A DNA stretch of 63,880 nt, the filler included, from a bacterium (GTDB lineage Bacteria > UBA9089 > CG2-30-40-21 > SBAY01): assembly GCA_040757115.1 (NCBI GenBank). It is 5 parts of 5 records of this genome, joined end to end, with 100 filler letters (N's around TTAATTAATTAA, not from the genome) between each part and the next. Parts side by side here need not be neighbours in the genome. Positions count along the whole stretch, not along the records: positions 26,922 to 39,773 come from JBFLYA010000109.1; 4 more parts are not named here. One strand, 5' to 3'. Under the pieces are notes generated by a model. The model saw only the letters and a list, made by a program, of their open reading frames with translations, had not been told where the DNA came from and ran no database searches. Below, piece by piece: positions 1 through 63,880 of this stretch; within the stretch, counting starts at the first letter, position 1, and every line of letters begins with the position of its first letter. The translations under genes were made by a program, and so were the position numbers.

Positions 1-125
1 GTTTTCCACAATCAATTTCTACCTATTTCTATAAATTTCAATCTATTTCTATTATCTTATCTCCATATCACTCTTATCTCCTTATCCCCTTTCTTACACT
101 TTTGATATATAGCCTGAACGGTTAC
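1..125 (-). mobile_element. GTAAC-TIR miniature element, family A (partial, cut by window start)
   Basis: Matches 61651-61775 and the reverse complement of 41237 onward; ends in the TIR CTGAACGGTTAC. Confidence 0.9.
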
Positions 126-164
126 AGTTTAAGATTATTATTCTTCCCTTACCTTAAAAATGTA

Positions 165-446
165 GTAACCGTTCACCGCAGAGACGCAGAGGAACAGAGA
201 AGATATGGAAATAAATCAGATAACAGAAAAGATTATTGGTGTAGCCATTGAAATACTTATGACCTGCTTGCCGAATGTTCAGCCGGCAAGCCAGATTTGT
301 TAATCCATCCCTGATTTTCATCAGGGCAAGTTTAATGTTGTTGGACTCAAGAGCTTGCACTGATGAAAATCAGGGATGTTAAGCCTATCGTAAATAAATT
401 TTAATTTTCTTCTCTGCGTCTCTGTGTCTCTGCGGTGAACGGTTAC
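165..446 (+). mobile_element. GTAAC-TIR element, family C, carrying an internally deleted GxxExxY gene remnant
   Basis: TIR GTAACCGTTCAC...GTGAACGGTTAC; CCGCAGAGACGCAGAG arms; encodes [17 protein letters not shown]; near-identical to 21369-21661; no TSD. Confidence 0.85.
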
Positions 447-576
447 AAATTCGTGAATCGTGTCCGTTTTCCGTGTCCGTAATTAGGCTGAAGGTTTTTT
501 CTTCCTGTTGTCCTCTGCCTTCTGCCCTCTGTATTTATCCGTGTTAATCCGTGTTGATCAGTGGCTGAATAATTAC
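447..576. mobile_element. Right part of a family B element fused to the preceding family C element
   Basis: Matches ~1269-1398; ends CTGAATAATTAC. Confidence 0.8.
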
Positions 577-613
577 TGTAAATTCAATATTCAAAGTCTA
601 TCTTCAACTACCG

Positions 614-949
614 TTAGACCCCAACTCCTCTTGCAGATTGAGACAGAACTTCAGCAACCCAGGAACCGATATTTTTTCTATCCTTTTCAGCTGCAAGAAT
701 GACTTTGCGATGTTCCTCAGGTGATAGTCTAATAGTGAACCGTCCAGAAAATGGTTTTTCAGGTTTCTCTCTTCGCTCCACACAAAAAGACAAATAATCC
801 TCAATCGAATCCTCAAATGCCTTACGCAATTCCTCAACTGTTTTTCCTTGAAAAGTGATAACATCTCGAATGTTTATTACCTCTCCATGAAAAATATTAG
901 ATTCACTATCAAACTCGACCTGACCCAAATAACCCTTATATTCCATCAT
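614..949 (-). CDS. hicB: HicB-family antitoxin
   Basis: MEYKGY..VEFD....IFHGEV..IRDVITFQG..V.EL..AF..S..DY...PEKPFSGRF.IRLSP signature; overlaps hicA stop. Confidence 0.9.
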   Translation of the reverse strand: MMEYKGYLGQVEFDSESNIFHGEVINIRDVITFQGKTVEELRKAFEDSIEDYLSFCVERREKPEKPFSGRFTIRLSPEEHRKVILAAEKDRKNIGSWVAEVLSQSARGVGV

Positions 950-1200
950 AGTTCCACCTCTGATTCGGTTAAAAATCGACGCATGGAAATCACTGTTCCT
1001 TTATCTGTTTCTTTCCGGGGATGTGGTCGATGAAACACAGCACGCACTCCCTTGAGAGCAATACGTATTCGTGAGCCTCGCCCTTCACTGATTTCCGCCC
1101 CACAAGCCACAAGCAGACTTTCAATATCAGCCCATGGGATATTAGCACGGACTGGCTCTGTAAAAATGGCTTGTAAAGTTTTTCTATGTTTTGATTTCAT
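946..1200 (-). CDS. hicA: HicA-family toxin (mRNA interferase)
   Basis: W.DIE.LL...GA...EG.GSR...FHRPHP motif; directly upstream of hicB. Confidence 0.9.
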   Translation of the reverse strand: MKSKHRKTLQAIFTEPVRANIPWADIESLLVACGAEISEGRGSRIRIALKGVRAVFHRPHPRKETDKGTVISMRRFLTESEVEL

Positions 1201-1228
1201 AACCGTCCTATAACTTAATTACTCAAAC

Positions 1229-1398
1229 GTAACTATTCAGCCATAGATGGACACAGATGAAACATTGAAAATTCGTAAATCGTGTCCGTCTTCCGTGTCC
1301 GTAATTAGGCTGAAGTTTTTTTCTTCCTGTTGTCCTCTGCCTTCTGTCCTCTGTATTTATCCGTGCTAATCCATGTCCATCAGTGGCTGAATAGTTAC
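1229..1398. mobile_element. GTAAC-TIR element, family B (complete)
   Basis: GTAACTATTCAGCCA...TGGCTGAATAGTTAC; homologous to 5840-6026, 12833-13238 and 62523-62842. Confidence 0.85.
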
Positions 1399-1402
1399 AA
1401 GT

Positions 1403-1431
1403 AGTATAACATAGGTTTCAGGTTATGTCAA
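1403..1431 (-). promoter_or_regulatory. Sigma70-type promoter for hicAB
   Basis: TTGACA-17 bp-TATACT on the minus strand, 4 nt from the family B TIR. Confidence 0.65.
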
Positions 1432-1507
1432 ACTAAATTTCCTGGCGGAGGAATTCTCGGTAAAAAATTAGATAGAGGCTCATTATTCCTTATTTTTCTC
1501 TCAAAAT

Positions 1508-1685
1508 ATTTCGACCTGTGCAGGTAGAAAATTAAGGAAGCAGATTTTTAATAGTAAGCGGATTTAACGGATTTAGCGGAAAAAGAAATAAAAAAAATCC
1601 GCTCAATCCGTTTAATCCGCTTACAATAAAAAATGTAATCTGTTTAATCAATTATCCTTTTATTTCTAATTGCACAGGTGGAAAT
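1508..1685. mobile_element. Miniature IR element (ATTTCGACCTGTGCA ends) with nested GTAAGCGG...CCGCTTAC hairpin (1554-1624)
   Basis: 14/15 inverted repeats at 1508 and 1671-1685; related ends at 4234-4248 and ~16752. Confidence 0.6.
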
Positions 1686-1690
1686 TTTAC

Positions 1691-1719
1691 TTGACATCTA
1701 TATTAAAATTTGATACACT
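1691..1719 (+). promoter_or_regulatory. Sigma70-type promoter
   Basis: TTGACA-17 bp-TACACT with extended TG. Confidence 0.65.
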
Positions 1720-1768
1720 AAAGTTGGAAGATACAATTTAATCAATTACCAAAAGGGGGAAGAAAAAG

Positions 1769-4199
1769 ATGTTAAGAAAGATTTTATATCTATCAATTTT
1801 TATTTTTTTGTTACCATTTTTAGCCTTTGGTGAGGAAACCACTTCCTCAATTATCACGGTGGGTAAGGTCTACACAAAATGGAAAGGATTTTTAAACATA
1901 CCTTTCTGGACAGATGCAAGTGTTTCTTTTAATGGAATTTCCCCGGTTACTTTACCCAAAGAGGTAACTGCTTTTCAAATCGGGTTAGATTGGCGTGGTG
2001 AAAATGAGACTCGCGCATCTCAAAAATGCACCATTATTACCCGCATTGAGGCAGAAACTTATCCTAACTCAGGCAAGTGGACACTTTTATTTGAAGAGGC
2101 AAATGAAATGATAGGTCGAGGAGGAGTAATTGAGGAAAGACCTATTGTAACCAGAAATATCCCGCAGGAAAAACCAGAAGTAAGGTATAAAATTACGGTT
2201 AGAGCGACTATGCCGCTTGGGCAAGAACAAAAACCTGAGATTACTTATCTAACCGTGCTCCTTACCTCAAAGGCATATACGACTTACACCTCTATCCCGA
2301 TTCTTCCTATAATGCTCCTTCATGACCCTAATGGTGATGAGAGTTACATTACTCTACAACCAAATACCTCCATTTCTCACTTATTAAGTATTAATTTAGC
2401 CGGGCTGGAGGCAAAAATAGAAAACCAACAAAAGGTGTTTTTTGAAACACAAAAGGCTAAAATAGAAATTAATCCTATGTCAGAAAATACAGTAATGATA
2501 AATTTCATCTCTAAAGAGGCGATAACCTCCGCTGTTTCAAAAGACCCTTGTTTAATTGGAACGGGTCTTGGAGATACTTATGTGGTGATTAAAGATTTAC
2601 CCATAAAATTTAACTTCTCAAAGGCATTTACTCCATTAGGGGAAGAGAAAAGGGCTTTTTCCTGCTGTATCGTTAGTCCACAGGAGGCTGGACTTTCTCC
2701 AGAAAGAGGATTTGATGTTGTCTTAATACCAGCCGCAGCTTTGCGTTCTTACGATAAAGAGTGTCCAATCTTTGGCAATTGGGGACAATTAGGATTAGAT
2801 GACCAGATGAGACAACAATTGATAGAGATGAATATAGGGTGGGATAATATGGTCTCTCCAGAGGAAAAAGATGATGTTATTGACCTCGGCGAGGGATATT
2901 TAAACTTTAAAGACCAAACAAGAAAAGATTACACTCAAGTCTATTTGAACAAGGTTAGTTTTTTTTCAGAGATGGTCATAGAGCCCTATTTTGCAACAAC
3001 AGCAGGGATTCCTGTCTCAAGAGATAAGATGCTTACCGCAATCATCTTAAATGAATCACCTGTAACTAAAAGTGTTCCAAAGGATAATTTAATCGTTACT
3101 TTAGAAGATGACGATAGACAAAATATCCCGGGTGATTTCTTTACTTATCAGTTCTATCTGGATAAACGATTTGGCTCCTTATTAGTTATTACTAAAGATG
3201 ATAAAACTAAACCTCAGACTTTAGATTCACTTTATACCCGAAGTTTCTCATCTAACCCTAAGGAATACTGGACCGAAGACTTAAAAATCATACCCGTAGA
3301 GGTGTCAATTAAGGGATTAGTTACTTCGACTACTGGTGAAGGAATTGGTAGTGTTAGCTTAGAGGTAAGGTTAGATGATAAGGTGGTAAAAGAGGTGATG
3401 ACTAAAGCAGGAGGCACTTATACCATTGATGGATTAATACCAGGGAATAAGTATGTTTTGATACCCAATATCGCCGGCTATCAGTGTAAAACAATAGAAA
3501 TAGAACCTTTTTCGCATAATGAATTAATCCGTGAAATAAATGTAGTTTTAGAACCAATTGTGAAGGAGGTGTTACCAGAAGAAAAAGTTATAGTTGAAAT
3601 ACCACCTGCACCATTAATTCCTGAGCCTGTTCCTCCTAAACCTGAGATAGTGGCTGAGAAAGAAATATCTGAATTGTTAGTTAACAGCAATTTTTCATCC
3701 GCATTAGATGGCTGGAAATTAGTTAAGATTGGTGCAGGCAAAGAGATGTATGCCAGCGTCATCAGGAATGATTTTACCTATCCGTATGCCTTAGAGATTA
3801 AGCGCACAGGTTCTAACCGTGTTCGAGGTGAAATGGGCGTCCGACAGGTATTAAATAAGGATGTCTCTGGATATACTCAATTAGNNNNNNNNNNNNNNNN
3901 NNNNNNNNNNNNNNNNNNNNNNNNNNNNNNNNNNNNNNNNNNNNNNNNNNNNNNNNNNNNNNNNNNNNNNNNNNNNNNNNNNNNACGGGTTTTTATACGC
4001 TCCAAAGATTAATTATCCAGATATAGGGGAAAGGATTGAGCAGGATAAATGGATTATCTACACCTCAAATAATTTATTGGAGTGGACACCCAAACCCAAA
4101 CTGATTAAAGAGATAAAACTATCTGGTAGTGGTTGGGGATTTCACAGTAAGATTGCTAATGTAAAATTGATGGGGGAAAAAGGTTCTGAGCATAGATGA
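1769..4199 (+). CDS. Large secreted hypothetical protein (carboxypeptidase-regulatory-like domain, Pro-rich linker, possible carbohydrate-binding C-terminal domain); spans an N gap
   Basis: Signal peptide; 'IKGLVTSTTGEGIGSVSLEV...T...GTYTIDGL.PG'; after the gap another frame reads GFLYAPKINYP...GSGWGFHSKIANVKL..* to 4199, so the supplied 4012 end is probably a gap artefact. Confidence 0.6.
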
Positions 4200-4266
4200 A
4201 AATATACCATCTGTCCTATCGGCTTATTTCAATTGCACAGCTCGAAATAATTTGCAAAGGTGATTA

Positions 4267-5841
4267 ATGTCTTATCTCGTTTTAGCCAGAAAGTATCGAC
4301 CGAAGATTTTTAGTGAATTAATCGGTCAACCACATATTAAAGAAACCTTAAGCAATGCCATTACTTCTAATCGGTTAGCCCAGGCATACCTATTCACGGG
4401 TTCACGAGGCACGGGAAAAACTACAACTGCCAGAATATTGGCTAAATGTCTAAATTGCCTTAACGGGATGTCGATAACCCCTTGTGGTAAATGTTCTTCC
4501 TGCGAGGAGATTGCTGGTGGCTATTCAATGGATGTTATAGAAATAGATGGGGCATCAAATCGTGGAATTGATGAGATTCGAGAATTACGAGAAAGGGTTA
4601 AATTTCTCCCCGCGAAGGCAAAATATAAAGTTTATATCATTGATGAAGTGCATATGTTGACCAATGAGGCTTTTAATGCCTTATTAAAAACCCTCGAAGA
4701 ACCACCTCCTCATGTTATATTCGTTTTTGCAACTACTGAACCTCATAAAGTTCCCCAGACTATCCTTTCAAGATGTCAACGGTTTGATTTTAAAAGAATA
4801 CCAATATCTGAAATTTGTAAATTATTAAAATACATTGCAGAAGAAGAGAAAATCGAAATAGACGATTTAACATTAATTTCTATCGCCAAAGCCGCAGAAG
4901 GAAGTATGCGAGATGCAGAATCTATTTTAGACCAGGTAGTTTCTTATTGCGGGGATAAGGTTTCACAGGAGGATGTCGTAACTATCCTCGGCATAGTAAA
5001 ACAAGAGGTGTTATTTACCTTTTGCGAGGCAATAATTGCCGCCTCAGCAAATAAAATAATTCAACTCTTAAATGAGATAATTGATAAAGGATTAGATTTA
5101 TCACAGTTTGTTCGTGAGTTGATGATGCATCTACGGAATTTACTTATAATTAAAACAGGTTGCCGTCCTGATTCAGTCATTGACCTGACTTCAGAAGGGA
5201 TAAAATTATTAGAAAGCCAATCATCACAACTTGGACAGGAACAACTTTTAAATCTGATTGAAGCACTTCAAAAGGCAAATGAAAATATGCGATTATTTCC
5301 ACTCCAGGCAAGATTAATATTAGAAATAGCCTTGATAAAGATGATTCAGGGAAATAAGCCCAGGATAGAGGAAGTGAAACAAGAGGTTGTTTGGACTCCG
5401 CCAAAAGAATTATTTGTGAAAGAACCAATAGAGGAGGTTAAAGCACCTGTTGTTACCCCGAGTAAGGAATTTGAGAATCAATCTTTAGAGTTTTCTTTAG
5501 AGCAGATAAAAAATATTTGGCCAGAAATCCGAAAAAATATTAAAAATGAAAAACCGGCTTTAGATACCTGTCTGGCATTGGCTGAGATTACGGATTTAGT
5601 TAATCAGACCATTATCATTGGGTTTAAAAGGGGTGATTCATTTCATAAAGAAAGAATAGAACGCCTTGAGAACAAAGACTTTATTCAAGAACAGCTTAAA
5701 AAAATAACAAACTGTAACCTGCACATCAAAACGATATTTATTGATGGAGCATCAATAGAGGAGGGAAAAACTGTAGTCAGTCCGAAGGTATTGGATATGG
5801 TTTTTAAAGTTTTCCCGGAGGCACAGATAATAGAAGGTTAG
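4267..5841 (+). CDS. dnaX: DNA polymerase III subunit gamma/tau
   Basis: [19 protein letters not shown], Zn-binding cysteines, [12 protein letters not shown]. Confidence 0.97.
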
Positions 5842-6026
5842 AGGGCAGAGGGCAGAAGGCAGAGGGCAGAGGGCAGAGGGCAGAGGGCAGAAGGCAGAGG
5901 GCAGAAGGCAGAAGGCAGAGGACAACAGGAAGAAAAAACCTTCAGCCTAATTACGGACACGGATACCGGACACAATTTACGAATTTTCCGTGTTTCATCC
6001 GTGTCTATCTGTGGCTGAATAATTAC
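5840..6026. mobile_element. Family B element, one end missing, with expanded AGAGGGC/AGAAGGC heptamer tract
   Basis: ~11 heptamers at 5840-5920; ends CTGAATAATTAC. Confidence 0.8.
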
Positions 6027-6029
6027 TTT

Positions 6030-6100
6030 TTATATTTGCTGCTCTTTGGAGGAAATTGACCCGTTTAAAAACTACAATTTCCTGGTTTTGCAGAACTCTA
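6030..6100. mobile_element. Right end of family E element (TTTTGCAGAACTCTA)
   Basis: Matches 23740-23822. Confidence 0.7.
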
Positions 6101-6133
6101 ATTTACCAAAGAAAAGGAGGGATAAGTTAAAAA

Positions 6134-6454
6134 ATGGAGTTTCAAAACATTCTTAAACAAGTTCAAGAGATGGGAACACAATTTAAAAAGGTTCAAAAAG
6201 AACTGGCTTCTAAAAAAGTCACCGCCAGTGTTGGTGGTGGGATGGTTCAAGTTACGGCTAATGGACAAAAAGAAATCATCAGTATTACCATAGAAAAAGC
6301 CATAATTAATCCTCAAGAAAAGCAGATGTTAGAGGATTTAGTTTGTGCCGGGGTAAATGAGGCACTTTCAAAGGCACAAGATTTAGCCGTAGAACAAATG
6401 ATGAAAACGACTGGTGGGATGAACATCTTTGGATTATTAAAAGGGTTGGTTTGA
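6134..6454 (+). CDS. ybaB: YbaB/EbfC nucleoid-associated protein
   Basis: [27 protein letters not shown]; dnaX-ybaB-recR synteny. Confidence 0.95.
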
Positions 6455-6458
6455 AAAA

Positions 6459-7055
6459 ATGTATTTAACCCCTTCTATGACCAAATTAATAGAAGAATTA
6501 TCTAAATTACCTACAATTGGGCCAAAAACTGCCTCCCGATTAGCATTTTATATCTTGAAAACATCACCCGAAGAGACAAAAAGATTAGCCAGAGCAATCC
6601 TTGAGGTAAAAGAAAAGGTTAAAAATTGCTCGATTTGCTATAACATCACAGAACAAGACCCTTGTGATATTTGTCAGGACATTAAAAGGGATAAAAAAAT
6701 AATCTGTGTGGTAGAACAGGCTCAAGATATAATGGCGGTGGAAAAGACAAGGGAATATAAAGGAACTTACCATGTCTTGGGCGGGGCTATTTCACCCCTG
6801 GATGGTATTAGTCCAGAACATCTACGGATAAAAGAATTAGTCAAAAGGATTGAGAGTAATCCATTAGAGGAAATGATTATCGCAACCAATCCAAATGTAG
6901 AAGGTGAAGTAACCGCACTTTATCTGACTAAATTAATCAAACCGCTGGGAATAAAATTAACCCGAATAGCCTATGGCATACCTGTTGGTGGAGATCTGGA
7001 ATATGCCGATGAGGTTACATTAGCTAAGGCGCTGGAAGGAAGGATACAACTATAG
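6459..7055 (+). CDS. recR: Recombination mediator RecR
   Basis: [14 protein letters not shown]4 zinc finger, [13 protein letters not shown], Toprim ATNPNVEGE. Confidence 0.97.
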
Positions 7056-7149
7056 AAAATTATAGGGTTTCACGAAATTAAAAGGAGGTAATTGGTCACT
7101 AATTACCATTCACCAGTTACCAATTACCAGAAAATAGGAGGTATTTAAA

Positions 7150-8025
7150 ATGTTTAAAGGTTCAATTGTTGCTCTGGTAACACCATTTAAAGATGGTCAG
7201 GTAGATAAGGAAAGGTTGTTGGAATTAGTTGAGTTTCATATTCAAGAAGGGACAGATGGGATAGTACCGTGTGGGACTACTGGTGAATCAGCGACTTTGT
7301 CCCATGATGAACACAAAGAGGTCGTAACTCTGGTTGTCAACGCAGTAAATAAACGAATTCCAGTGATTGCCGGGGCGGGGTCAAATTGCACGCGGGAATC
7401 TGTTGATTTAGCTCATCATGCGAAAAAGGTAGGTGCTGACGCTATTTTAGCCGTAACACCTTACTACAATAAACCAACACAAGCCGGACTATATGAACAC
7501 TACGCCACCATTGCTAAAGAGGTTGATATTCCACTTATTCTTTATAATGTTCCAGGTAGAACCGGCGTAAATTTACAACCTGAAACCGTGGCAAAACTAT
7601 CTAAAATCAACAATATTGTTGGAATTAAAGAGGCATCGGCAGATTTAAGACAACAAACTAAAATTGTTGAGCTTTGCCGTCCAGATTTTGCCTTAATCTC
7701 TGGTGATGATTTTACACTACTACCAACATTATCTATTGGTGGAGTAGGCGTTATCTCAGTCGTCGCAAACATTGTCCCAAAAGATATGGCAAATTTAATT
7801 AAAGAGTTTAACAAAGGCAACTTTGATGAGGCGAAAAGATTACATTATAAAATATTTCCTTTATGTGAGGCTTGTTTTATTGAGACAAGTCCGGTGCCTG
7901 TAAAAGAGGCATTAGGAATAATGGGTAAGATATTGCCAGAAGTAAGACTACCTTTAGTCCCATTACAAGAAACTAATCGAGAAAAACTACGGCAAACTCT
8001 AATTACCTATGGGATAGGCGTTTAG
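7150..8025 (+). CDS. dapA: 4-hydroxy-tetrahydrodipicolinate synthase
   Basis: GTTGES, YNVPGRTG, GIKEAS motifs. Confidence 0.96.
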   Translation: MFKGSIVALVTPFKDGQVDKERLLELVEFHIQEGTDGIVPCGTTGESATLSHDEHKEVVTLVVNAVNKRIPVIAGAGSNCTRESVDLAHHAKKVGADAILAVTPYYNKPTQAGLYEHYATIAKEVDIPLILYNVPGRTGVNLQPETVAKLSKINNIVGIKEASADLRQQTKIVELCRPDFALISGDDFTLLPTLSIGGVGVISVVANIVPKDMANLIKEFNKGNFDEAKRLHYKIFPLCEACFIETSPVPVKEALGIMGKILPEVRLPLVPLQETNREKLRQTLITYGIGV

Positions 8026-8081
8026 CAGATAGTTGAGCGATTACAAAGAGGGTGTTGAAAAAGTCCTCGCACCCAACAAGG

Positions 8082-10020
8082 GGAGAGCGTTGCAAATAAG
8101 ATTGGGATTTAATGCAGGTTTTATTTAGTAATGGAGAGATAGAACTTGCCAAAGTAGGAAAAGAGATATAAAATTGGAACTTGACATCAAAGGAGGGTGT
8201 AGAATTAGGGAGTTATGGATTTGGTAGTAGCGTGAGAGGGCCTAATGTTTTGGATAAAATAAGTCGATAAAGATAACAGAAGTAAGTCTAAATTCTTTAG
8301 GAGGGGAGTAATGAATACAAAAGAGGACTTCTGTTATCAGGGTATTTCATTTCAGTCCGAAGAGGATAGTGGCGTTGGGGGAGGACTGGAAATCAAACAA
8401 GATGGGAATCGATTTTGTGTCATAGGCCGAGGGTTTAATATCGGCTGGTTACTGGATACTGCTTCGAATCGAAAGGCGGTGTTAGTGTTTATCCGGCTAT
8501 TTCGAGACAAGGCAGGCAAACCATTATATACCCATCAGGAACTTTCAGAGATAGTGGGGAGTAAGAATCGGCAGGCTTCAAGCAGTCATATGGAACAATT
8601 TCATGCTTGTGGTGGCGATATATTGAAGTTTCTGAGTCGTCGTCGCAAGGTAGATGGAGAGGTAGTAGGAGCAGTATTATCAGAGTTAAAGAAGGATCCT
8701 TTAAAGGCAAAGAATGAATTATGTCAGGAAGTGAAGAGGAGGCTTAGTAGGGATGACCTGACGGAGATGAATATTCAAGCAGCGTTAGAGCAAATACCGT
8801 ATGAACCATTATACCGTAGGTTAAGAGAGCAGTTGAACAAAGGGGAGGTGCATTATCAAGAGGACTATCTTTTGCAGGAGGTAATGAATAGTTTTAGTTC
8901 CTGTGGAGGCGAGCAGGGAGGTATGATGCTGGGAGAAGTGGAAGGGATGAAGGTATCAGATCCGACAGGGATACGGAATTTGTTAACGCCGGAAGTAAGT
9001 TTATCCTGCATCAACAAATCGTTGCAGATAGTATGTTTTGTGATGGCCTTGTATCATCATGAGGTTGGATTGTCTGTTCTGGGTAAATGGTTGAAGGTTC
9101 ATAAGACTACGATATTACGATGGATACTTGGGTTATCATTGGAGCTTTGGCCAATAGTGTGGAGTTGGGTAAAGAAGGGGGTGAAGACGAGGAAGGTCTA
9201 TATAGATGAGAAATGGCTGAAGATTCAAAAGAGATGGTATTATTGGTTTGTCGTTTTGGATGAGGGGACAGGTTTACCGATAATAACTTCACTTTTAGCA
9301 TCTCGAGGGGTATGGGCATGTCGGTGGATAGGCTATCAGATGAAGAAGTTGGGTCAAATTCCTAAAGCAATTATCACGGATGGAATGGTAACATATAAAT
9401 ATCTCAAGGAGATCTTAGGAAAAGATGTTGAGCATCTGTTGTGCCATTTTCATTATCAACAGGTTACCAGCCGATGGGTCAAAGAGAACTTCAAAGGGAA
9501 TGAACAACTTATTAAGCAGCGTAAGAAAGAGTTGAAGGAGGTCTTACAAACTAACGATAAGCGGACGGTCAAGCGGCGTTTTGAGAAACTTAGAGGAATG
9601 GCCGAAATAATGGGGATACAAAGATGGGTTTCGAATATGGAGGAAGCATTGCCGAAGCTTTTACCTGCTATTGGAAGCAAGAAATTTCCTAAGACCAATA
9701 ATGCGATAGAGCGATTCTTTAGAGATTTTAATCAATTTTACAAAAGAAGGTGTGGATTCTTTTCTGTCATGAGTGCCAGGAGAGAAATCATCAGTTTTTT
9801 GGTAATGTACTTATTTCTTCAGCAGCCAGGTAGTTGCAAGGCTCCACTTGAAATGATTATGCCAGAAGTAAAAAATATGCCTTTCTATCAACTGGTTAAC
9901 AATCCACTGGGTTGCCTGTTAGGACTACAAAATGTCAAGTTAAATAAAAATATGGCAGAAAATAGAACAAAACAATGCCTCGGACCTTAAATATAACGCC
10001 AAACCTTATGCAACACTCTC
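8082..10020 (+). mobile_element. Insertion sequence with imperfect TIRs
   Basis: Left GAGAGCGTTGCAAATAAG (8082); right revcomp GAGAGTGTTGCATAAG (10020); encloses a transposase; no TSD; extra end-like GAGGGTGTTGAAAAAG at 8048. Confidence 0.75.
8311..9990 (+). CDS. DDE transposase (IS6/IS240-like core with Mutator-like CxxH motif; family uncertain)
   Basis: HTH (VHKTTILRW), YIDEKW, IITDG, LCHFH, TNNAIERFFR. Confidence 0.85.
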   Translation: MNTKEDFCYQGISFQSEEDSGVGGGLEIKQDGNRFCVIGRGFNIGWLLDTASNRKAVLVFIRLFRDKAGKPLYTHQELSEIVGSKNRQASSSHMEQFHACGGDILKFLSRRRKVDGEVVGAVLSELKKDPLKAKNELCQEVKRRLSRDDLTEMNIQAALEQIPYEPLYRRLREQLNKGEVHYQEDYLLQEVMNSFSSCGGEQGGMMLGEVEGMKVSDPTGIRNLLTPEVSLSCINKSLQIVCFVMALYHHEVGLSVLGKWLKVHKTTILRWILGLSLELWPIVWSWVKKGVKTRKVYIDEKWLKIQKRWYYWFVVLDEGTGLPIITSLLASRGVWACRWIGYQMKKLGQIPKAIITDGMVTYKYLKEILGKDVEHLLCHFHYQQVTSRWVKENFKGNEQLIKQRKKELKEVLQTNDKRTVKRRFEKLRGMAEIMGIQRWVSNMEEALPKLLPAIGSKKFPKTNNAIERFFRDFNQFYKRRCGFFSVMSARREIISFLVMYLFLQQPGSCKAPLEMIMPEVKNMPFYQLVNNPLGCLLGLQNVKLNKNMAENRTKQCLGP

Positions 10021-10073
10021 GCTTTTATCCCATTAAAGTTTTTTGAAATCTCCTTTACTTCAAGAACATTCAT
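10021..10073 (-). pseudogene. livG: 5' stub of branched-chain amino-acid ABC ATPase truncated by the IS
   Basis: Reads MNVLEVKEISKNFNGIKA just after livM and ends exactly at the IS right end. Confidence 0.75.
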
Positions 10074-10085
10074 CTCTCTCTACCT

Positions 10086-10955
10086 TTACTCAAATTTGTA
10101 TTCACCTGCAATCCCTTGAGGTCGAAAATACATAAAGCCGATGAGAAGCAGGGCATAAATCATCTGCCGCAGGTTAGCGGCTACTGAATCTGGGATCCCG
10201 AGGAATCGTAAGACTTCCGGGATAATAAGGAGAAGAACTGTTCCAACAACCGGTCCTTTCAGATTGCCCATTCCGCCAACAATGATAATGGTAGCAATGA
10301 ATATTGACTCCTCTAATGTGAAGCTTGTCGGGTCGATGTAAGTAACATAATGGGCAAAGAGACTTCCGGAAATAGCTGCCATTCCAGCCGCAATAAGGAA
10401 GGCAAGAACCTTTACTCTGAATACATCCTTGCCCAGGGCCTGGGTGGCTAACTCATCCTCTCTGATTGCCTTTAATAATCTTCCAAAGGGAGAGACAAGA
10501 ATTCTCCTTATCACAAAGAAAGAGCCTGCCACGATAATAAGGGTTAGCAAAAAGTATTTCGGCAAGGTGGAGAACTCAAATCCAAATAGTGATGGGACAG
10601 GTATACCAGGTATCCCATAAGGCCCTCTGGTAAGACCAATCCAGTTATACAGGATAGTAAATACAATGAGTTGGAATCCGATGGTGGCTAAGATAAAGTA
10701 GTCTCCCTTCAGGCGGAGGGATGGAAGAGAGACACACAGGCTTATAGCCATTGCCCCAAGAATACTTAGCGGAAGAGCTAAAAAGAAGTTTAGCCCCAGT
10801 TTCACCATCAGCAGGGTTGATATATAAGCCCCTATTCCATAAAAGGCAGCATGGCAAATAGAGAGAAGCCCGGTATAGCCTATTAGCAGGTTAAGGGAAA
10901 AAGCCAGGATGAGGTAGATATTTATCATAATCAAGATATGAAGTAAATAATTCAT
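10086..10955 (-). CDS. livM: Branched-chain amino-acid ABC permease
   Basis: GYTGLLS..HAAFYGIGAY, LRLKGDYF, FGRLLKAIREDE. Confidence 0.92.
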   Translation of the reverse strand: MNYLLHILIMINIYLILAFSLNLLIGYTGLLSICHAAFYGIGAYISTLLMVKLGLNFFLALPLSILGAMAISLCVSLPSLRLKGDYFILATIGFQLIVFTILYNWIGLTRGPYGIPGIPVPSLFGFEFSTLPKYFLLTLIIVAGSFFVIRRILVSPFGRLLKAIREDELATQALGKDVFRVKVLAFLIAAGMAAISGSLFAHYVTYIDPTSFTLEESIFIATIIIVGGMGNLKGPVVGTVLLLIIPEVLRFLGIPDSVAANLRQMIYALLLIGFMYFRPQGIAGEYKFE

Positions 10956-11827
10956 GTCTCTTCAAGCCTCCTTGTCTTGCCCATAATTCCCTGCGGACGG
11001 AAGAGGAGAAACATAATCAGAATAGAGAAAGTGACCAGGTCTTGCCATCTGGCGGAGGTCTTCCAGATGACCATATTCTGGATTATACCTAAGAATAATC
11101 CACCCAGGGCAGCTCCGGTAAAGGTCTTTACTCCACCCACAATAACGGCCACCGCCGCTAAGAGAAAGATGGAAAGGCCCATATTGGGATCAATCCCTAC
11201 ATCTAAAGAGACAAGTGCCGCCCCAACACCAGCCAAAAGGGAACCTACTCCAAAGGCAATGATTCTTGTCTTCTCAACATCTATCCCTACCACTTCTGCC
11301 AGAAGGGCATTATTAGACAATCCCCTTAATGCCTTCCCAAGTCTTGTTTTCATTAGGAAGATATAAAAGATGGAAAAGAGAATAACAAAGGCTATGGCAT
11401 CCAAGACCTGAATCCGGGTCAGGATAATTGAACCAAAGTGGTAGGTTTTGCTTACCCGAGGGAAGATGACTTTGGTTTCGTTTCCAAAGAGGAGGGCAAT
11501 TAGGTTTTGAAGAAAGATATAGACACCAAGAGAGCTAATGATGTAAGTAGCTGGTGCGGCCTCCTTTTTTCTTAAAGGGGAGTAAATAAATACCTCTATC
11601 AGGATACCCAATAGAGTTGCTCCGGCCAGGGAGAGAAAAAGGCTTGTTAGAATGTTTGTCTTAAGATTGATAAAGAGGAGATAGAGAAGGTAAGCCCCAC
11701 TTGTATAAACAATCCCATGTGCAAAATGAAAAATCCCCGTAGCGCTATATATTAACCCAAAGCCCATAGCAACCAATGCGTAAACACATCCCATTACAAT
11801 ACCGTTAGATAGAAGCTGAATTAGCAA
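10952..11827 (-). CDS. livH: Branched-chain amino-acid ABC permease
   Basis: NGIVMGCVYALVAMGFGLIY, FAHG, LLFRPQG; TTG start with GGAGG RBS. Confidence 0.92.
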   Translation of the reverse strand: MLIQLLSNGIVMGCVYALVAMGFGLIYSATGIFHFAHGIVYTSGAYLLYLLFINLKTNILTSLFLSLAGATLLGILIEVFIYSPLRKKEAAPATYIISSLGVYIFLQNLIALLFGNETKVIFPRVSKTYHFGSIILTRIQVLDAIAFVILFSIFYIFLMKTRLGKALRGLSNNALLAEVVGIDVEKTRIIAFGVGSLLAGVGAALVSLDVGIDPNMGLSIFLLAAVAVIVGGVKTFTGAALGGLFLGIIQNMVIWKTSARWQDLVTFSILIMFLLFRPQGIMGKTRRLEET

Positions 11828-12086
11828 TTAAACCTCCTATACAAATAAAAATGAGAAGAACTTGCCCAAAGTTTAACTCCAAAAGTCAATAATCTCTTTC
11901 TTTTTGGACATCTTAATCGCTCCTAATTATAAAATATAGCATACTTTTAAATTAGTGACTCTACATTTGTAGCAAATTTGTAGCAGACTCTGTTCTTTCT
12001 TATAAGGGATACTGTGTCAGTCTGCCCCTAATTCTCTTTTCTTTTTTGAGACACATTTTGAGACATTTTTCACTAAATTGAGACAT

Positions 12087-12216
12087 TTATATTGCTCTAT
12101 ATCTTTTATCGCGTGTGGTTCCTTCAGCTTTTACATAACTTATCTTCTCTAACTTCTTAAAGTCTCTAAATGCGGTTTTTCTTGTAACATTGAACATCTT
12201 AGCATATTCCTTATTG
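12087..12216 (-). pseudogene. C-terminal wHTH fragment of an AlbA_2/RecG-C-type protein
   Basis: TNKEYAKMFNVTRKTAFRDFKKLEKISYVKAEGTTRDKRY; cut at the TIR at 12217. Confidence 0.6.
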
Positions 12217-12385
12217 GTAAGCGTTCAGGGTGTAATGAAGGAAAAATGGAAAAGTTGGGGAAAAGGGGAAATTATTTATTTATTTCCAGTCTCCGTATAT
12301 CCAGTTTAAAATCAGCAAAGTTGATTAACAAACCCATCTTTTTATCTACTGCTTTCAGATAGGATCTTACCTGTGCATAATACTT
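12217..12385. pseudogene. Solo TIR followed by the C-terminal fragment of a GxxExxY gene (minus strand)
   Basis: GTAAGCGTTCAG at 12217; minus frame YYAQVRSYLKAVDKKMGLLINFADFKLDIRRLE. Confidence 0.65.
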
Positions 12386-12544
12386 CTGATTTTATTGATT
12401 AGTATTTCTCTTTCTTCCTAAAAAAGTATTGACAAGCGTTGAGGGTATATATTATACTATCTGAAAGGGTATCGGCGTTTGAGGTAAATGAAGGTATTTA
12501 ATAAAGGGAAAAAGGAATTATAATCAAGGATCTTTCGAAAAGAT

Positions 12545-12768
12545 ATGAAAGAAACAAAACATAGTGAGTTTAAAAAATCAACCGGTGAGTGGAAAGAAAT
12601 TGTAGAAACGGTTTCTGCTTTTTCTAACACCGAAGAAGAATTTCGTTTTGATAAGCAAATTTGCAAGAATGCTAAAATACAGCACTGAGAGAATTAACCA
12701 GATTAAAAACACTAAACCTATTAATCCCAAAAGGCGTTGGAAGAGCAACCACCTATGTCCTTAAATGA
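12545..12768 (+). pseudogene. Internally deleted AlbA_2...wHTH gene
   Basis: N-terminus MKETKHSEFKKSTGEWKEIVETVSAFSNTE joined out of frame to C-terminus ALRELTRLKTLNLLIPKGVGRATTYVLK*. Confidence 0.6.
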
Positions 12769-12832
12769 TGCGGTGAATTTGCGGTGAAGCAAACTGAATG
12801 CAAAATGGTCTTTAAATATTAAAATCCAAAAT

Positions 12833-13238
12833 GTAACTATTCAGCCATTGATTGACACGGATTAGCACAGATAAATAGCAGAAGGCAGAGAGCAGAAGGC
12901 AGAGGACAGAAGACAGAGGTCAGAGGCGGGTTGTCCCCCGCTGGCGGGGGTTAGGGGGTGGTTGTCCCCCGCTGGCGGGGGATTAAGGGGGTGGAAATCT
13001 CTTCCACTGGCAGAGAATCAAGAAGGATAGAAAATAAAAGTTAGAAGGAGAAACGCTCATGAACCGTTGGTTCACAAATGAAGATGAAAATAGGTTTGAT
13101 GGTTCAGGTGAAATCAGGCTGAAGCCTGCGGCTGCCAGCCTTCCCGAGTCCCGAACCCCGAGTCCCGAGTCCCGATTTTCAGAAGAACCCTTCAACCTGA
13201 TTACGGACACGGAAAACGGACACGATTTACGAATTTTC
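12833..13238. mobile_element. Composite family B element with nested CCCCCGCTGGCGGGGG palindromes and a junction-bounded payload
   Basis: GTAACTATTCAG at 12833; B sequence resumes ~13188; interrupted at 13239 by family A. Confidence 0.75.
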
Positions 13239-13361
13239 GTAACCGTTCAGGCTATATATCAAAAGTGTAAGAAAGGGGATAAGGAGATAAGAGTGATATG
13301 GAGATAAGATAATAGAAATAGATTGAAATTTATAGAAATAGGTAGAAATTGATTGTGGAAA
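13239..13361 (+). mobile_element. Family A element (partial, contig end)
   Basis: Matches the first 123 nt of 41237-41474. Confidence 0.9.
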
Positions 13362-13461
13362 NNNNNNNNNNNNNNNNNNNNNNNNNNNNNNNNNNNNNNN
13401 NNNNNTTAATTAATTAANNNNNNNNNNNNNNNNNNNNNNNNNNNNNNNNNNNNNNNNNNNN
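13362..13461. other. Artificial contig linker (N44-TTAATTAATTAA-N44); also 26822-26921, 39774-39873, 52610-52709
   Basis: Identical all-frame stop linker in four gaps. Confidence 0.95.
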
Positions 13462-13784
13462 TGTCCACAACTTACCCACAATTGCTTGGATAACTCCTTT
13501 GGAGTTACCCACACTCTCCACATCACTACCAGTACTAATAATTAATTTTTTAATTTTATTTTCAACCCCCAACCCCCAATCTTGGGGGCTTTAATAAGGA
13601 ATTAGGATTGTGGCATTCAAAATGACCAACAATATATATTATACGAGGACGATGAAAATGTAGTTTTATGATTCGATGGTTTTATAGTTTAAGAAGATAA
13701 GCATGGACGCAGGATACAAGTCTGGAGATACTATACTAATTCACTAATCTCTAATTCACTAATTCGCTATTTTCAGGAGAAGAA

Positions 13785-14480
13785 ATGCTGAAGGTAGAAA
13801 ATCTTGAGGTTTATTATCATCATATCCATGCCCTTGCAGGGATTTCATTCGAGGTAAATGAGGGAGAGATTGTTGCCCTCTTAGGGGCTAATGGTGCGGG
13901 TAAAACAACAACTCTTGCCGCTATCTCAGGATTGGTAAAGATATGTAATGGGGCAATTAGATTTTTAGACCAGGACATTACCCCTTTAAAACCACATCAG
14001 ATTGTTCAACTTGGAATTACACAGGTGCCTGAAGGAAGAGGGATATTTGAACCATTAACCGTGATGGAAAATCTCCAACTTGGGGGTTGGACAAAAAAGA
14101 ACTCAAAAAAACAAATAGCCTATGTTTTTGAGATATTTCCACTTCTTTATGAGCGTCGGGCACAAGTCGCCGGCACATTAAGTGGTGGGGAACAACAAAT
14201 GTTAGCCATTGGCAGGGCTTTGGTTAGCAATCCTAAACTTTTACTCTTAGATGAACCATCTTTAGGATTAGCCCCTAAACTTATCGAGAGGATATTTAAA
14301 ACAATTGCACGGATTAATCAAGAAGGAACATCTATTCTCCTTGTAGAACAAAATGCTTATATGTCACTTAATATTGCTCATCGCGGGTATATTTTTGAAA
14401 CAGGGAAAATAATATTGGCGGGGAAAAGTGATGAACTTGTCCAAAATGAATTAGTGAAAAAGGCCTATTTAGGTCATTAA
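13785..14480 (+). CDS. livF: Branched-chain amino-acid ABC ATPase
   Basis: GANGAGKTT, VPEGR.IF, LSGGEQQMLAIGRAL, LDEPSLGLAP, LLVEQN. Confidence 0.95.
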   Translation: MLKVENLEVYYHHIHALAGISFEVNEGEIVALLGANGAGKTTTLAAISGLVKICNGAIRFLDQDITPLKPHQIVQLGITQVPEGRGIFEPLTVMENLQLGGWTKKNSKKQIAYVFEIFPLLYERRAQVAGTLSGGEQQMLAIGRALVSNPKLLLLDEPSLGLAPKLIERIFKTIARINQEGTSILLVEQNAYMSLNIAHRGYIFETGKIILAGKSDELVQNELVKKAYLGH

Positions 14481-14785
14481 CTTAAGCCGATGCCTATCAT
14501 CCGTGCCATTCTCTCGGCAACCCCCTCTATTATCTCTTCTTTTGTGAGAGAATGACTATTCAGTCGTTCGATGACCTCTGAGATTTTTTCCTGACGAATA
14601 TCAGGGATGGCAACCATTATCTTTTTTGCTAATTCTTTTGCTTCAACCCTCTCCTGTTGAATTCCTCTTGCCTGAGAAGAAATAGATACTTTATCTGCAA
14701 GTGCCGGATCATTCTCTATTCCTTTGGGTTTGACCCCATTTACCTCAGTTACTTTTGGTGTTAATGTAATTGGATTTACTACCAT
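14477..14785 (-). CDS. flgM: FlgM-like anti-sigma-28 factor
   Basis: DKVSISSQA...PDIRQEKI.EV pattern; small size. Confidence 0.6.
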   Translation of the reverse strand: MVVNPITLTPKVTEVNGVKPKGIENDPALADKVSISSQARGIQQERVEAKELAKKIMVAIPDIRQEKISEVIERLNSHSLTKEEIIEGVAERMARMIGIGLS

Positions 14786-14864
14786 AATTTTATCTCCCCT
14801 CCTTTTTTAATCGACATTTATTTAAAAAAACTTTAGTAAAATTTAAAAAAAAATTAACTTTTCT

Positions 14865-15410
14865 GTAACTATTCAGCATACCAAGCAAGTAGGAAGTAGG
14901 AAGTAGGAAAGGGGGAAAATACTTCATACTATTTTACTCTTAATTGATTTGATTAAACCTATAAGCATCCTACTCACTTCTTCAGATATATCCCAAATGG
15001 ATTGAAAATCTGGCAGATAATTAAGATCTTTAGATAGAATTAGATAATACCTTTCCTACTCTCCTACTTCCTACTTTCAGGGAAATCTCCCCCATTTCAC
15101 TGACGCATTACCTTAGTTCTTCAAGAGAGCCCTGGCTTATATTATAGGCATTTAACTTATTCTTTATGCCTTGTTTCTTAAAACCTTCTGCAATATTTGC
15201 TGGAATAGAAACAGCCGCTTTGCACATCTGTTGCACCAATCCATATTTTTCTTCAGTGGGGAAGTTTTTGGTTATTTCGTATATTCTTATCACTAAATGA
15301 TGGCTTTTTTGCCATACTACAAGTTGTCTAAAATCATCTAACTTCTCATTCATTTTCTTCCCCTTTCCTACTTCCCTACTCTCCTACTTTCCTACAGGGT
15401 GAATAGTTAC
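14865..15410. mobile_element. GTAAC-TIR element carrying a four-helix-bundle gene between AAGTAGG/CCTACTT heptamer arms
   Basis: GTAACTATTCA...TGAATAGTTAC; perfect 8-bp TSD ACTTTTCT. Confidence 0.9.
14924..15353 (-). pseudogene. Four-helix-bundle protein (TIGR02436/23S-IVP/Avd-like) interrupted by a 61-bp insertion
   Basis: FRQLVVWQKS..L...IY.IT..FP.EEKYGL..QM..AAVSIPANIAEG; continues RYYLILSKDLNY...MLIGLIKS after removing an insert flanked by TACCT repeats (15048, 15109). Confidence 0.85.
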
Positions 15411-15506
15411 ACTTTTCTTACCATTTCAAATATATCATAGAATTATATAGATGTCAATTCTAAACATAGCCTGGATTATCCAATTAGCGTTACGCCAGTT
15501 GGATAA

Positions 15507-16640
15507 TTAACGCTTTGCTTGCTCTAATATCCAGCGTTTGAAAAAGATATCACAAATTATGTATTGGCCATTTTCCTTTTCTATTAGTTCTTTTTCCATT
15601 AGTCCCTTGAGTGCCTTTTGAACACTTGAAGGTGCTCCCAGATTATATCTTCTTAAGAAATCAGTTGAGAATACTTCTGCCTTTTCTTGTTGACTTAAAC
15701 CTGCCAGAACCTGTTTTTGTTTTAGAGTCAAGGTATCCCAAATAGTGGCAAAAAGGGTTGATTCTTTCTTAAGCAATCCCAAAAGAGCCAGAGCAACACT
15801 CTTTTCTTCTACTTTTACCTGGTCGCTATATTCATCCCATAAAATATGGCAGAGATATTGAGTATAATAAGGATGGCATTCAGAGATTTCTACAATTTTT
15901 TCTATGGTTTTGTCTTCTATCTGAATCTGGCTTCTTTTGAAGTGGTATTTAATAAACGAAATAAGATTACCTTTTTCTATTTTTCCCAATGGGAAGTGCT
16001 TGCCACTTTTATAAAAAGGCCTGTTGAGATTGTAAAACATATCAAACATTAGATGGTGTTTACTTCCCATAAAGATGTAACTTACATTTCGATGAGATTG
16101 AAATACAGAGCGCATCTTTTTCTCTATTTCATCATCCCCATAATTAGCAATCTCTTGAAATTCATCAAAAACCACCACACCATTCATTCCTCTTCTATCC
16201 GCTTCTTTCTTAACCGCGGTGAGTAAATCATCTAATATTGGGCTAATATTGGTAGTTTTATCATATTCAAATTCAACCTCTGGCAGATTATCAGGTCGAA
16301 TTACTATCTTAGGAAGCAAACGGGGTAATAGTTCTTTTATCCTTTCCATAACTACTTCAATTTTACCCTTAATACTCTGACTTAAAGCTCGAGCATAAAC
16401 TTCTATAAACTTTTCTTTTGTGATAGCCGGATACAAATCAATATAGGCAATGAGAAAAGGTCTATTCTGAAGATTTCTAATCACTTCCTTAATAAGAGAA
16501 GTTTTTCCATATCGTCTGGGAGAGAAAATAATTATATTTTCTCCATTTTCGATATCTTTTACCAGTTCAGCGATTTCATCTTTTCGGTTACAAAAGGCGT
16601 TTCCAGAAACCTCTTCTCCATAAATAAAAGGATTCTTCAT
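15507..16640 (-). CDS. P-loop ATPase (ATPase_2/archaeal-ATPase type) with C-terminal wHTH
   Basis: MKNPF.YG, F.NR..E, SPRRYGKTS, VVFDEFQ; start moved to MKNPF. Confidence 0.85.
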   Translation of the reverse strand: MKNPFIYGEEVSGNAFCNRKDEIAELVKDIENGENIIIFSPRRYGKTSLIKEVIRNLQNRPFLIAYIDLYPAITKEKFIEVYARALSQSIKGKIEVVMERIKELLPRLLPKIVIRPDNLPEVEFEYDKTTNISPILDDLLTAVKKEADRRGMNGVVVFDEFQEIANYGDDEIEKKMRSVFQSHRNVSYIFMGSKHHLMFDMFYNLNRPFYKSGKHFPLGKIEKGNLISFIKYHFKRSQIQIEDKTIEKIVEISECHPYYTQYLCHILWDEYSDQVKVEEKSVALALLGLLKKESTLFATIWDTLTLKQKQVLAGLSQQEKAEVFSTDFLRRYNLGAPSSVQKALKGLMEKELIEKENGQYIICDIFFKRWILEQAKR

Positions 16641-16944
16641 CTGTTTTACTGCTACGGATACGAATTTGCTTTCTGAGCGTTTTGTGTATTTATTCATTTT
16701 TGCATCTTCTGATGACATTTTAGCAGAAATTTTGTCCTATGTCAACAAAAACTTTCAACCTGTATGGTTAGAAATTAGGAGATAATATTTTGGGGACGCT
16801 GTCCCCAATCCCCCCGTAGGCGTTAACTTAAGAGACAAAATATAACATGGAATATTCTGGCATACCTTTTAAATCCTTGTTAAGGTAGTAGAGCGTAGGA
16901 GAGCAAATATCTTCTATCAGTTTGTAATTCTGTGATAGAACTGT

Positions 16945-17122
16945 GTAATGTCAGTCGTCAGTGGCGTGGGGGGATTAACCTGACTTTTAGAAGAAATCAC
17001 GGAAACACAGAAATGATGAAACACGGAAAATTGATTTTTACTCTGTGTTTCTGTCCTTCCGTGTTTCTGTGGTAACAACTCTCATTTTCAAGAGAACGCC
17101 CCCCATTTCACTGACCCATTAC
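16945..17122. mobile_element. Palindromic element with GTAATG..TCAGT ends and CACGGAAACAC arms
   Basis: Right end CCCCCATTTCACTGACCCATTAC matches the insert in the four-helix-bundle gene (~15089-15111). Confidence 0.55.
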
Positions 17123-17281
17123 AACTATACTTCATTTCCTCATAAATTATACTTAATTAGGCAGAGATCTGAAAACAGAAGATAGACTTCTATCTTCTGA
17201 CCTCTGTTCTCTGTCTATAGTTATAAACTAAAGGAATCACCAGGAACTTTTAAGAAATCACAATAATTGTTAAAATTTTTC

Positions 17282-17310
17282 TTGACGAATAACAATAAAT
17301 CTTGTATACT
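17282..17310 (+). promoter_or_regulatory. Sigma70-type promoter
   Basis: TTGACG-17 bp-TATACT. Confidence 0.65.
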
Positions 17311-17342
17311 TAAAATAATAAATTTAAAGGAGGTTGTTTAGA

Positions 17343-18503
17343 ATGGGTTTATGGATAGGAAGAGGTCGTAAGGCGCGAAGATGCTATGGATTTGATGAAA
17401 TCGCTATAGCACCTGGCGTTGTAACTATTGACCCGGATGATGTTGATATTCATTTTAGATTAGGAAATTTAAAATTTGAGATTCCGATTATTGCCGCGGC
17501 AATGGATGGAGTTGTAGATGTAGAATTTGCTATTGAAATGAGTAAATTAGGTGGTTTGGCAGTTTTAAACTTAGAAGGTATTCAAACTCGATATGGGAAT
17601 CCGAAAAGTGTTATTGATAAAATTGTCTCTGTCCCTCCAGAAGAAGCAACTAATATCCTTCAACAGATATATGAAGAACCTATTAAAGAAGAGTTGATTG
17701 AAAAGAGGATAAAAGAAATTAAATCGGCAAACGCTATCGCCGCCGTGTCCTCAATTCCACAACGAGCAGAAAGATTCGCTCAAATTGCTCAAGATGCAGG
17801 AGCAGATATATTTGTTGTTCAATCAACTGTAACCACAGCAAAATATATCTCAAAAGATAAACCTTTTTTAAACTTTAAAGAATTAAAAAAGAAATTATCC
17901 ATTCCATTAATCGTGGGTAATTGTGTTACTTACGAAGCCAGTCTTGAGATTCTGAGAACAGGCATTGATGGTTTATTAGTTGGAGTAGGCCCTGGAACCG
18001 CCTGCACAACTCGTGGAGTATTAGGCATAGGAGTTCCCCAGGTTAGTGCCACGGTTGATTGTGCCGCGGCAAGAGATTTCTATTATAAACAAACAGGAAG
18101 ATATATTCCGATTATCACTGATGGGGGGATGTCGGTAGGTGGGGATGTATGTAAGGCATTTGCGGCTGGTGCAGATGCGGTAATGATTGGCTCATCATTT
18201 GCTAAGGCTAAAGAATCACCTGGAAAAGGCTACCATTGGGGAATGGCAATGCCTCACCGTAATCTACCACGAGGCACTCGAATTTATGTCGGGACTGCCT
18301 CGAAATTAGAAGAAATACTCTACGGGCCTGCTCATTTAGATGATGGCTCACAAAATCTCGTCGGCGCTCTTAGAACCGCAATGGGTATGTGTGGAGCGAA
18401 AAATATAAGAGAAATGCAGTTGGTCGAATTGATTATCGCCCCGGCAATCAAAACCGAAGGTAAAATATTCCAAAAAGCCCAAAGAATAGGAATGGGAAAA
18501 TAA
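17343..18503 (+). CDS. guaB3: GuaB3-family IMP dehydrogenase-related protein
   Basis: IGRGRKARR.YGFDEIAI.PG, VGVGPG.ACTTRGVLGIGVPQ, GYHWGMA. Confidence 0.9.
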   Translation: MGLWIGRGRKARRCYGFDEIAIAPGVVTIDPDDVDIHFRLGNLKFEIPIIAAAMDGVVDVEFAIEMSKLGGLAVLNLEGIQTRYGNPKSVIDKIVSVPPEEATNILQQIYEEPIKEELIEKRIKEIKSANAIAAVSSIPQRAERFAQIAQDAGADIFVVQSTVTTAKYISKDKPFLNFKELKKKLSIPLIVGNCVTYEASLEILRTGIDGLLVGVGPGTACTTRGVLGIGVPQVSATVDCAAARDFYYKQTGRYIPIITDGGMSVGGDVCKAFAAGADAVMIGSSFAKAKESPGKGYHWGMAMPHRNLPRGTRIYVGTASKLEEILYGPAHLDDGSQNLVGALRTAMGMCGAKNIREMQLVELIIAPAIKTEGKIFQKAQRIGMGK

Positions 18504-18516
18504 GAGAGAAAGTTTA

Positions 18517-18758
18517 TATAGCAGTTATTAGTCAAAATTTTATTCAGGGTGGATAAGTAAAAAATCCCAAATCCCAAGCACCAAATCCCAAATAAGCACC
18601 AAATTCCACATACCAAAAAGCGAATTAGAGATTAGTGAATTAGAGATTAGATTTTACTAATTCGCTAATTCGCTTAATTCACTAATTCACTAAATGGAAT
18701 TTGTGATTTGGAATTTCATAGCCATATCTGGGTCAAATTCCGATTAATAAGTGCTATA
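18517..18758. mobile_element. TATAGCA-ended miniature element with nested 7-mer and 8-mer hairpin arms
   Basis: TATAGCAGTTATTA...TAATAAGTGCTATA; AAATCCC/GGAATTT outer arms, GAATTAG/CTAATTC inner arms. Confidence 0.6.
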
Positions 18759-18857
18759 GTAGATAGTTTATAGTTGATGATAGATAGTATAGCAACTATC
18801 AACTAATTTTCAGAAGGACATTTATACCGATAAGGTTCGGTACAAGGGAGGGAAAAT

Positions 18858-19796
18858 ATGACAACTTACTTAATTACTGGGGGGGCAGGTTTTATTGGCT
18901 CAAATATTGCTGCCAGATTAATTAAAGAAGACGGAAGTAAGGTTAAAATCTTAGATAATTTTTCTACTGGTAAGATGGAAAACATTAACCAGTTTTTAGA
19001 CAAAATAGAAGTAATTGAAGGAGATATAACCAACTTAAAAACAGTCAAAAAGGCGTTAGAAGGGGTAAATTACTGCTTTCATCAAGCCGCATTACCATCA
19101 GTCGAGCGTTCTGTTAAAGACCCGTTTACCTCAAATGAGGTAAATATTACAGGCACTTTAAATGTTTTAATTGCGGCAAGAGATGCAGGCGTTCAACGAG
19201 TAATTTACGCCTCATCCTCATCTGTTTATGGAGATACACCTGTTTTACCTAAACGGGAAGATATGAAGCCTTCTCCACTTTCTCCTTATGCCGTAACAAA
19301 ACTTACCGCAGAAGAATACTGCCAGTTATTTTATTCCATCTATGGATTAGAAACTATTTCCTTAAGATACTTTAATGTCTTTGGTCCTAATCAAGACCCA
19401 ACATCTCCTTATGCCGCGGTTATATCAAAGTTTGTGACAGCAATGCTGACAGGAAAAGAGGTTTTAATTTATGGCGATGGAGGGCAATCAAGAGATTTTA
19501 CCTATATCGATAATGTCGTTTCTGCTAATGTCTTAGCCACTAAGACGACTGAAGGACTTGGCGAAATATTTAATATTGCCTGTGGACAAAGGGTGACGGT
19601 TAATGAATTAGCCAGACATATCGCCAGAATACTCAATGTCGAGATTAAACCACAACATGTTGACCCAAGACCTGGAGATGTTAGACATTCTCTGGCTGAT
19701 ATATCAAAGGCACAGGCTTTTCTCGAATATGAACCTGAAGTTGGCTTTGAAGAAGGCTTACGCTTGACAATAGAATGGTATAAAAATAGGGTTTAG
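18858..19796 (+). CDS. NAD-dependent epimerase (WbpP/UDP-GlcNAc 4-epimerase-like extended SDR)
   Basis: GGAGFIGS, HQAALPSV.RS, YAVTK, RYFNVFGP.QDP. Confidence 0.9.
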   Translation: MTTYLITGGAGFIGSNIAARLIKEDGSKVKILDNFSTGKMENINQFLDKIEVIEGDITNLKTVKKALEGVNYCFHQAALPSVERSVKDPFTSNEVNITGTLNVLIAARDAGVQRVIYASSSSVYGDTPVLPKREDMKPSPLSPYAVTKLTAEEYCQLFYSIYGLETISLRYFNVFGPNQDPTSPYAAVISKFVTAMLTGKEVLIYGDGGQSRDFTYIDNVVSANVLATKTTEGLGEIFNIACGQRVTVNELARHIARILNVEIKPQHVDPRPGDVRHSLADISKAQAFLEYEPEVGFEEGLRLTIEWYKNRV

Positions 19797-20062
19797 GAAT
19801 AAGTTATGGCGAAACGCAGAAATAAAGGGACTCGGGACTCGGGACTCGGGACTCGGGAATAAAAGAATCCCCTAACCCCGAAATCCAAATCCCGAACCCC
19901 GATTTTCAGGGGAGAAGGCTCATGAACCGTGGATTCACAACAGGAGAATGAAAATAGGGAAAAAAACAGGTGGAGGAAAGATTTTCTCTCTACTATCTAC
20001 TTTCTACTCTCTACTTCCTATTTTTAGGAGAAATAAGTCATTTAACTATTTTCTTGAAAAAT

Positions 20063-20581
20063 ATGAGGGGTGAAATAAAAATTAATAAAAACAAAGCCGT
20101 TTTCCTGGACCGCGATGGTGTGATTAATAAAAAAATAATTGGCGATTATGTAAAATGCTGGGAGGAATTTGAATTTCTACCAGGTGTTAAACAAGCAATA
20201 AAATTGTTGAATCAATCTCAATTTAAGGTGATTGTAGTTACCAACCAGGCATGTATTGGTAAAGGAATCATCAAAGAAGAACAACTACAACAAATTCATC
20301 AACAGATGCTCAATGAACTAAAGGATTATGGCTCTTCTATAGACGCAATTTATTACTGCCCACATCTTACTGAAGATAATTGTAATTGTAGAAAACCCAA
20401 ACATGGAATGTTAGAATTGGCAGATAGAGACTTTCAGATAGATTTTAAAAACTCATGGTTGATTGGAGATGAAGATAAAGATATAGAAGCAGGCAAAAGG
20501 GTAGGTTGTAAAACTTGCTATGTAACTCATGAGAAAGGATTACTTCAAATCGTAAAAGAGATTATAGGAGAGAGAAGTTAA
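20063..20581 (+). CDS. gmhB: D-glycero-D-manno-heptose 1,7-bisphosphate phosphatase (HAD IIIA)
   Basis: FLDRDGVIN, VTNQ, CPH...CNCRKP, IGD..KD; the upstream part of the supplied ORF is repeat-derived. Confidence 0.85.
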   Translation: MRGEIKINKNKAVFLDRDGVINKKIIGDYVKCWEEFEFLPGVKQAIKLLNQSQFKVIVVTNQACIGKGIIKEEQLQQIHQQMLNELKDYGSSIDAIYYCPHLTEDNCNCRKPKHGMLELADRDFQIDFKNSWLIGDEDKDIEAGKRVGCKTCYVTHEKGLLQIVKEIIGERS

Positions 20582-20598
20582 AAGGAGGACAGAGGGAA

Positions 20599-20835
20599 AT
20601 GAACTTATGGGAATCATTAGCCCTGGTAGGCACAGCGGCGACAATATTAGGGGTATTTTTGACTGTCTATGGGGTAGTGAATAATAAAACACTAAAGAAT
20701 GAAACCAAATTAACACGAGAAACAATAGAAGAAGAGGGTAAGTTGACACGAGAGATGATTAAAGAAACTACTGAATATTTAGGTAGGCTAATTGTGGCTG
20801 ACGGAGATAGAACCCGTCTGGCTATGAGTAAGTAG
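20599..20835 (+). CDS. Small membrane-anchored coiled-coil protein, copy 1
   Basis: AGGAGG RBS, N-terminal TM helix; three near-identical copies. Confidence 0.75.
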   Translation: MNLWESLALVGTAATILGVFLTVYGVVNNKTLKNETKLTRETIEEEGKLTREMIKETTEYLGRLIVADGDRTRLAMSK

Positions 20836-21004
20836 AAAAGTTATCATACAGCAAATATAGAGAGAAGAAAGGTTATCTTTCTTTGAACCTGAAATTTGAA
20901 ATTTATTCGGGATTTGGTGTCTGGAATTTGGAATTTCTGGGTGAATACCACCATCCGTCCAGTTAAAGATGTAGGTAAAGATTAGAAAAGGAGGATACAG
21001 GGAA

Positions 21005-21307
21005 ATGAACTTATGGGAATCATTAGCCCTGGTAGGCACAGCGGCGACAATATTAGGGGTATTTTTGACTGTCTATGGGGTAGTGAATAATAAAACACTA
21101 AAGCATGAAACCAAATTAACACGAGAAACAATAGAAGAAGAGGGTAAGTTGACACGAGAGATGATTAAAGAAACTACTGAATATTTAAGCAGGTTGAGTA
21201 AAGAAACTACTGAATATTTAAGCAGGTTGAGTAAAGAAACTACTGAATATTTAGGTAGGCTAATTGTGGCTGACGGAGATAGAACCCGTCTGACTATGAG
21301 TAAGTAG
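21005..21307 (+). CDS. Small membrane-anchored coiled-coil protein, copy 2 (two extra 11-aa repeats)
   Basis: As copy 1 plus two 33-bp in-frame repeats KETTEYLSRLS. Confidence 0.75.
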   Translation: MNLWESLALVGTAATILGVFLTVYGVVNNKTLKHETKLTRETIEEEGKLTREMIKETTEYLSRLSKETTEYLSRLSKETTEYLGRLIVADGDRTRLTMSK

Positions 21308-21368
21308 AAAAGTTATCATACAGCAAATATAGAGAGAAGAAAGGTTATCTTTCTTTGAACCTGGAATT

Positions 21369-21661
21369 GTAACCGTTCAGGGGGTAATTTACCGCAGAGA
21401 CGCAGAGGAACAGAGAAGATATGGAAATAAATCAGATAACAGAAAAGATTATTGGTGCAGCCATTGAAATACTTATGATCTGCTTGCCGAATGTTCAGCC
21501 GGCAAGCCAGATTTGTTAATCCATCCCTGATTTTCATCAGGGCAAGTTTAATGTTGTTGTACTCAAGAGCTTGCACTGATGAAAATCAGGGATGTTAAGC
21601 GTATCGTAAATAAATTTTAATTTTTTCTCTGCGTCTCTGTGTCTCTGCGGTGAACGGTTAC
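21369..21661 (+). mobile_element. Family C element with GxxExxY remnant
   Basis: TIRs; TSD CTGGAATT/CTGAAATT (7/8); empty site present in the paralogous spacer at 20889. Confidence 0.92.
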
Positions 21662-21775
21662 CTGAAATTTGAAATTTATTCGGGATTTGGTGCCTGGAAT
21701 TTGGAATTTCTGCGTGAATACCACCATCCGTCCAGTTAAAGATGTAGGTAAAGATTAGAAAAGGAGGATAGGGAA

Positions 21776-22024
21776 ATGAACTTATGGGAATCATTAGCCC
21801 TGGTAGGCACAGCGGCGACAATATTAGGGGTATTTTTGACTGTCTATGGGGTAGTGAATAATAAAACACTAAAGCATGAAACCAAATTAACACGAGAAAC
21901 AATAGAAGAAGAGAGTAAGTTGACACGAGAGATGATTAAAGAAACTACTGAATATTTAGCTAAATATTTAGGTGATCTAATTGTGGCCGACGGGGGTAGA
22001 ACTCGTTTAGCTATGAGCAAGTAG
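21776..22024 (+). CDS. Small membrane-anchored coiled-coil protein, copy 3
   Basis: As copy 1 with a 4-aa insertion and diverged 3' end. Confidence 0.75.
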   Translation: MNLWESLALVGTAATILGVFLTVYGVVNNKTLKHETKLTRETIEEESKLTREMIKETTEYLAKYLGDLIVADGGRTRLAMSK

Positions 22025-22131
22025 AAAAGTTATCATCCAGAGAGAAGAAAGATTATCTCGATGAATTCTCTATTGGCAAATTCCAAAGGTAGAATCAAAA
22101 GTCTTTGACTACAAAGAGAGGAGAAAATTCA

Positions 22132-23421
22132 ATGAAGATTTGTATGATTGGCACCGGCTATGTGGGGTTAGTTACTGGCACTTGCTTTGCAGACTTAGGA
22201 AACAATGTTATTTGTGTAGATAATAATGAAGAAAAGATTAATATCTTAAAAAGTGGTGGAGTGCCTATTTATGAACCAGGGTTAAATGAAATGGTAGAAA
22301 GAAATGTTAAGAAAAATAGACTTTCATTCACCACTTCAATCGTTGAAGGGGTTGAGGTATCAGATATTATCTTCATTGCGGTAAGCACACCACCTTTACC
22401 TGATGGAGAGGCAGACCTATCTTTTGTTGAAAATGTATCTAAAGAAATTGCTCAAACAATGAAAAGTTATAAATTAATCGTGGAAAAAAGCACTGTTCCG
22501 GTGCAAACAGGCGAATGGGTTAAACGCACGGTCAAATTAAATAATAAGCATCAGGTTGAATTTGATGTTGCCTCAAATCCTGAGTTTTTACGAGAAGGCT
22601 CGGCGGTATATGACATTATGCAGCCAGACCGAATAGTTATTGGCGTAGAATCTGAACGGGCAGAAAAACTCTTAAAGGAACTTTATGCCCCATTTAATGC
22701 CCCAATTGTTGTTACAGATATCAAAAGTGCTGAATTAATTAAACACGCCTCTAATTCCTTCTTAGCCCTCAAAATCTCATTTATTAATGCCGTGGCAAAT
22801 ATATGCGAACTCTCCGGAGCAGATGTTCTAAAGGTTGCCGAAGGAATGGGTTATGATGAACGGATAGGAAGAAGTTTCTTAAATGCTGGTCTTGGTTTTG
22901 GTGGCTCATGTTTTCCAAAAGACCTCTCTGCTTTTATCCGCCTCGCTCACAAACTTGGCTATGATTTTCAACTCCTGAAAGAGGTTGAGAATATAAACAG
23001 AGAACAACGAAAACTTATTGTGACAAAGATAAAAAACGCTGTCTGGATATTAAAGGATAAAAAGATAGGTATTTTAGGACTGGCTTTTAAACCTAATACA
23101 GATGATATGCGCTCTGCCCCTTCGGTTGAGGTAATTGAAATGTTACAAGGTCAAGGGGCATTTATCAAGGCATTTGACCCGGTGGCTATGGAGAAGGCAA
23201 AACCATTGTTAAAAAATGTTACTTTCTGCAAAGACTCTTACGAAGTCGCTGAAGAAAGTGATTGCCTGGTAATTATGACCGAATGGAATGAATTTAAAGA
23301 ATTAGACTTAATTAAAATTAAGGAGAAAATGTCTAACCCGGTCATTATTGATGGAAGAAACATCTACGACCCGGCGAAAATGAAAGAATTAGGATTTGTG
23401 TATCATGGTATTGGGAGATAA
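22132..23421 (+). CDS. ugd: UDP-glucose 6-dehydrogenase
   Basis: GTGYVG, EKSTVP, SNPEFLREG, GFGGSCFPKD. Confidence 0.95.
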   Translation: MKICMIGTGYVGLVTGTCFADLGNNVICVDNNEEKINILKSGGVPIYEPGLNEMVERNVKKNRLSFTTSIVEGVEVSDIIFIAVSTPPLPDGEADLSFVENVSKEIAQTMKSYKLIVEKSTVPVQTGEWVKRTVKLNNKHQVEFDVASNPEFLREGSAVYDIMQPDRIVIGVESERAEKLLKELYAPFNAPIVVTDIKSAELIKHASNSFLALKISFINAVANICELSGADVLKVAEGMGYDERIGRSFLNAGLGFGGSCFPKDLSAFIRLAHKLGYDFQLLKEVENINREQRKLIVTKIKNAVWILKDKKIGILGLAFKPNTDDMRSAPSVEVIEMLQGQGAFIKAFDPVAMEKAKPLLKNVTFCKDSYEVAEESDCLVIMTEWNEFKELDLIKIKEKMSNPVIIDGRNIYDPAKMKELGFVYHGIGR

Positions 23422-23822
23422 TAAGGTTCTGCAAAATAGGATTTGGGGGAGACAACAAATAAATATCAAATATCAAATATTAAATATCAAATATAAATAT
23501 CAAAATGCAAAATTACAAATCAAATTCCAAAAAGGACTTCAAGTATTTTAATGCTGAAATGTAGTAGATAGTAGATAGTTTATAGTAGATAGTTTATAGT
23601 AGATAGTTTATAGTAGATAGTTTATAGTAGATAGTTTATAGTTGAAGGACTATAAACCATAAACTATAAACCATAAACTATAAACTATACACTATAAACT
23701 ATACACTATAAACCCTAAACTATAAACGAGTTTTGCATTTTGCTCTTTGGAGGAAATTGATAAAAATAAAGGCTTTAAATACCCGCTTAAAAACTACAGT
23801 TTCCTGGTTTTGCAGAACTCTA
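23422..23822. mobile_element. Family E miniature element with nested GATAGTTTATAGTA/CTATAAA hairpin
   Basis: TIR TAAGGTTCTGCAAAA...TTTTGCAGAACTCTA; 12-bp TSD ATTGGGAGATAA duplicating the ugd 3' end. Confidence 0.88.
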
Positions 23823-23896
23823 ATTGGGAGATAAAGAAAAAAAACTATTTACCCAATAAAATCATTTTCTGTGGCTGAACGATTACAAAAAGGTTA

Positions 23897-24358
23897 ATGG
23901 TGATGATTGAAGGAATTAAAATTATTAAATTAATACCTCATGTAGATGAGCGAGGATTTTTAATGGAAATTCTGCGTAAAGATGCCCCACATTTTAAGCA
24001 ATTTGGGCAAATCTATCTGACTACCTGTAATCCTGGTGTTATCAAAGCCTGGCATTCACATAAAAAACAGACGGATAACCTCTTTTTAGTTAAAGGAAGT
24101 CTTAAACTTGGTCTATACGATGGCCGAACTGACTCGCCAACATATAAACAGACCGGGACAATTATCATCACTGAATTAAATCGTCAATTAGTGCAAATTC
24201 CACCTTTTATCTGGCACGGATTTTTGGCATTAGGGAATGAACCCGCTTATGTCCTTAATATTCCAACAGAATTATACAATTATGATGAGCCAGATGAAAT
24301 GAGGGTTGACCCGTTTGATAATGATTTTAATTTTGATTGGAAGGTAAAATCAGGATGA
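23897..24358 (+). CDS. dTDP-4-dehydrorhamnose 3,5-epimerase-family cupin
   Basis: DERGFL.E, KAWH.H..QTD, IPP..WHGF. Confidence 0.85.
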
Positions 24359-25287
24359 GAATTTTAATTACTGGTGGTGCTGGATTTTTAGGTTCACATT
24401 TATGTGATTATCTACTCAATATAGGACATGAGGTTATCGCTATGGATAATCTCATCACCGGCAACATAGATAATATCAGCCATATCCGGAGTGAGAAATT
24501 TCAATTTTATAGACATGATGTCACAGAATTTATTTATGTAGATGGGCATTTAGACTTTATTCTTCATTTTGCCTCCCCTGCCAGTCCAATGGATTATGTA
24601 AAATATCCGATTCAAACATTGAAAGTAGGTGCGTTAGGAACGCATAAAACATTAGGATTAGCCAAATACAAAAAAGCCTCTTATTTACTTGCCTCGACAT
24701 CAGAGGTCTATGGTGACCCATTAATTAGTCCGCAACCAGAAGATTACTGGGGTAATGTTAATCCTATTGGACCACGGGGGGTATATGATGAAGCAAAACG
24801 ATTTGCCGAGGCATTGGTTATGGCATATCATTCCATTCACGGCATAGAGACCCGTATTGCCAGAATATTCAACACTTATGGTGAACGAATGCGATTAGAG
24901 GATGGACGAGTAGTGCCAGCATTTATCCCGCAAGCATTAAAAAATGAACCAATAACAGTCTTTGGTGATGGAAGTCAAACTCGAAGCTTTTGTTATGTCG
25001 CTGACCTGGTTGAAGGAATTTATAAGTTGATGTGTTCAAATTGTCATACTCCAGTTAATCTTGGCAATCCACAGGAAATGACGATTTTAGAATTCGCACA
25101 AAAGATAATTGAAATTACCAACAGTAAAAGTGAGATAATTTATAAACCATTACCTACCGATGACCCGAAACAACGAAGACCGGATATTACTAAGGCTAAA
25201 ACATTACTCGGTTGGGAACCAAAGATAAATTTTGACGAAGGAATGATAAAAACTATTAATTGGTTCAAAAAACGGTTAAGTGTCTAA
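24355..25287 (+). CDS. UDP-glucuronate decarboxylase (UDP-xylose synthase family)
   Basis: [43 protein letters not shown]. Confidence 0.92.
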
Positions 25288-25325
25288 TAAAAACAGGTGA
25301 AAAAATGGATAGTGTCCTATCATAG

Positions 25326-26420
25326 CTAATTTACCATCACGGTTTTCTTTAGGGCATTTGAAAAAGGCAGACCCTCTGTCTCATCCAGCCCAAACATAAT
25401 ATTCATATTTTGAACAGCCTGTCCAGCCGCCCCCTTAATAATGTTATCTATACACCCCATTACTATGTAAGTACTTGTTCTTTCATCAACTTGAATACCA
25501 ATATCACAAAAATTAGTCCCTTCTACATTCTGGATTTCTGGATATTCTCCTTGCTTGCAAATTCTAATAAATGGTTTATCTTTATAAAATTCTTGATATT
25601 TTTCAACGAGAGATTCAAATGTCATCCTTTTCTGTAGTTTAATATAAGTTGTTGTAAGCATTCCATATTTAAAACTGGCTACATGTGGAGCAAAAAGAAC
25701 TTTAACTTTATCCTGGATTAAATCTCCTAATTCTTGCTCTATCTCTGGTATATGAGGATGGATACCTATTTTATAGGGTTTAATATTTCCTTCGACTTCG
25801 ATAGCTAAATTCCGGTCATTTGGCTTTCTCCCGGCACCAGAAACACCGCATATTGCCTCAATAATAATTATTTCCTTTTTCTCTATGAGTTTATTAATAA
25901 ATAAAGGGGCTACTGAAAGAATAGTGCAGGTTGGATAACAGCCTGGATTTGCTATAAAAAATGCATCTTTTATCTTTTGAGAGTATATCTCGGGTAATCC
26001 ATAGACTGCTTCATTAAGAAGTTGTCTATTATTTTGCTTGAAACCATACCACTTATATAAATCAGCATCTTTCAATCTAAAATTTGCACTTAAATCAATA
26101 AATTTAATATTTGATTTTGTCTTTTGTGCTTTTTTAACTAAATTTGATGTTTCTGTTAAAAATTCACCGTGAGGTTTTGAAAGAAATACCACATCGCACT
26201 TTTCTATTACTTTATCCGCATTGTATTCACTACTTTTTAGCTCGAAAATACCTTCTAAAAATTTATGAATATCACTTATTTTTTCTCCTCCTTTGGTTTC
26301 TGATACTAATAAAGTTATAGTTGCATACTTATGGTTAGCTAATAACTTTAATAATACACCAGAGGATATACTGGCGGCACCTATTATTCCAATCCTGATT
26401 TTCTCTTTGTTTTTTTTCAT
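25326..26420 (-). CDS. argC: N-acetyl-gamma-glutamyl-phosphate reductase
   Basis: IDLSA.FRL, YGLPE, ANPGCYPT, SGAGR, DNIIKGAAGQAVQNMN. Confidence 0.9.
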   Translation of the reverse strand: MKKNKEKIRIGIIGAASISSGVLLKLLANHKYATITLLVSETKGGEKISDIHKFLEGIFELKSSEYNADKVIEKCDVVFLSKPHGEFLTETSNLVKKAQKTKSNIKFIDLSANFRLKDADLYKWYGFKQNNRQLLNEAVYGLPEIYSQKIKDAFFIANPGCYPTCTILSVAPLFINKLIEKKEIIIIEAICGVSGAGRKPNDRNLAIEVEGNIKPYKIGIHPHIPEIEQELGDLIQDKVKVLFAPHVASFKYGMLTTTYIKLQKRMTFESLVEKYQEFYKDKPFIRICKQGEYPEIQNVEGTNFCDIGIQVDERTSTYIVMGCIDNIIKGAAGQAVQNMNIMFGLDETEGLPFSNALKKTVMVN

Positions 26421-26555
26421 AACTATTTTTCTTTCTAATATTTTCTGAAGTGAAGCACCAGACAATGGTTGTTTCACTTCACCTGGGTAAATAATTACAA
26501 TAATATTATATTATAATTATATATTTTTTGTCAAGTCTTTTAAAAAAGAGGCAGA

Positions 26556-26683
26556 AGTTCTCGGTGAATTTTTAGAGACTGAATTTACCTATGTTTAGGA
26601 GAGATAGAAAAAATTTTTTCGTAAACATTTTGAGAGAAAAATAAGGAATAATGAGCCTCTATCTAATTTTTCACCGAGAATTC
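26556..26683. repeat. TTCTCGGTGAA-ended miniature IR element; inverted partial copy at ~1450-1510
   Basis: GTTCTCGGTGAA...TTCACCGAGAATTC; ~55 bp shared with 1450-1510. Confidence 0.6.
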
Positions 26684-27067
26684 TTGCGGTTCAACAGCAA
26701 TTCTCGGTGAAAATAAGAAATGGGTATTTATGAGGGTTTTTCGGGATTATGAAATATATTTTTCGTAAAGATTTTTGTTTTTTGAAAAAAAGATATAGAC
26801 TTTTTATCTTAAATGTGGTATNNNNNNNNNNNNNNNNNNNNNNNNNNNNNNNNNNNNNNNNNNNNTTAATTAATTAANNNNNNNNNNNNNNNNNNNNNNN
26901 NNNNNNNNNNNNNNNNNNNNNTTTAACAAAATATCTGGAATAGTAACTATCATCATATCTATTTCTCCTCCCTTTTATAATTAATATCGGGAGGAAATAG
27001 ATAATACTTAATACTTTAATTGTCAATTTGTTATAAAAAAACGCAAAAGTTTAGATAGTAAATTTGG

Positions 27068-27577
27068 GTAACTGTTCAGCCACAGAGGCACAGAGTTCAC
27101 AGAGAATTAGAGAAATTAGCCATAAATGGACACGAATTAACCTCTGACATTCGATAAATGTAATGCGAACCTTTGTATGTGTTTAGCGTATTTATGCATT
27201 GGATACAAACCTGAAAGGTTTGAATTTTACATAACCGTAGGTAAAACCTACGGAAATGGACATTTACGATGTCTCTCAACCCTGAAAGGGTTGAATTTTA
27301 AACGAGGGATAAAATTCGACCCTTTCAGGGTCTCAGAGTGCATGTATGTGTTTCTTCCGTAGATTGCATCTACGGTTATGTGAAGTTTGACGCTTTCAGC
27401 GTCGGAAAAAAATATCGTCACGCTAAACACATACGAACCTTTAGGTTTGCTTTCCTGCTTGCCAGAAGCGAGGCTAAAGTCTCGCACTACAAATCTTTTT
27501 ATTATTCGTGTTCATTCGTGGTTATATATTCCCTCTGTGTTCTCTGTGACTCTGTGGTTATATCCCGGAACGGTTAC
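27068..27577. mobile_element. Family D element containing a nested element
   Basis: TIRs; TSD AAATTTGG; equals 33684-33923 plus an insert. Confidence 0.9.
27175..27434. mobile_element. Nested GTATGTGTTTAGCGT-TIR element with REP-like GAAA hairpins
   Basis: 15-bp perfect TIR; TSD GAACCTTT; ACCCTGAAAGGGT and CCGTAGG...CCTACGG stems. Confidence 0.88.
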
Positions 27578-27596
27578 AAATTTGGAGAATAAAAAA

Positions 27597-28796
27597 ATGG
27601 GTAATGAAGAGATAGAAAAACACCTGGAATTAGGTGAAGATTCTAAGTGGGAGTTTAAGTCAGAAATTTCACATCCCGATGACCTATCTTCTGAAATTGT
27701 CGCTATGGCAAACTCTGAAGGCGGAACTATCCTACTTGGTGTCTCTGATAAGGGAGAACCAACTGGTAACCTTGATGATAAGGAAACAATGAATACAGTG
27801 GTTGTCTCAATAGAAAATATCTCTCGGAATAATATAGAACCCGCTTTATTTCTTACCTGGGAAAAGATAAAGATAAATGGTCACACAATCCTGGCGATTA
27901 AAATTCCCAAAGGTCCAGATAGACCATACCGCACCAACAAAGGAGTCTATTATCTCCGTGTGGGGACAAGCAAAAAGATTATTAGTCGGGGAGAGTTAGC
28001 AAAGCTCTTTCAATCTACCGGCTTATTTTATCCTGATGAATCCCCGGTTTTAAATACGGACATCGCTGATATTGATAGTGATTATCTGAACAAAGCCTGG
28101 CCCGAATTAGTAAGCATACCTTTATCTAAAGCCAGACTCAAAGACTGTGGGATAATAAGCACTGATGAATCTGCTTTGACAATTGGTGGGCTTATCTGCT
28201 ATGGCAAAGAACCACAAAAAAGGCTACCTTATGCCAGGATTACTGCCATCAGATTCCCGGAAGGAGATATTGAAGGTGGACATAGGTATCTTGAGAGGTT
28301 AGAGATTGAAGGCAGGATTGAAGACCAGGCAAAGGAAGCAACTATGTTTTTGACTCGTCATCTTGGAATAGTAGAAGAAATTTTGACATTTGCTTCGGAA
28401 ACTCAAACCAGCCCTCCCAAACTCTTATTATCAGCCATTCAGGAAGGAATAATCAATGCCCTGGTTCACCGCGATTACACCCTTCCTTCCCAAATTAGAC
28501 TCTTTGTCTTTGATGACAGGATAGAAATATTAAGTCCTGGCAGGTTGTTGAATACGGTAAATCTTTCAGAACTGAAACTTGGCTGTCATGCGGTTAGAAA
28601 CCGTATCATCTTTGCCCATTGTCTGAGGCTGAAATTGGTTTATAATGTGGGATTGGGTATTCCAACAATGTTCAGGCTAACACTCAGGGCAGGTCTTCCT
28701 GAACCAGAAATAAGTCTTGTCGGCTCAGAATTTAGACTTGTCTTCAGGAGAAACGCTCATGTCCACAGCGCGGACACAAACGACGATGAAAATTAA
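27597..28796 (+). CDS. AlbA_2 (Schlafen-like) + HATPase_c_4 ('RecG C-terminal') protein
   Basis: GED...EFK, IVAMANSEGGTILLGVSD, YYLRVG, EGIINALVHRDY, DDRIEILSPG; 3' end runs into the junction repeat. Confidence 0.88.
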   Translation: MGNEEIEKHLELGEDSKWEFKSEISHPDDLSSEIVAMANSEGGTILLGVSDKGEPTGNLDDKETMNTVVVSIENISRNNIEPALFLTWEKIKINGHTILAIKIPKGPDRPYRTNKGVYYLRVGTSKKIISRGELAKLFQSTGLFYPDESPVLNTDIADIDSDYLNKAWPELVSIPLSKARLKDCGIISTDESALTIGGLICYGKEPQKRLPYARITAIRFPEGDIEGGHRYLERLEIEGRIEDQAKEATMFLTRHLGIVEEILTFASETQTSPPKLLLSAIQEGIINALVHRDYTLPSQIRLFVFDDRIEILSPGRLLNTVNLSELKLGCHAVRNRIIFAHCLRLKLVYNVGLGIPTMFRLTLRAGLPEPEISLVGSEFRLVFRRNAHVHSADTNDDEN

Positions 28797-28842
28797 TGGG
28801 ACGCAGATTTACAGGATTTACAAGATTTTAAAGAAAAGCCAC

Positions 28843-28990
28843 TAATGCTCTGTCGCCATTCAAGTGATTGATTGGCCGTTGTCCCCCGCTGGCGGGGGTA
28901 GGGGGTGGATTCTTCTATTTCAGATTTCATATTCCACCCCCTTAATCCCCCGCCAGCGGGGAACATCAATTGAGTAGCGACAGAGCACTA
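28843..28990. mobile_element. TAATGCTCTGTCGC-ended element enclosing CCCCCGCTGGCGGGGG palindromes
   Basis: TGCTCTGTCGC...GCGACAGAGCA inverted repeat nested in a GGACGCAGAT/ATCTGCGTCC hairpin. Confidence 0.65.
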
Positions 28991-29189
28991 AGGCACTATA
29001 AAAACATCAAGAAACTTTAAGGAAATAACTATAGAAATACAATAATAAAAAATTAATTTTAATCCTGTTCATCTGCGAAAATCTGCGTCCAATTTTACAT
29101 TTTCAGGGGAAACGGGCATGACCTGCGGCTACCAGCCTTTCCGAGTCCCGAACCCCGAGTCCCGAGTCCCGATTTTCAGGAGAACAATA

Positions 29190-32100
29190 ATGGAATGGTA
29201 TGAAAGATTAGATGGATGGAATAAGATAAATGAAGGCGACCTGGTAACCATTGCCTTATTTAAGTTTGATATGGCAAAATCTACCCAGCTTGGAAAACAA
29301 CTTGGTGCAGAAGAAAACAGAGATTGCCTTAAGAAATATCACGACCTGGTAGAATATATTCTAACCGGGTTTAATATCGCTCCCCAGCCATTTGAATTTC
29401 AAAAGGATGGGGCAACGGTCTATTTCCTTGGGGAAAATGCCGTCTCTGAGGCAGTTCGTGCCGGGAAAAAACTTCTTTCTGAGATAAGAAGGACTCTGGA
29501 ATACGAGGTTCACATCAGAATTGGCATTGGTGTTGACGATGTGTATTTCAAGAAAAGACTGGGAGAGATTTCATCACATCAGTTTGACCTTGGAGGACAT
29601 TCAGAAAAGGTTTGCCCCATCGATTCCCTTGTCTTAACCGAGGAGGCATATTTAGACCTTGATAGATTAGATAAAGGATTGGCAAGTGAGTTTGGCTTTC
29701 TTGGAACTACACTTGAGGATAAGTCACCTTTATTTGTCTATCCCAAAACTCGCCAGATAAACAAACCAGCTGAATTTTTTAAGCCAGAGGATGACCCATA
29801 CTGCATTAAGGCACGGCTTATCAATTACTATAATACCCCATCATTTTGTCAATTTAGATTTGTGGGCATCCGTCAATTTGAAAAGGTAGGGTTAGCCCTG
29901 GAGATTCGTAAGGCTTATGTCCTTCTTAAAGCCCGTGCCTGGAAGGAAAGGGAAGAGATAGATGAAAGTAGAAAGATGAAAGATGAAAGAGAAAGGGAAG
30001 AAAGGGAAAGAAGACCTTTTCTAAGCGAAAAGACCTATCGCGAGACACCTATTCCCCTTGACGGACTTTTAAAGAAAGACAAAAATATTATTCTGCTTGG
30101 TGACCCCGGTTCTGGAAAGACAACCTTTCTTCGCTGGCTTAGCTTGATGTTTATAGATGGGGTAAGGAATATAAAAAGGCATCTGGGAATTGAGGAAAGC
30201 CTTATTCCCCTCTTTATCTCTGTAGGTAGATTCTTTAATTTGCGTTCAGAAAATCCAAACCTTGGATTACTTAATCTCCTTTCCCTCTATTTTTGTCCCT
30301 ATGGCTGTGAGGGATTGGAAAAGATGCTTGAACCTCGATTAAATGATGGGCAGGTTATCTTTCTCTTTGATGGTCTGGATGAGCTCCCATCTGCCAATGA
30401 AAGAGAGATAGCAAGAAATCTGGTTGAACTCTATACCAGCCAATATTCAAAGAATAGATTCATCATCACCAGTAGAATTGTTGGCTATCCCGGGCTTTCT
30501 ATCCCTAATTCCAGAGAGTATTGTCTGGAAGGACTTGATGAAGATGAGGCAACAAAATTGGCTTTTGCCTTTTACTTTAGTTTAGCCATTAAGGATGAAG
30601 AAAAAAAACCCCGGGCAAAGGAACTGGCAGAAGAGAAAAGCCATATCCTTATCTCATCATTAAAGGAGCGGGAAAACCTCCTTGCCTTTCTCCAGAACCC
30701 ACTCTTACTTACCCTGTCTGCCATCTGCCACACAAATCTTGGCAAACTTCCCAAATATAGGGTTCGGCTATATGAGGTCGCCACCCAGACATTGGTTGAT
30801 GCCTGGGCAAATGCAAGAAGACCTGAGAGTATAACAGAAAGAGAACACATTGACTATGAGGCAGAAGGACTGCGTGTCTTACCAGCCATTGCTCTCTGGA
30901 TGCATCAGGAAAAACCAGCGGGATTGGTCAGAGAGGATGAACTTATAGAAAAGATTAAAGCCCTGCTTGGAAAAGGGGAATTTGATGCCAAAGAATTTAT
31001 GAGGAGACTTGAAGCCGCAGGAAGCCTTTTAATAAATAGAGGAGAAAACCAATATGGCTTTATCCACCAAACATTCCAGGAGTATTTAGTGGCAAAACAA
31101 ATGGTAAAATCAGTAAAAGATTCCTGGGAAGATTACATCTCTGAATTTCTTTACAACCCCCGCTATGAAGAAATATGGAGACTAATTGCAGGTGAGATTG
31201 GCATAATTGAAGGAAGCGGTGAGAAGGCAAGCCTTTATATAAAAAAGATTTACGAAGATACTGATGACATTAATGCACAAATCCTTAAGAAGAACCTTTT
31301 GCTCTCTGCCAAAGCCCTTTCAGATACCGTCTCTTATGATGAGGAGCTGAATAATGGGATTGTATCTGACCTCTTTAATGCCTGCATTAAGGATGAACCA
31401 CCACCACCCAGAGAACAACTCTTCCTTGCCATCCGACAATTAAAAGGAAGGGAAGAAGGTGAAAGGCTTTGTGGCCTTCTGGTAGATAGACTGAAGGATT
31501 TTGATAGGGATGTTCGTTCTGCCGCAGCAGAGGCAATAGGGAATCTGGGGGATAAAAGTGCCCTCCCACAACTTATTCCTTTGTTGAGTGATGCTGTTGG
31601 GTATGTTCGTTCTGCCTCAGCAGAGGCAATAGGGATGTTGGGGGATAAAAGTGCCCTCCCACAACTTATTCCTTTGTTGAGTGATGCTAATTGGTTTGTT
31701 CGTTCTGCCGCAGTAGAGGCGATAGGGAAGTTGGGGGATAAAAGTGCCCTCCCACAACTTATTCCTTTGTTGAGTGATGCTGAGTGGGATGTTGTTCGTT
31801 CTGCCGCAGCCGAGGCAATAGGGAAGTTGGGGGATAAAAGTGTCCTCCCAAAACTTATTCCTTTGTTGAATGATGCTGATGGGTATGTTTGTTCTGCCGC
31901 AGCAAGGGCAATAGGGGAGTTGGGTGATAAAAGTGTCCTCCCAAAACTTATTCTTTTGTTGAAAGATGCTAAGTGGGATGTTCGTTCTGCCGCAGCAAGG
32001 GCAATAGGGAATGTGCGGGATAAAAGTGTCCTCCCACAACTTATTCCTTTGTTGAGTGATGCTGATGGGTATGTTCGTTCTGCCGCAGCAAGGGCAATAG

Positions 32101-32492
32101 GGAAGTTAGGTGATAAAAGTGCCCTCCCACAACTTATTCCTTTGTTGAGTGATGATGAGTGGTATGTTCGTTCTGCCGCAGCAGAGGCAATAGGGAAGTT
32201 AGGGGATAAAAGTGCCCTCCCACAACTTATTCCTTTGTTGAGTGATGCTGATGGGTATGTTTGTTCTGCCGCAGCAAGGGCAATAGGGGAGTTGGGTGAT
32301 AAAAGTGTCCTCCCAAAACTTATTCTTTTGTTGAAAGATGCTAAGTGGGATGTTCGTTCTGCCGCAGCAAGGGCAATAGGGAAGTTGGGTGATAAAAGTG
32401 CCCTCCCACAACTTATTCCTTTGTTGAATGATGCTAAGTGGGATGTTCGTTCTGCCGCAGCAGAGGCAATCTGGAATCTCTCGCTGGTCTAA
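29190..32492 (+). CDS. NLR-like STAND protein: class III nucleotide-cyclase-like domain + NACHT NTPase + HEAT repeats
   Basis: VTIALFKFDMAKST, KDGATVYF, IRIGIG; GDPGSGKTT, FLFDGLDE, IITSR, NPLLLT, FIHQTFQEYL; 10.5 HEAT repeats; AGGAG RBS before MEWYE. Confidence 0.88.
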   Translation: MEWYERLDGWNKINEGDLVTIALFKFDMAKSTQLGKQLGAEENRDCLKKYHDLVEYILTGFNIAPQPFEFQKDGATVYFLGENAVSEAVRAGKKLLSEIRRTLEYEVHIRIGIGVDDVYFKKRLGEISSHQFDLGGHSEKVCPIDSLVLTEEAYLDLDRLDKGLASEFGFLGTTLEDKSPLFVYPKTRQINKPAEFFKPEDDPYCIKARLINYYNTPSFCQFRFVGIRQFEKVGLALEIRKAYVLLKARAWKEREEIDESRKMKDEREREERERRPFLSEKTYRETPIPLDGLLKKDKNIILLGDPGSGKTTFLRWLSLMFIDGVRNIKRHLGIEESLIPLFISVGRFFNLRSENPNLGLLNLLSLYFCPYGCEGLEKMLEPRLNDGQVIFLFDGLDELPSANEREIARNLVELYTSQYSKNRFIITSRIVGYPGLSIPNSREYCLEGLDEDEATKLAFAFYFSLAIKDEEKKPRAKELAEEKSHILISSLKERENLLAFLQNPLLLTLSAICHTNLGKLPKYRVRLYEVATQTLVDAWANARRPESITEREHIDYEAEGLRVLPAIALWMHQEKPAGLVREDELIEKIKALLGKGEFDAKEFMRRLEAAGSLLINRGENQYGFIHQTFQEYLVAKQMVKSVKDSWEDYISEFLYNPRYEEIWRLIAGEIGIIEGSGEKASLYIKKIYEDTDDINAQILKKNLLLSAKALSDTVSYDEELNNGIVSDLFNACIKDEPPPPREQLFLAIRQLKGREEGERLCGLLVDRLKDFDRDVRSAAAEAIGNLGDKSALPQLIPLLSDAVGYVRSASAEAIGMLGDKSALPQLIPLLSDANWFVRSAAVEAIGKLGDKSALPQLIPLLSDAEWDVVRSAAAEAIGKLGDKSVLPKLIPLLNDADGYVCSAAARAIGELGDKSVLPKLILLLKDAKWDVRSAAARAIGNVRDKSVLPQLIPLLSDADGYVRSAAARAIGKLGDKSALPQLIPLLSDDEWYVRSAAAEAIGKLGDKSALPQLIPLLSDADGYVCSAAARAIGELGDKSVLPKLILLLKDAKWDVRSAAARAIGKLGDKSALPQLIPLLNDAKWDVRSAAAEAIWNLSLV
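31503..32480 (+). repeat. Coding tandem array of ~10.5 near-identical 93-bp HEAT units
   Basis: GTTCGTTCTGCCGCAGCA...GATAAAAGTGCCCTCCCACAACTTATTCCTTTGTTG repeated with 93-bp period (one 96-bp unit). Confidence 0.95.
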
Positions 32493-32723
32493 TTCCAGGT
32501 TCATAAGAAGCGGAAATTTTCCTTATAGGGCTATTAACTGGAAGTCTACATAGGATAATACCCATAAATAAGGCATGAGAATAATCGTTCCGTTAGGAAC
32601 ATAATATCGGTAGGAATAGATAGACAAACCAATCAGTTCCGTAGATGGTAGAAAATTTATGGAAAACCATTTACCAATATATTGTCCCTATGGGACATTA
32701 ATGAAGGATGAGGTAGAATTTTC

Positions 32724-32977
32724 GTAACCGTTCAGATAGTAATTCACCGCAGAGACGCAGAGGAACAGAGAAGAAATTGAAATAAATCAGACAACAGAAA
32801 AGATTATTGAGGCAATTATTGTCCTACATAGGACCTCAAAACCAAATTTGTTAATCAATCATGATATGTCGGTTTTCAAAAGCTTGCTCTGATGAAAATC
32901 CGTGATGGAATGAGGCATGTGGTAAATAGTTTTTAATTTTTTCTCTGCGTCTCTGTGTCTCTGCGGTGAACGGTTAC
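32724..32977 (+). mobile_element. Family C element with degenerate GxxExxY remnant
   Basis: TIRs and CCGCAGAGACGCAGAG arms; EINQTTEKII; no TSD. Confidence 0.82.
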
Positions 32978-33014
32978 TGGTCAACAATACATATTATACG
33001 AGGAGGTAAAAGGT

Positions 33015-33701
33015 ATGAAAAAAATAATTGTATGTGGATTGCTTGTTCTGAGTTTATCAGGATGCATGGGAACAAAAGAAAAACCTGTTACGACTGAAGA
33101 AATTACTATGGCAGAATCAGGAATTAGTTCGTCAGGTAAATTGGAGTTTTCTAACGAAGAAGAGGTAAAAGGGTTGGAAATGAAGTCTGAAGAAAGTAAG
33201 AAGGAAATGGAAGAAATAGGGGTTATTGAGACTAAGTTTGGTAAAATGACTATCAGATTTTTCCCGCAAGATGCACCAGGTCATGTAGAAAACTTTAAAA
33301 AATTGGCTAAAGGAAGGTTTTACAATGAAACAACATTTCATCGGGTCATACCAGGGTTTATGATTCAAGGCGGAGACCCAAATAGTAAAGATGATGACCG
33401 AACTAATGATGGTATGGGTGGACCAGGTTATACAATTAAGGCAGAATTTAATAGCCTATCTCACAAAAGAGGTATCGTTTCTATGGCACGCAGTGCTCAT
33501 CCGGATAGTGCCGGGTCTCAATTCTTTATCTGTGTTGCCCCAGCGACTTTCTTAGATGGACAATATACAGTATTTGGAGAGGTAATAAATGGGATGGATG
33601 TTGCGGATAAGATTGTCAATGTCCCACGGGATAGCAATGATAACCCAATAGAAAAAATACCAATGACCGTATCGATTATCAGTGTAAGCGTTCAGCCATA
33701 G
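33015..33701 (+). CDS. Cyclophilin-type peptidyl-prolyl isomerase, lipoprotein
   Basis: LSGC lipobox; FHRVIPGFMIQGGDP, SMAR, SAGSQFFI, LDGQYTVFG. Confidence 0.93.
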   Translation: MKKIIVCGLLVLSLSGCMGTKEKPVTTEEITMAESGISSSGKLEFSNEEEVKGLEMKSEESKKEMEEIGVIETKFGKMTIRFFPQDAPGHVENFKKLAKGRFYNETTFHRVIPGFMIQGGDPNSKDDDRTNDGMGGPGYTIKAEFNSLSHKRGIVSMARSAHPDSAGSQFFICVAPATFLDGQYTVFGEVINGMDVADKIVNVPRDSNDNPIEKIPMTVSIISVSVQP

Positions 33702-33923
33702 AGGCACAGAGTTCACAGAGAATTAAGGAAATTAGCCATAAATGGACACGAATTAACCTCTGACATCCCATAAATGTAGTACGAACCTTTAGGTTCGTCT
33801 TTTGGCTTGCCACAAGCGAAGCTAACGCCTCGCACTACAAATCTTTTTGTATTTGTGTTCATTCGTGGTTATATATTTCCTCTGTGTTCTCTGTGACTCT
33901 GTGGCTATATCCTGAACGGTTAC
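33684..33923. mobile_element. Family D element inserted in the last codons of the PPIase gene
   Basis: TIRs; perfect TSD TTATCAGT. Confidence 0.92.
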
Positions 33924-33937
33924 TTATCAGTAAATAA

Positions 33938-35179
33938 ATGACTTGTGAATTAATTCTTAAAGCAAATTATATATTACCTATATTAAAGCCTTTAATTGAA
34001 GATGGAGCTATTCATATTAAAGATGGCACAATAATTGAATGTGCCAAATTTTCTAAAATCTCAAGTGCAGATAAAAAGATTGTAGAATTAAAGAATGCCT
34101 GTTTATTGCCTGGTTTTGTCAATGCGCATAGTCATCTTGAATTAACCAGTCTAAAAGGTAAAGTTCCGTATAAAGGGTCATTTATTCAATGGATTCGGGA
34201 TATAATTGAAGCAAAAAATGTCTGGAATGAAAAGAATTACATAAGTTCTTTAAAGTTAAGTATTAAACAATTAGTCGAAAGTGGCACAACAACAATTGTA
34301 GATATTACGGCAAGTGGATTATCACCACAAATTTTATTAACCTCTAATTTACGAGGTAGAATTTATAAAGAGATAACTGGCTTTAAATTTGATTCAGTAA
34401 GTCAAATTATTACAGACTTAAAAAAATATCTATCAAATTTATCCCCAACAAATTTAATTGACTTTGGTGTAGCTCCACATGCACCTTATTCAGTTAGTCC
34501 AAAGTTACTTACAGAATTACTTAGTCTATCCAGAAATAATAACTTACCTCTGTCTATTCATCTATCTGAGGATAAAACAGAACTAAAATTTCTTATGAAA
34601 GGTAAAGGTGAAATAATAAATTTATTAAAAGAATTAAATGTTTGGGAAGATGAATGGAAGCAACCAGGACTGTCTTCAGTAAAATATTTAGATTCCATAG
34701 GGATATTGAATTCAAATATTATTGCTGTGCATCTAAATTGCATTAATGAAGAAGATTTAGAGATTTTAAAAAAAAGAAGGGTAGGAGTAGTTCATTGTCC
34801 TAAAAGTCATAAATTTTTTCAACGAGATGACTTCCCTATTCAAAAATTAATAGATAAAGGGATTATAATTGCTTTAGGAACAGATTCATTAGCCAGTAAT
34901 GATTCATTAAATATGTTAGAGGAAATAAAGGAATTAAAAAGAAGATATAAAACCCTTTCTGCCGAAGGAATTCTTGAATTAGCTACGATAAATGGAGCAA
35001 AGATATTGGGACTTATGGATAAGATTGGAACTTTGCAACCAGGTAAAAAAGCGGATATAATTGCCTTGAGACTGCCTGAAGATTTAACTAAAGAGAAATT
35101 ATATGAATTTATAGTAACAAATGCAAAAAAGGTTATATTAAATATGGTAGATGGGAACTTCTTAAGATTTGAAGTTTAG
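33938..35179 (+). CDS. Metal-dependent amidohydrolase (MtaD/aminodeoxyfutalosine deaminase-like)
   Basis: PGFVNAHSHLE, APHAPYS, IHLSE, ALGTDS.ASN. Confidence 0.85.
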   Translation: MTCELILKANYILPILKPLIEDGAIHIKDGTIIECAKFSKISSADKKIVELKNACLLPGFVNAHSHLELTSLKGKVPYKGSFIQWIRDIIEAKNVWNEKNYISSLKLSIKQLVESGTTTIVDITASGLSPQILLTSNLRGRIYKEITGFKFDSVSQIITDLKKYLSNLSPTNLIDFGVAPHAPYSVSPKLLTELLSLSRNNNLPLSIHLSEDKTELKFLMKGKGEIINLLKELNVWEDEWKQPGLSSVKYLDSIGILNSNIIAVHLNCINEEDLEILKKRRVGVVHCPKSHKFFQRDDFPIQKLIDKGIIIALGTDSLASNDSLNMLEEIKELKRRYKTLSAEGILELATINGAKILGLMDKIGTLQPGKKADIIALRLPEDLTKEKLYEFIVTNAKKVILNMVDGNFLRFEV

Positions 35180-35269
35180 AAGTTATAAAGTTCTTAAGTT
35201 AAAAATTGGTAACTGGTAATTAGTGATTGGTAACTAATTATCAGTTACTAATTACTAAAGGTCCGTAAA

Positions 35270-36088
35270 ATGAAAATAGCCATAAGTGGTAAAGGAGGCG
35301 TTGGCAAAACAACATTAAGTGTTTTGTTAGCCTCATTGTATGTTGAAGAAGGAAAAAAAACCTTATTAGTCGATGCAGACCCGGATAGTAATTTAGCCGC
35401 TTGTCTTGGACTTTCACAAGAAATAGTCAATCAAATTACGCCTATTTCTAAAATGAAAGCACTTATTGAAGAACGCACCGGGGCAAAATTAGACCAGACA
35501 GGAACTTTATTTAAAATAAACCCCCAGGTAAATGATATTCCTGATAGATTTAGTCTAAATTTTAATGGGATTAAACTTTTAATTATGGGGACTGTTGAAA
35601 AAGGTAAATCTGGTTGTATGTGTCCGGCTAATACCCTTCTTAAAAATTTAATGAAAGAACTCTTAGTTAAAAAAGATGAGGTAGTTATTTTAGACATGGA
35701 GGCAGGAATTGAACATTTAGGCAGAGCGACGGCAGGTAATGTTGATGTATTTTTAGTCGTAGTAGAACCTGGACTTAGAAGTATTCACACCGCTAAAAAT
35801 ATTCAAAGATTAGCCAGAGATATTGGAATTAAAAATGTCCTGATTGTGAGCAATAAGGTAAGAAATGAACAGGATTACAGTATCATCACCCAGGAGGTAA
35901 AACCTCTTGAAATTATTGGTTCTATTTCATATCATGAAGAATTAATCAAAGCCGACCTCATGGGAAAAGGTATATTACCTATCCCAAATCCAAAAATTAA
36001 AGAAGAGATAGAAAATATAAAGTATATGATAAAAAGAAGTGAAGAAAGAGGAGAAGAGAGTAACGGTAAAGATGGGATACAATTTTAG
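35270..36088 (+). CDS. cooC: CO dehydrogenase/ACS nickel-insertion ATPase (CooC/AcsF family)
   Basis: SGKGGVGKTT, DADPDSNL, GCMCP, DMEAGIEHLGR. Confidence 0.92.
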   Translation: MKIAISGKGGVGKTTLSVLLASLYVEEGKKTLLVDADPDSNLAACLGLSQEIVNQITPISKMKALIEERTGAKLDQTGTLFKINPQVNDIPDRFSLNFNGIKLLIMGTVEKGKSGCMCPANTLLKNLMKELLVKKDEVVILDMEAGIEHLGRATAGNVDVFLVVVEPGLRSIHTAKNIQRLARDIGIKNVLIVSNKVRNEQDYSIITQEVKPLEIIGSISYHEELIKADLMGKGILPIPNPKIKEEIENIKYMIKRSEERGEESNGKDGIQF

Positions 36089-36485
36089 TAGCTGTTCACC
36101 GCACAGACACAGAGACGCAGAGAAAAAAATTAAAATCTATTCACCAGAGACAGAAATTTCCTTTTTTTGTGTGCCTTTCGGGTCTTTCGTTGTTTATTAA
36201 TCTTCTAATACTTACTTTTAACTAACTGTTTTTAAGCCTTTTTAAACACCGAAAAACGCGATAAACACGAAAAAAAAGTAACCGTTCACCGCAGAGACAC
36301 AGAGACGCAGAGAAAAAATTAAAATTTATTGATAACTATTCAGCCACAGATGGACACAGATGAAACACTGATTTTATTTTTTATCCGTGCTAATCCGTGT
36401 TAATCAGTGGCTGAATAGTTACTTTATTTCTATGTTTTCTCTGTTCCTCTGCGTCTCTGCGGTAAAGGATTACTTGAACGGTTAC
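36088..36485. mobile_element. Composite family C element (second C end at 36278, mini-B at 36332-36422)
   Basis: Outer TIRs; perfect TSD CAATTTTA. Confidence 0.88.
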
Positions 36486-36490
36486 CAATT

Positions 36491-37999
36491 TTATTCTTCT
36501 TGAACGACTCTGAGAACCTCCTCTACGGTAGTTACTCCTCTTTGCACCTTTTGAAAACCATCTTCTTGCATAGTTTTCATTCCTGATTTAATAGCAAGTT
36601 CTTTTATTTTATGAGCATTAGTCTTTTGGAGTATTAATTCTTGTAATTCATCATTTATCAGCAGTAATTCAAATATACCTATTCTTCCTTTAAAGGCAGA
36701 GTAATTGCACTTTTCACAACCACGTCCTTTAAGAAGTGTTTTTGAATGAAACTCTTTGACTAATTCTGGAGCAGGGAGATATTCTTCCCTGCACTCCGGG
36801 CAAATAAGTCGAACAAGCCGCTGGGCTAATATTCCAATTACCGACGAGGAAATCAGAAAATCCTCAACTCCCATATCATGGAGTCGGGTAATAGCACTTG
36901 CGGCATCATTGGTATGTAATGTTGAGAAAACTAAATGGCCCGTCAAAGCCGCCTGAACAGCTACCTCAGCCGTCTCTAAATCCCTTATCTCACCAACCAT
37001 CATAATATCCGGGTCTTGCCTTAACATTGACCGCAATCCTTGAGCAAACCCAAAGTTTATTTTAGGTTTTACCTGCAATTGATTTATTCGCTTTATTTGA
37101 TACTCAACCGGGTCTTCAATGGTAATAATTTTTTTCTCAGTTGAATTAATGCGGTTTAATGTCGCATACAGGGTTGTGGTTTTACCTGAACCAGTAGGAC
37201 CTGTAACTAAAATAATTCCATTTGGTCTATGGATTAATTTTTTAAATTGTTCAAGTATTGTTTCCTCAAATCCTAAGTCTTCTAATTCCAATAAAATACT
37301 TTCTTTTTCAAGTATTCTAAGAACTAAACTTTCGCCATAGAGTGTAGGTAATGTTGCGACACGAATATCAATTTGTTTGCCACCAACCTTAAGTTGTATT
37401 CGACCGTCTTGTGGTAATCTTCGTTCTGCAATGTTCATCTCAGCCATAAGTTTGATTCTTGAGATAATAGCCGGATAAAGCCATTTAGGTGGAGGAGCGG
37501 TATCATACAACACACCATCTATTCTATATCTCACCACCATTTCATCTTCAAAACATTCAATATGAATATCACTGGCTCTTTTTTTAATTGCCTCCATGAT
37601 GATTAAGTTGACTAATTTAATCACCGGTGCCTCATGAGCCAAACTCTCTAAATCAGCAGTTGTTTCTTTATCCTGGTCACTAATTTTCTTCTCTTTAATC
37701 CCGGAGATAATATCTTCAACGGTCTGTGCACCTGTTCCATAATATTTTTGTAATGCCTGGTCTATCTCATCTTGTGAACTAAACACTACTTCTATTTTAC
37801 ATCCTAATAAAAGTCCAATATCATCAAGGATATGAATTTCTAATGGGTCTGCGGTAGCAATAGTCAAAGTGTTATTATCCATTTTAATCGGGATTAGTCG
37901 ATACCTATTGACAAATTTTGCCGGTAATTTTTTAATTACTTCTTGAGGAATCTCAAGACTTAAAATATTTACTATTGGAATTTCATGTGTCAAATTCAT
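36491..37999 (-). CDS. gspE: Type II secretion/type IV pilus ATPase (GspE/PilB family)
   Basis: ASDIHIE, RRLPQDG, GPTGSGKTT, LRQDPD, TGHLVFSTLHTN, Zn motif. Confidence 0.92.
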   Translation of the reverse strand: MNLTHEIPIVNILSLEIPQEVIKKLPAKFVNRYRLIPIKMDNNTLTIATADPLEIHILDDIGLLLGCKIEVVFSSQDEIDQALQKYYGTGAQTVEDIISGIKEKKISDQDKETTADLESLAHEAPVIKLVNLIIMEAIKKRASDIHIECFEDEMVVRYRIDGVLYDTAPPPKWLYPAIISRIKLMAEMNIAERRLPQDGRIQLKVGGKQIDIRVATLPTLYGESLVLRILEKESILLELEDLGFEETILEQFKKLIHRPNGIILVTGPTGSGKTTTLYATLNRINSTEKKIITIEDPVEYQIKRINQLQVKPKINFGFAQGLRSMLRQDPDIMMVGEIRDLETAEVAVQAALTGHLVFSTLHTNDAASAITRLHDMGVEDFLISSSVIGILAQRLVRLICPECREEYLPAPELVKEFHSKTLLKGRGCEKCNYSAFKGRIGIFELLLINDELQELILQKTNAHKIKELAIKSGMKTMQEDGFQKVQRGVTTVEEVLRVVQEE

Positions 38000-38021
38000 T
38001 CTAAACCTTCTTTAAAAAATT

Positions 38022-38293
38022 GTAAGCGTTCAGGCTACACATCCGGTGTGTAAAAAGGGGGATAAAGAGATAAGGGAGATGTGGAGATTATAAATTAAAA
38101 GATTATGGTTATGAAGTTGGTATGGAAGCCTGCTCCTGACAGGCTCAGGAATTAGGTCAAGATGGTTCTAACTTCATAACCACTAAACCAAACCAGCCTC
38201 CTAACCCTAACCCTTTCACCAAGAACTCCTAAATATATCCTCTTATCTCCATAATCTCCATATCTCCTTTTCTTACACTACCTGAACGCTTAC
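38022..38293. mobile_element. Family A' element (A-type outer arms, different core)
   Basis: TIRs; TSD AAAAAATT; related to 50029-50265. Confidence 0.88.
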
Positions 38294-38399
38294 AAAAAAT
38301 TTTTCTTGCTAATATAGCCTGATAATATTATAATATATTCAGGTGGTTATTGTCAACCACCTTTTGCAGAAAATTAAAAGTAGTAACAAGAGGTGAATA

Positions 38400-39608
38400 A
38401 TGAAAATAGCGTATTTTGATTGTTTTTCTGGGATTAGTGGAGATATGATTTTGGGGGCTCTGGTTGATGCTGGATTGAATTTTGAGGATTTAAGAAACGA
38501 ACTAAAAAAGATACCAGTAGCCGACTACGAAATCAAATATGAAAAGATGATTAAAAAAGGTATTGCTTGCACAAAAGTAGATGTAATTACTGCGAGTGAA
38601 ATTGGCTCACCAGCAGAAATGATTGAATTGGTGGAAAAAAGCACATTAGAAGATGATATGAAACAGAAATCCAAAAAAATTCTCTATCGAATGGGAGAGG
38701 TTGAGGCGAAAGTTCATAGCATCTTAAAATCCAAAATAGAAGATGTGCATTTTCACGAGTTAAATTCTGTTGACACAATCATTGATGTTGTTGGAGCAGT
38801 TATTGGATTTAAAAAATTATGTATTGATGAAATTTATTCATCTCCTTTAAATGTGGGCAGTGGCATAATAAAAACTAAACATGGCATTCTTCCTGCACCT
38901 GGACCGGCGACTTGTGAATTGCTAAGAGGTATTCCTGTGTATTCAAGTGGAATAAAAGCCGAACTTACGACACCAACGGGTGCGGCAATTATCACAACAT
39001 TAGCTACTGGATTTGGTCATTTACCCGCAATGAAGATTGAGACAATTGGCTATGGAAGTGGGAATTTTGAACTCGAGCAACAGAGTAATTTACTTAGAGT
39101 CCTAATCGGTGAATCTCAAAAAGATGAGTGTGAATCTGATATAATCTCTTTAATTGAAACAAATATTGATGATTTAAACCCACAGATTTATGAATATTGT
39201 TTTGAGCGATTATTTGAGGCAGGGGCATTGGATATTTATTTGACCCCAATTATAATGAAAAAGAACCGTTCTGGGATAATTTTATCAATCATTGCCCCGC
39301 TGGATAAAGTGGATGAACTGATTAATATCGTTTTTAAGGAAACAACTTCTATTGGTATCCGATTGCAGGAGATAAGACGGAAAAAAATCAAAAGGGAAAT
39401 AATAGAAATAGAGACGGAATTAGGCAAGATGAAGGTCAAGAAAGTCATTTTTGAAGGCAAGGTTGAAATTATTCCTGAATATGAATCGTGCAAAAAGATT
39501 GCTATAGAAAAAGGAATTCCTTTAAAAAAAGTTTATTCAATAATAAACTCATCTGCAGATACGGGAAAGTATGGGACGCAAATAAACGCAGATTATCAGG
39601 ATTTTTAA
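38400..39608 (+). CDS. larC: Nickel-pincer cofactor biosynthesis protein
   Basis: YFDCFSGISGDM.LGAL, HFHE, ELTTPTGAA, ETNIDD, MKKNR, PEYE. Confidence 0.93.
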   Translation: MKIAYFDCFSGISGDMILGALVDAGLNFEDLRNELKKIPVADYEIKYEKMIKKGIACTKVDVITASEIGSPAEMIELVEKSTLEDDMKQKSKKILYRMGEVEAKVHSILKSKIEDVHFHELNSVDTIIDVVGAVIGFKKLCIDEIYSSPLNVGSGIIKTKHGILPAPGPATCELLRGIPVYSSGIKAELTTPTGAAIITTLATGFGHLPAMKIETIGYGSGNFELEQQSNLLRVLIGESQKDECESDIISLIETNIDDLNPQIYEYCFERLFEAGALDIYLTPIIMKKNRSGIILSIIAPLDKVDELINIVFKETTSIGIRLQEIRRKKIKREIIEIETELGKMKVKKVIFEGKVEIIPEYESCKKIAIEKGIPLKKVYSIINSSADTGKYGTQINADYQDF

Positions 39609-39881
39609 ATATACATCCTGATAATCTACGAAAATCTGCGTCCCATAACCTATTTTCAGGAGAAACGGACATGAGCCAAGGCTCACAAAGGGCAATGAAA
39701 ATGGGAGAAGGACAACCCCCTAACCCCCTTTATTAAGGGGGAATTGCTGAGAGTTTCTTTCTTCCCGAGTCCCNNNNNNNNNNNNNNNNNNNNNNNNNNN
39801 NNNNNNNNNNNNNNNNNTTAATTAATTAANNNNNNNNNNNNNNNNNNNNNNNNNNNNNNNNNNNNNNNNNNNNAAATTCTA

Positions 39882-39910
39882 TTGACACAATAATATTTTT
39901 ATGATATAAT
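39882..39910 (+). promoter_or_regulatory. Sigma70-type promoter for leuC
   Basis: TTGACA-17 bp-TATAAT, 7 nt before the ATG. Confidence 0.75.
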
Positions 39911-39917
39911 AAATTTA

Positions 39918-41174
39918 ATGGGGAAAACTATTGTTGAGAAGATATTAGGTGCGCATGTAAATAAAGAGGTTTGCGGCACAGATTTGATTGAGGCAAAGGT
40001 AGATGTCTGTCTGGGGAATGACATCACCGCACCTTTAGCCATAGTTGAATTTGAAAAATTGGGCATTAATTCTTTATTTGACCCGGAGAAGGTAGTTTTG
40101 GTTCTTGACCATTTTGTCCCAAATAAGGATGTAAATTCTGCCCAACAATGTAAATTTGTGCGTCAATTTGCCAAAAAATATCAAGTAAAAAACTTCTTTG
40201 ATGTTGGGAAAATGGGGATTGAACATGCCCTGCTCCCGGAACAAGGATTAGTTCTCCCCGGAGATGTCATTATTGGTGCTGATTCCCATACCTGCACCTA
40301 TGGTGCTTTAGGAGCTTTTTCAACCGGCGTCGGAAGCACTGATTTAGCCGCGGTTTTTGCCACAGGTGAAATCTGGCTCAAAGTCCCTCAAACAATTAAA
40401 TTTATATATTATGGAAAATTAAACCCCTGGGTGAGCGGCAAAGATTTAATACTTCACACGATTGGCGACATAGGTGTAGATGGGGCAAATAATATGGCAA
40501 TGGAATTTGCCGGTGAGGTGATTTCTAATTTGCCTATGGATAGCAGATTGACGATGGCTAATATGGCTATTGAGGCCGGGGCTAAATGTGGAATTATAGA
40601 ACCTGATGAAATTACCCTTGAATATGTTAAACCACGCGCTAAACGAGAATTTAAAATTTATAAAAGTGATACGGATGCAGAATATAAAGAGATTAGAGAA
40701 TATGATTGTCGCCAACTCGAACCACAAGTCGCCTTTCCTCATTTACCTTCTAATACCAGACCTATCAGTGCGGTGGGTAACATAGAGATAACGCAGGTAG
40801 TCATAGGTTCTTGCACTAATGGTCGAATAGAAGATTTACGAATAGCAGGGCAAATCCTGAAGGGCAAAAAGATTCATAAAGATGTTCGATTAATTATCAT
40901 CCCGGGGACACAACAAATCTACCTTCAATCTTTAAAAGAAGGTTTAATTGAGATATTTATCGAGGCAGGAGGTGTGGTCAGCACACCAACTTGCGGTCCC
41001 TGTCTTGGCGGATATATGGGGATACTGGCATCAGGCGAACGGTGTCTTGCCACAACTAACCGCAATTTTGTCGGCAGAATGGGACATAAAGAAAGTGAGG
41101 TATATTTAACCAACCCTGCCATCGCCGCCGCCTCGGCAATTCGTGGTAAAATTACCTCTCCTGATGAAACTTAG
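39918..41174 (+). CDS. leuC: 3-isopropylmalate dehydratase large subunit (LeuC type 2/HacA family)
   Basis: [37 protein letters not shown]. Confidence 0.95.
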
Positions 41175-41236
41175 AACTTCACGAAATTAAAAAGAGGTAT
41201 GAAATGGAAAAACTAATGGACAGACCAAAAATAATT

Positions 41237-41474
41237 GTAACCGTTCAGGCTATATATCAAAAGTGTAAGAAAGGGGATAAGGAGATAAGAGTGATATGGA
41301 GATAAGATAATAGAAATAGATTGAAATTTATAGAAATAGGTAGAAATTGATTGTGGAAAACAACAAATTTCCATAAATTTCTATTAGTTTCTACTAATTT
41401 CAATTTTTTTTAATAATATCTCCCTATCTCCTTAATCTCCACATCTCCTTTTGTTACACCACCTGAACGCTTAC
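41237..41474 (+). mobile_element. Family A element (complete, 238 bp)
   Basis: GTAACCGTTCAG...CTGAACGCTTAC; flanks do not match (no TSD). Confidence 0.9.
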
Positions 41475-41550
41475 GAAAAGTTTTGTATGATTAAAGGGTA
41501 ACTAATTACCAGTTACCAATCACCAAACATTTAAGGGGGGAAATGAAAAA

Positions 41551-41967
41551 ATGGATAAAGATAAAGGGAAAAAGAAGATTGCTGTGATTGACGACAATAC
41601 ATCATTTGTGGAGGTTTTAAGCAGATTTTTAGACCTGAAAAATTTTGAAGTGCTTCGTGCTTACAATGGCAAAGAAGGGATAAAAGTCGCCTCAAAACAT
41701 ACTCCTCACCTGATTTTATTAGATATAATGATGCCAGGATTATCGGGATATGAAGTCTGTGAAAGACTTAAAAGGATTGAAAAGACTAAAAATATACCAA
41801 TTATCTTCGTAACGGTCAGGTCAAGACCAGAAGATATTAAAAGAGGTTATGAATCAGGTGCGGTAGATTATATCACTAAACCCTTTAATTATCCAGAATT
41901 AATGGAAAAGATAAATAAAATAATATGTTTAGATGACGGAACACAGTTATATATGATATTTATTTAA
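41551..41967 (+). CDS. Single-domain response regulator (receiver)
   Basis: VIDDN, LLDIMMP, GAVDYITKPF. Confidence 0.9.
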   Translation: MDKDKGKKKIAVIDDNTSFVEVLSRFLDLKNFEVLRAYNGKEGIKVASKHTPHLILLDIMMPGLSGYEVCERLKRIEKTKNIPIIFVTVRSRPEDIKRGYESGAVDYITKPFNYPELMEKINKIICLDDGTQLYMIFI

Positions 41968-42015
41968 TAGAGGAGTGATAGTAAGGTATATAGCTTCTGT
42001 AAAGAGGAAAATAAG

Positions 42016-42510
42016 ATGAAGATAACCGGTAAAGTATTTAAGAAATTCAGGGCTGATGTTAATACCGATGAGATTATTCCTGCTGTTTATCTTGATACAA
42101 CATCGCCACAAGAATTGGCTAAACACTGCATGGAAGGAATTGATAAGGGGTTTGTCAGTAGTGTAGAAAAAGGGGATATTATTGTTGCGGATAAAAACTT
42201 TGGTTGTGGCTCATCAAGAGAACATGCACCGATTGCCATTAAAGCAAGTGGTGTGGCGTGTGTAATTGCTAAATCCTTTGCCCGAATATTCTACCGCAAT
42301 GCCATCAATATTGGCTTGCCAATCTTTGAATGTGACCAGATAGACAAAATTAAACAAGGTGATGTATTAGAAATAGACCCGAAAAGCGGTAAGATAAAGA
42401 ATTTGTCCCGCCAGGAAGAATATCCCACTACCTCTTTCCCGGAATTTATGCAATACCTCATTGATTGCGGCGGGCTAATGGAATATGTAAAAAAGAAACT
42501 GAAAAAGTGA
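42016..42510 (+). CDS. leuD: 3-isopropylmalate dehydratase small subunit
   Basis: [28 protein letters not shown]. Confidence 0.95.
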
Positions 42511-42570
42511 AAAGGGAAATTGAGTTCTTACCATTTTGAAAAAGGTGAGTTTTTGGAAGTTTGTATCAGC

Positions 42571-42793
42571 GTAACTGTTCACCGCAGAGACGCAGAAAAA
42601 AAATTAAAATCTATTCACCCGAGACAGAAATTCCCTTTTTTTTGTGCATTTTGGGTCTTTCGTTGTTTATTAATCTTTTAATACGGACTTTCGACTAACT
42701 GTTTTTAAGCCTTTTTAAACACCGAAAAACGCAAAAGATATTTTCCTCTCTGTTCCTCTGCGTCTCTGCGGTAAATTACCAGCTGAACAGTTC
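42571..42793. mobile_element. Family C element
   Basis: GTAACTGTTCAC...CTGAACAGTTC; perfect TSD GTATCAGC; core shared with 36088. Confidence 0.88.
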
Positions 42794-42802
42794 GTATCAG
42801 CG

Positions 42803-43744
42803 ATGGAGGAAAGAGCGTTGAAAATATTAGTGACAGGGGGGGCAGGATTTATTGGCTCAAACCTTGTGGATAGATTAATTGATGATGGACACAAAGTCAT
42901 TATCATCGATAACTTATTCACAGGTAAAGAAAAAAATATTAACCCGGCGGCAAAATTCTATAAGTTAGATATTCAAGACCCAGAGATTGAACAGATATTC
43001 AAAGACGAACAAATAGATATTGTTAACCACCATGCGGCACAGATAGATGTGCAGAAATCAGTCGATGACCCTATATTTGATGCCAGGGTGAATGTGCTTG
43101 GAAGTATAAATCTTCTTCAGTTATCTACAAAATATAATATTAAAAAATTTATCTTTGCCTCCTCTGGCGGCACGGTCTATGGCGAACAAAGTCTTTATCC
43201 TGCACCAGAAACGCATCCCCTCCTACCAATTTCACCTTACGGAATAAATAAACTCATCATTGAATATTACCTCTATTATTATTGGGCAGTACATAATCTT
43301 AATTATATCATCTTACGGTATGCAAACATTTATGGACCAGGGCAAGACCCCTGGGGTGAGGCGGGAGTAGTCGCAATTTTTATAAATAAAATATTACTCC
43401 ACCAACAACCGATAATAAATGGTGATGGCAAACAAACAAGGGATTATACTTATGTTGATGATGTCGTTGAGGCAAATATTTTAGCTATGAACTCACAAAC
43501 AACAGGGATATTTAACATAGGTTGTGGATTGGAAACCTCGGTTAATGAACTGTTCCAGATGATAGTCGAAGTAATGAAGGCTAATGTCGAAGAAGTTCAT
43601 GCCCCACCCAAAAAAGGGGAAACACCCCGTAGTTGCATTGATGGAACAAAGGCAAAATCAATACTTGGCTGGCAACCAAAAGTTAGGCTTGAAGAGGGTA
43701 TTAAAAAAACAGTGGAATATTTCAAATGCTCTTTCTCAAATTAG
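42803..43744 (+). CDS. UDP-glucose 4-epimerase-like extended SDR
   Basis: GGAGFIGS, HAAQ.DV..SV.DP, YGINK, GEAGVVAIF. Confidence 0.88.
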   Translation: MEERALKILVTGGAGFIGSNLVDRLIDDGHKVIIIDNLFTGKEKNINPAAKFYKLDIQDPEIEQIFKDEQIDIVNHHAAQIDVQKSVDDPIFDARVNVLGSINLLQLSTKYNIKKFIFASSGGTVYGEQSLYPAPETHPLLPISPYGINKLIIEYYLYYYWAVHNLNYIILRYANIYGPGQDPWGEAGVVAIFINKILLHQQPIINGDGKQTRDYTYVDDVVEANILAMNSQTTGIFNIGCGLETSVNELFQMIVEVMKANVEEVHAPPKKGETPRSCIDGTKAKSILGWQPKVRLEEGIKKTVEYFKCSFSN

Positions 43745-43813
43745 AGAGAGGTGAAGTATTGGACTGATGGGATAAGGAAATGTTAGTTTTTAATTTATCC
43801 CCTTTTCTTTCTA

Positions 43814-44512
43814 TCACTCCAACACTCCCCATTCTTCCATTATCTTTTCTGCGATGTAAAAGTCTAATGGAGTATCAATATCAATTGAATAAATAGACTC
43901 CATAATGATGGCGCGAACATCTTGCTCTTGATAAGATTTACCACTTAATATTACCTCTGTTTTACTGACAACTACCGCACCATTTAGCCTGTAAATAACA
44001 GGTAAATCCTGCCTTCTTAATGAACTATTGGTCTTGATGAACGGAGATACTTTATCCCCCTCTAATTTACACATCCAGTACGGATGAATCTCTGACTCGG
44101 TAATGGTAATAACTGAATCTGCATTTGTCTCCAGAATTTTCTCAATTGCCGCATCAATATATTTTACCGGGCGTAATGGCGAGGTTGGCTGTAACAAAAC
44201 GACAAAATCCGAGATATATCCTTCGGACTCAAGATACCTCAAGGCATGTTGAATTACAGGTAAGGTCGGTGCGGTATCGGTGGCTAATTCTGCTGGTCTT
44301 AAGAATGGCACCTCAGCCCCGTATTCTTTAGAAATCTTTGCAATCTGGTCATCATCTGTTGAGACAATTATTCTGTCTAAGTATTTTGATTTCAATGCCT
44401 CTTCAATGGTGTAGGCAATCAAAGGAATGCCTTGAAATGGTTTTATATTTTTCAAAGGGATATTTTTAGACCCCCCTCTGGCAGGAATAAGTCCGACGAA
44501 CTTCTTGTCCAT
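43814..44512 (-). CDS. neuA: Acylneuraminate (nonulosonate) cytidylyltransferase
   Basis: IPARGGSK.IP.KN, VSTD, LQPTSPLR, RRQDL, DID...DF. Confidence 0.88.
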   Translation of the reverse strand: MDKKFVGLIPARGGSKNIPLKNIKPFQGIPLIAYTIEEALKSKYLDRIIVSTDDDQIAKISKEYGAEVPFLRPAELATDTAPTLPVIQHALRYLESEGYISDFVVLLQPTSPLRPVKYIDAAIEKILETNADSVITITESEIHPYWMCKLEGDKVSPFIKTNSSLRRQDLPVIYRLNGAVVVSKTEVILSGKSYQEQDVRAIIMESIYSIDIDTPLDFYIAEKIMEEWGVLE

Positions 44513-44518
44513 AAAATC

Positions 44519-44591
44519 ATTATAACATCAACATTTTTGCAAGTCAAGAAAATATTTTTTAGTTGACAGAAGGTTATCAATATGATATGAT
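44519..44591. promoter_or_regulatory. Back-to-back sigma70-type promoters
   Basis: Minus: TTGACT-17-TATAAT, 6 nt before the neuA ATG; plus: TTGACA(44563)-17-TATGAT. Confidence 0.65.
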
Positions 44592-44614
44592 GATTTTAGC
44601 AGAGGTAAATAAAA

Positions 44615-45637
44615 ATGGAAAATGAGGTATTATTAACTCAAGGGGAGGAAGAAATTAATCCCCTAACACACATTAATATAGGGGTTTCATTGGCTAAGGA
44701 AGAGGCCTATGATGAAGCAGAAAAAGAATTTAGAAGGGCTATCCGAATAAATCCAGAGCTGGTCATTGCCCACTATAATTACGGAATTATTCTGGGAAAA
44801 ATGAATAGACTTATTGAGGCTGAAAATACCTATAAAAAGGCGATAGAATTAGCCCCTAAACTCGGGTTAGCTCAAAATAACCTGGGCATTATATTAATCA
44901 AACTGGGAAAATATGCGGAGGCAGAAAATGAATTTGGGGATGCAATCAAAAAATTACCCCAGTCATCACCCTCTTTAGCTATAGCACATCTTAATCTTGG
45001 TAAATTATTAGCCGACCTCAAACGGTATCATGAGGCAGAATTTGAATATCTTGAGGCTAAAAGGCTAAACCCAAATTTAAAAGAGGCATATATCAATCTG
45101 GGGAATTTATATCTGGAATTAGAATCTTATGAAAAGGCTAAAAAAGAATATAAACAGGCATTGGAGATTGATTTTCAAATGTCAAATGTCCATAACAATC
45201 TTGGCATTACCCTCGTTAAATTAAAAATGATTGATGAGGCAAAAGCAAAATTTGAGCAAGCGATTAACTTAGACCACGCCTACGCCCGCGCTTATCATAA
45301 CCTTAAAGAATTAGAAAAAGTAGCCGAGATTTTAAAACCTAAAACTACCCCCTGGACAACATATCTTGTTATTGGAATTACCGCGGTTGTTCTTTTAGAG
45401 ATTTTTATCTTATTTGTCTTCAATAAAATATCTGGAGTAGGATTTATGTCAACTATTCCTTTATTAGCGATGTTAGTCTTCTTTATCCTCTTTTCAGAGG
45501 CTAAACGGAAAGAAATCACACTCCCTGAATTAGACCTTGAGATTGACCCCAAAAACCAGATAATTGAAACTGAATTGCTAACGAGTGATTTTGCCCCGGA
45601 GGCTTTAATAAACAACCACGCAAATACAAAGGAATGA
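44615..45637 (+). CDS. TPR-repeat protein with two C-terminal TM helices
   Basis: Repeated AH.NLG..L/A...A..L.P units; hydrophobic segments near the C-terminus. Confidence 0.85.
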   Translation: MENEVLLTQGEEEINPLTHINIGVSLAKEEAYDEAEKEFRRAIRINPELVIAHYNYGIILGKMNRLIEAENTYKKAIELAPKLGLAQNNLGIILIKLGKYAEAENEFGDAIKKLPQSSPSLAIAHLNLGKLLADLKRYHEAEFEYLEAKRLNPNLKEAYINLGNLYLELESYEKAKKEYKQALEIDFQMSNVHNNLGITLVKLKMIDEAKAKFEQAINLDHAYARAYHNLKELEKVAEILKPKTTPWTTYLVIGITAVVLLEIFILFVFNKISGVGFMSTIPLLAMLVFFILFSEAKRKEITLPELDLEIDPKNQIIETELLTSDFAPEALINNHANTKE

Positions 45638-46059
45638 ATATATTAATTATCGATGGATATAATATTATTAATCAATGGGCTGATTTAAAAAAGGAATTAA
45701 AAAGAAGTGGACTTGAATACACAAGAAATAAGTTGATTGAAATCCTCGCCGAATATCAAACCTTTACGGGTGATAGAGTAATTGTTGTTTTTGATGGATA
45801 CAAGACGGATAAGAGATTAATAACTAAGAGTAGCCAGTTTGGAGTAGAGGTTATCTTTTCTAAACGAAAGCAAACCGCTGATTCCTTAATTGAAAGATTG
45901 GTTTATAACGAGCGGGGCGAAGATAAAACTATTTTCGTTGCCAGTCGAGATACAGCACTTGAGCGGATGATTTTTGGGATGGATTGCTTTACCATCTCTC
46001 CACAAAAATTAGAGGAAAGAATTAATGCAGTAAAATTAGAGATAAAAGGCTATTTCTGA
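45634..46059 (+). CDS. NYN-domain YacP/Rae1-like ribonuclease
   Basis: IIDGYNII, VVFDG, TADSLIERL, VASRD. Confidence 0.88.
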   Translation: MNILIIDGYNIINQWADLKKELKRSGLEYTRNKLIEILAEYQTFTGDRVIVVFDGYKTDKRLITKSSQFGVEVIFSKRKQTADSLIERLVYNERGEDKTIFVASRDTALERMIFGMDCFTISPQKLEERINAVKLEIKGYF

Positions 46060-46070
46060 GTGTGAATTTT

Positions 46071-46428
46071 CGGTGGTGTCTGAAAATAACTCTAATAGTG
46101 AAATCTATGCAGATTTGGTGTCCAAAAGGGATTTCCTCCAAAGAGCAAAATGCAAAAAGCAAATATAAAAATTACATATCAAAATGTAAAATTATCTCTT
46201 TCCTTTCAGCGTTAAAATACTTGAAGCAAAGATATTACCAAATTCCTCCAACTCTTTGAGAAACCCTGCTATTTCCTTTTTGAAATTTGATTTGTAATTT
46301 TGCATTTTGATATTTATATTTGATATTTAATATTTGATATTTAATATTTATTTGTTGTCTCCCTCAAATCCTATTTTGCAGAACCCTATACACTATTTTA
46401 ACCTTTATGCTAGATTAAGACACCACCC
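46071..46428. mobile_element. GGTGGTGTCT-ended element containing an inverted partial family E copy (to 46388)
   Basis: GGTGGTGTCT...AGACACCACC; 46280-46388 is the reverse complement of ~23422-23530. Confidence 0.65.
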
Positions 46429-46440
46429 TAAACACGTCCG

Positions 46441-47415
46441 TTAGCCCACTAATCTTTTTGTTACCTCTTCTACCACCTTTTTTTCTACATCAGATAATGA
46501 GCCTTCAATGACACAACCAGCCGCCCGCATGTGTCCACCACCACTAAAAATCTTAGCAATTTCACTTACACTAAAAGCACTCTTTGACCGCAAATTTACC
46601 TTAATCCTATCATGTCCTAAATCTCTAAAGAGTAAAATTACTTCTACTCCTTTGATTGACCTGAGTTGGTCTATTATTCGTTCTGGTTCGATTTCACTGG
46701 CTGGGTCTGTTTCCTTAAGCATTTTTTGTGTAATGTGAGCTATAATTATTTTCCCATCCAGGTTTGTTTTTAAACTATCTAATATCTTACCTAATAACTT
46801 AACAGAACTGGCGGTGTTCGCCTCATATATTTGAGAGGCAACTTCATTAGGGTCAATTCCACAGTTTAACAATTCCGCAACTATTTTATGTGAAGTAGGC
46901 GTAGTATTTACCTGTTTAAAGCTACCCGTATCAGTCATAATGCCCACATACAAAGGTAGGGCTAAATTATAATCTAATTTAAAATCCATTGCTTTAATGA
47001 CCTGATAGATTTGTTCAGCACAAGCACTGGCGGTTGTATTAATATAATTATAATCACCTATGCCCGGGGAATCTGGATGATGGTCGATATTGATAATAAG
47101 CGGGACCTGTTTAATTAGACCCACAACCTTACCTACCCGCTCAAATTGATTGCAATCTAAAACTATTCCCACATCAAATTTATATCTCTCATACTCTGGG
47201 GTGTAAATAAGAATCTTGTCACATTCTGGCAGGAAATGATAATTTTCCGGTGGTGGGTCTTCGTTAATAATCGTTACCTTCTTGCCTAATTTTTGAAGCA
47301 GGATGGCTGTGGCTAATTGGCTTCCAATCGAATCTCCTTCTGGACGGATATGAGCAGTAATAAGGAAATTATCCTCTTTTTGCAAGACATTCACAATGGA
47401 AGAGAGTATCTCCAT
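46441..47415 (-). CDS. nrnA: DHH/DHHA1 oligoribonuclease/pAp phosphatase
   Basis: H..PEGDSIGS, NIDHH, TDTGSF, GGGH..AAG. Confidence 0.92.
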   Translation of the reverse strand: MEILSSIVNVLQKEDNFLITAHIRPEGDSIGSQLATAILLQKLGKKVTIINEDPPPENYHFLPECDKILIYTPEYERYKFDVGIVLDCNQFERVGKVVGLIKQVPLIINIDHHPDSPGIGDYNYINTTASACAEQIYQVIKAMDFKLDYNLALPLYVGIMTDTGSFKQVNTTPTSHKIVAELLNCGIDPNEVASQIYEANTASSVKLLGKILDSLKTNLDGKIIIAHITQKMLKETDPASEIEPERIIDQLRSIKGVEVILLFRDLGHDRIKVNLRSKSAFSVSEIAKIFSGGGHMRAAGCVIEGSLSDVEKKVVEEVTKRLVG

Positions 47416-47422
47416 TTTACCT

Positions 47423-47770
47423 TTATCCTTTCTCTTTTAGTTCTTGTAGTAACTCATTGATGTGCATTCCATATTCAATCGAGGTATCAATTTTAAAGAT
47501 AATCTCCGGGATAAATTTAATCCTCATCCGTTTTCGTAATTCATTATGAATAAATCTACGGGCATTTGTTAATCCTTCTAATGTGTTCCTTTTCGACTCA
47601 TCATCACCATAGATACTCACAAATACCTTTGCTACCTGAAGGTCTTTTGATACTTCAACATCAGTGATTGTTACAAATCCAATGCGTGGGTCTTTTATTT
47701 TCCTAGTAATTATATCACTAATTTCTTCTTTAATTAAAGCCCCAACTTTTGCTGTTCGAAAACTTTCCAT
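47423..47770 (-). CDS. rbfA: Ribosome-binding factor A
   Basis: KDPR..FVTITDV.VS.DL..AKV, PEI.F..D.S. Confidence 0.95.
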   Translation of the reverse strand: MESFRTAKVGALIKEEISDIITRKIKDPRIGFVTITDVEVSKDLQVAKVFVSIYGDDESKRNTLEGLTNARRFIHNELRKRMRIKFIPEIIFKIDTSIEYGMHINELLQELKEKG

Positions 47771-47780
47771 GTGTATTTCC

Positions 47781-48065
47781 CTATAGAATCTCTATCTCAT
47801 AATCAATAATATATCCTTCAATCAGGTTCTTTTCAATTAAATTAACCACATTAGACAGAGTTTCATTCGCATGACGAGAATCCGTATTGACACACACTAT
47901 CCCTAATGTTGCCTTTTGCCACAAATCCAATGAATCTATCTCCGCAATAGACACATTAAATCTATTTTTTACCCGGTCGATAAGTCCTTTCAAGACATAC
48001 CGTTTATATTTTAAGGATTGGCTATTTGGAATATGTATGGTGATTTTACAACTGCCAATAATCAT
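47781..48065 (-). CDS. DUF503 (YlxP) protein
   Basis: SLK.KR..L...FNVSIAE...D.WQ; infB-DUF503-rbfA synteny. Confidence 0.88.
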   Translation of the reverse strand: MIIGSCKITIHIPNSQSLKYKRYVLKGLIDRVKNRFNVSIAEIDSLDLWQKATLGIVCVNTDSRHANETLSNVVNLIEKNLIEGYIIDYEIEIL

Positions 48066-48102
48066 AATAATAAAAAAAGTGAAGAGTAAAATTCTTCACT
48101 TC

Positions 48103-50010
48103 TCATAGTTTTTGTATAATTTTTTCCTGAGTGAAGACCTCAATAGTATCTCCCACCTGGACATCAGCCATCTTTTCTAATCCAATACCACACTCAACCC
48201 CAGCCACAACCTCACTTACATCATCTTTAAATCTTCGTAAAGAGATTATATTCGTTTCGAGAATAGGTTTTCCATTTCTAAGGACACGGGCATTTTTATT
48301 CTTAACTATTTTCCCTTCCTTGACATAACAGCCGCAGGCTGAGCCAATTTTAGAGGCTTTGAATATCTCTTTTATCTCGGCTACACCTAAAAGTATCTCT
48401 TTATACTTGGGTTCCAGAAGTCCTTCTAATGCCTTTTTGACTTCGTTGATGACATCGTAGATAATATTATAAGAGCGCAAATCTACGCCCTGTTTTTGAG
48501 CCAGATTTTTTATTTCTCCTCTTAGAGGCAGGTGGAAGCTAATAATGATTGCGTTTGAAGCCGCGGCTAACATCACATCAGATTCATTTACTTCGCCTAT
48601 ACTGGCATGTATTATTCTGGTTTTGACCTCTTTACTCTTTATTTTTTCAAATGAATGTCTTAACGCTTCAACAGACCCGGCAACATCTGCCTTGATAACG
48701 AGATTTAGTTCCTTAAGTTTTCCTTCTTTTATTTGAGAATAGAGTTCATCTAATGTAATTCGATGAGGCATTAGTTTTTTTTCTTCCTCTTGTAACTTCA
48801 GGCATATTTGCTTTGCCTTTTTTTCATCTTCAACTACACGGAAGGGGTCACCGGCACAACATATTTTAGAAAATCCAAGAACTTCAACTGGTGTTGATGG
48901 TCCTGCTGAGTTAATTTTTTCACCTTTATCGTTAAACATTGCCCTCACTCGTCCATAAGAGGTGCCAGAAACAAAGGCATCACCCTTTTTTAATGTTCCT
49001 TTTTGCACCAAAACAGTTGCCACAGGACCTCTGCCTTTATCCAGTCTTGATTCAATTATTGTTCCTTGTGCCTCTCGATTTGGATTAGCCTTCAATTCTA
49101 ACATTTCTGATTCTAAAAGTAACATTTCTAACAAATGGTCAAGTCCTATTTTTTGTTTTGCCGAGATTTCAGTAAAGATAGTTTTGCCACCCCATTTCTC
49201 CGCGACAAGCCCATAATCACCAAGTTGTTTATACACTCTTTCTATATTCACACCTGGCAGATCGATTTTGTTAATAGCAATTACTATTGGCACATTTGCC
49301 GCTTTAGCATGGTCTATTGCTTCAATAGTTTGAGGCATAAGACCATCATCAGCCGCGACGACTAATACGACCACATCTGTAACTTGAGCCCCTCTGGCTC
49401 GCATCGATGTAAACGCTTCATGACCCGGGGTATCTAAAAATACTACATTACCCCCATTTACATTTACTTTATAGGCACCAATATGTTGTGTAATGCCACC
49501 AGCCTCCTTTGCCGCCACATCTGTTTGACGAATAGCATCTAAAAGTTTAGTCTTACCATGGTCTACATGTCCCATAATCGTTACTACGGGTGCACGATGT
49601 TGTAATAATGATTCATCCTCACGCTCCTGGGCTATCTCTTCTTTTTGAGTCGCAATCTCAATATCGAGATGATAAATTAAATTACACTGGGCTATTATTT
49701 CTGGTGTTACTTGCTGATTAATTGGTGCCTTTATCCCCTTTGCAAATAGTGATTTTATTAATTCTGCAGATTTTATACCTATGGCTTTAGATAAATCACT
49801 TACCCGGGATGAAGAAGGAAGTATAATTTTTGTTTTTCCCTTTTTCACCGATTTAGCAAAAAGTTCCATTACCTTTTGTGCAGCTTCTGTATCAAGGCTA
49901 CTTAAGGCACTTTTAATTGCTATCCCCAGTTCCTTCAATTCACGAACCAGGGCTTTATTATCCATATTTAATTTGTGAGCAATCTCATAAACACGCATTC
50001 TTTTCACCAT
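48103..50010 (-). CDS. infB: Translation initiation factor IF-2
   Basis: MGHVDHGKT, EAGGITQHIGA, DTPGHEAF; start moved to MVKRMRV (upstream part of the ORF is element-derived). Confidence 0.97.
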   Translation of the reverse strand: MVKRMRVYEIAHKLNMDNKALVRELKELGIAIKSALSSLDTEAAQKVMELFAKSVKKGKTKIILPSSSRVSDLSKAIGIKSAELIKSLFAKGIKAPINQQVTPEIIAQCNLIYHLDIEIATQKEEIAQEREDESLLQHRAPVVTIMGHVDHGKTKLLDAIRQTDVAAKEAGGITQHIGAYKVNVNGGNVVFLDTPGHEAFTSMRARGAQVTDVVVLVVAADDGLMPQTIEAIDHAKAANVPIVIAINKIDLPGVNIERVYKQLGDYGLVAEKWGGKTIFTEISAKQKIGLDHLLEMLLLESEMLELKANPNREAQGTIIESRLDKGRGPVATVLVQKGTLKKGDAFVSGTSYGRVRAMFNDKGEKINSAGPSTPVEVLGFSKICCAGDPFRVVEDEKKAKQICLKLQEEEKKLMPHRITLDELYSQIKEGKLKELNLVIKADVAGSVEALRHSFEKIKSKEVKTRIIHASIGEVNESDVMLAAASNAIIISFHLPLRGEIKNLAQKQGVDLRSYNIIYDVINEVKKALEGLLEPKYKEILLGVAEIKEIFKASKIGSACGCYVKEGKIVKNKNARVLRNGKPILETNIISLRRFKDDVSEVVAGVECGIGLEKMADVQVGDTIEVFTQEKIIQKL

Positions 50011-50028
50011 ACTTCCTATTGAAAATAT

Positions 50029-50265
50029 GTAACCGTTCAGGTTATACATTAGAAGTGTAAGAATGGAGATAAGGGGATTGGGGAGATGTGGAGATTATAA
50101 ATTTCCTGGATAATTGAGCAAAATGGTTATGGAAAAAGACTAACTTTTATAACCCCTAAACCAAACGAGCCTCCAACCCTAATCCTTTCACCAAAAACTC
50201 CTAAATATATCCCCTTATCTCCTTTATCTCCATATCTCCTTTTCTTACACTACCTGAACGGTTAC
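50029..50265. mobile_element. Family A' element between nusA and infB
   Basis: Perfect 14-bp TIR; perfect TSD GAAAATAT. Confidence 0.92.
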
Positions 50266-50310
50266 GAAAATATTTGCCACAAAGGGGCAAAGACACAAAA
50301 AAATCCACAA

Positions 50311-51588
50311 TCAATTCATTCCCTTAACTATTTCCAGTATCTTCTGTGCCTTAACTTTGCCAAGATTAGGGACAGCAGTTAATTGTTCTATTGTTGCTCT
50401 GGCAATATCTTCTATTGTGTTAAATCCAGATTCTTTCAGTTTCTCCTCTAACTTCGGGCCAACGCCGGGTAAATCTCTGATATTGCTAATTTTCTTTTCT
50501 TCCTTTTTAAACAACTCTTCTTTTGCTTTTTGGCGTAGTTCTCCTTCTCTTTCTTTATCTATCTGGGATTGACTTTTAATATCAATCTTCCAGCCTGTCA
50601 ATTTAGCGGCTAATCTGACATTCTGACCCTCTTTTCCAATAGCTAAAGAGAGTTGTTCATCCGGAACAATGGCTATAGAAATCTTTGTTTTCTCGTCGAT
50701 AATCACTTCATTAACTTTAGCTGGAGAGAGTGAATTTTTAATAAATATTGCCGGGTCTTGAGAATGTCCAACTACATCTATCTTTTCGCCTTTTAACTCT
50801 TTAATGACTGCCTGAACACGCATTCCTTTCATTCCAACACAAGAACCAACCGCATCCACTTTAGAATCTGTTGACGCAACGGCAATTTTACTTCGATATC
50901 CGGGGTCTCTGGCGACTGAGACTACATTTATAATATGTTCATATATCTCTGGAACTTCCATTTCAAATAGCTTTTTTACTAAATCCGGATATGTTCGAGA
51001 CAGAATAACCTGTGGCCCTTTATTGCCCATTTTTGTCTCAAGGATATAGCATTTTATTCGGTCGCCTACTCTATATCTTTCTTTTGGTAACTGTTCTCTT
51101 GGTGGTAGAATGGCTTCTATTTTGCCCAATTGAACAAAAACATTATATCTTTTTTCGGCGCGTTGAACTATACCGGTAACTACTTCACCTACCCGTGCCT
51201 TGAACTCTTCATAAAGCAAGCCTCTTTCCGCTTCTTTGATTCTTTGTGTAATCACCTGTTTAGCCGCTTGAGCGGCTATTCTTCCAAAACCATCAGGTAA
51301 AGATTCTTCCGCTATTTTATCACCAATATTAGCCTCTGGATTTATTTTTTTTGCCGCTAACAAAGAGATTTGAGTAAATGGGTTTTTGACCGCCTCAACC
51401 ACTTCCTTTTTGGTGATGATATAAAATCCTTTTTTATTATCAAATTCAATCTCTATGTTCGTGCTTATGCCAAAGTTTTTTTTATAAGCGGATAGCAGAG
51501 CATCTTTCATCGCCTGAATTAATACTTCTTTCTTAATCCCTTTATCTCTTTCAAGTTGGACCAATGCCTCCTGTAATTCAGCTTTCAC
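50311..51588 (-). CDS. nusA: Transcription factor NusA with C-terminal HhH
   Basis: FGRIAAQAAKQVI.Q, ARDPG.RSKIAV, SLAIGKEGQNVRLA. Confidence 0.97.
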   Translation of the reverse strand: MKAELQEALVQLERDKGIKKEVLIQAMKDALLSAYKKNFGISTNIEIEFDNKKGFYIITKKEVVEAVKNPFTQISLLAAKKINPEANIGDKIAEESLPDGFGRIAAQAAKQVITQRIKEAERGLLYEEFKARVGEVVTGIVQRAEKRYNVFVQLGKIEAILPPREQLPKERYRVGDRIKCYILETKMGNKGPQVILSRTYPDLVKKLFEMEVPEIYEHIINVVSVARDPGYRSKIAVASTDSKVDAVGSCVGMKGMRVQAVIKELKGEKIDVVGHSQDPAIFIKNSLSPAKVNEVIIDEKTKISIAIVPDEQLSLAIGKEGQNVRLAAKLTGWKIDIKSQSQIDKEREGELRQKAKEELFKKEEKKISNIRDLPGVGPKLEEKLKESGFNTIEDIARATIEQLTAVPNLGKVKAQKILEIVKGMN

Positions 51589-51655
51589 TTAAAATTCCTC
51601 CTTTTCTCTGGTGTAATTGGTAACTGACAAATGGGAATTAGTTACTAATTACCCG

Positions 51656-52105
51656 TTACCACACAAGATTTGCCTTTGCAATTTCTGGATACGGTATTTT
51701 AAAAATCTCATTATCTACTGCAATGATAACTTTCTCATCCTCAAAACCAAGTAATTTCCCTTTAAAATTCCTTCTCCCTTGATATTTTGCCAATGTCGTT
51801 ATTTTACATTGATTATCCTTAAATCGAATGAAATCCGTTTTTTTGACTAAAGGTCTATTAAGACCTGGGGAAGAAACCTCTAAATGATAGCGATGAGAGA
51901 TAATTTCAGTATGGTCTAATGCCCTACTTATCATTTTGCTTACCATCACGCAATCATCTAAAGTTACTCCTCCTTCTTTATCAATAAATATCGTTAATTT
52001 CCCACCACTTTTAATCCGATAATATTCTATTAATACCAATTCTATCTTTAATGAGTCTAATATTGGTTGAATAAGTGTTTCCACTTCACTAATAATCTTA
52101 TTCAT
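51656..52105 (-). CDS. rimP: Ribosome maturation factor RimP
   Basis: IDKEGGVTLDDC, Y.LEVSSPGL.RPL. Confidence 0.95.
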   Translation of the reverse strand: MNKIISEVETLIQPILDSLKIELVLIEYYRIKSGGKLTIFIDKEGGVTLDDCVMVSKMISRALDHTEIISHRYHLEVSSPGLNRPLVKKTDFIRFKDNQCKITTLAKYQGRRNFKGKLLGFEDEKVIIAVDNEIFKIPYPEIAKANLVW

Positions 52106-52126
52106 TTGTTTTAAATGTCCTGTTAT

Positions 52127-52160
52127 AAAAAAAGTGGGTTATTCTCTACCCACTCTTTTT
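52127..52160 (-). terminator. rimP leader hairpin/attenuator
   Basis: AGTGGGT-agagaata-ACCCACT followed by a T run just upstream of rimP, typical of the conserved rimP leader. Confidence 0.7.
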
Positions 52161-52296
52161 CCAAAAACTCGCTTATTTTTACTATATCATATAATAGGCT
52201 AAAATGTCAAGTGTTTTTTTTGAGGGTGTTGAAATTTATACCCAAACAAAATGGTTTCGCTTTCTCTTCGTATTCTAAATCCAAAGCACGAAAAAG

Positions 52297-52479
52297 GTTT
52301 CAATCCTTGTTTTAATGGAAGTTGGGTTGTTACGATGGAAACGAGATTACGAGGAAACCCCAGCAGCTCCGTTTCAATCCTTGTTTTAATGGAAGTTGGT
52401 CGCTAACTTATCATCGCAATGCTGTATTTCTGGTATATTCTTGTTTCAATCCTTGTTTTAATGGAAGTTGGTCGCTAAC
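52297..52479 (-). CRISPR. Orphan mini CRISPR array: 3 x 37-bp repeats, 2 spacers (37 and 35 bp)
   Basis: Repeat (minus) GTTAGCGACCAACTTCCATTAAAACAAGGATTGAAAC with canonical ATTGAAAC end; degenerate copy at 52297; no cas genes in window. Confidence 0.88.
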
Positions 52480-52749
52480 GGCTATTTGCTACATAGCATA
52501 ACATCGTGCACCCTATTTTAATACAAATTTATAGCAGGACATCGTGCACTCTCACCCCATGGGGTGAGCGAAATTCTAATCCTCAAAAATAGCAGGACAT
52601 CGTGCACCTNNNNNNNNNNNNNNNNNNNNNNNNNNNNNNNNNNNNNNNNNNNNTTAATTAATTAANNNNNNNNNNNNNNNNNNNNNNNNNNNNNNNNNNN
52701 NNNNNNNNNCAGTTTAATGGCACTTCAGTAACAAAAATTCAAATATAAC

Positions 52750-52778
52750 TTGACAGCAGATAAAATGTTTAGTATAAT
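52750..52778 (+). promoter_or_regulatory. Sigma70-type promoter for the porV-like operon
   Basis: TTGACA-17 bp-TATAAT. Confidence 0.75.
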
Positions 52779-52784
52779 AAAATT

Positions 52785-53057
52785 GTAACCGTTCAGGCTA
52801 TATATCAAAAGTGTAAGAAAGGGGATAAGGAGATAAAAGTGATATGGAGATAAGATAATAGAAATAGATTGAAATTTATAGAAATAGGTAGAAATTGATT
52901 GTGGAAAACAACAAATTGGTCACTGGTCAATGGTCATTGACTAATGACTAATTTCTATAAATTTCTATTAGTTTCTATTAATTTCAATTTTTTTAATAAT
53001 ATCTCCCTATCTCCTTAATCTCCACATCTCCTTTTGTTACACCACCTGAACGCTTAC
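52785..53057 (+). mobile_element. Family A element with a 35-bp TGGTCAN/TGACTAA insert
   Basis: TIRs; perfect TSD ATAAAATT. Confidence 0.92.
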
Positions 53058-53094
53058 ATAAAATTGTCATAATTTAATAAGGAGGAGATATAAA

Positions 53095-54021
53095 ATGGAA
53101 AATGCAAAATGGAAAATGTTAGCGGTTATTATTCTTCTTGGTTATTCTTTAAATGTAGATGCCGCAATTTATAAAAAGGCAGGGACAACTGTTGGTCAGG
53201 TGTTAGAATTTGGTGTTGGAGCAAGGGCTTGTGCTATGGGTGAGGCATTTACCGGACTGGCAGATGATTTTAGCGCCTTCTACTGGAATCCCGCAGGTAT
53301 TGCTCAAATTGAAGATTTAGAGTTTAATTTTATGCATAATGATTGGTTTCAAGGGATAAGATATGAACTTGTTTCCACTGTTTTACCATTAGAAGAAGAA
53401 TTAGGAGCAATGGGCTTAAGTATCATCGTCTTAAAAGCAGATGACATCGTGGGGCGAGATACAAATGGAAATTTTACCTCAAATTTTGAAGCAAAAGACA
53501 GTGTTATGAGCCTTAGCTTTGGTCAAAGATGGAATGACAAAATATTAATTGGGGCAACGATTAAAAGGATTAACCTGCATATAGAAAACGAAGGAGGGAC
53601 ACAGTTTGCCTTTGATGCAGGTGGATTATATAAATTTCAGAATACTGATTTAACTCTCGGCGCAGTTGTCCAGAATATTGGTAAGAAGATAAAATTTATT
53701 GAAAAAGAGGAGCGATTACCTTTAAATTTCAAACTTGGCATTCTGTATAAGATGTTAGAAAAAAGAGTGTTACTAACATCAGATTTGAGTAAATCTATTG
53801 ACCGTGCTCTAAAACTCAATCTGGGCACAGAAATAATTATTAATTCAATCACAAAATTCAGGTTTGGGTATAACTCAACTAATGATGCTGACAATGGTTT
53901 TACTGCGGGTATAGGACTTAAGATAAAAGATATAATTGAGTTAGATTATGCCTACATCCCTTATGGAGAACTTGGTGATTCTCAACGAATTTCGCTCACC
54001 ACGAAATTTAAGGTTGAATAA
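53095..54021 (+). CDS. PorV/PorQ-family outer-membrane beta-barrel
   Basis: L..GVGARA.AMGEAF.GLADD.SA.YWNPAG; DYAY.PYG.LG...R.S. Confidence 0.88.
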   Translation: MENAKWKMLAVIILLGYSLNVDAAIYKKAGTTVGQVLEFGVGARACAMGEAFTGLADDFSAFYWNPAGIAQIEDLEFNFMHNDWFQGIRYELVSTVLPLEEELGAMGLSIIVLKADDIVGRDTNGNFTSNFEAKDSVMSLSFGQRWNDKILIGATIKRINLHIENEGGTQFAFDAGGLYKFQNTDLTLGAVVQNIGKKIKFIEKEERLPLNFKLGILYKMLEKRVLLTSDLSKSIDRALKLNLGTEIIINSITKFRFGYNSTNDADNGFTAGIGLKIKDIIELDYAYIPYGELGDSQRISLTTKFKVE

Positions 54022-54030
54022 TTTTTTAAT

Positions 54031-54915
54031 ATGAACCCGATACTTAAAAAAATTTTTCCATTGATTCTATTCGTTATATTTGTAATTTATCTCTTTTATG
54101 CAACCCTTTACCCTTTTAATTTCTCTTTCCAGGAAGATAATATTCTTTATAATCTTAATAGGGTAAATATTATCCCTTTCAGTTGTTGGGGTGGCAGAGA
54201 AATTTCATGGTCGGATGTCGTCAGTAATCTTCTTCTTTTTATTCCCTATGGTTTCTTACTAAACTGGGAATTACAAAATAGAAACATTGGAAAACTTAAA
54301 TCTAAATTAATATGTATCATCTCTGCTTTTTTACTTAGTTCGACATTGGAATTTTTACAATTGTTTTCTTTGAGAAGAAGAACCGGAATGACGGATATTG
54401 TCAATAACACGATTGGGAGTTGGATAGGTTGTGTTTTAAGTAATGATTTTTTAGTTTCTTTTAAAGATAAACTCTTTCATCAAATAAATCTACTCCGTCG
54501 TGAAAATCCTTTGCTTGTTTATTTAGGTTTATATAGTTTATTAATCATGCTTGTATTTATCTATCCCTTCGATATATCTATTGCGAGGGAGAATATATAC
54601 TATGCGATTAAGAATTTTAACCTGACGCCTTTTTACTATCGGGGACATCTTAATATTTCTTTTAGTGAAAATGGGATTAATATAATTTTATTTATCATCT
54701 TTGGTTTTCTTGTTTATGTTTCATTTAGAAGATATTACTCGAAAATATTAACGCTATTTATCACCATATTCATAGGATTTTGTCTGGCAACTTTAATTGA
54801 ATTTACTCAGATAATTATACCCAACAGAGTTCCAGATATAACTGATATTATTTTCTATATGATAGGAACTTTACTCGGCGACCTGCTCGCTTTTGTAACT
54901 TTATACAAAAAATAG
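54031..54915 (+). CDS. Tandem VanZ-domain membrane protein
   Basis: Two copies of N.LLF.P.G...E..Q.....R....D. Confidence 0.8.
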   Translation: MNPILKKIFPLILFVIFVIYLFYATLYPFNFSFQEDNILYNLNRVNIIPFSCWGGREISWSDVVSNLLLFIPYGFLLNWELQNRNIGKLKSKLICIISAFLLSSTLEFLQLFSLRRRTGMTDIVNNTIGSWIGCVLSNDFLVSFKDKLFHQINLLRRENPLLVYLGLYSLLIMLVFIYPFDISIARENIYYAIKNFNLTPFYYRGHLNISFSENGINIILFIIFGFLVYVSFRRYYSKILTLFITIFIGFCLATLIEFTQIIIPNRVPDITDIIFYMIGTLLGDLLAFVTLYKK

Positions 54916-54922
54916 GAAAATT

Positions 54923-56200
54923 ATGAAATATAAATCCACTTTCCTTTTAACTTTTGCTATTCTTTCAGGAATAATTATAGGCATTGCCATTTTATTTCGT
55001 CCTGATATATATGTTCTTGCTGGTAGTTGTTTCGCCATAATCACTCTAATACTCATCTTTATTCGGCCATATTTTGGTATTATTATTTATTATGCGACTC
55101 TTTTTATGCTCCCGGAGGAATTAGCAGGAACTCCTGCTCCCTTGATAATATGTTTAATCACAACCTTATTTTGCCTTAAAGATGTTATTAAAACTCGAGG
55201 ATATAAATTTGTCTTTGGGAAACAGAGTTATTTCCTATCAGGATTATGGTTAATGATGGTAGTATCCGTGGTTTTTGCCTACGAAAAAAGCCATTGTTGG
55301 AAACCATTATTAAGTTTTAGTAAAACATTTATATTTTATTTCGTAACAATTAATCTTATAAGGACAAAGAAAGATTTTAAAATACTACTCTGGGCAATCG
55401 CAGTTATCTTTGGCATTTTAGCCTTAAAGTGTAATGTTCATTGTTTTCTATTTGGACCTGGACGCGTTGCCGGTGCTGGGGGTGATAATAATCATTTTGC
55501 CTTAGCGTTAATAATGGCATTACCTTTTAGTATTTATCTATTCTTTTCAGAAAATCTACTCCTTAAAAAACTCCTTTTAGGAATAATCTCATTGTGTATC
55601 ATTGCAACGGTTATTCTTACTTTTTCAAGAGGTGGTTTTATTGGATTAATTGGGGTATTAAGTTTAATATTTTTAAAGGCAAGAACTAAGGCATTAGCTC
55701 TCTATGGAATTGTATTTTTAGTTCTATTGTTCATAGTTTCAATACCTTCAGGATATATAGAAAGACTAAACACTATCTTAGAGTATCAGAAAGATGATTC
55801 TGCTATGGGAAGGATATACGCCTGGAGAGCAGGTGGACAGATGATATGGGAACGACCACTAATAGGAATAGGATTGGGTAATTTCGCTCCCTTAGCCCAT
55901 ACCTATGATTCCCGATTAGATAAATCTATGGAGGCTCATAACTCATTTATCCATTTAGCGGGTGAGTGTGGTTTGATTTCATTATTACTCTTTATTATGT
56001 TAATATCTACTTCGATGATAGATTCATATAGAATCAGAAGAAATATAGATGAAAGATTTTCTAAGATAACAGTTCCTGCTTGTAAAATAATAGAGGTAAG
56101 TCTTGGTGGATATGTGTTAGCGGGTAGTTTTCTAAGTGAGGTAAATTTTGAGCTTGTTTATCTTTTATTTGCATTGAGTGTGATACTTAAACGATTGTAA
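54923..56200 (+). CDS. O-antigen ligase/polymerase-family (Wzy_C) protein
   Basis: D.N.FA, TFSRGG, SAMGR...W, P..G.G.GNF, AHNSFI. Confidence 0.85.
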   Translation: MKYKSTFLLTFAILSGIIIGIAILFRPDIYVLAGSCFAIITLILIFIRPYFGIIIYYATLFMLPEELAGTPAPLIICLITTLFCLKDVIKTRGYKFVFGKQSYFLSGLWLMMVVSVVFAYEKSHCWKPLLSFSKTFIFYFVTINLIRTKKDFKILLWAIAVIFGILALKCNVHCFLFGPGRVAGAGGDNNHFALALIMALPFSIYLFFSENLLLKKLLLGIISLCIIATVILTFSRGGFIGLIGVLSLIFLKARTKALALYGIVFLVLLFIVSIPSGYIERLNTILEYQKDDSAMGRIYAWRAGGQMIWERPLIGIGLGNFAPLAHTYDSRLDKSMEAHNSFIHLAGECGLISLLLFIMLISTSMIDSYRIRRNIDERFSKITVPACKIIEVSLGGYVLAGSFLSEVNFELVYLLFALSVILKRL

Positions 56201-56622
56201 GCGTTCAGCAGTCATCTATCAGTTGTCAACTGATGGCTGACCGCTGGGTGTATGTAAAATTTGTGGGTAAAAAATATTGAGGAATATTCATCTTTTTGCC
56301 GATATAAAGAAATAGATGAAATTCAATGCGAAAATTACAAATTCCAAGCACCAAATCTCAAATAAATTCCAAATTCCAATTTCCAAATAAGTTTCAAATT
56401 CCAAAGATTATATGACAACGAGAGGAATTTATTTAGATTTCTCAATAATTGAAGAAAAAATCTTTTTCTTGTCTTGTTTGGAATTTTGAATTTTGGTCAT
56501 TGAAATTTATTTGTAATTTGGTATTTGTGATTTGGAATTTTGTGATTTTCAATTGATTTAACCGTTAATTCAGACGGGTAAATAGTTACCCATAAATTTT
56601 ACACGCACCCCTGACCGCTTAC
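56197..56622. mobile_element. 52-bp minimal GTAAC-TIR hairpin element with a nested 365-bp element
   Basis: GTAAGCGTTCAG...CTGACCGCTTAC; perfect TSD AAACGATT. Confidence 0.88.
56246..56610. mobile_element. Nested GGGTG-TIR element with AAATTCC/GGAATTT heptamer arms
   Basis: 25-bp TIR (22/25) GGGTGTATGTAAAATTTGTGGGTAA; perfect 9-bp TSD CTGACCGCT. Confidence 0.88.
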
Positions 56623-56754
56623 AAACGATTATACCAGAACACATAATATTCATCTCCCCTAATGTAGCGAAGGTCGATATATTCCTCAAGAATATAAAAA
56701 GTTACAACGGGAAGATGTTTAAATATATCAAATTAAATACGAGGAGGTAGGAAG

Positions 56755-57771
56755 ATGAAAAAGAACACAATAAATATCTTAACAGCGTTGATAGTAAGTC
56801 TGTTTTTAATTGGATTAACTATCACACCGTCAAATGCCACAGGGTGGCCAGATTTGAAAATAGCAAAGGTGAAAAGACCAGAAGGCGTAAATCAACCACT
56901 TCCACCACTGCCACCAGTGCCAACAAAGGTAGTGATGAGTGACCCAGATGGCGATTCACAATTAAGCGATATCTACGAGTGGGAAGTCATTCCGGGTATT
57001 GGAGTCCCCACTGTAGATGTTGTTCAACTTGAGGCAGGGATAGGAATAAGTATGGGAAGTCCGGCGGTAACACTTCGACTCACATTTAACCAATGGACAG
57101 ATATATCCACAGTCATTGGATATATTGACCTTGATACAGACCAGGACCGGTACACAGGATGGGGTCCGTGGAAATATCCTGAAATTGGAGGAGGGTTTGA
57201 ATATGCTCTAGACTTCTTTTCCCTTCCTACTGTTTCAATTTACGATATAAATTGGAACTTGATGGGAGAACTAACCGCGGTTCTGGGAACAGATACCATT
57301 GAAATTACTATTCCATTAGGGATGCTTGGTAATGATGATGGGGTAATGGATTTAGAAATGATAGTGGGAAACTGGGATGCTCCAACAGATCTGGCGCCAC
57401 CCTCAGATGCCTATAGCGCTCACTCAATACCAACAAACCCTGTGGTCAGAATGTTTAGTAACGATGAGGTGTATACAACTGGCGAGACACTGAATGCCGA
57501 GGTTAAGGTAGTTAATGACGGAGCTACAATGACGGTTGATGTCCACATTTATGCCCAGGGATTCCATCCCTCTCCACTATGGGGACAGGTTCCACTAGTT
57601 CTCATGGATGATGTAGTTATTCCTGCAGGATTTAATCTGACCGTGCCGGTGATAAGTTACCCCATTACACCTGCTTCACCACAAGGTATTACAAAATTAG
57701 GAGCAAGAATCTGTGACCCAACCACAGGTGATATTTTGAGTGATGGTTCTAAGTTAATCATTATCGAGTAG
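56755..57771 (+). CDS. Secreted hypothetical beta-rich protein
   Basis: GGAGG RBS, signal peptide, Pro-rich linker, IDLDTDQD..TG and E..IPL..LG motifs. Confidence 0.75.
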   Translation: MKKNTINILTALIVSLFLIGLTITPSNATGWPDLKIAKVKRPEGVNQPLPPLPPVPTKVVMSDPDGDSQLSDIYEWEVIPGIGVPTVDVVQLEAGIGISMGSPAVTLRLTFNQWTDISTVIGYIDLDTDQDRYTGWGPWKYPEIGGGFEYALDFFSLPTVSIYDINWNLMGELTAVLGTDTIEITIPLGMLGNDDGVMDLEMIVGNWDAPTDLAPPSDAYSAHSIPTNPVVRMFSNDEVYTTGETLNAEVKVVNDGATMTVDVHIYAQGFHPSPLWGQVPLVLMDDVVIPAGFNLTVPVISYPITPASPQGITKLGARICDPTTGDILSDGSKLIIIE

Positions 57772-57790
57772 ATGACGAATTCTCTCTCGT

Positions 57791-57824
57791 CTGTTCAATG
57801 GTCATTGAAATGACCATTGAACAG
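57791..57824. terminator. Perfect hairpin between convergent genes
   Basis: CTGTTCAATGGTCAT-TGAA-ATGACCATTGAACAG. Confidence 0.6.
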
Positions 57825-57829
57825 CGGGA

Positions 57830-60283
57830 TTAAAAATTCCCTTTAACTAACCCCTTAAATATCCCAAATTCTAATTGATATACCTTCAATAATTCCTCAT
57901 CAGGAATAATACTGTCAGATATACCCATTTTTGCGTCAGTAAATCTATCTGCAAAGGATAAAACCAGTAAAGTTCCAGTTCCTACTTTAACGCTCACACC
58001 AATTGTCTGATTCTCCGGGGTAAAGAAAATAGGATTGCCACCTTCAATAATGGCTGAATTTACCTCTGATGGATAATACTTATTAAATGGTTGGGCATAG
58101 AGATGGGATGAGTAGATGGATTGATTAATCTTTACGCCAAAGGCAGATAGAAGTGAATTAGCGGTAGAACTACCGTTAGACAGACTATCCAGGAGCAATA
58201 TTTTTCCACCAGAATGGAGATAATCTTTAATCCAGGATATATCCTTTGATGTAAACTTCTTTTTAGGTTTGATGATGACTACGACTTCAGGTTTTTCCTT
58301 TTTAATATCTTCGCAGACTATTGGAAAATACCCCAGTCGTAATACCCATTGATAAAACATCTCAAAACTACACTCGTTATCCTGGACAAACCCTTTGATT
58401 GGGAGATTAAGGTCAGAATGTTTTGACTCAAAACAAATCTGAATTGGCTTAGTGTGAGGTTTTGGCAATGGATAATTTAATTTATTCACGAAGGTAAAAC
58501 CGACCATCCCTAAAGCCGTCATAAAGATTATCAGAGGCAAAGATTGAATATTGAATTTAGAAATAAATAGCCCAACGACGAATAATCCTATTCCTAAAAT
58601 CAAGAATAAGTAGTTTAACCGGCTCAGAAAATTTTCTCTATTTAACCAATTTAGTGTGCCTAAGAGTAATTCAGGTTTGCCTGGAATAAATGCCGAGAAG
58701 TTAGAGAAGCAGGTTGAATCTGTAAACCCCACCACCCGACCCTTGCCATATTTTACCCCAATTGTTTGAATAAAAGTCCCAAAATCCATCTTCGTGCTAT
58801 CTATAACCTGGGGATAAAAATTACTGCTTGAATAATCAATATCTAACGACTTTAAGCCAGAAGATAAAATGACATTTTCCCATAAATAATCTTTTGGCTC
58901 AACAGAACTGGAAGTGGCAAAGAGAAAACAAGGCATATTTTGAACGATAGGATGTGGTAGAAGTTTTGGAGGATAATATACTTGCTCGAATTTTTTCTCA
59001 ATATCAAATAGGCAATCATACCGAAAATAAAAACCAAATCTTTTTGCTATTGGATTAAGATAACAAGAAGAGCCAAAGACATTGGTATGTTCCCCTAATA
59101 AAAATAACCCACCACCAGCCTTAACAAATTCTACAATTGCCTCTATCTCCTTATCTAAAAACCTGGATGTAGGAATCTTCAAAACCAGAATATCATAATT
59201 ACTTAATAATTTAGATGTTATTGAACCCAAATTGCGGTCCACTTTATAATAATAACTCAAATAGTCTGTCATACAGTAATAATTATAACCTGATTCCTGT
59301 CCATACCAGGTTGTATCGTATTTTCTGGTGGTTTTTTCCCAATCGCTATGTGCCTCATCTATGAGAATTCTTCCTTGTCCGGGGATACCAGGGTCATGAA
59401 ATCCAAAATAACCAATGATAAATAACACCCCCAGACTGATTAAAACTAACCCTTTTATTTTTAAGGGGTTAAATGGTGGAGGTGTTATTTTAAGCTTAAA
59501 AAACCGACATAATAAAAATAGATAAGGAATAAAACTAAGTGTAATGATTGTTGGATTCCAGAAGAGAAAAACCTTATCTGCTTCCTCTTCATCAGGCACA
59601 AAATACTCCAGATAAAGAAATATTAATATCATTAAGATATACCTGAATATGAGGTAAAGCACGGTGGTGATGGTAAAAAGTCCGGTGGTTATCCACAATC
59701 TTCTGGAGGTAGAAAAGAGCCGAAGTAATATTATCCCTCCAATTAAAAGATTTAAGGCAGGAAAAACGCCCAATTTATCCCAGGTGGTAGGGAATTCATA
59801 GAGTTTCCGCATTGTCTCAATAAAGATAGTATCTTGACTTAAACTCACCGGCAGGGTTAAAAATTTTAGTATCTGGTAAATTACAGGGGTGAAGGCAGGA
59901 CATTGTTGCCATTTAGCCGTAAAACACATATAAGGATGCCCAATAACACTCTGGACACTCAAAAATCCCCCCACTAACCATAAACTACAAACTAATGGCG
60001 CCAATCTGCGAAAAGGAAGTAGTAAGAAACTTAAACCTAAAACTGCTGGACCTAAATTATAAGGGAAAGGCAATATAAGATAAGCAATTAATAATGGCAG
60101 GCAAAAAAAAGGGTAGCGTTTATCAATATTCTCAAGTTTTACCTGTCGCAAACCAAATAAAAGAAAAATAATGGCTAATCCAATTAAAATAAAAGTCCCA
60201 AAATAATTAGTTTTAATATAAAGGGATGAAGAGAAAAGCCAGGTTGTTGAAATTAAAATCATGCAAAACCAGATACCAAACAT
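57830..60283 (-). CDS. Polytopic membrane protein with DUF4350/GATase-like extracytoplasmic domains
   Basis: Many TM segments; ILIDEAH, L..YDILV, FVKAGGGLFLLGEH, G.GRVV...DS. Confidence 0.7.
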   Translation of the reverse strand: MFGIWFCMILISTTWLFSSSLYIKTNYFGTFILIGLAIIFLLFGLRQVKLENIDKRYPFFCLPLLIAYLILPFPYNLGPAVLGLSFLLLPFRRLAPLVCSLWLVGGFLSVQSVIGHPYMCFTAKWQQCPAFTPVIYQILKFLTLPVSLSQDTIFIETMRKLYEFPTTWDKLGVFPALNLLIGGIILLRLFSTSRRLWITTGLFTITTVLYLIFRYILMILIFLYLEYFVPDEEEADKVFLFWNPTIITLSFIPYLFLLCRFFKLKITPPPFNPLKIKGLVLISLGVLFIIGYFGFHDPGIPGQGRILIDEAHSDWEKTTRKYDTTWYGQESGYNYYCMTDYLSYYYKVDRNLGSITSKLLSNYDILVLKIPTSRFLDKEIEAIVEFVKAGGGLFLLGEHTNVFGSSCYLNPIAKRFGFYFRYDCLFDIEKKFEQVYYPPKLLPHPIVQNMPCFLFATSSSVEPKDYLWENVILSSGLKSLDIDYSSSNFYPQVIDSTKMDFGTFIQTIGVKYGKGRVVGFTDSTCFSNFSAFIPGKPELLLGTLNWLNRENFLSRLNYLFLILGIGLFVVGLFISKFNIQSLPLIIFMTALGMVGFTFVNKLNYPLPKPHTKPIQICFESKHSDLNLPIKGFVQDNECSFEMFYQWVLRLGYFPIVCEDIKKEKPEVVVIIKPKKKFTSKDISWIKDYLHSGGKILLLDSLSNGSSTANSLLSAFGVKINQSIYSSHLYAQPFNKYYPSEVNSAIIEGGNPIFFTPENQTIGVSVKVGTGTLLVLSFADRFTDAKMGISDSIIPDEELLKVYQLEFGIFKGLVKGNF

Positions 60284-60306
60284 CTTTTTACCTCCACTGA
60301 ACTGCT

Positions 60307-60512
60307 GTAACTATTCACCGCAGAGACGCGGAGACACAGAGAAAAAATTAAAATCTATTGGCTATACGCTTAATTCCATTTCTAATAGACCTGGACCTAA
60401 TGTCTTATGTATTTCAATTGCTGTACCAATAATTTTTTCTGTTATCTGATTTATTTCCATGTTTTCTCTGTTCCTCTGCGTCTCTGCGGTGAATTACTAT
60501 CTGAACGGTTAC
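60307..60512 (-). mobile_element. Family C element with internally deleted GxxExxY gene
   Basis: Minus strand [27 protein letters not shown] fused to [10 protein letters not shown]; TIRs; no TSD. Confidence 0.88.
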
Positions 60513-60530
60513 AATTTGAAAATGCTCTTA

Positions 60531-61301
60531 TCATACCATTACTTCTCCAGCGGTAATTATTTCTGTCTCTCCATTTTCTAATTCCACTAAAAGTCTTCCT
60601 TGTCCATCAATTGACACCGCAGAGCCTTCTATTGATTTATCTGGTAATTGAACCGTTATGTGTCTGCCCACGATTGAGGATAACTGGTTGATTTCATTTA
60701 AAAAAGGAGCGAGATTTTGCACCTTCTTGAATTTAAGATAATCTTTTTCCATACCTTCCAATATCTTTGCTAAAATTTCTATTATCGGAATTTCTTTTCC
60801 CAATGCATCTTTGAGTGATGTTGCCTTTGATGGAAGTGTTTGAGAATCCACATTGACATTAATCCCTACCCCGATAATAATATATCTAACCGCAACTTCA
60901 ACCGTTGAGCTTTCTGTCAATATTCCACCTACTTTTTTATTATTGAGATACAGGTCATTAGGCCATTTGATAAGGATATTCAGGTTAGTCATTTCTTTGA
61001 TTGCCCGGGCAATACTCAAGGCAACTAAAATCGTCAATCCAGAGGCTTGATTTATGTTCATTAAGGTTGGTGTGAGGACCAAAGAAAACCACAAACCTCC
61101 TTTTGGGGATATCCATGTTTTTGATGGTTGTCCTTTGCCTTCAGTCTGGATTTCGGCAATAACTAAAGTTCCTTCAGGTGCACCAAAAGCGGCTAATGAA
61201 TGAGCAATATCCTGAGTTGAACCCACCTCGTCAAATGTATGTATCTGCCGACCGAAAATTTTACTCACAAGATTTTCTTTAATCTCTTGTGCCTGCCACA
61301 T
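60531..61301 (-). CDS. birA: Biotin-protein ligase (no N-terminal HTH)
   Basis: STQ, AE.QT.G.G, W.SP.GGL, IKWPNDL, KVGGILTE, GVGINV; start moved to MWQAQ. Confidence 0.9.
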   Translation of the reverse strand: MWQAQEIKENLVSKIFGRQIHTFDEVGSTQDIAHSLAAFGAPEGTLVIAEIQTEGKGQPSKTWISPKGGLWFSLVLTPTLMNINQASGLTILVALSIARAIKEMTNLNILIKWPNDLYLNNKKVGGILTESSTVEVAVRYIIIGVGINVNVDSQTLPSKATSLKDALGKEIPIIEILAKILEGMEKDYLKFKKVQNLAPFLNEINQLSSIVGRHITVQLPDKSIEGSAVSIDGQGRLLVELENGETEIITAGEVMV

Positions 61302-61510
61302 AAGTTTTCGCTCCTTTTCCCCTGAAAATAGGAAGTAGAAAGTAGAGAGTAGAAAGTAGAAAGTAAAGGAAACATCACTCCTCACGCCCATCTCCTTACC
61401 TCCCACCTTCTATCTCCTACCTACTATTTTCATCCTCATTTGTGAACCCACGGTTCATGAGCGTTTCCCCTGAAAATACATTCGCAGATTTCGCAGATTA
61501 CACAGATTTT

Positions 61511-61864
61511 AGAACGGTTCACTTTTGTTTGAAATCTTGTAAGCGTTCAGGTGGTGTAACAAAAGGAGATGTGGAGATTAAGGAGATAGGGAGATATTAT
61601 TAAAAAAATTGAAATTAATAGAAACTAATAGAAATTTATGGAAATTTGTTGTTTTCCACAATCAATTTCTACCTATTTCTATAAATTTCAATCTATTTCT
61701 ATTATCTTATCTCCATATCACTCTTATCTCCTTATCCCCTTTCTTACACTTTTGATATATAGCCTGAACGGTTACGAAATCTTGTGGTTAGAAAATGGAC
61801 TGTGAATGTTTACAAATGTATATCCGAAACAAATCATAGGGAAAACGATAAAATGAACCGTCCC
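61511..61864. mobile_element. GGGACGGTTC-TIR element hosting a family A element
   Basis: AGAACGGTTCA...TGAACCGTCCC; TSD CAGATTTT; sister copy at 62569-62703. Confidence 0.8.
61539..61775 (-). mobile_element. Family A element
   Basis: TIRs; perfect TSD GAAATCTT. Confidence 0.92.
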
Positions 61865-61913
61865 CAGATTTTTAATTTTTCCTCCCTCGCTGGCGGGGAG
61901 ATTGTTTGATAGA

Positions 61914-62513
61914 TTATCCTGACAGAGCACTCCATAAATCCATCTTAAGTTGGGATATGGATTGAAATAATATCCCGTTCATCCCAATTTTACTTGCCGA
62001 GGCAATATGTTCTTTTATATCATCGATATAAATACATTTTTCTGCCTCAACATTTGCCCTTTTTAACGCTTCATAAAATATCTCTTTAGCTGGTTTGCTA
62101 AATCCTACCTGATATGATAAAATATACTCATCTATAAAATTTAAGACATCAAATTTAGCCATAGCGAATTCAAAGTGTATTTCGTTGGTATTTGACAATA
62201 AAAAGAGTTTATATCTACCTCTAAGACTCAATAATATCTCTTCAATCCCTTCATTTAGCCAGAAAATATCTTGCCAGATTTGTTTAAACCCTGTCAAGGA
62301 AATATTTAATTTAAGTCTATTTGATACCTTTTTAAAAAAATCCCTTGTTGAAATCTTTCCTTCATCATACAATCGCTCTAATCCAGAGGTAAATATTATC
62401 TCATAAACTTGTTGTGGTGAAAATCTGGATATTTGAGATAATTTTCTACAGATGATATTATGGTCAAAATTTAAGATGACATTGCCTAAGTCAAAGATTA
62501 TTAATTTAATCAT
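61914..62513 (-). CDS. HAD-family phosphatase (YihX-like)
   Basis: IIFDLGNV, LLSNTN, KP, YIDD; start moved to MIKLII. Confidence 0.88.
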   Translation of the reverse strand: MIKLIIFDLGNVILNFDHNIICRKLSQISRFSPQQVYEIIFTSGLERLYDEGKISTRDFFKKVSNRLKLNISLTGFKQIWQDIFWLNEGIEEILLSLRGRYKLFLLSNTNEIHFEFAMAKFDVLNFIDEYILSYQVGFSKPAKEIFYEALKRANVEAEKCIYIDDIKEHIASASKIGMNGILFQSISQLKMDLWSALSG

Positions 62514-62522
62514 AGTTGTAAT

Positions 62523-62842
62523 GTAACTATTCAGCCACAGATGGACACGGATGAAACACTGAAAATTCGGGACGGTTCCTTTTATCGTTTTTCCTATGAT
62601 TTTTGTTGGAAATTGGAAATTAGAAATTGGGCTTTTGTCTCTCTCCCTAATTTCCAATTTCTAATTTCAATCCGCAAGCTTTCAAACAAAAGTGAACCGT
62701 CCCTAAAATTCGTAATCCGTGTCCGTAATTAGGCTAAAGGTTTTTCCGCCTGTTGTCCTCTGCCTTCTGCCCTCTGCCCTCTGCCTTCTGCCCTCTGTAT
62801 TTATCCGTGCTAATCCGTGTTAATCAGTGGCTGAATAGTTAC
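62523..62842. mobile_element. Family B element with nested GGGACGGTTC element (62569-62703)
   Basis: Outer TIRs without TSD; inner TSD GAAAATTC/TAAAATTC. Confidence 0.85.
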
Positions 62843-63499
62843 GACTAAAGTAAATATTTTATCCACTTCTTCTAAACTATTTACGACCAAATCGGCACAA
62901 GAGAAATCCAGTCCTTGAGTAAACTGGTTTGGAACAGCGATACATTTCATTTTAGCCGCTTTTGCTGACATTACACCTGTTAGTGCATCTTCTAACACCA
63001 GGCACTCTTGCGGACTAATGTTTAATTTTTCTGCGGCTAATAAGTAAATATCAGGATTTGGCTTACCGTATTTGACCTCTTCTCCAGAAACAATTACTTC
63101 AAACTGCTCAACGATGCCTAATTTATTAACAATCAATTCAATAAATCGTCTTTTGGAAGATGAGGCAATGGCTTTCCTTATTCCGATTTCATTTAATAGA
63201 TGAAGGAGCTTAAAAAATCCAGGCATAGGTTTTATATTTTGTGCCAGAAGTCTTGTATAAATCTCTTCTCGCTCTTCTAAAAGCTTTATTGCTGGTTCCT
63301 CCAATTCAAGTTCTTCTTTGAATATCGTTAAACTTTCAATCGGGAGTCTTCCCATCAATTTTTGTTTAAGCGGTAGGGTAAAGCATTTACCTCTTTTTGC
63401 GGCTACCTGTTTCATTGCCTCAGAATATAAAGGCTCGGTATCAACCATTAGCCCATCCATATCAAAAATAACGGCTTTAATGGAGTAGTTTCTTTTCAT
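62810..63499 (-). CDS. HAD-family phosphatase (CbbY/beta-PGM-like)
   Basis: IFDMDG..VDTE, ASSS, GKPNPDIY, LEDA..GV; C-terminus derived from the family B element. Confidence 0.88.
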   Translation of the reverse strand: MKRNYSIKAVIFDMDGLMVDTEPLYSEAMKQVAAKRGKCFTLPLKQKLMGRLPIESLTIFKEELELEEPAIKLLEEREEIYTRLLAQNIKPMPGFFKLLHLLNEIGIRKAIASSSKRRFIELIVNKLGIVEQFEVIVSGEEVKYGKPNPDIYLLAAEKLNISPQECLVLEDALTGVMSAKAAKMKCIAVPNQFTQGLDFSCADLVVNSLEEVDKIFTLVVTIQPLINTD

Positions 63500-63528
63500 T
63501 AGTTTCCCTGTCTAAAGTTTCACCATTT

Positions 63529-63880
63529 GTAAGCGTTCAGCCACAGAGGCACAGAGTTCACAGAGAATTAAGGAAATTAACCACAAATGCACACGAATTA
63601 ACCTCTGACATCCCATAAATGTAGTGCGAACCTTATTGCTTTTTCATAAATAGGTTCCTCTTTTGGGGAGAGCGATAGCAAGAAGAACTTTAATGTAAAT
63701 ATCAAAATGCAAATATCAAAATTACAATGCAAAATGCAAAAATACTTGTAAATTAACAAAGTAGCTGGAGAATATTTTGATTTTTGATTTGTAATTTTAC
63801 ATTTTGATGTTTGATTTTTAATTTATTTTATGGTATTCCAGAAAAGTGGAAGTTAATTTTGCAAAAACCATTAGGTTCGC
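63529..63880. mobile_element. Family D element (runs off window) with a degenerate family E insert in its central palindrome
   Basis: Matches 33684 up to GCGAACC; insert ends TTTTGCAAAAACC before TAGGTTCGC. Confidence 0.8.

Follow-up and report, generated by a model that had tools for sequence, protein, structure and literature searches.

The two neighbouring genes described here, one for a Schlafen-type protein and one for an NLR-like protein headed by a cyclase-homology domain, have stayed side by side in distant bacteria and in one archaeon, and therefore probably form one candidate immune-type module, as judged from comparative sequence data. We regard the locus as a conserved two-gene NLR-type module, and an anti-phage role by abortive infection is, on balance, its most likely function. 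The window, i.e. the whole stretch of 63,880 nucleotides that was analysed, consists of assembly contigs chained by N...TTAATTAATTAA...N spacers, and the locus sits on contig G000:C12 (window 26922-39773). The following features are considered.

26822..26921, no strand: contig joiner (N run, TTAATTAATTAA, N run) between contigs G000:C11 and G000:C12, not genomic
27060..27596, no strand: nested palindromic (MITE-like) dispersed repeat block 5′ of the Schlatpase gene, outer ends GTAACTGTTC...GAACGGTTAC
27597..28796, plus strand: Schlatpase gene, 399 aa, without HTH; SLFN_AlbA_2 RNase domain at aa 14-128, GHKL/HATPase_c_4 at aa 298-383
27636..27659, plus strand: codons of the Ex4ExK nuclease motif (E14, E19, K21), with E14-x4-E19-x-K21 intact
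28743..29185, no strand: 443-nt dispersed repeat block between the genes; repeat homology begins at 28743-28746 and stops at 29172-29185
29190..32492, plus strand: NLR-like gene, 1100 aa, with cyclase-homology domain, NACHT, winged-helix region and HEAT repeats
29190..29834, plus strand: predicted divergent class III nucleotidyl-cyclase homology domain, ~aa 1-215, with D27, D73, R110 and G136-H137
30087..30566, plus strand: NACHT NTPase module, aa 300-459 (PF05729), Walker A GDPGSGKT, Walker B DGLDE
31539..32489, plus strand: ten tandem HEAT repeats of 31 aa (93 nt) each, 70-94% DNA identity
32493..33014, no strand: dispersed palindromic repeat block downstream of the NLR-like gene, GTAACCGTTC...GAACGGTTAC, with inverted repeat I3

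The first gene belongs to the prokaryotic Schlafen/Schlatpase class by its two-domain composition: Pfam recognises SLFN_AlbA_2 (PF04326; 89.2 bits, cut-off 25.3) and HATPase_c_4 (PF13749; 63.9 bits, cut-off 26). Foldseek matches of its structure model (pLDDT 87.9) comprise DIP2311, the SAMD9 tRNase, SLFN14/11/5/13 and histidine-kinase ATPase domains. Passages of PMC13056530 (section 6) define the Ex4(E/D)xK nuclease motif, and the SAFAN-type box and the GHKL N-box are defined in passages of bioRxiv 10.64898/2026.05.29.728809 and PMC13056530. In our alignment E14 is invariant while E19, F20 and K21 are conserved at 90% or above. The SAFAN-type box reads AMAN with an invariant N39, and the GHKL N-box (E283..N287A..HRDY) contains an asparagine, N287, which is invariant in 39 sequences. 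In the window copy these motifs (Ex4ExK, SAFAN-like, GHKL N-box) and the Walker motifs of the NLR-like protein are all intact. Neither Pfam nor Foldseek recognised a cyclic-nucleotide-binding domain in Schlatpase. The original prediction described an AlbA_2 gene deprived of its usual wHTH tail. The tail is indeed absent, but this is a family trait and not a truncation, because the homologues listed are two-domain proteins too: the search returned 704 homologues, and among the 120 listed, 119 have both domains in ~354-431 aa, the remaining one having AlbA_2 only.

The second ORF, as listed at 29118-32492, matches NACHT (38.6 bits) and HEAT_2 (508 bits) in Pfam, which together with the matches of the first ORF (27597-28796) bears out the prediction of two co-oriented genes. 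Its start had been placed too far upstream. The true start is the ATG at 29190 (MEWYERL, matching the orthologues), and the extension to 29118 lies inside the repeat. The NACHT match (PF05729; E 3.3e-10, 38.6-40.5 bits against a cut-off of 26.7) lies above the Pfam threshold and contains both Walker motifs, as in bacterial NACHT/NLR-related proteins. The protein has a three-part build: the cyclase-like region (aa 1-215), the NACHT module (aa 300-459) and ten HEAT repeats (aa 784-1094). The cyclase-like NACHT family counts 58 database representatives; in the 48 members scanned, NACHT was found in 41 and HEAT_2 in 33.

The N-terminal domain of the NLR-like protein is predicted to have a class III cyclase fold. 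With its AF2 model (pLDDT 85), Foldseek returned 183 matches at E <= 1e-3, the top ones all being class III cyclases with TM scores of 0.79-0.82, among them Ma1120 (E 5.4e-9, TM 0.79) and Rv1900c (TM 0.82), all TM scores target-normalised. The family profile searched against the PDB found Ma1120 (4.9e-11), CyaB (2.5e-9), Rv1900c (1.4e-8) and the Pycsar uridylate cyclase (7.7e-6), the Pycsar/Pucsar structures matched being 8jsz and 8jsf. The predicted cyclase therefore stands at the level of the fold and not as a PF00211 match in Pfam: residues 1-297 yielded no Pfam family even at E <= 10, and when the 37 families that occur in the 48 family members are ranked by frequency, PF00211 is not in the top 25.

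Conservation within this domain is uneven. D27 and D/E73 are kept in 48/48 members, R110 in 42/48 and H137 in 44/48. The first three align with the Ma1120 segments DI..ST, QGDG and RIGIH; we take D27 and D73 to be metal-binding and R110 to be phosphate-binding. At the canonical transition-state Asn/Arg positions the family reads D in 30, N in 10 and S in 6 members (position 133) and the histidine just mentioned (position 137). The Asn/Arg pair thus seems to have given way to D/N/S133 and H137, in a second half whose alignment is weak (hhalign probability 55%). The base-specifying position, four residues before D73, is variable (H in 13, S in 8, E in 7, others), and the window copy alone carries K in place of the G before D73 (1/48).

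The main argument for a single module is co-occurrence. In 11 of the 14 cyclase-like NACHT family loci, the gene immediately upstream on the same strand is Schlatpase (G000, G018, G021, G003, G031, G011, G022, G195, G119, a Planctomycetota MAG and an Altiarchaeales MAG); these loci cover several phyla including one archaeon. One additional locus has it ~3 kb upstream, so that it is found within 3.2 kb in 12 of 14 loci. The two family loci without Schlatpase are G024:C153 and G403, in which the NLR is shortened to 441 aa; in a twelfth genome (G020), remnants of both genes adjoin. In most paired loci the two frames overlap by 4-16 nt, even in relatives as distant as 30% identity, and identity to the window proteins drops in parallel for both partners, to 30-35%. 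Two sets of loci served as controls. Of 36 loci whose cyclase matches are weaker and of the ordinary kind, none has Schlatpase within 1.5 kb; of 77 NACHT loci that lack the cyclase-like domain, mostly generic NACHT loci returned by the related-locus search, 1 has it within 3 kb. The co-occurrence called for by the original prediction is thus strong, and the adjacency in family loci against its near absence in both control sets indicates a conserved dyad, not two captured cassettes.

In five of five genomes the Schlatpase partner copy scored E 1e-131 to 1e-145 and other paralogues 1e-73 or worse, in a profile test with some circularity, since the profile itself contains the partners. A quick ML tree groups 10 partner Schlatpases in one HTH-less clade (SH-aLRT 93); of 8 non-partner paralogues, 7 fall outside that clade. 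The distribution is patchy: at a threshold of 1e-12 the family profile matches 28 of 401 genomes, and at 1e-50 no more than 11 loci are left. An extra search of the phyla of G195, G119 and G031 yielded only one more locus because these phyla hold 2, 4 and 6 genomes. The cyclase-like domain alone, used as query, found no related loci in the genome contigs. Schlafen and NACHT are separate polypeptides throughout: in the window the ORFs are in different frames, in G018 and G021 the stop of the first gene lies 14 nt inside the second, and other loci have separate ORFs too, with no fused Schlafen-NACHT protein.

In the window the two genes are kept apart by repeats. The three intergenic blocks, in their order along the locus, give 199, 355 and 590 blastn HSPs in 89, 133 and 196 contigs; the first one (27060..27596) contains inverted repeats I2, I5, I10 and I12, and the last is 32493..33014. 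The end motif GAACGGTTAC has 616 copies in 261 of the 462 contigs of the genome where ~6 are expected. The motif TTCAGGAGAA was considered as a target-site duplication and rejected, as it belongs to the repeat ends and has 200 copies in the genome (~10 expected). The inter-gene repeats fold as an extensive nested hairpin (-157 kcal/mol, z = -8; none of 100 shuffles did as well). Two claims about the borders hold: the Schlatpase gene ends inside the repeat, from which its final 14 codons and stop are read, and the NLR-like gene takes its ribosome-binding site, AGGAG ahead of the ATG, from the right end of the same 443-nt block. Comparison with the G018 and G021 orthologues, in which the genes overlap by 14 nt, indicates that this block is a secondary insertion placed exactly in the ancestral gene overlap, with both frames still open. 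The hairpin-rich insertion may uncouple the expression of the two genes in the window.

From this follows a revised view of the 'junction-delimited array' that had been proposed. A hairpin-forming repeat spacer does separate the genes, but the junction sites are not specific to the locus: their motifs occur genome-wide and in relatives the genes are contiguous or overlapping, which is not the pattern of an integron-like array with array-specific junctions and independently mobile cassettes. Moreover, the window is a chain of contigs and its sequence left of 26822 belongs to a different contig from the locus; therefore no array is shown there. It is also highly improbable that the two genes, as defence or accessory genes, were taken up independently of each other between repeat 'junctions' and simply stand side by side. 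Schlafen and NACHT proteins are indeed also found singly (in G000 there are 8 further Schlatpase-like and 2 further NACHT matches, and HTH-less Schlatpases also stand alone amid housekeeping genes, as on G000:C419), and 393 nt of repeats part the genes in the window. Against these observations stand the mostly overlapping adjacency across phyla and an archaeon, the parallel fall of partner identities and the origin of the spacer as a secondary insertion of genome-wide repeats. The co-occurrence in family loci leads us to reject separate capture, and the alternative in the original prediction, a functional pair, is supported by the upstream Schlatpase and the overlapping frames.

One Logan contig covers 27537-28801 and another 29155-31536, both with zero differences from the window. 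Among the Logan contigs listed none bridges the inter-gene repeat block, and the HEAT region is present only in small pieces; the join across the block and the exact number of HEAT units thus rest on the MAG assembly. The missing span is no argument against either the join or the HEAT count. An Rfam scan of the locus contig found no family. Predicted promoters (10, with 12.5 in shuffled sequence) and terminators (6, with 6.4 in shuffled sequence) were no more numerous than expected by chance.

The genomic context leaves room for a non-immune module, in which NACHT-HEAT would sense an endogenous cue and, together with Schlafen-GHKL, tune RNA turnover or translation in stress or dormancy with no role against phage. 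We consider this quite improbable. In most loci the flanks consist of housekeeping genes and not of defence islands. Defence genes adjoin it in only three loci: a type II MTase (G018), MNT/HEPN (G024) and a type I REase fragment (G403). PADLOC, a check named in the original prediction, gave no system-level match for either protein and no match to a Pycsar model; its matches, to a pAgo model that includes Schlafen and to HEAT models, were partial. The sole NCBIfam match was to EruA, over 37 residues and at 35 bits, where the cut-off is 1000. Passages of PMC13056530 report tests of 7 constructs in which protection was confined to the DUF262 and Ig-like Schlafen fusions, and therefore the histidine-kinase type, tested alone, gave no defence; they also place 30.4% of pSlfn genes away from defence genes.

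Other observations speak for defence. The distribution is patchy and crosses domains, flanks and insertion sites vary (in G018 and G021 the neighbours on either side are a Fer4 and a CCG gene), and the module decays or is lost in relatives (the G020 remnants, the shortened G403, and a six-stop pseudogene copy on G000:C443). The near-identical HEAT repeats vary at few hypervariable positions (repeat positions 2, 17, 20-22 and 29), and their nucleotide differences number 219, 174 and 149 at codon positions 1, 2 and 3, so that the first two exceed the third. Finally, both protein families have experimentally shown antiphage members: passages of Kibby et al. (bioRxiv 10.1101/2022.07.19.500537) describe bacterial NACHT proteins that protect against phage, and passages of PMC13056530 and bioRxiv 10.64898/2026.05.29.728809 present prokaryotic Schlafens as antiphage tRNases.

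From here on the account turns to what we infer for the dyad: a role in defence, the direction in which it signals and the step that couples its two proteins. The product of gene 2 would act as sensor and switch: its HEAT repeats would bind the trigger, whereupon the NACHT NTPase would oligomerise and place the cyclase-homology domains at the N-termini next to one another. The active sites of class III cyclases form only in a dimer. Gene 1 would supply the effector, a stand-alone Schlafen RNase with a GHKL ATPase which would cut tRNA when released. For the coupling step we tentatively propose that the cyclase-like domain makes or binds a nucleotide which acts on Schlatpase. The complete chain, in which a HEAT ligand would induce the NACHT oligomer, the oligomer would switch on the cyclase dimer, and the product would be read by the GHKL pocket of Schlatpase so that an active tRNase assembles, seems unlikely.

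Coupling could also occur by direct docking of Schlatpase on the activated NLR, which we rate as somewhat unlikely. The NACHT oligomer would then bind or release Schlatpase directly, and the head would be an exchangeable second effector or a nucleotide-binding regulatory domain. The 4-16 nt overlaps suggest translational coupling, which is common for complex-forming proteins. The lack of a cyclic-nucleotide sensor domain in Schlatpase points the same way, as do the non-canonical catalytic residues in the weakly aligned second half of the cyclase-like domain. In one Planctomycetota locus, Schlatpase lies directly upstream of an Mrr_cat-NACHT-HEAT-FGE protein without the cyclase-like domain; therefore the pairing may be with the NACHT chassis and not with the cyclase. 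This REase-headed variant weakens a strict cyclase-to-Schlafen wiring, but it is a single locus, and the retention of D27, D/E73 and R110 is difficult to account for if the domain does no more than offer a surface for docking. A precedent for contact is SLFN-pAgo, in which, according to passages of bioRxiv 10.64898/2026.05.29.728809, ATP binding to GHKL drives tetramerisation to the active tRNase, the Schlafen-GHKL unit being controlled by oligomeric state within one complex.

Several known systems share parts of this arrangement. Like the bNACHT proteins in the passages of bioRxiv 10.1101/2022.07.19.500537, the NLR-like protein has an N-terminal effector-type domain, NACHT and C-terminal repeats (HEAT is listed there), and both Schlafen RNase (bNACHT34) and cNMP-cyclase appear among the NACHT N-terminal effectors. 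In contrast to bNACHT, Schlafen is here a separate, probably translationally coupled gene and the NLR bears the cyclase-like head. The bNACHT genes tested there are rarely in operons, and those are poorly conserved; a tested member of the dyad was not found in the text of that preprint, whose supplementary tables may list the architecture or the dyad. With the Schlatpase supradomain and SLFN-pAgo, as presented in passages of bioRxiv 10.64898/2026.05.29.728809, the window protein shares PF04326 and PF13749, E(x)4(D/E)xK and the SAFAN-like box. In SLFN-pAgo the sensor (Ago) is fused in one chain, whereas the candidate sensor here is a separate NLR gene. The same passages note the exchange of Schlafen domains between pAgo, NACHT and R-M proteins, and the word 'cyclase' does not occur in that text. 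The main text of PMC13056530 likewise contains none of the words NACHT, cyclase and operon.

A cyclic nucleotide can switch on a Schlafen: passages of PMC13462974 describe Cash (CRISPR-associated Schlafen-Csx15), a Schlafen tRNase activated by a cyclic nucleotide messenger via a fused sensor, and assign type III CRISPR-associated Schlafen-NACHT fusions to Cluster 5. There the messenger is cA4 from Cas10 and is read by the fused Csx15, whereas the window locus has no CRISPR, no Csx15/CARF-type domain and no fusion. Pycsar and Pucsar (for Pucsar, preprint 10.64898/2026.08.12.744502) resemble the dyad in that a class III-type cyclase adjoins a candidate effector gene. Unlike Pycsar, which pairs a stand-alone cyclase with a cNMP-binding effector, the cyclase-like domain is here fused to NACHT-HEAT and its neighbour has only AlbA_2 and HATPase_c_4, without a cNMP-binding, TIR or TM domain. 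In ParA systems, for which passages of bioRxiv 10.64898/2026.10.19.760177 list histidine-kinase-Schlafen as an effector, the Schlafen-GHKL unit is also an effector gene beside a sensor NTPase. That NTPase is ParA and not NACHT, and the PAACC cyclase is reported there in other contexts, without NACHT or Schlafen. In the main texts and passages of the literature searched, we found no description of the Schlatpase and cyclase-NLR dyad.

Schlafen-GHKL proteins without further domains, the composition of the window Schlatpase with the same Ex4(E/D)xK motif, are the commonest prokaryotic Schlafens (pSlfn-HisKinase, 34.0% of 5,930, in passages of PMC13056530), and passages of bioRxiv 10.64898/2026.05.29.728809 report a GHKL domain in 58.6% of 103,533 Schlafen proteins. 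A conserved, cross-phylum, probably translationally coupled candidate sensor gene provides a concrete partner for one clade of them. The dyad further unites, within a single operon, NLR and Schlafen proteins, both from immune families that animals have too. It is a test case for whether a NACHT oligomer can gate a dimerisation-dependent cyclase. If nucleotide coupling were true, NLR-to-nucleotide-to-Schlafen would be a new defence signalling route, the GHKL domain would be a new kind of second-messenger receptor, and a trigger would have been found for the most abundant prokaryotic Schlafen class.

The gene for a Schlatpase (SLFN_AlbA_2 RNase domain plus GHKL ATPase) and the adjoining gene for an NLR (cyclase-like head, NACHT and HEAT repeats) form a real and conserved pair. 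Loci were drawn from 401 genomes sampled around G000, the window's own genome, from the phyla of three matches and from a scan of GTDB species genomes. A total of 14 loci carry the cyclase-like NACHT family, which is all that these sources can reach. Co-occurrence of the homologues, proposed as a test in the original prediction, was borne out: a same-strand Schlatpase gene lies immediately upstream in 11 of the 14 loci, against a Schlatpase nearby in 0 of 36 control loci with weaker cyclase matches and in 1 of 77 NACHT loci without the cyclase-like domain.

The paired loci are found in G000 and the compared genomes G018, G021, G003, G031, G011, G022, G195 and G119, together with L093 (Planctomycetota MAG) and L094 (Altiarchaeales MAG). 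In G018 and G021 the two reading frames share 14 nt; the overlap is 4 nt in G031 and in G195, 8 nt in G011 and in G022, and reaches 16 nt in G119. Identity to the two proteins of the window drops in parallel, from 76/45% in G018 and G021 to about 30-35% for both partners elsewhere. In a quick tree, ten partner Schlatpases group in an HTH-less clade (SH-aLRT 93), which also holds 38 database rows whose context is not known and one non-partner paralogue; seven of the eight non-partner paralogues are placed elsewhere in the tree. Strict monophyly of the partners does not hold, two changes being needed.

Looser arrangements and remnants also exist. The Schlatpase gene lies 3 kb upstream of the cyclase-like NACHT gene on contig G024:C123 (locus L029), while a second contig of that genome (G024:C153) and G403 carry the NACHT gene without a Schlatpase; the NLR of G403 is shortened to 441 aa and adjoins a type I restriction fragment. 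The interval in L029 (5142-7678) encodes a 584-aa PF00211 Guanylate_cyc protein (5.7e-8), placed directly after the Schlatpase, and an MNT/HEPN pair. Adjacent remnants of both genes at G020:C28 (L031, 5419-5964), comprising 29 Schlatpase residues (79% identity) and the N-terminal 98 residues of the NLR (~60%), show decay of the whole module. The cyclase-like domain also has a second, decayed copy in G000 outside the window (G000:C443:3573-4283), with E 6.8e-20 and six in-frame stops. The dyad of L094 (Candidatus Altiarchaeales MAG, 1075-4082) sits on a contig of only 4 kb where misbinning is possible; barring such a binning error, this archaeal copy implies transfer between domains.

Features of the window
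3885-3984, 13362-13461, 26822-26921, 39774-39873 and 52610-52709: N runs
26922-39773: contig G000:C12, which carries the dyad
27060-27596, 28743-29185 and 32493-33014: examples of nested palindromic MITE-like repeats
27597-28796: gene 1, Schlatpase, 399 aa
31539-32489: ten near-identical 31-aa HEAT repeats

Gene 1 comprises SLFN_AlbA_2 (aa 14-128, 89.2 bits) and HATPase_c_4 (aa 298-383, 63.9 bits) in Pfam. Its structure model (pLDDT 87.9) matches DIP2311 (3lmm), and its single domains match the SAMD9 tRNase, SLFN14/11/5/13 and histidine-kinase ATPase domains. The motifs E14-x4-E19-x-K21, the AMAN box (N39) and the GHKL N-box (N287) are invariant or nearly so in 39 relatives; this set corresponds to the motifs named for active prokaryotic Schlafens in the consulted sections of two sources (PMC13056530; bioRxiv 10.64898/2026.05.29.728809). 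The original prediction noted that the protein lacks an HTH tail. The absence stands, but not as an individual loss: the 120 listed homologues span 354-431 aa and all but one contain only the same two domains, so the missing HTH is a family trait.

The true start of gene 2 is the ATG at 29190 (MEWYERL, matching orthologues), and its 1100-aa product consists of an N-terminal domain, a NACHT module (40.5 bits in Pfam, with GDPGSGKT and DGLDE), a winged-helix region and the HEAT repeats. Pfam returned zero matches for the N-terminal domain. An exhaustive HMMER search with it across 1.84 billion proteins recovered only 58 cluster representatives, in nearly all of which it forms the N-terminus of 800-1200-aa proteins; among 48 family members scanned, 41 carry NACHT and 33 HEAT_2. 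The AlphaFold model of this head, built with 48 sequences (pLDDT 85.1), has top structural matches exclusively to class III adenylyl/guanylyl cyclases (Ma1120, E 5.4e-9, TM 0.79; Rv1900c, TM 0.82; 183 matches at E <= 1e-3). Searching with a profile built from 18 N-terminal domains picks up Ma1120 (4.9e-11), CyaB (2.5e-9), Rv1900c (1.4e-8) and a Pycsar uridylate cyclase (7.7e-6). The cyclase call of the original prediction thus holds at the level of the fold, and the head is a divergent class III cyclase domain.

Three conserved positions, D27 (48/48), D/E73 (48/48) and R110 (42/48), align with the two metal-binding aspartates and the RIGIH arginine of Ma1120. The second half of the head is non-canonical: D/N/S133 and a nearly invariant G136-H137 occupy, in a weak alignment, the Asn...Arg site of cyclases, and the family has no conserved base-specifying residue. 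Since the first group is kept while the second half departs from the canonical pattern, nucleotide and metal binding by the cyclase-like head are likely, and cyclase activity is putative. Variation among the HEAT repeats lies mostly at repeat positions 2, 17, 20-22 and 29, with 219, 174 and 149 nucleotide differences at codon positions 1, 2 and 3. The pattern is reminiscent of hypervariable sites in the sensor repeats of NLRs; short-read assembly may have altered the number of repeats.

The G000 assembly is fragmented (462 contigs, 4.32 Mb, 99.9% complete), and the window is a chain of contigs rather than one piece of the genome, with spacers of the form N...TTAATTAATTAA...N. Four N runs link separate contigs (C10, C11, C12, C14, C28) and the first lies inside C10. 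Gene order across the joins is without meaning; the sugar-nucleotide and semialdehyde-dehydrogenase genes that precede position 26822 belong to another contig and are not neighbours of the dyad. The 676 nt between the contig end and the Schlatpase start consist of repeats. Nested palindromic MITE-like repeats abound in the genome and are probably the cause of the fragmentation; copies of the window's first 100 nt turn up in 55 contigs. Repeat end motifs number 616 and 200 copies in G000, with 616 copies of GAACGGTTAC in 261 of the 462 contigs.

The original prediction placed both genes in a junction-delimited array. Gene 1 does end in a repeat and the NLR does take its RBS from one, but the array does not hold, as all three intergenic blocks consist of nested palindromes dispersed through the genome (HSPs of 199, 355 and 590 in 89, 133 and 196 contigs). 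Within the spacer, homology to the repeats begins abruptly at 28743 and stops at ~29185, and in G018 and G021 gene 1 ends in ...EFRLV(L/F)(R/K)RYGMV* with the NLR start within; on these grounds a 443-nt repeat block was inserted into an ancestral gene overlap in G000. The insert exchanged the last four residues of the Schlatpase for a 14-residue repeat-encoded tail, the AGGAG before the NLR ATG derives from its own end, and as RNA it has a very strong fold; it may uncouple the two genes.

The flanks of the dyad differ in each genome and hold mainly housekeeping genes. The dyad directly follows a Fer4 dicluster gene in G018 (L022, G018:C1, 3997-11704) and G021 (L023, G021:C146, 2688-6471); in G018 a type II N6/N4 methylase gene comes next, then an unknown 357-aa ORF and a CCG-domain gene. 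The arrangement looks like insertion into a Fer4-CCG gene pair. Defence genes adjoin the dyad-family NLR in only three loci. The context fits a small mobile module and speaks weakly for a defence island.

How the partners might be coupled is best considered with the sole positive among the 77 control NACHT loci. In L100 (Planctomycetota MAG, 401-5145) an unchanged Schlatpase partner lies immediately upstream of an Mrr_cat-NACHT-HEAT-FGE-sulfatase protein, an NLR whose head is a restriction endonuclease, whose tail is of FGE type and which lacks the cyclase-like domain. On this evidence, what stays constant may be the pairing of the Schlatpase with the NACHT chassis, the head being exchangeable. 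A nucleotide product of the head could act on the Schlatpase, or the Schlatpase could dock directly on the activated NLR; because L100 pairs it with a non-cyclase NLR, we give the nucleotide route no great lead over direct contact.

The sections consulted of each source provide several parallels. The name Schlatpase was given to the Schlafen-GHKL unit in the SLFN-pAgo preprint, which describes tetramerisation driven by ATP and tRNA cleavage and mentions Schlafen-NACHT fusions (bioRxiv 10.64898/2026.05.29.728809). A Schlafen activated by cA4 has been described (PMC13462974), a ParA survey lists histidine-kinase-Schlafen among effectors (bioRxiv 10.64898/2026.10.19.760177), and the histidine-kinase type is not among the antiphage Schlafens shown in the part consulted of PMC13056530. 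We found no description of the dyad in the literature searched. N-terminal effectors of bacterial NACHT proteins include cNMP cyclases and Schlafen, and the tested genes are seldom in operons (Kibby et al., bioRxiv 10.1101/2022.07.19.500537). In contrast to the systems in the consulted part of that study, the dyad splits Schlafen and NLR over two genes and its NLR bears a cyclase-like head. The dyad is best interpreted as a split form of bacterial NLR/Schlafen immunity in which the head is cyclase-like; its function and coupling mechanism are putative.
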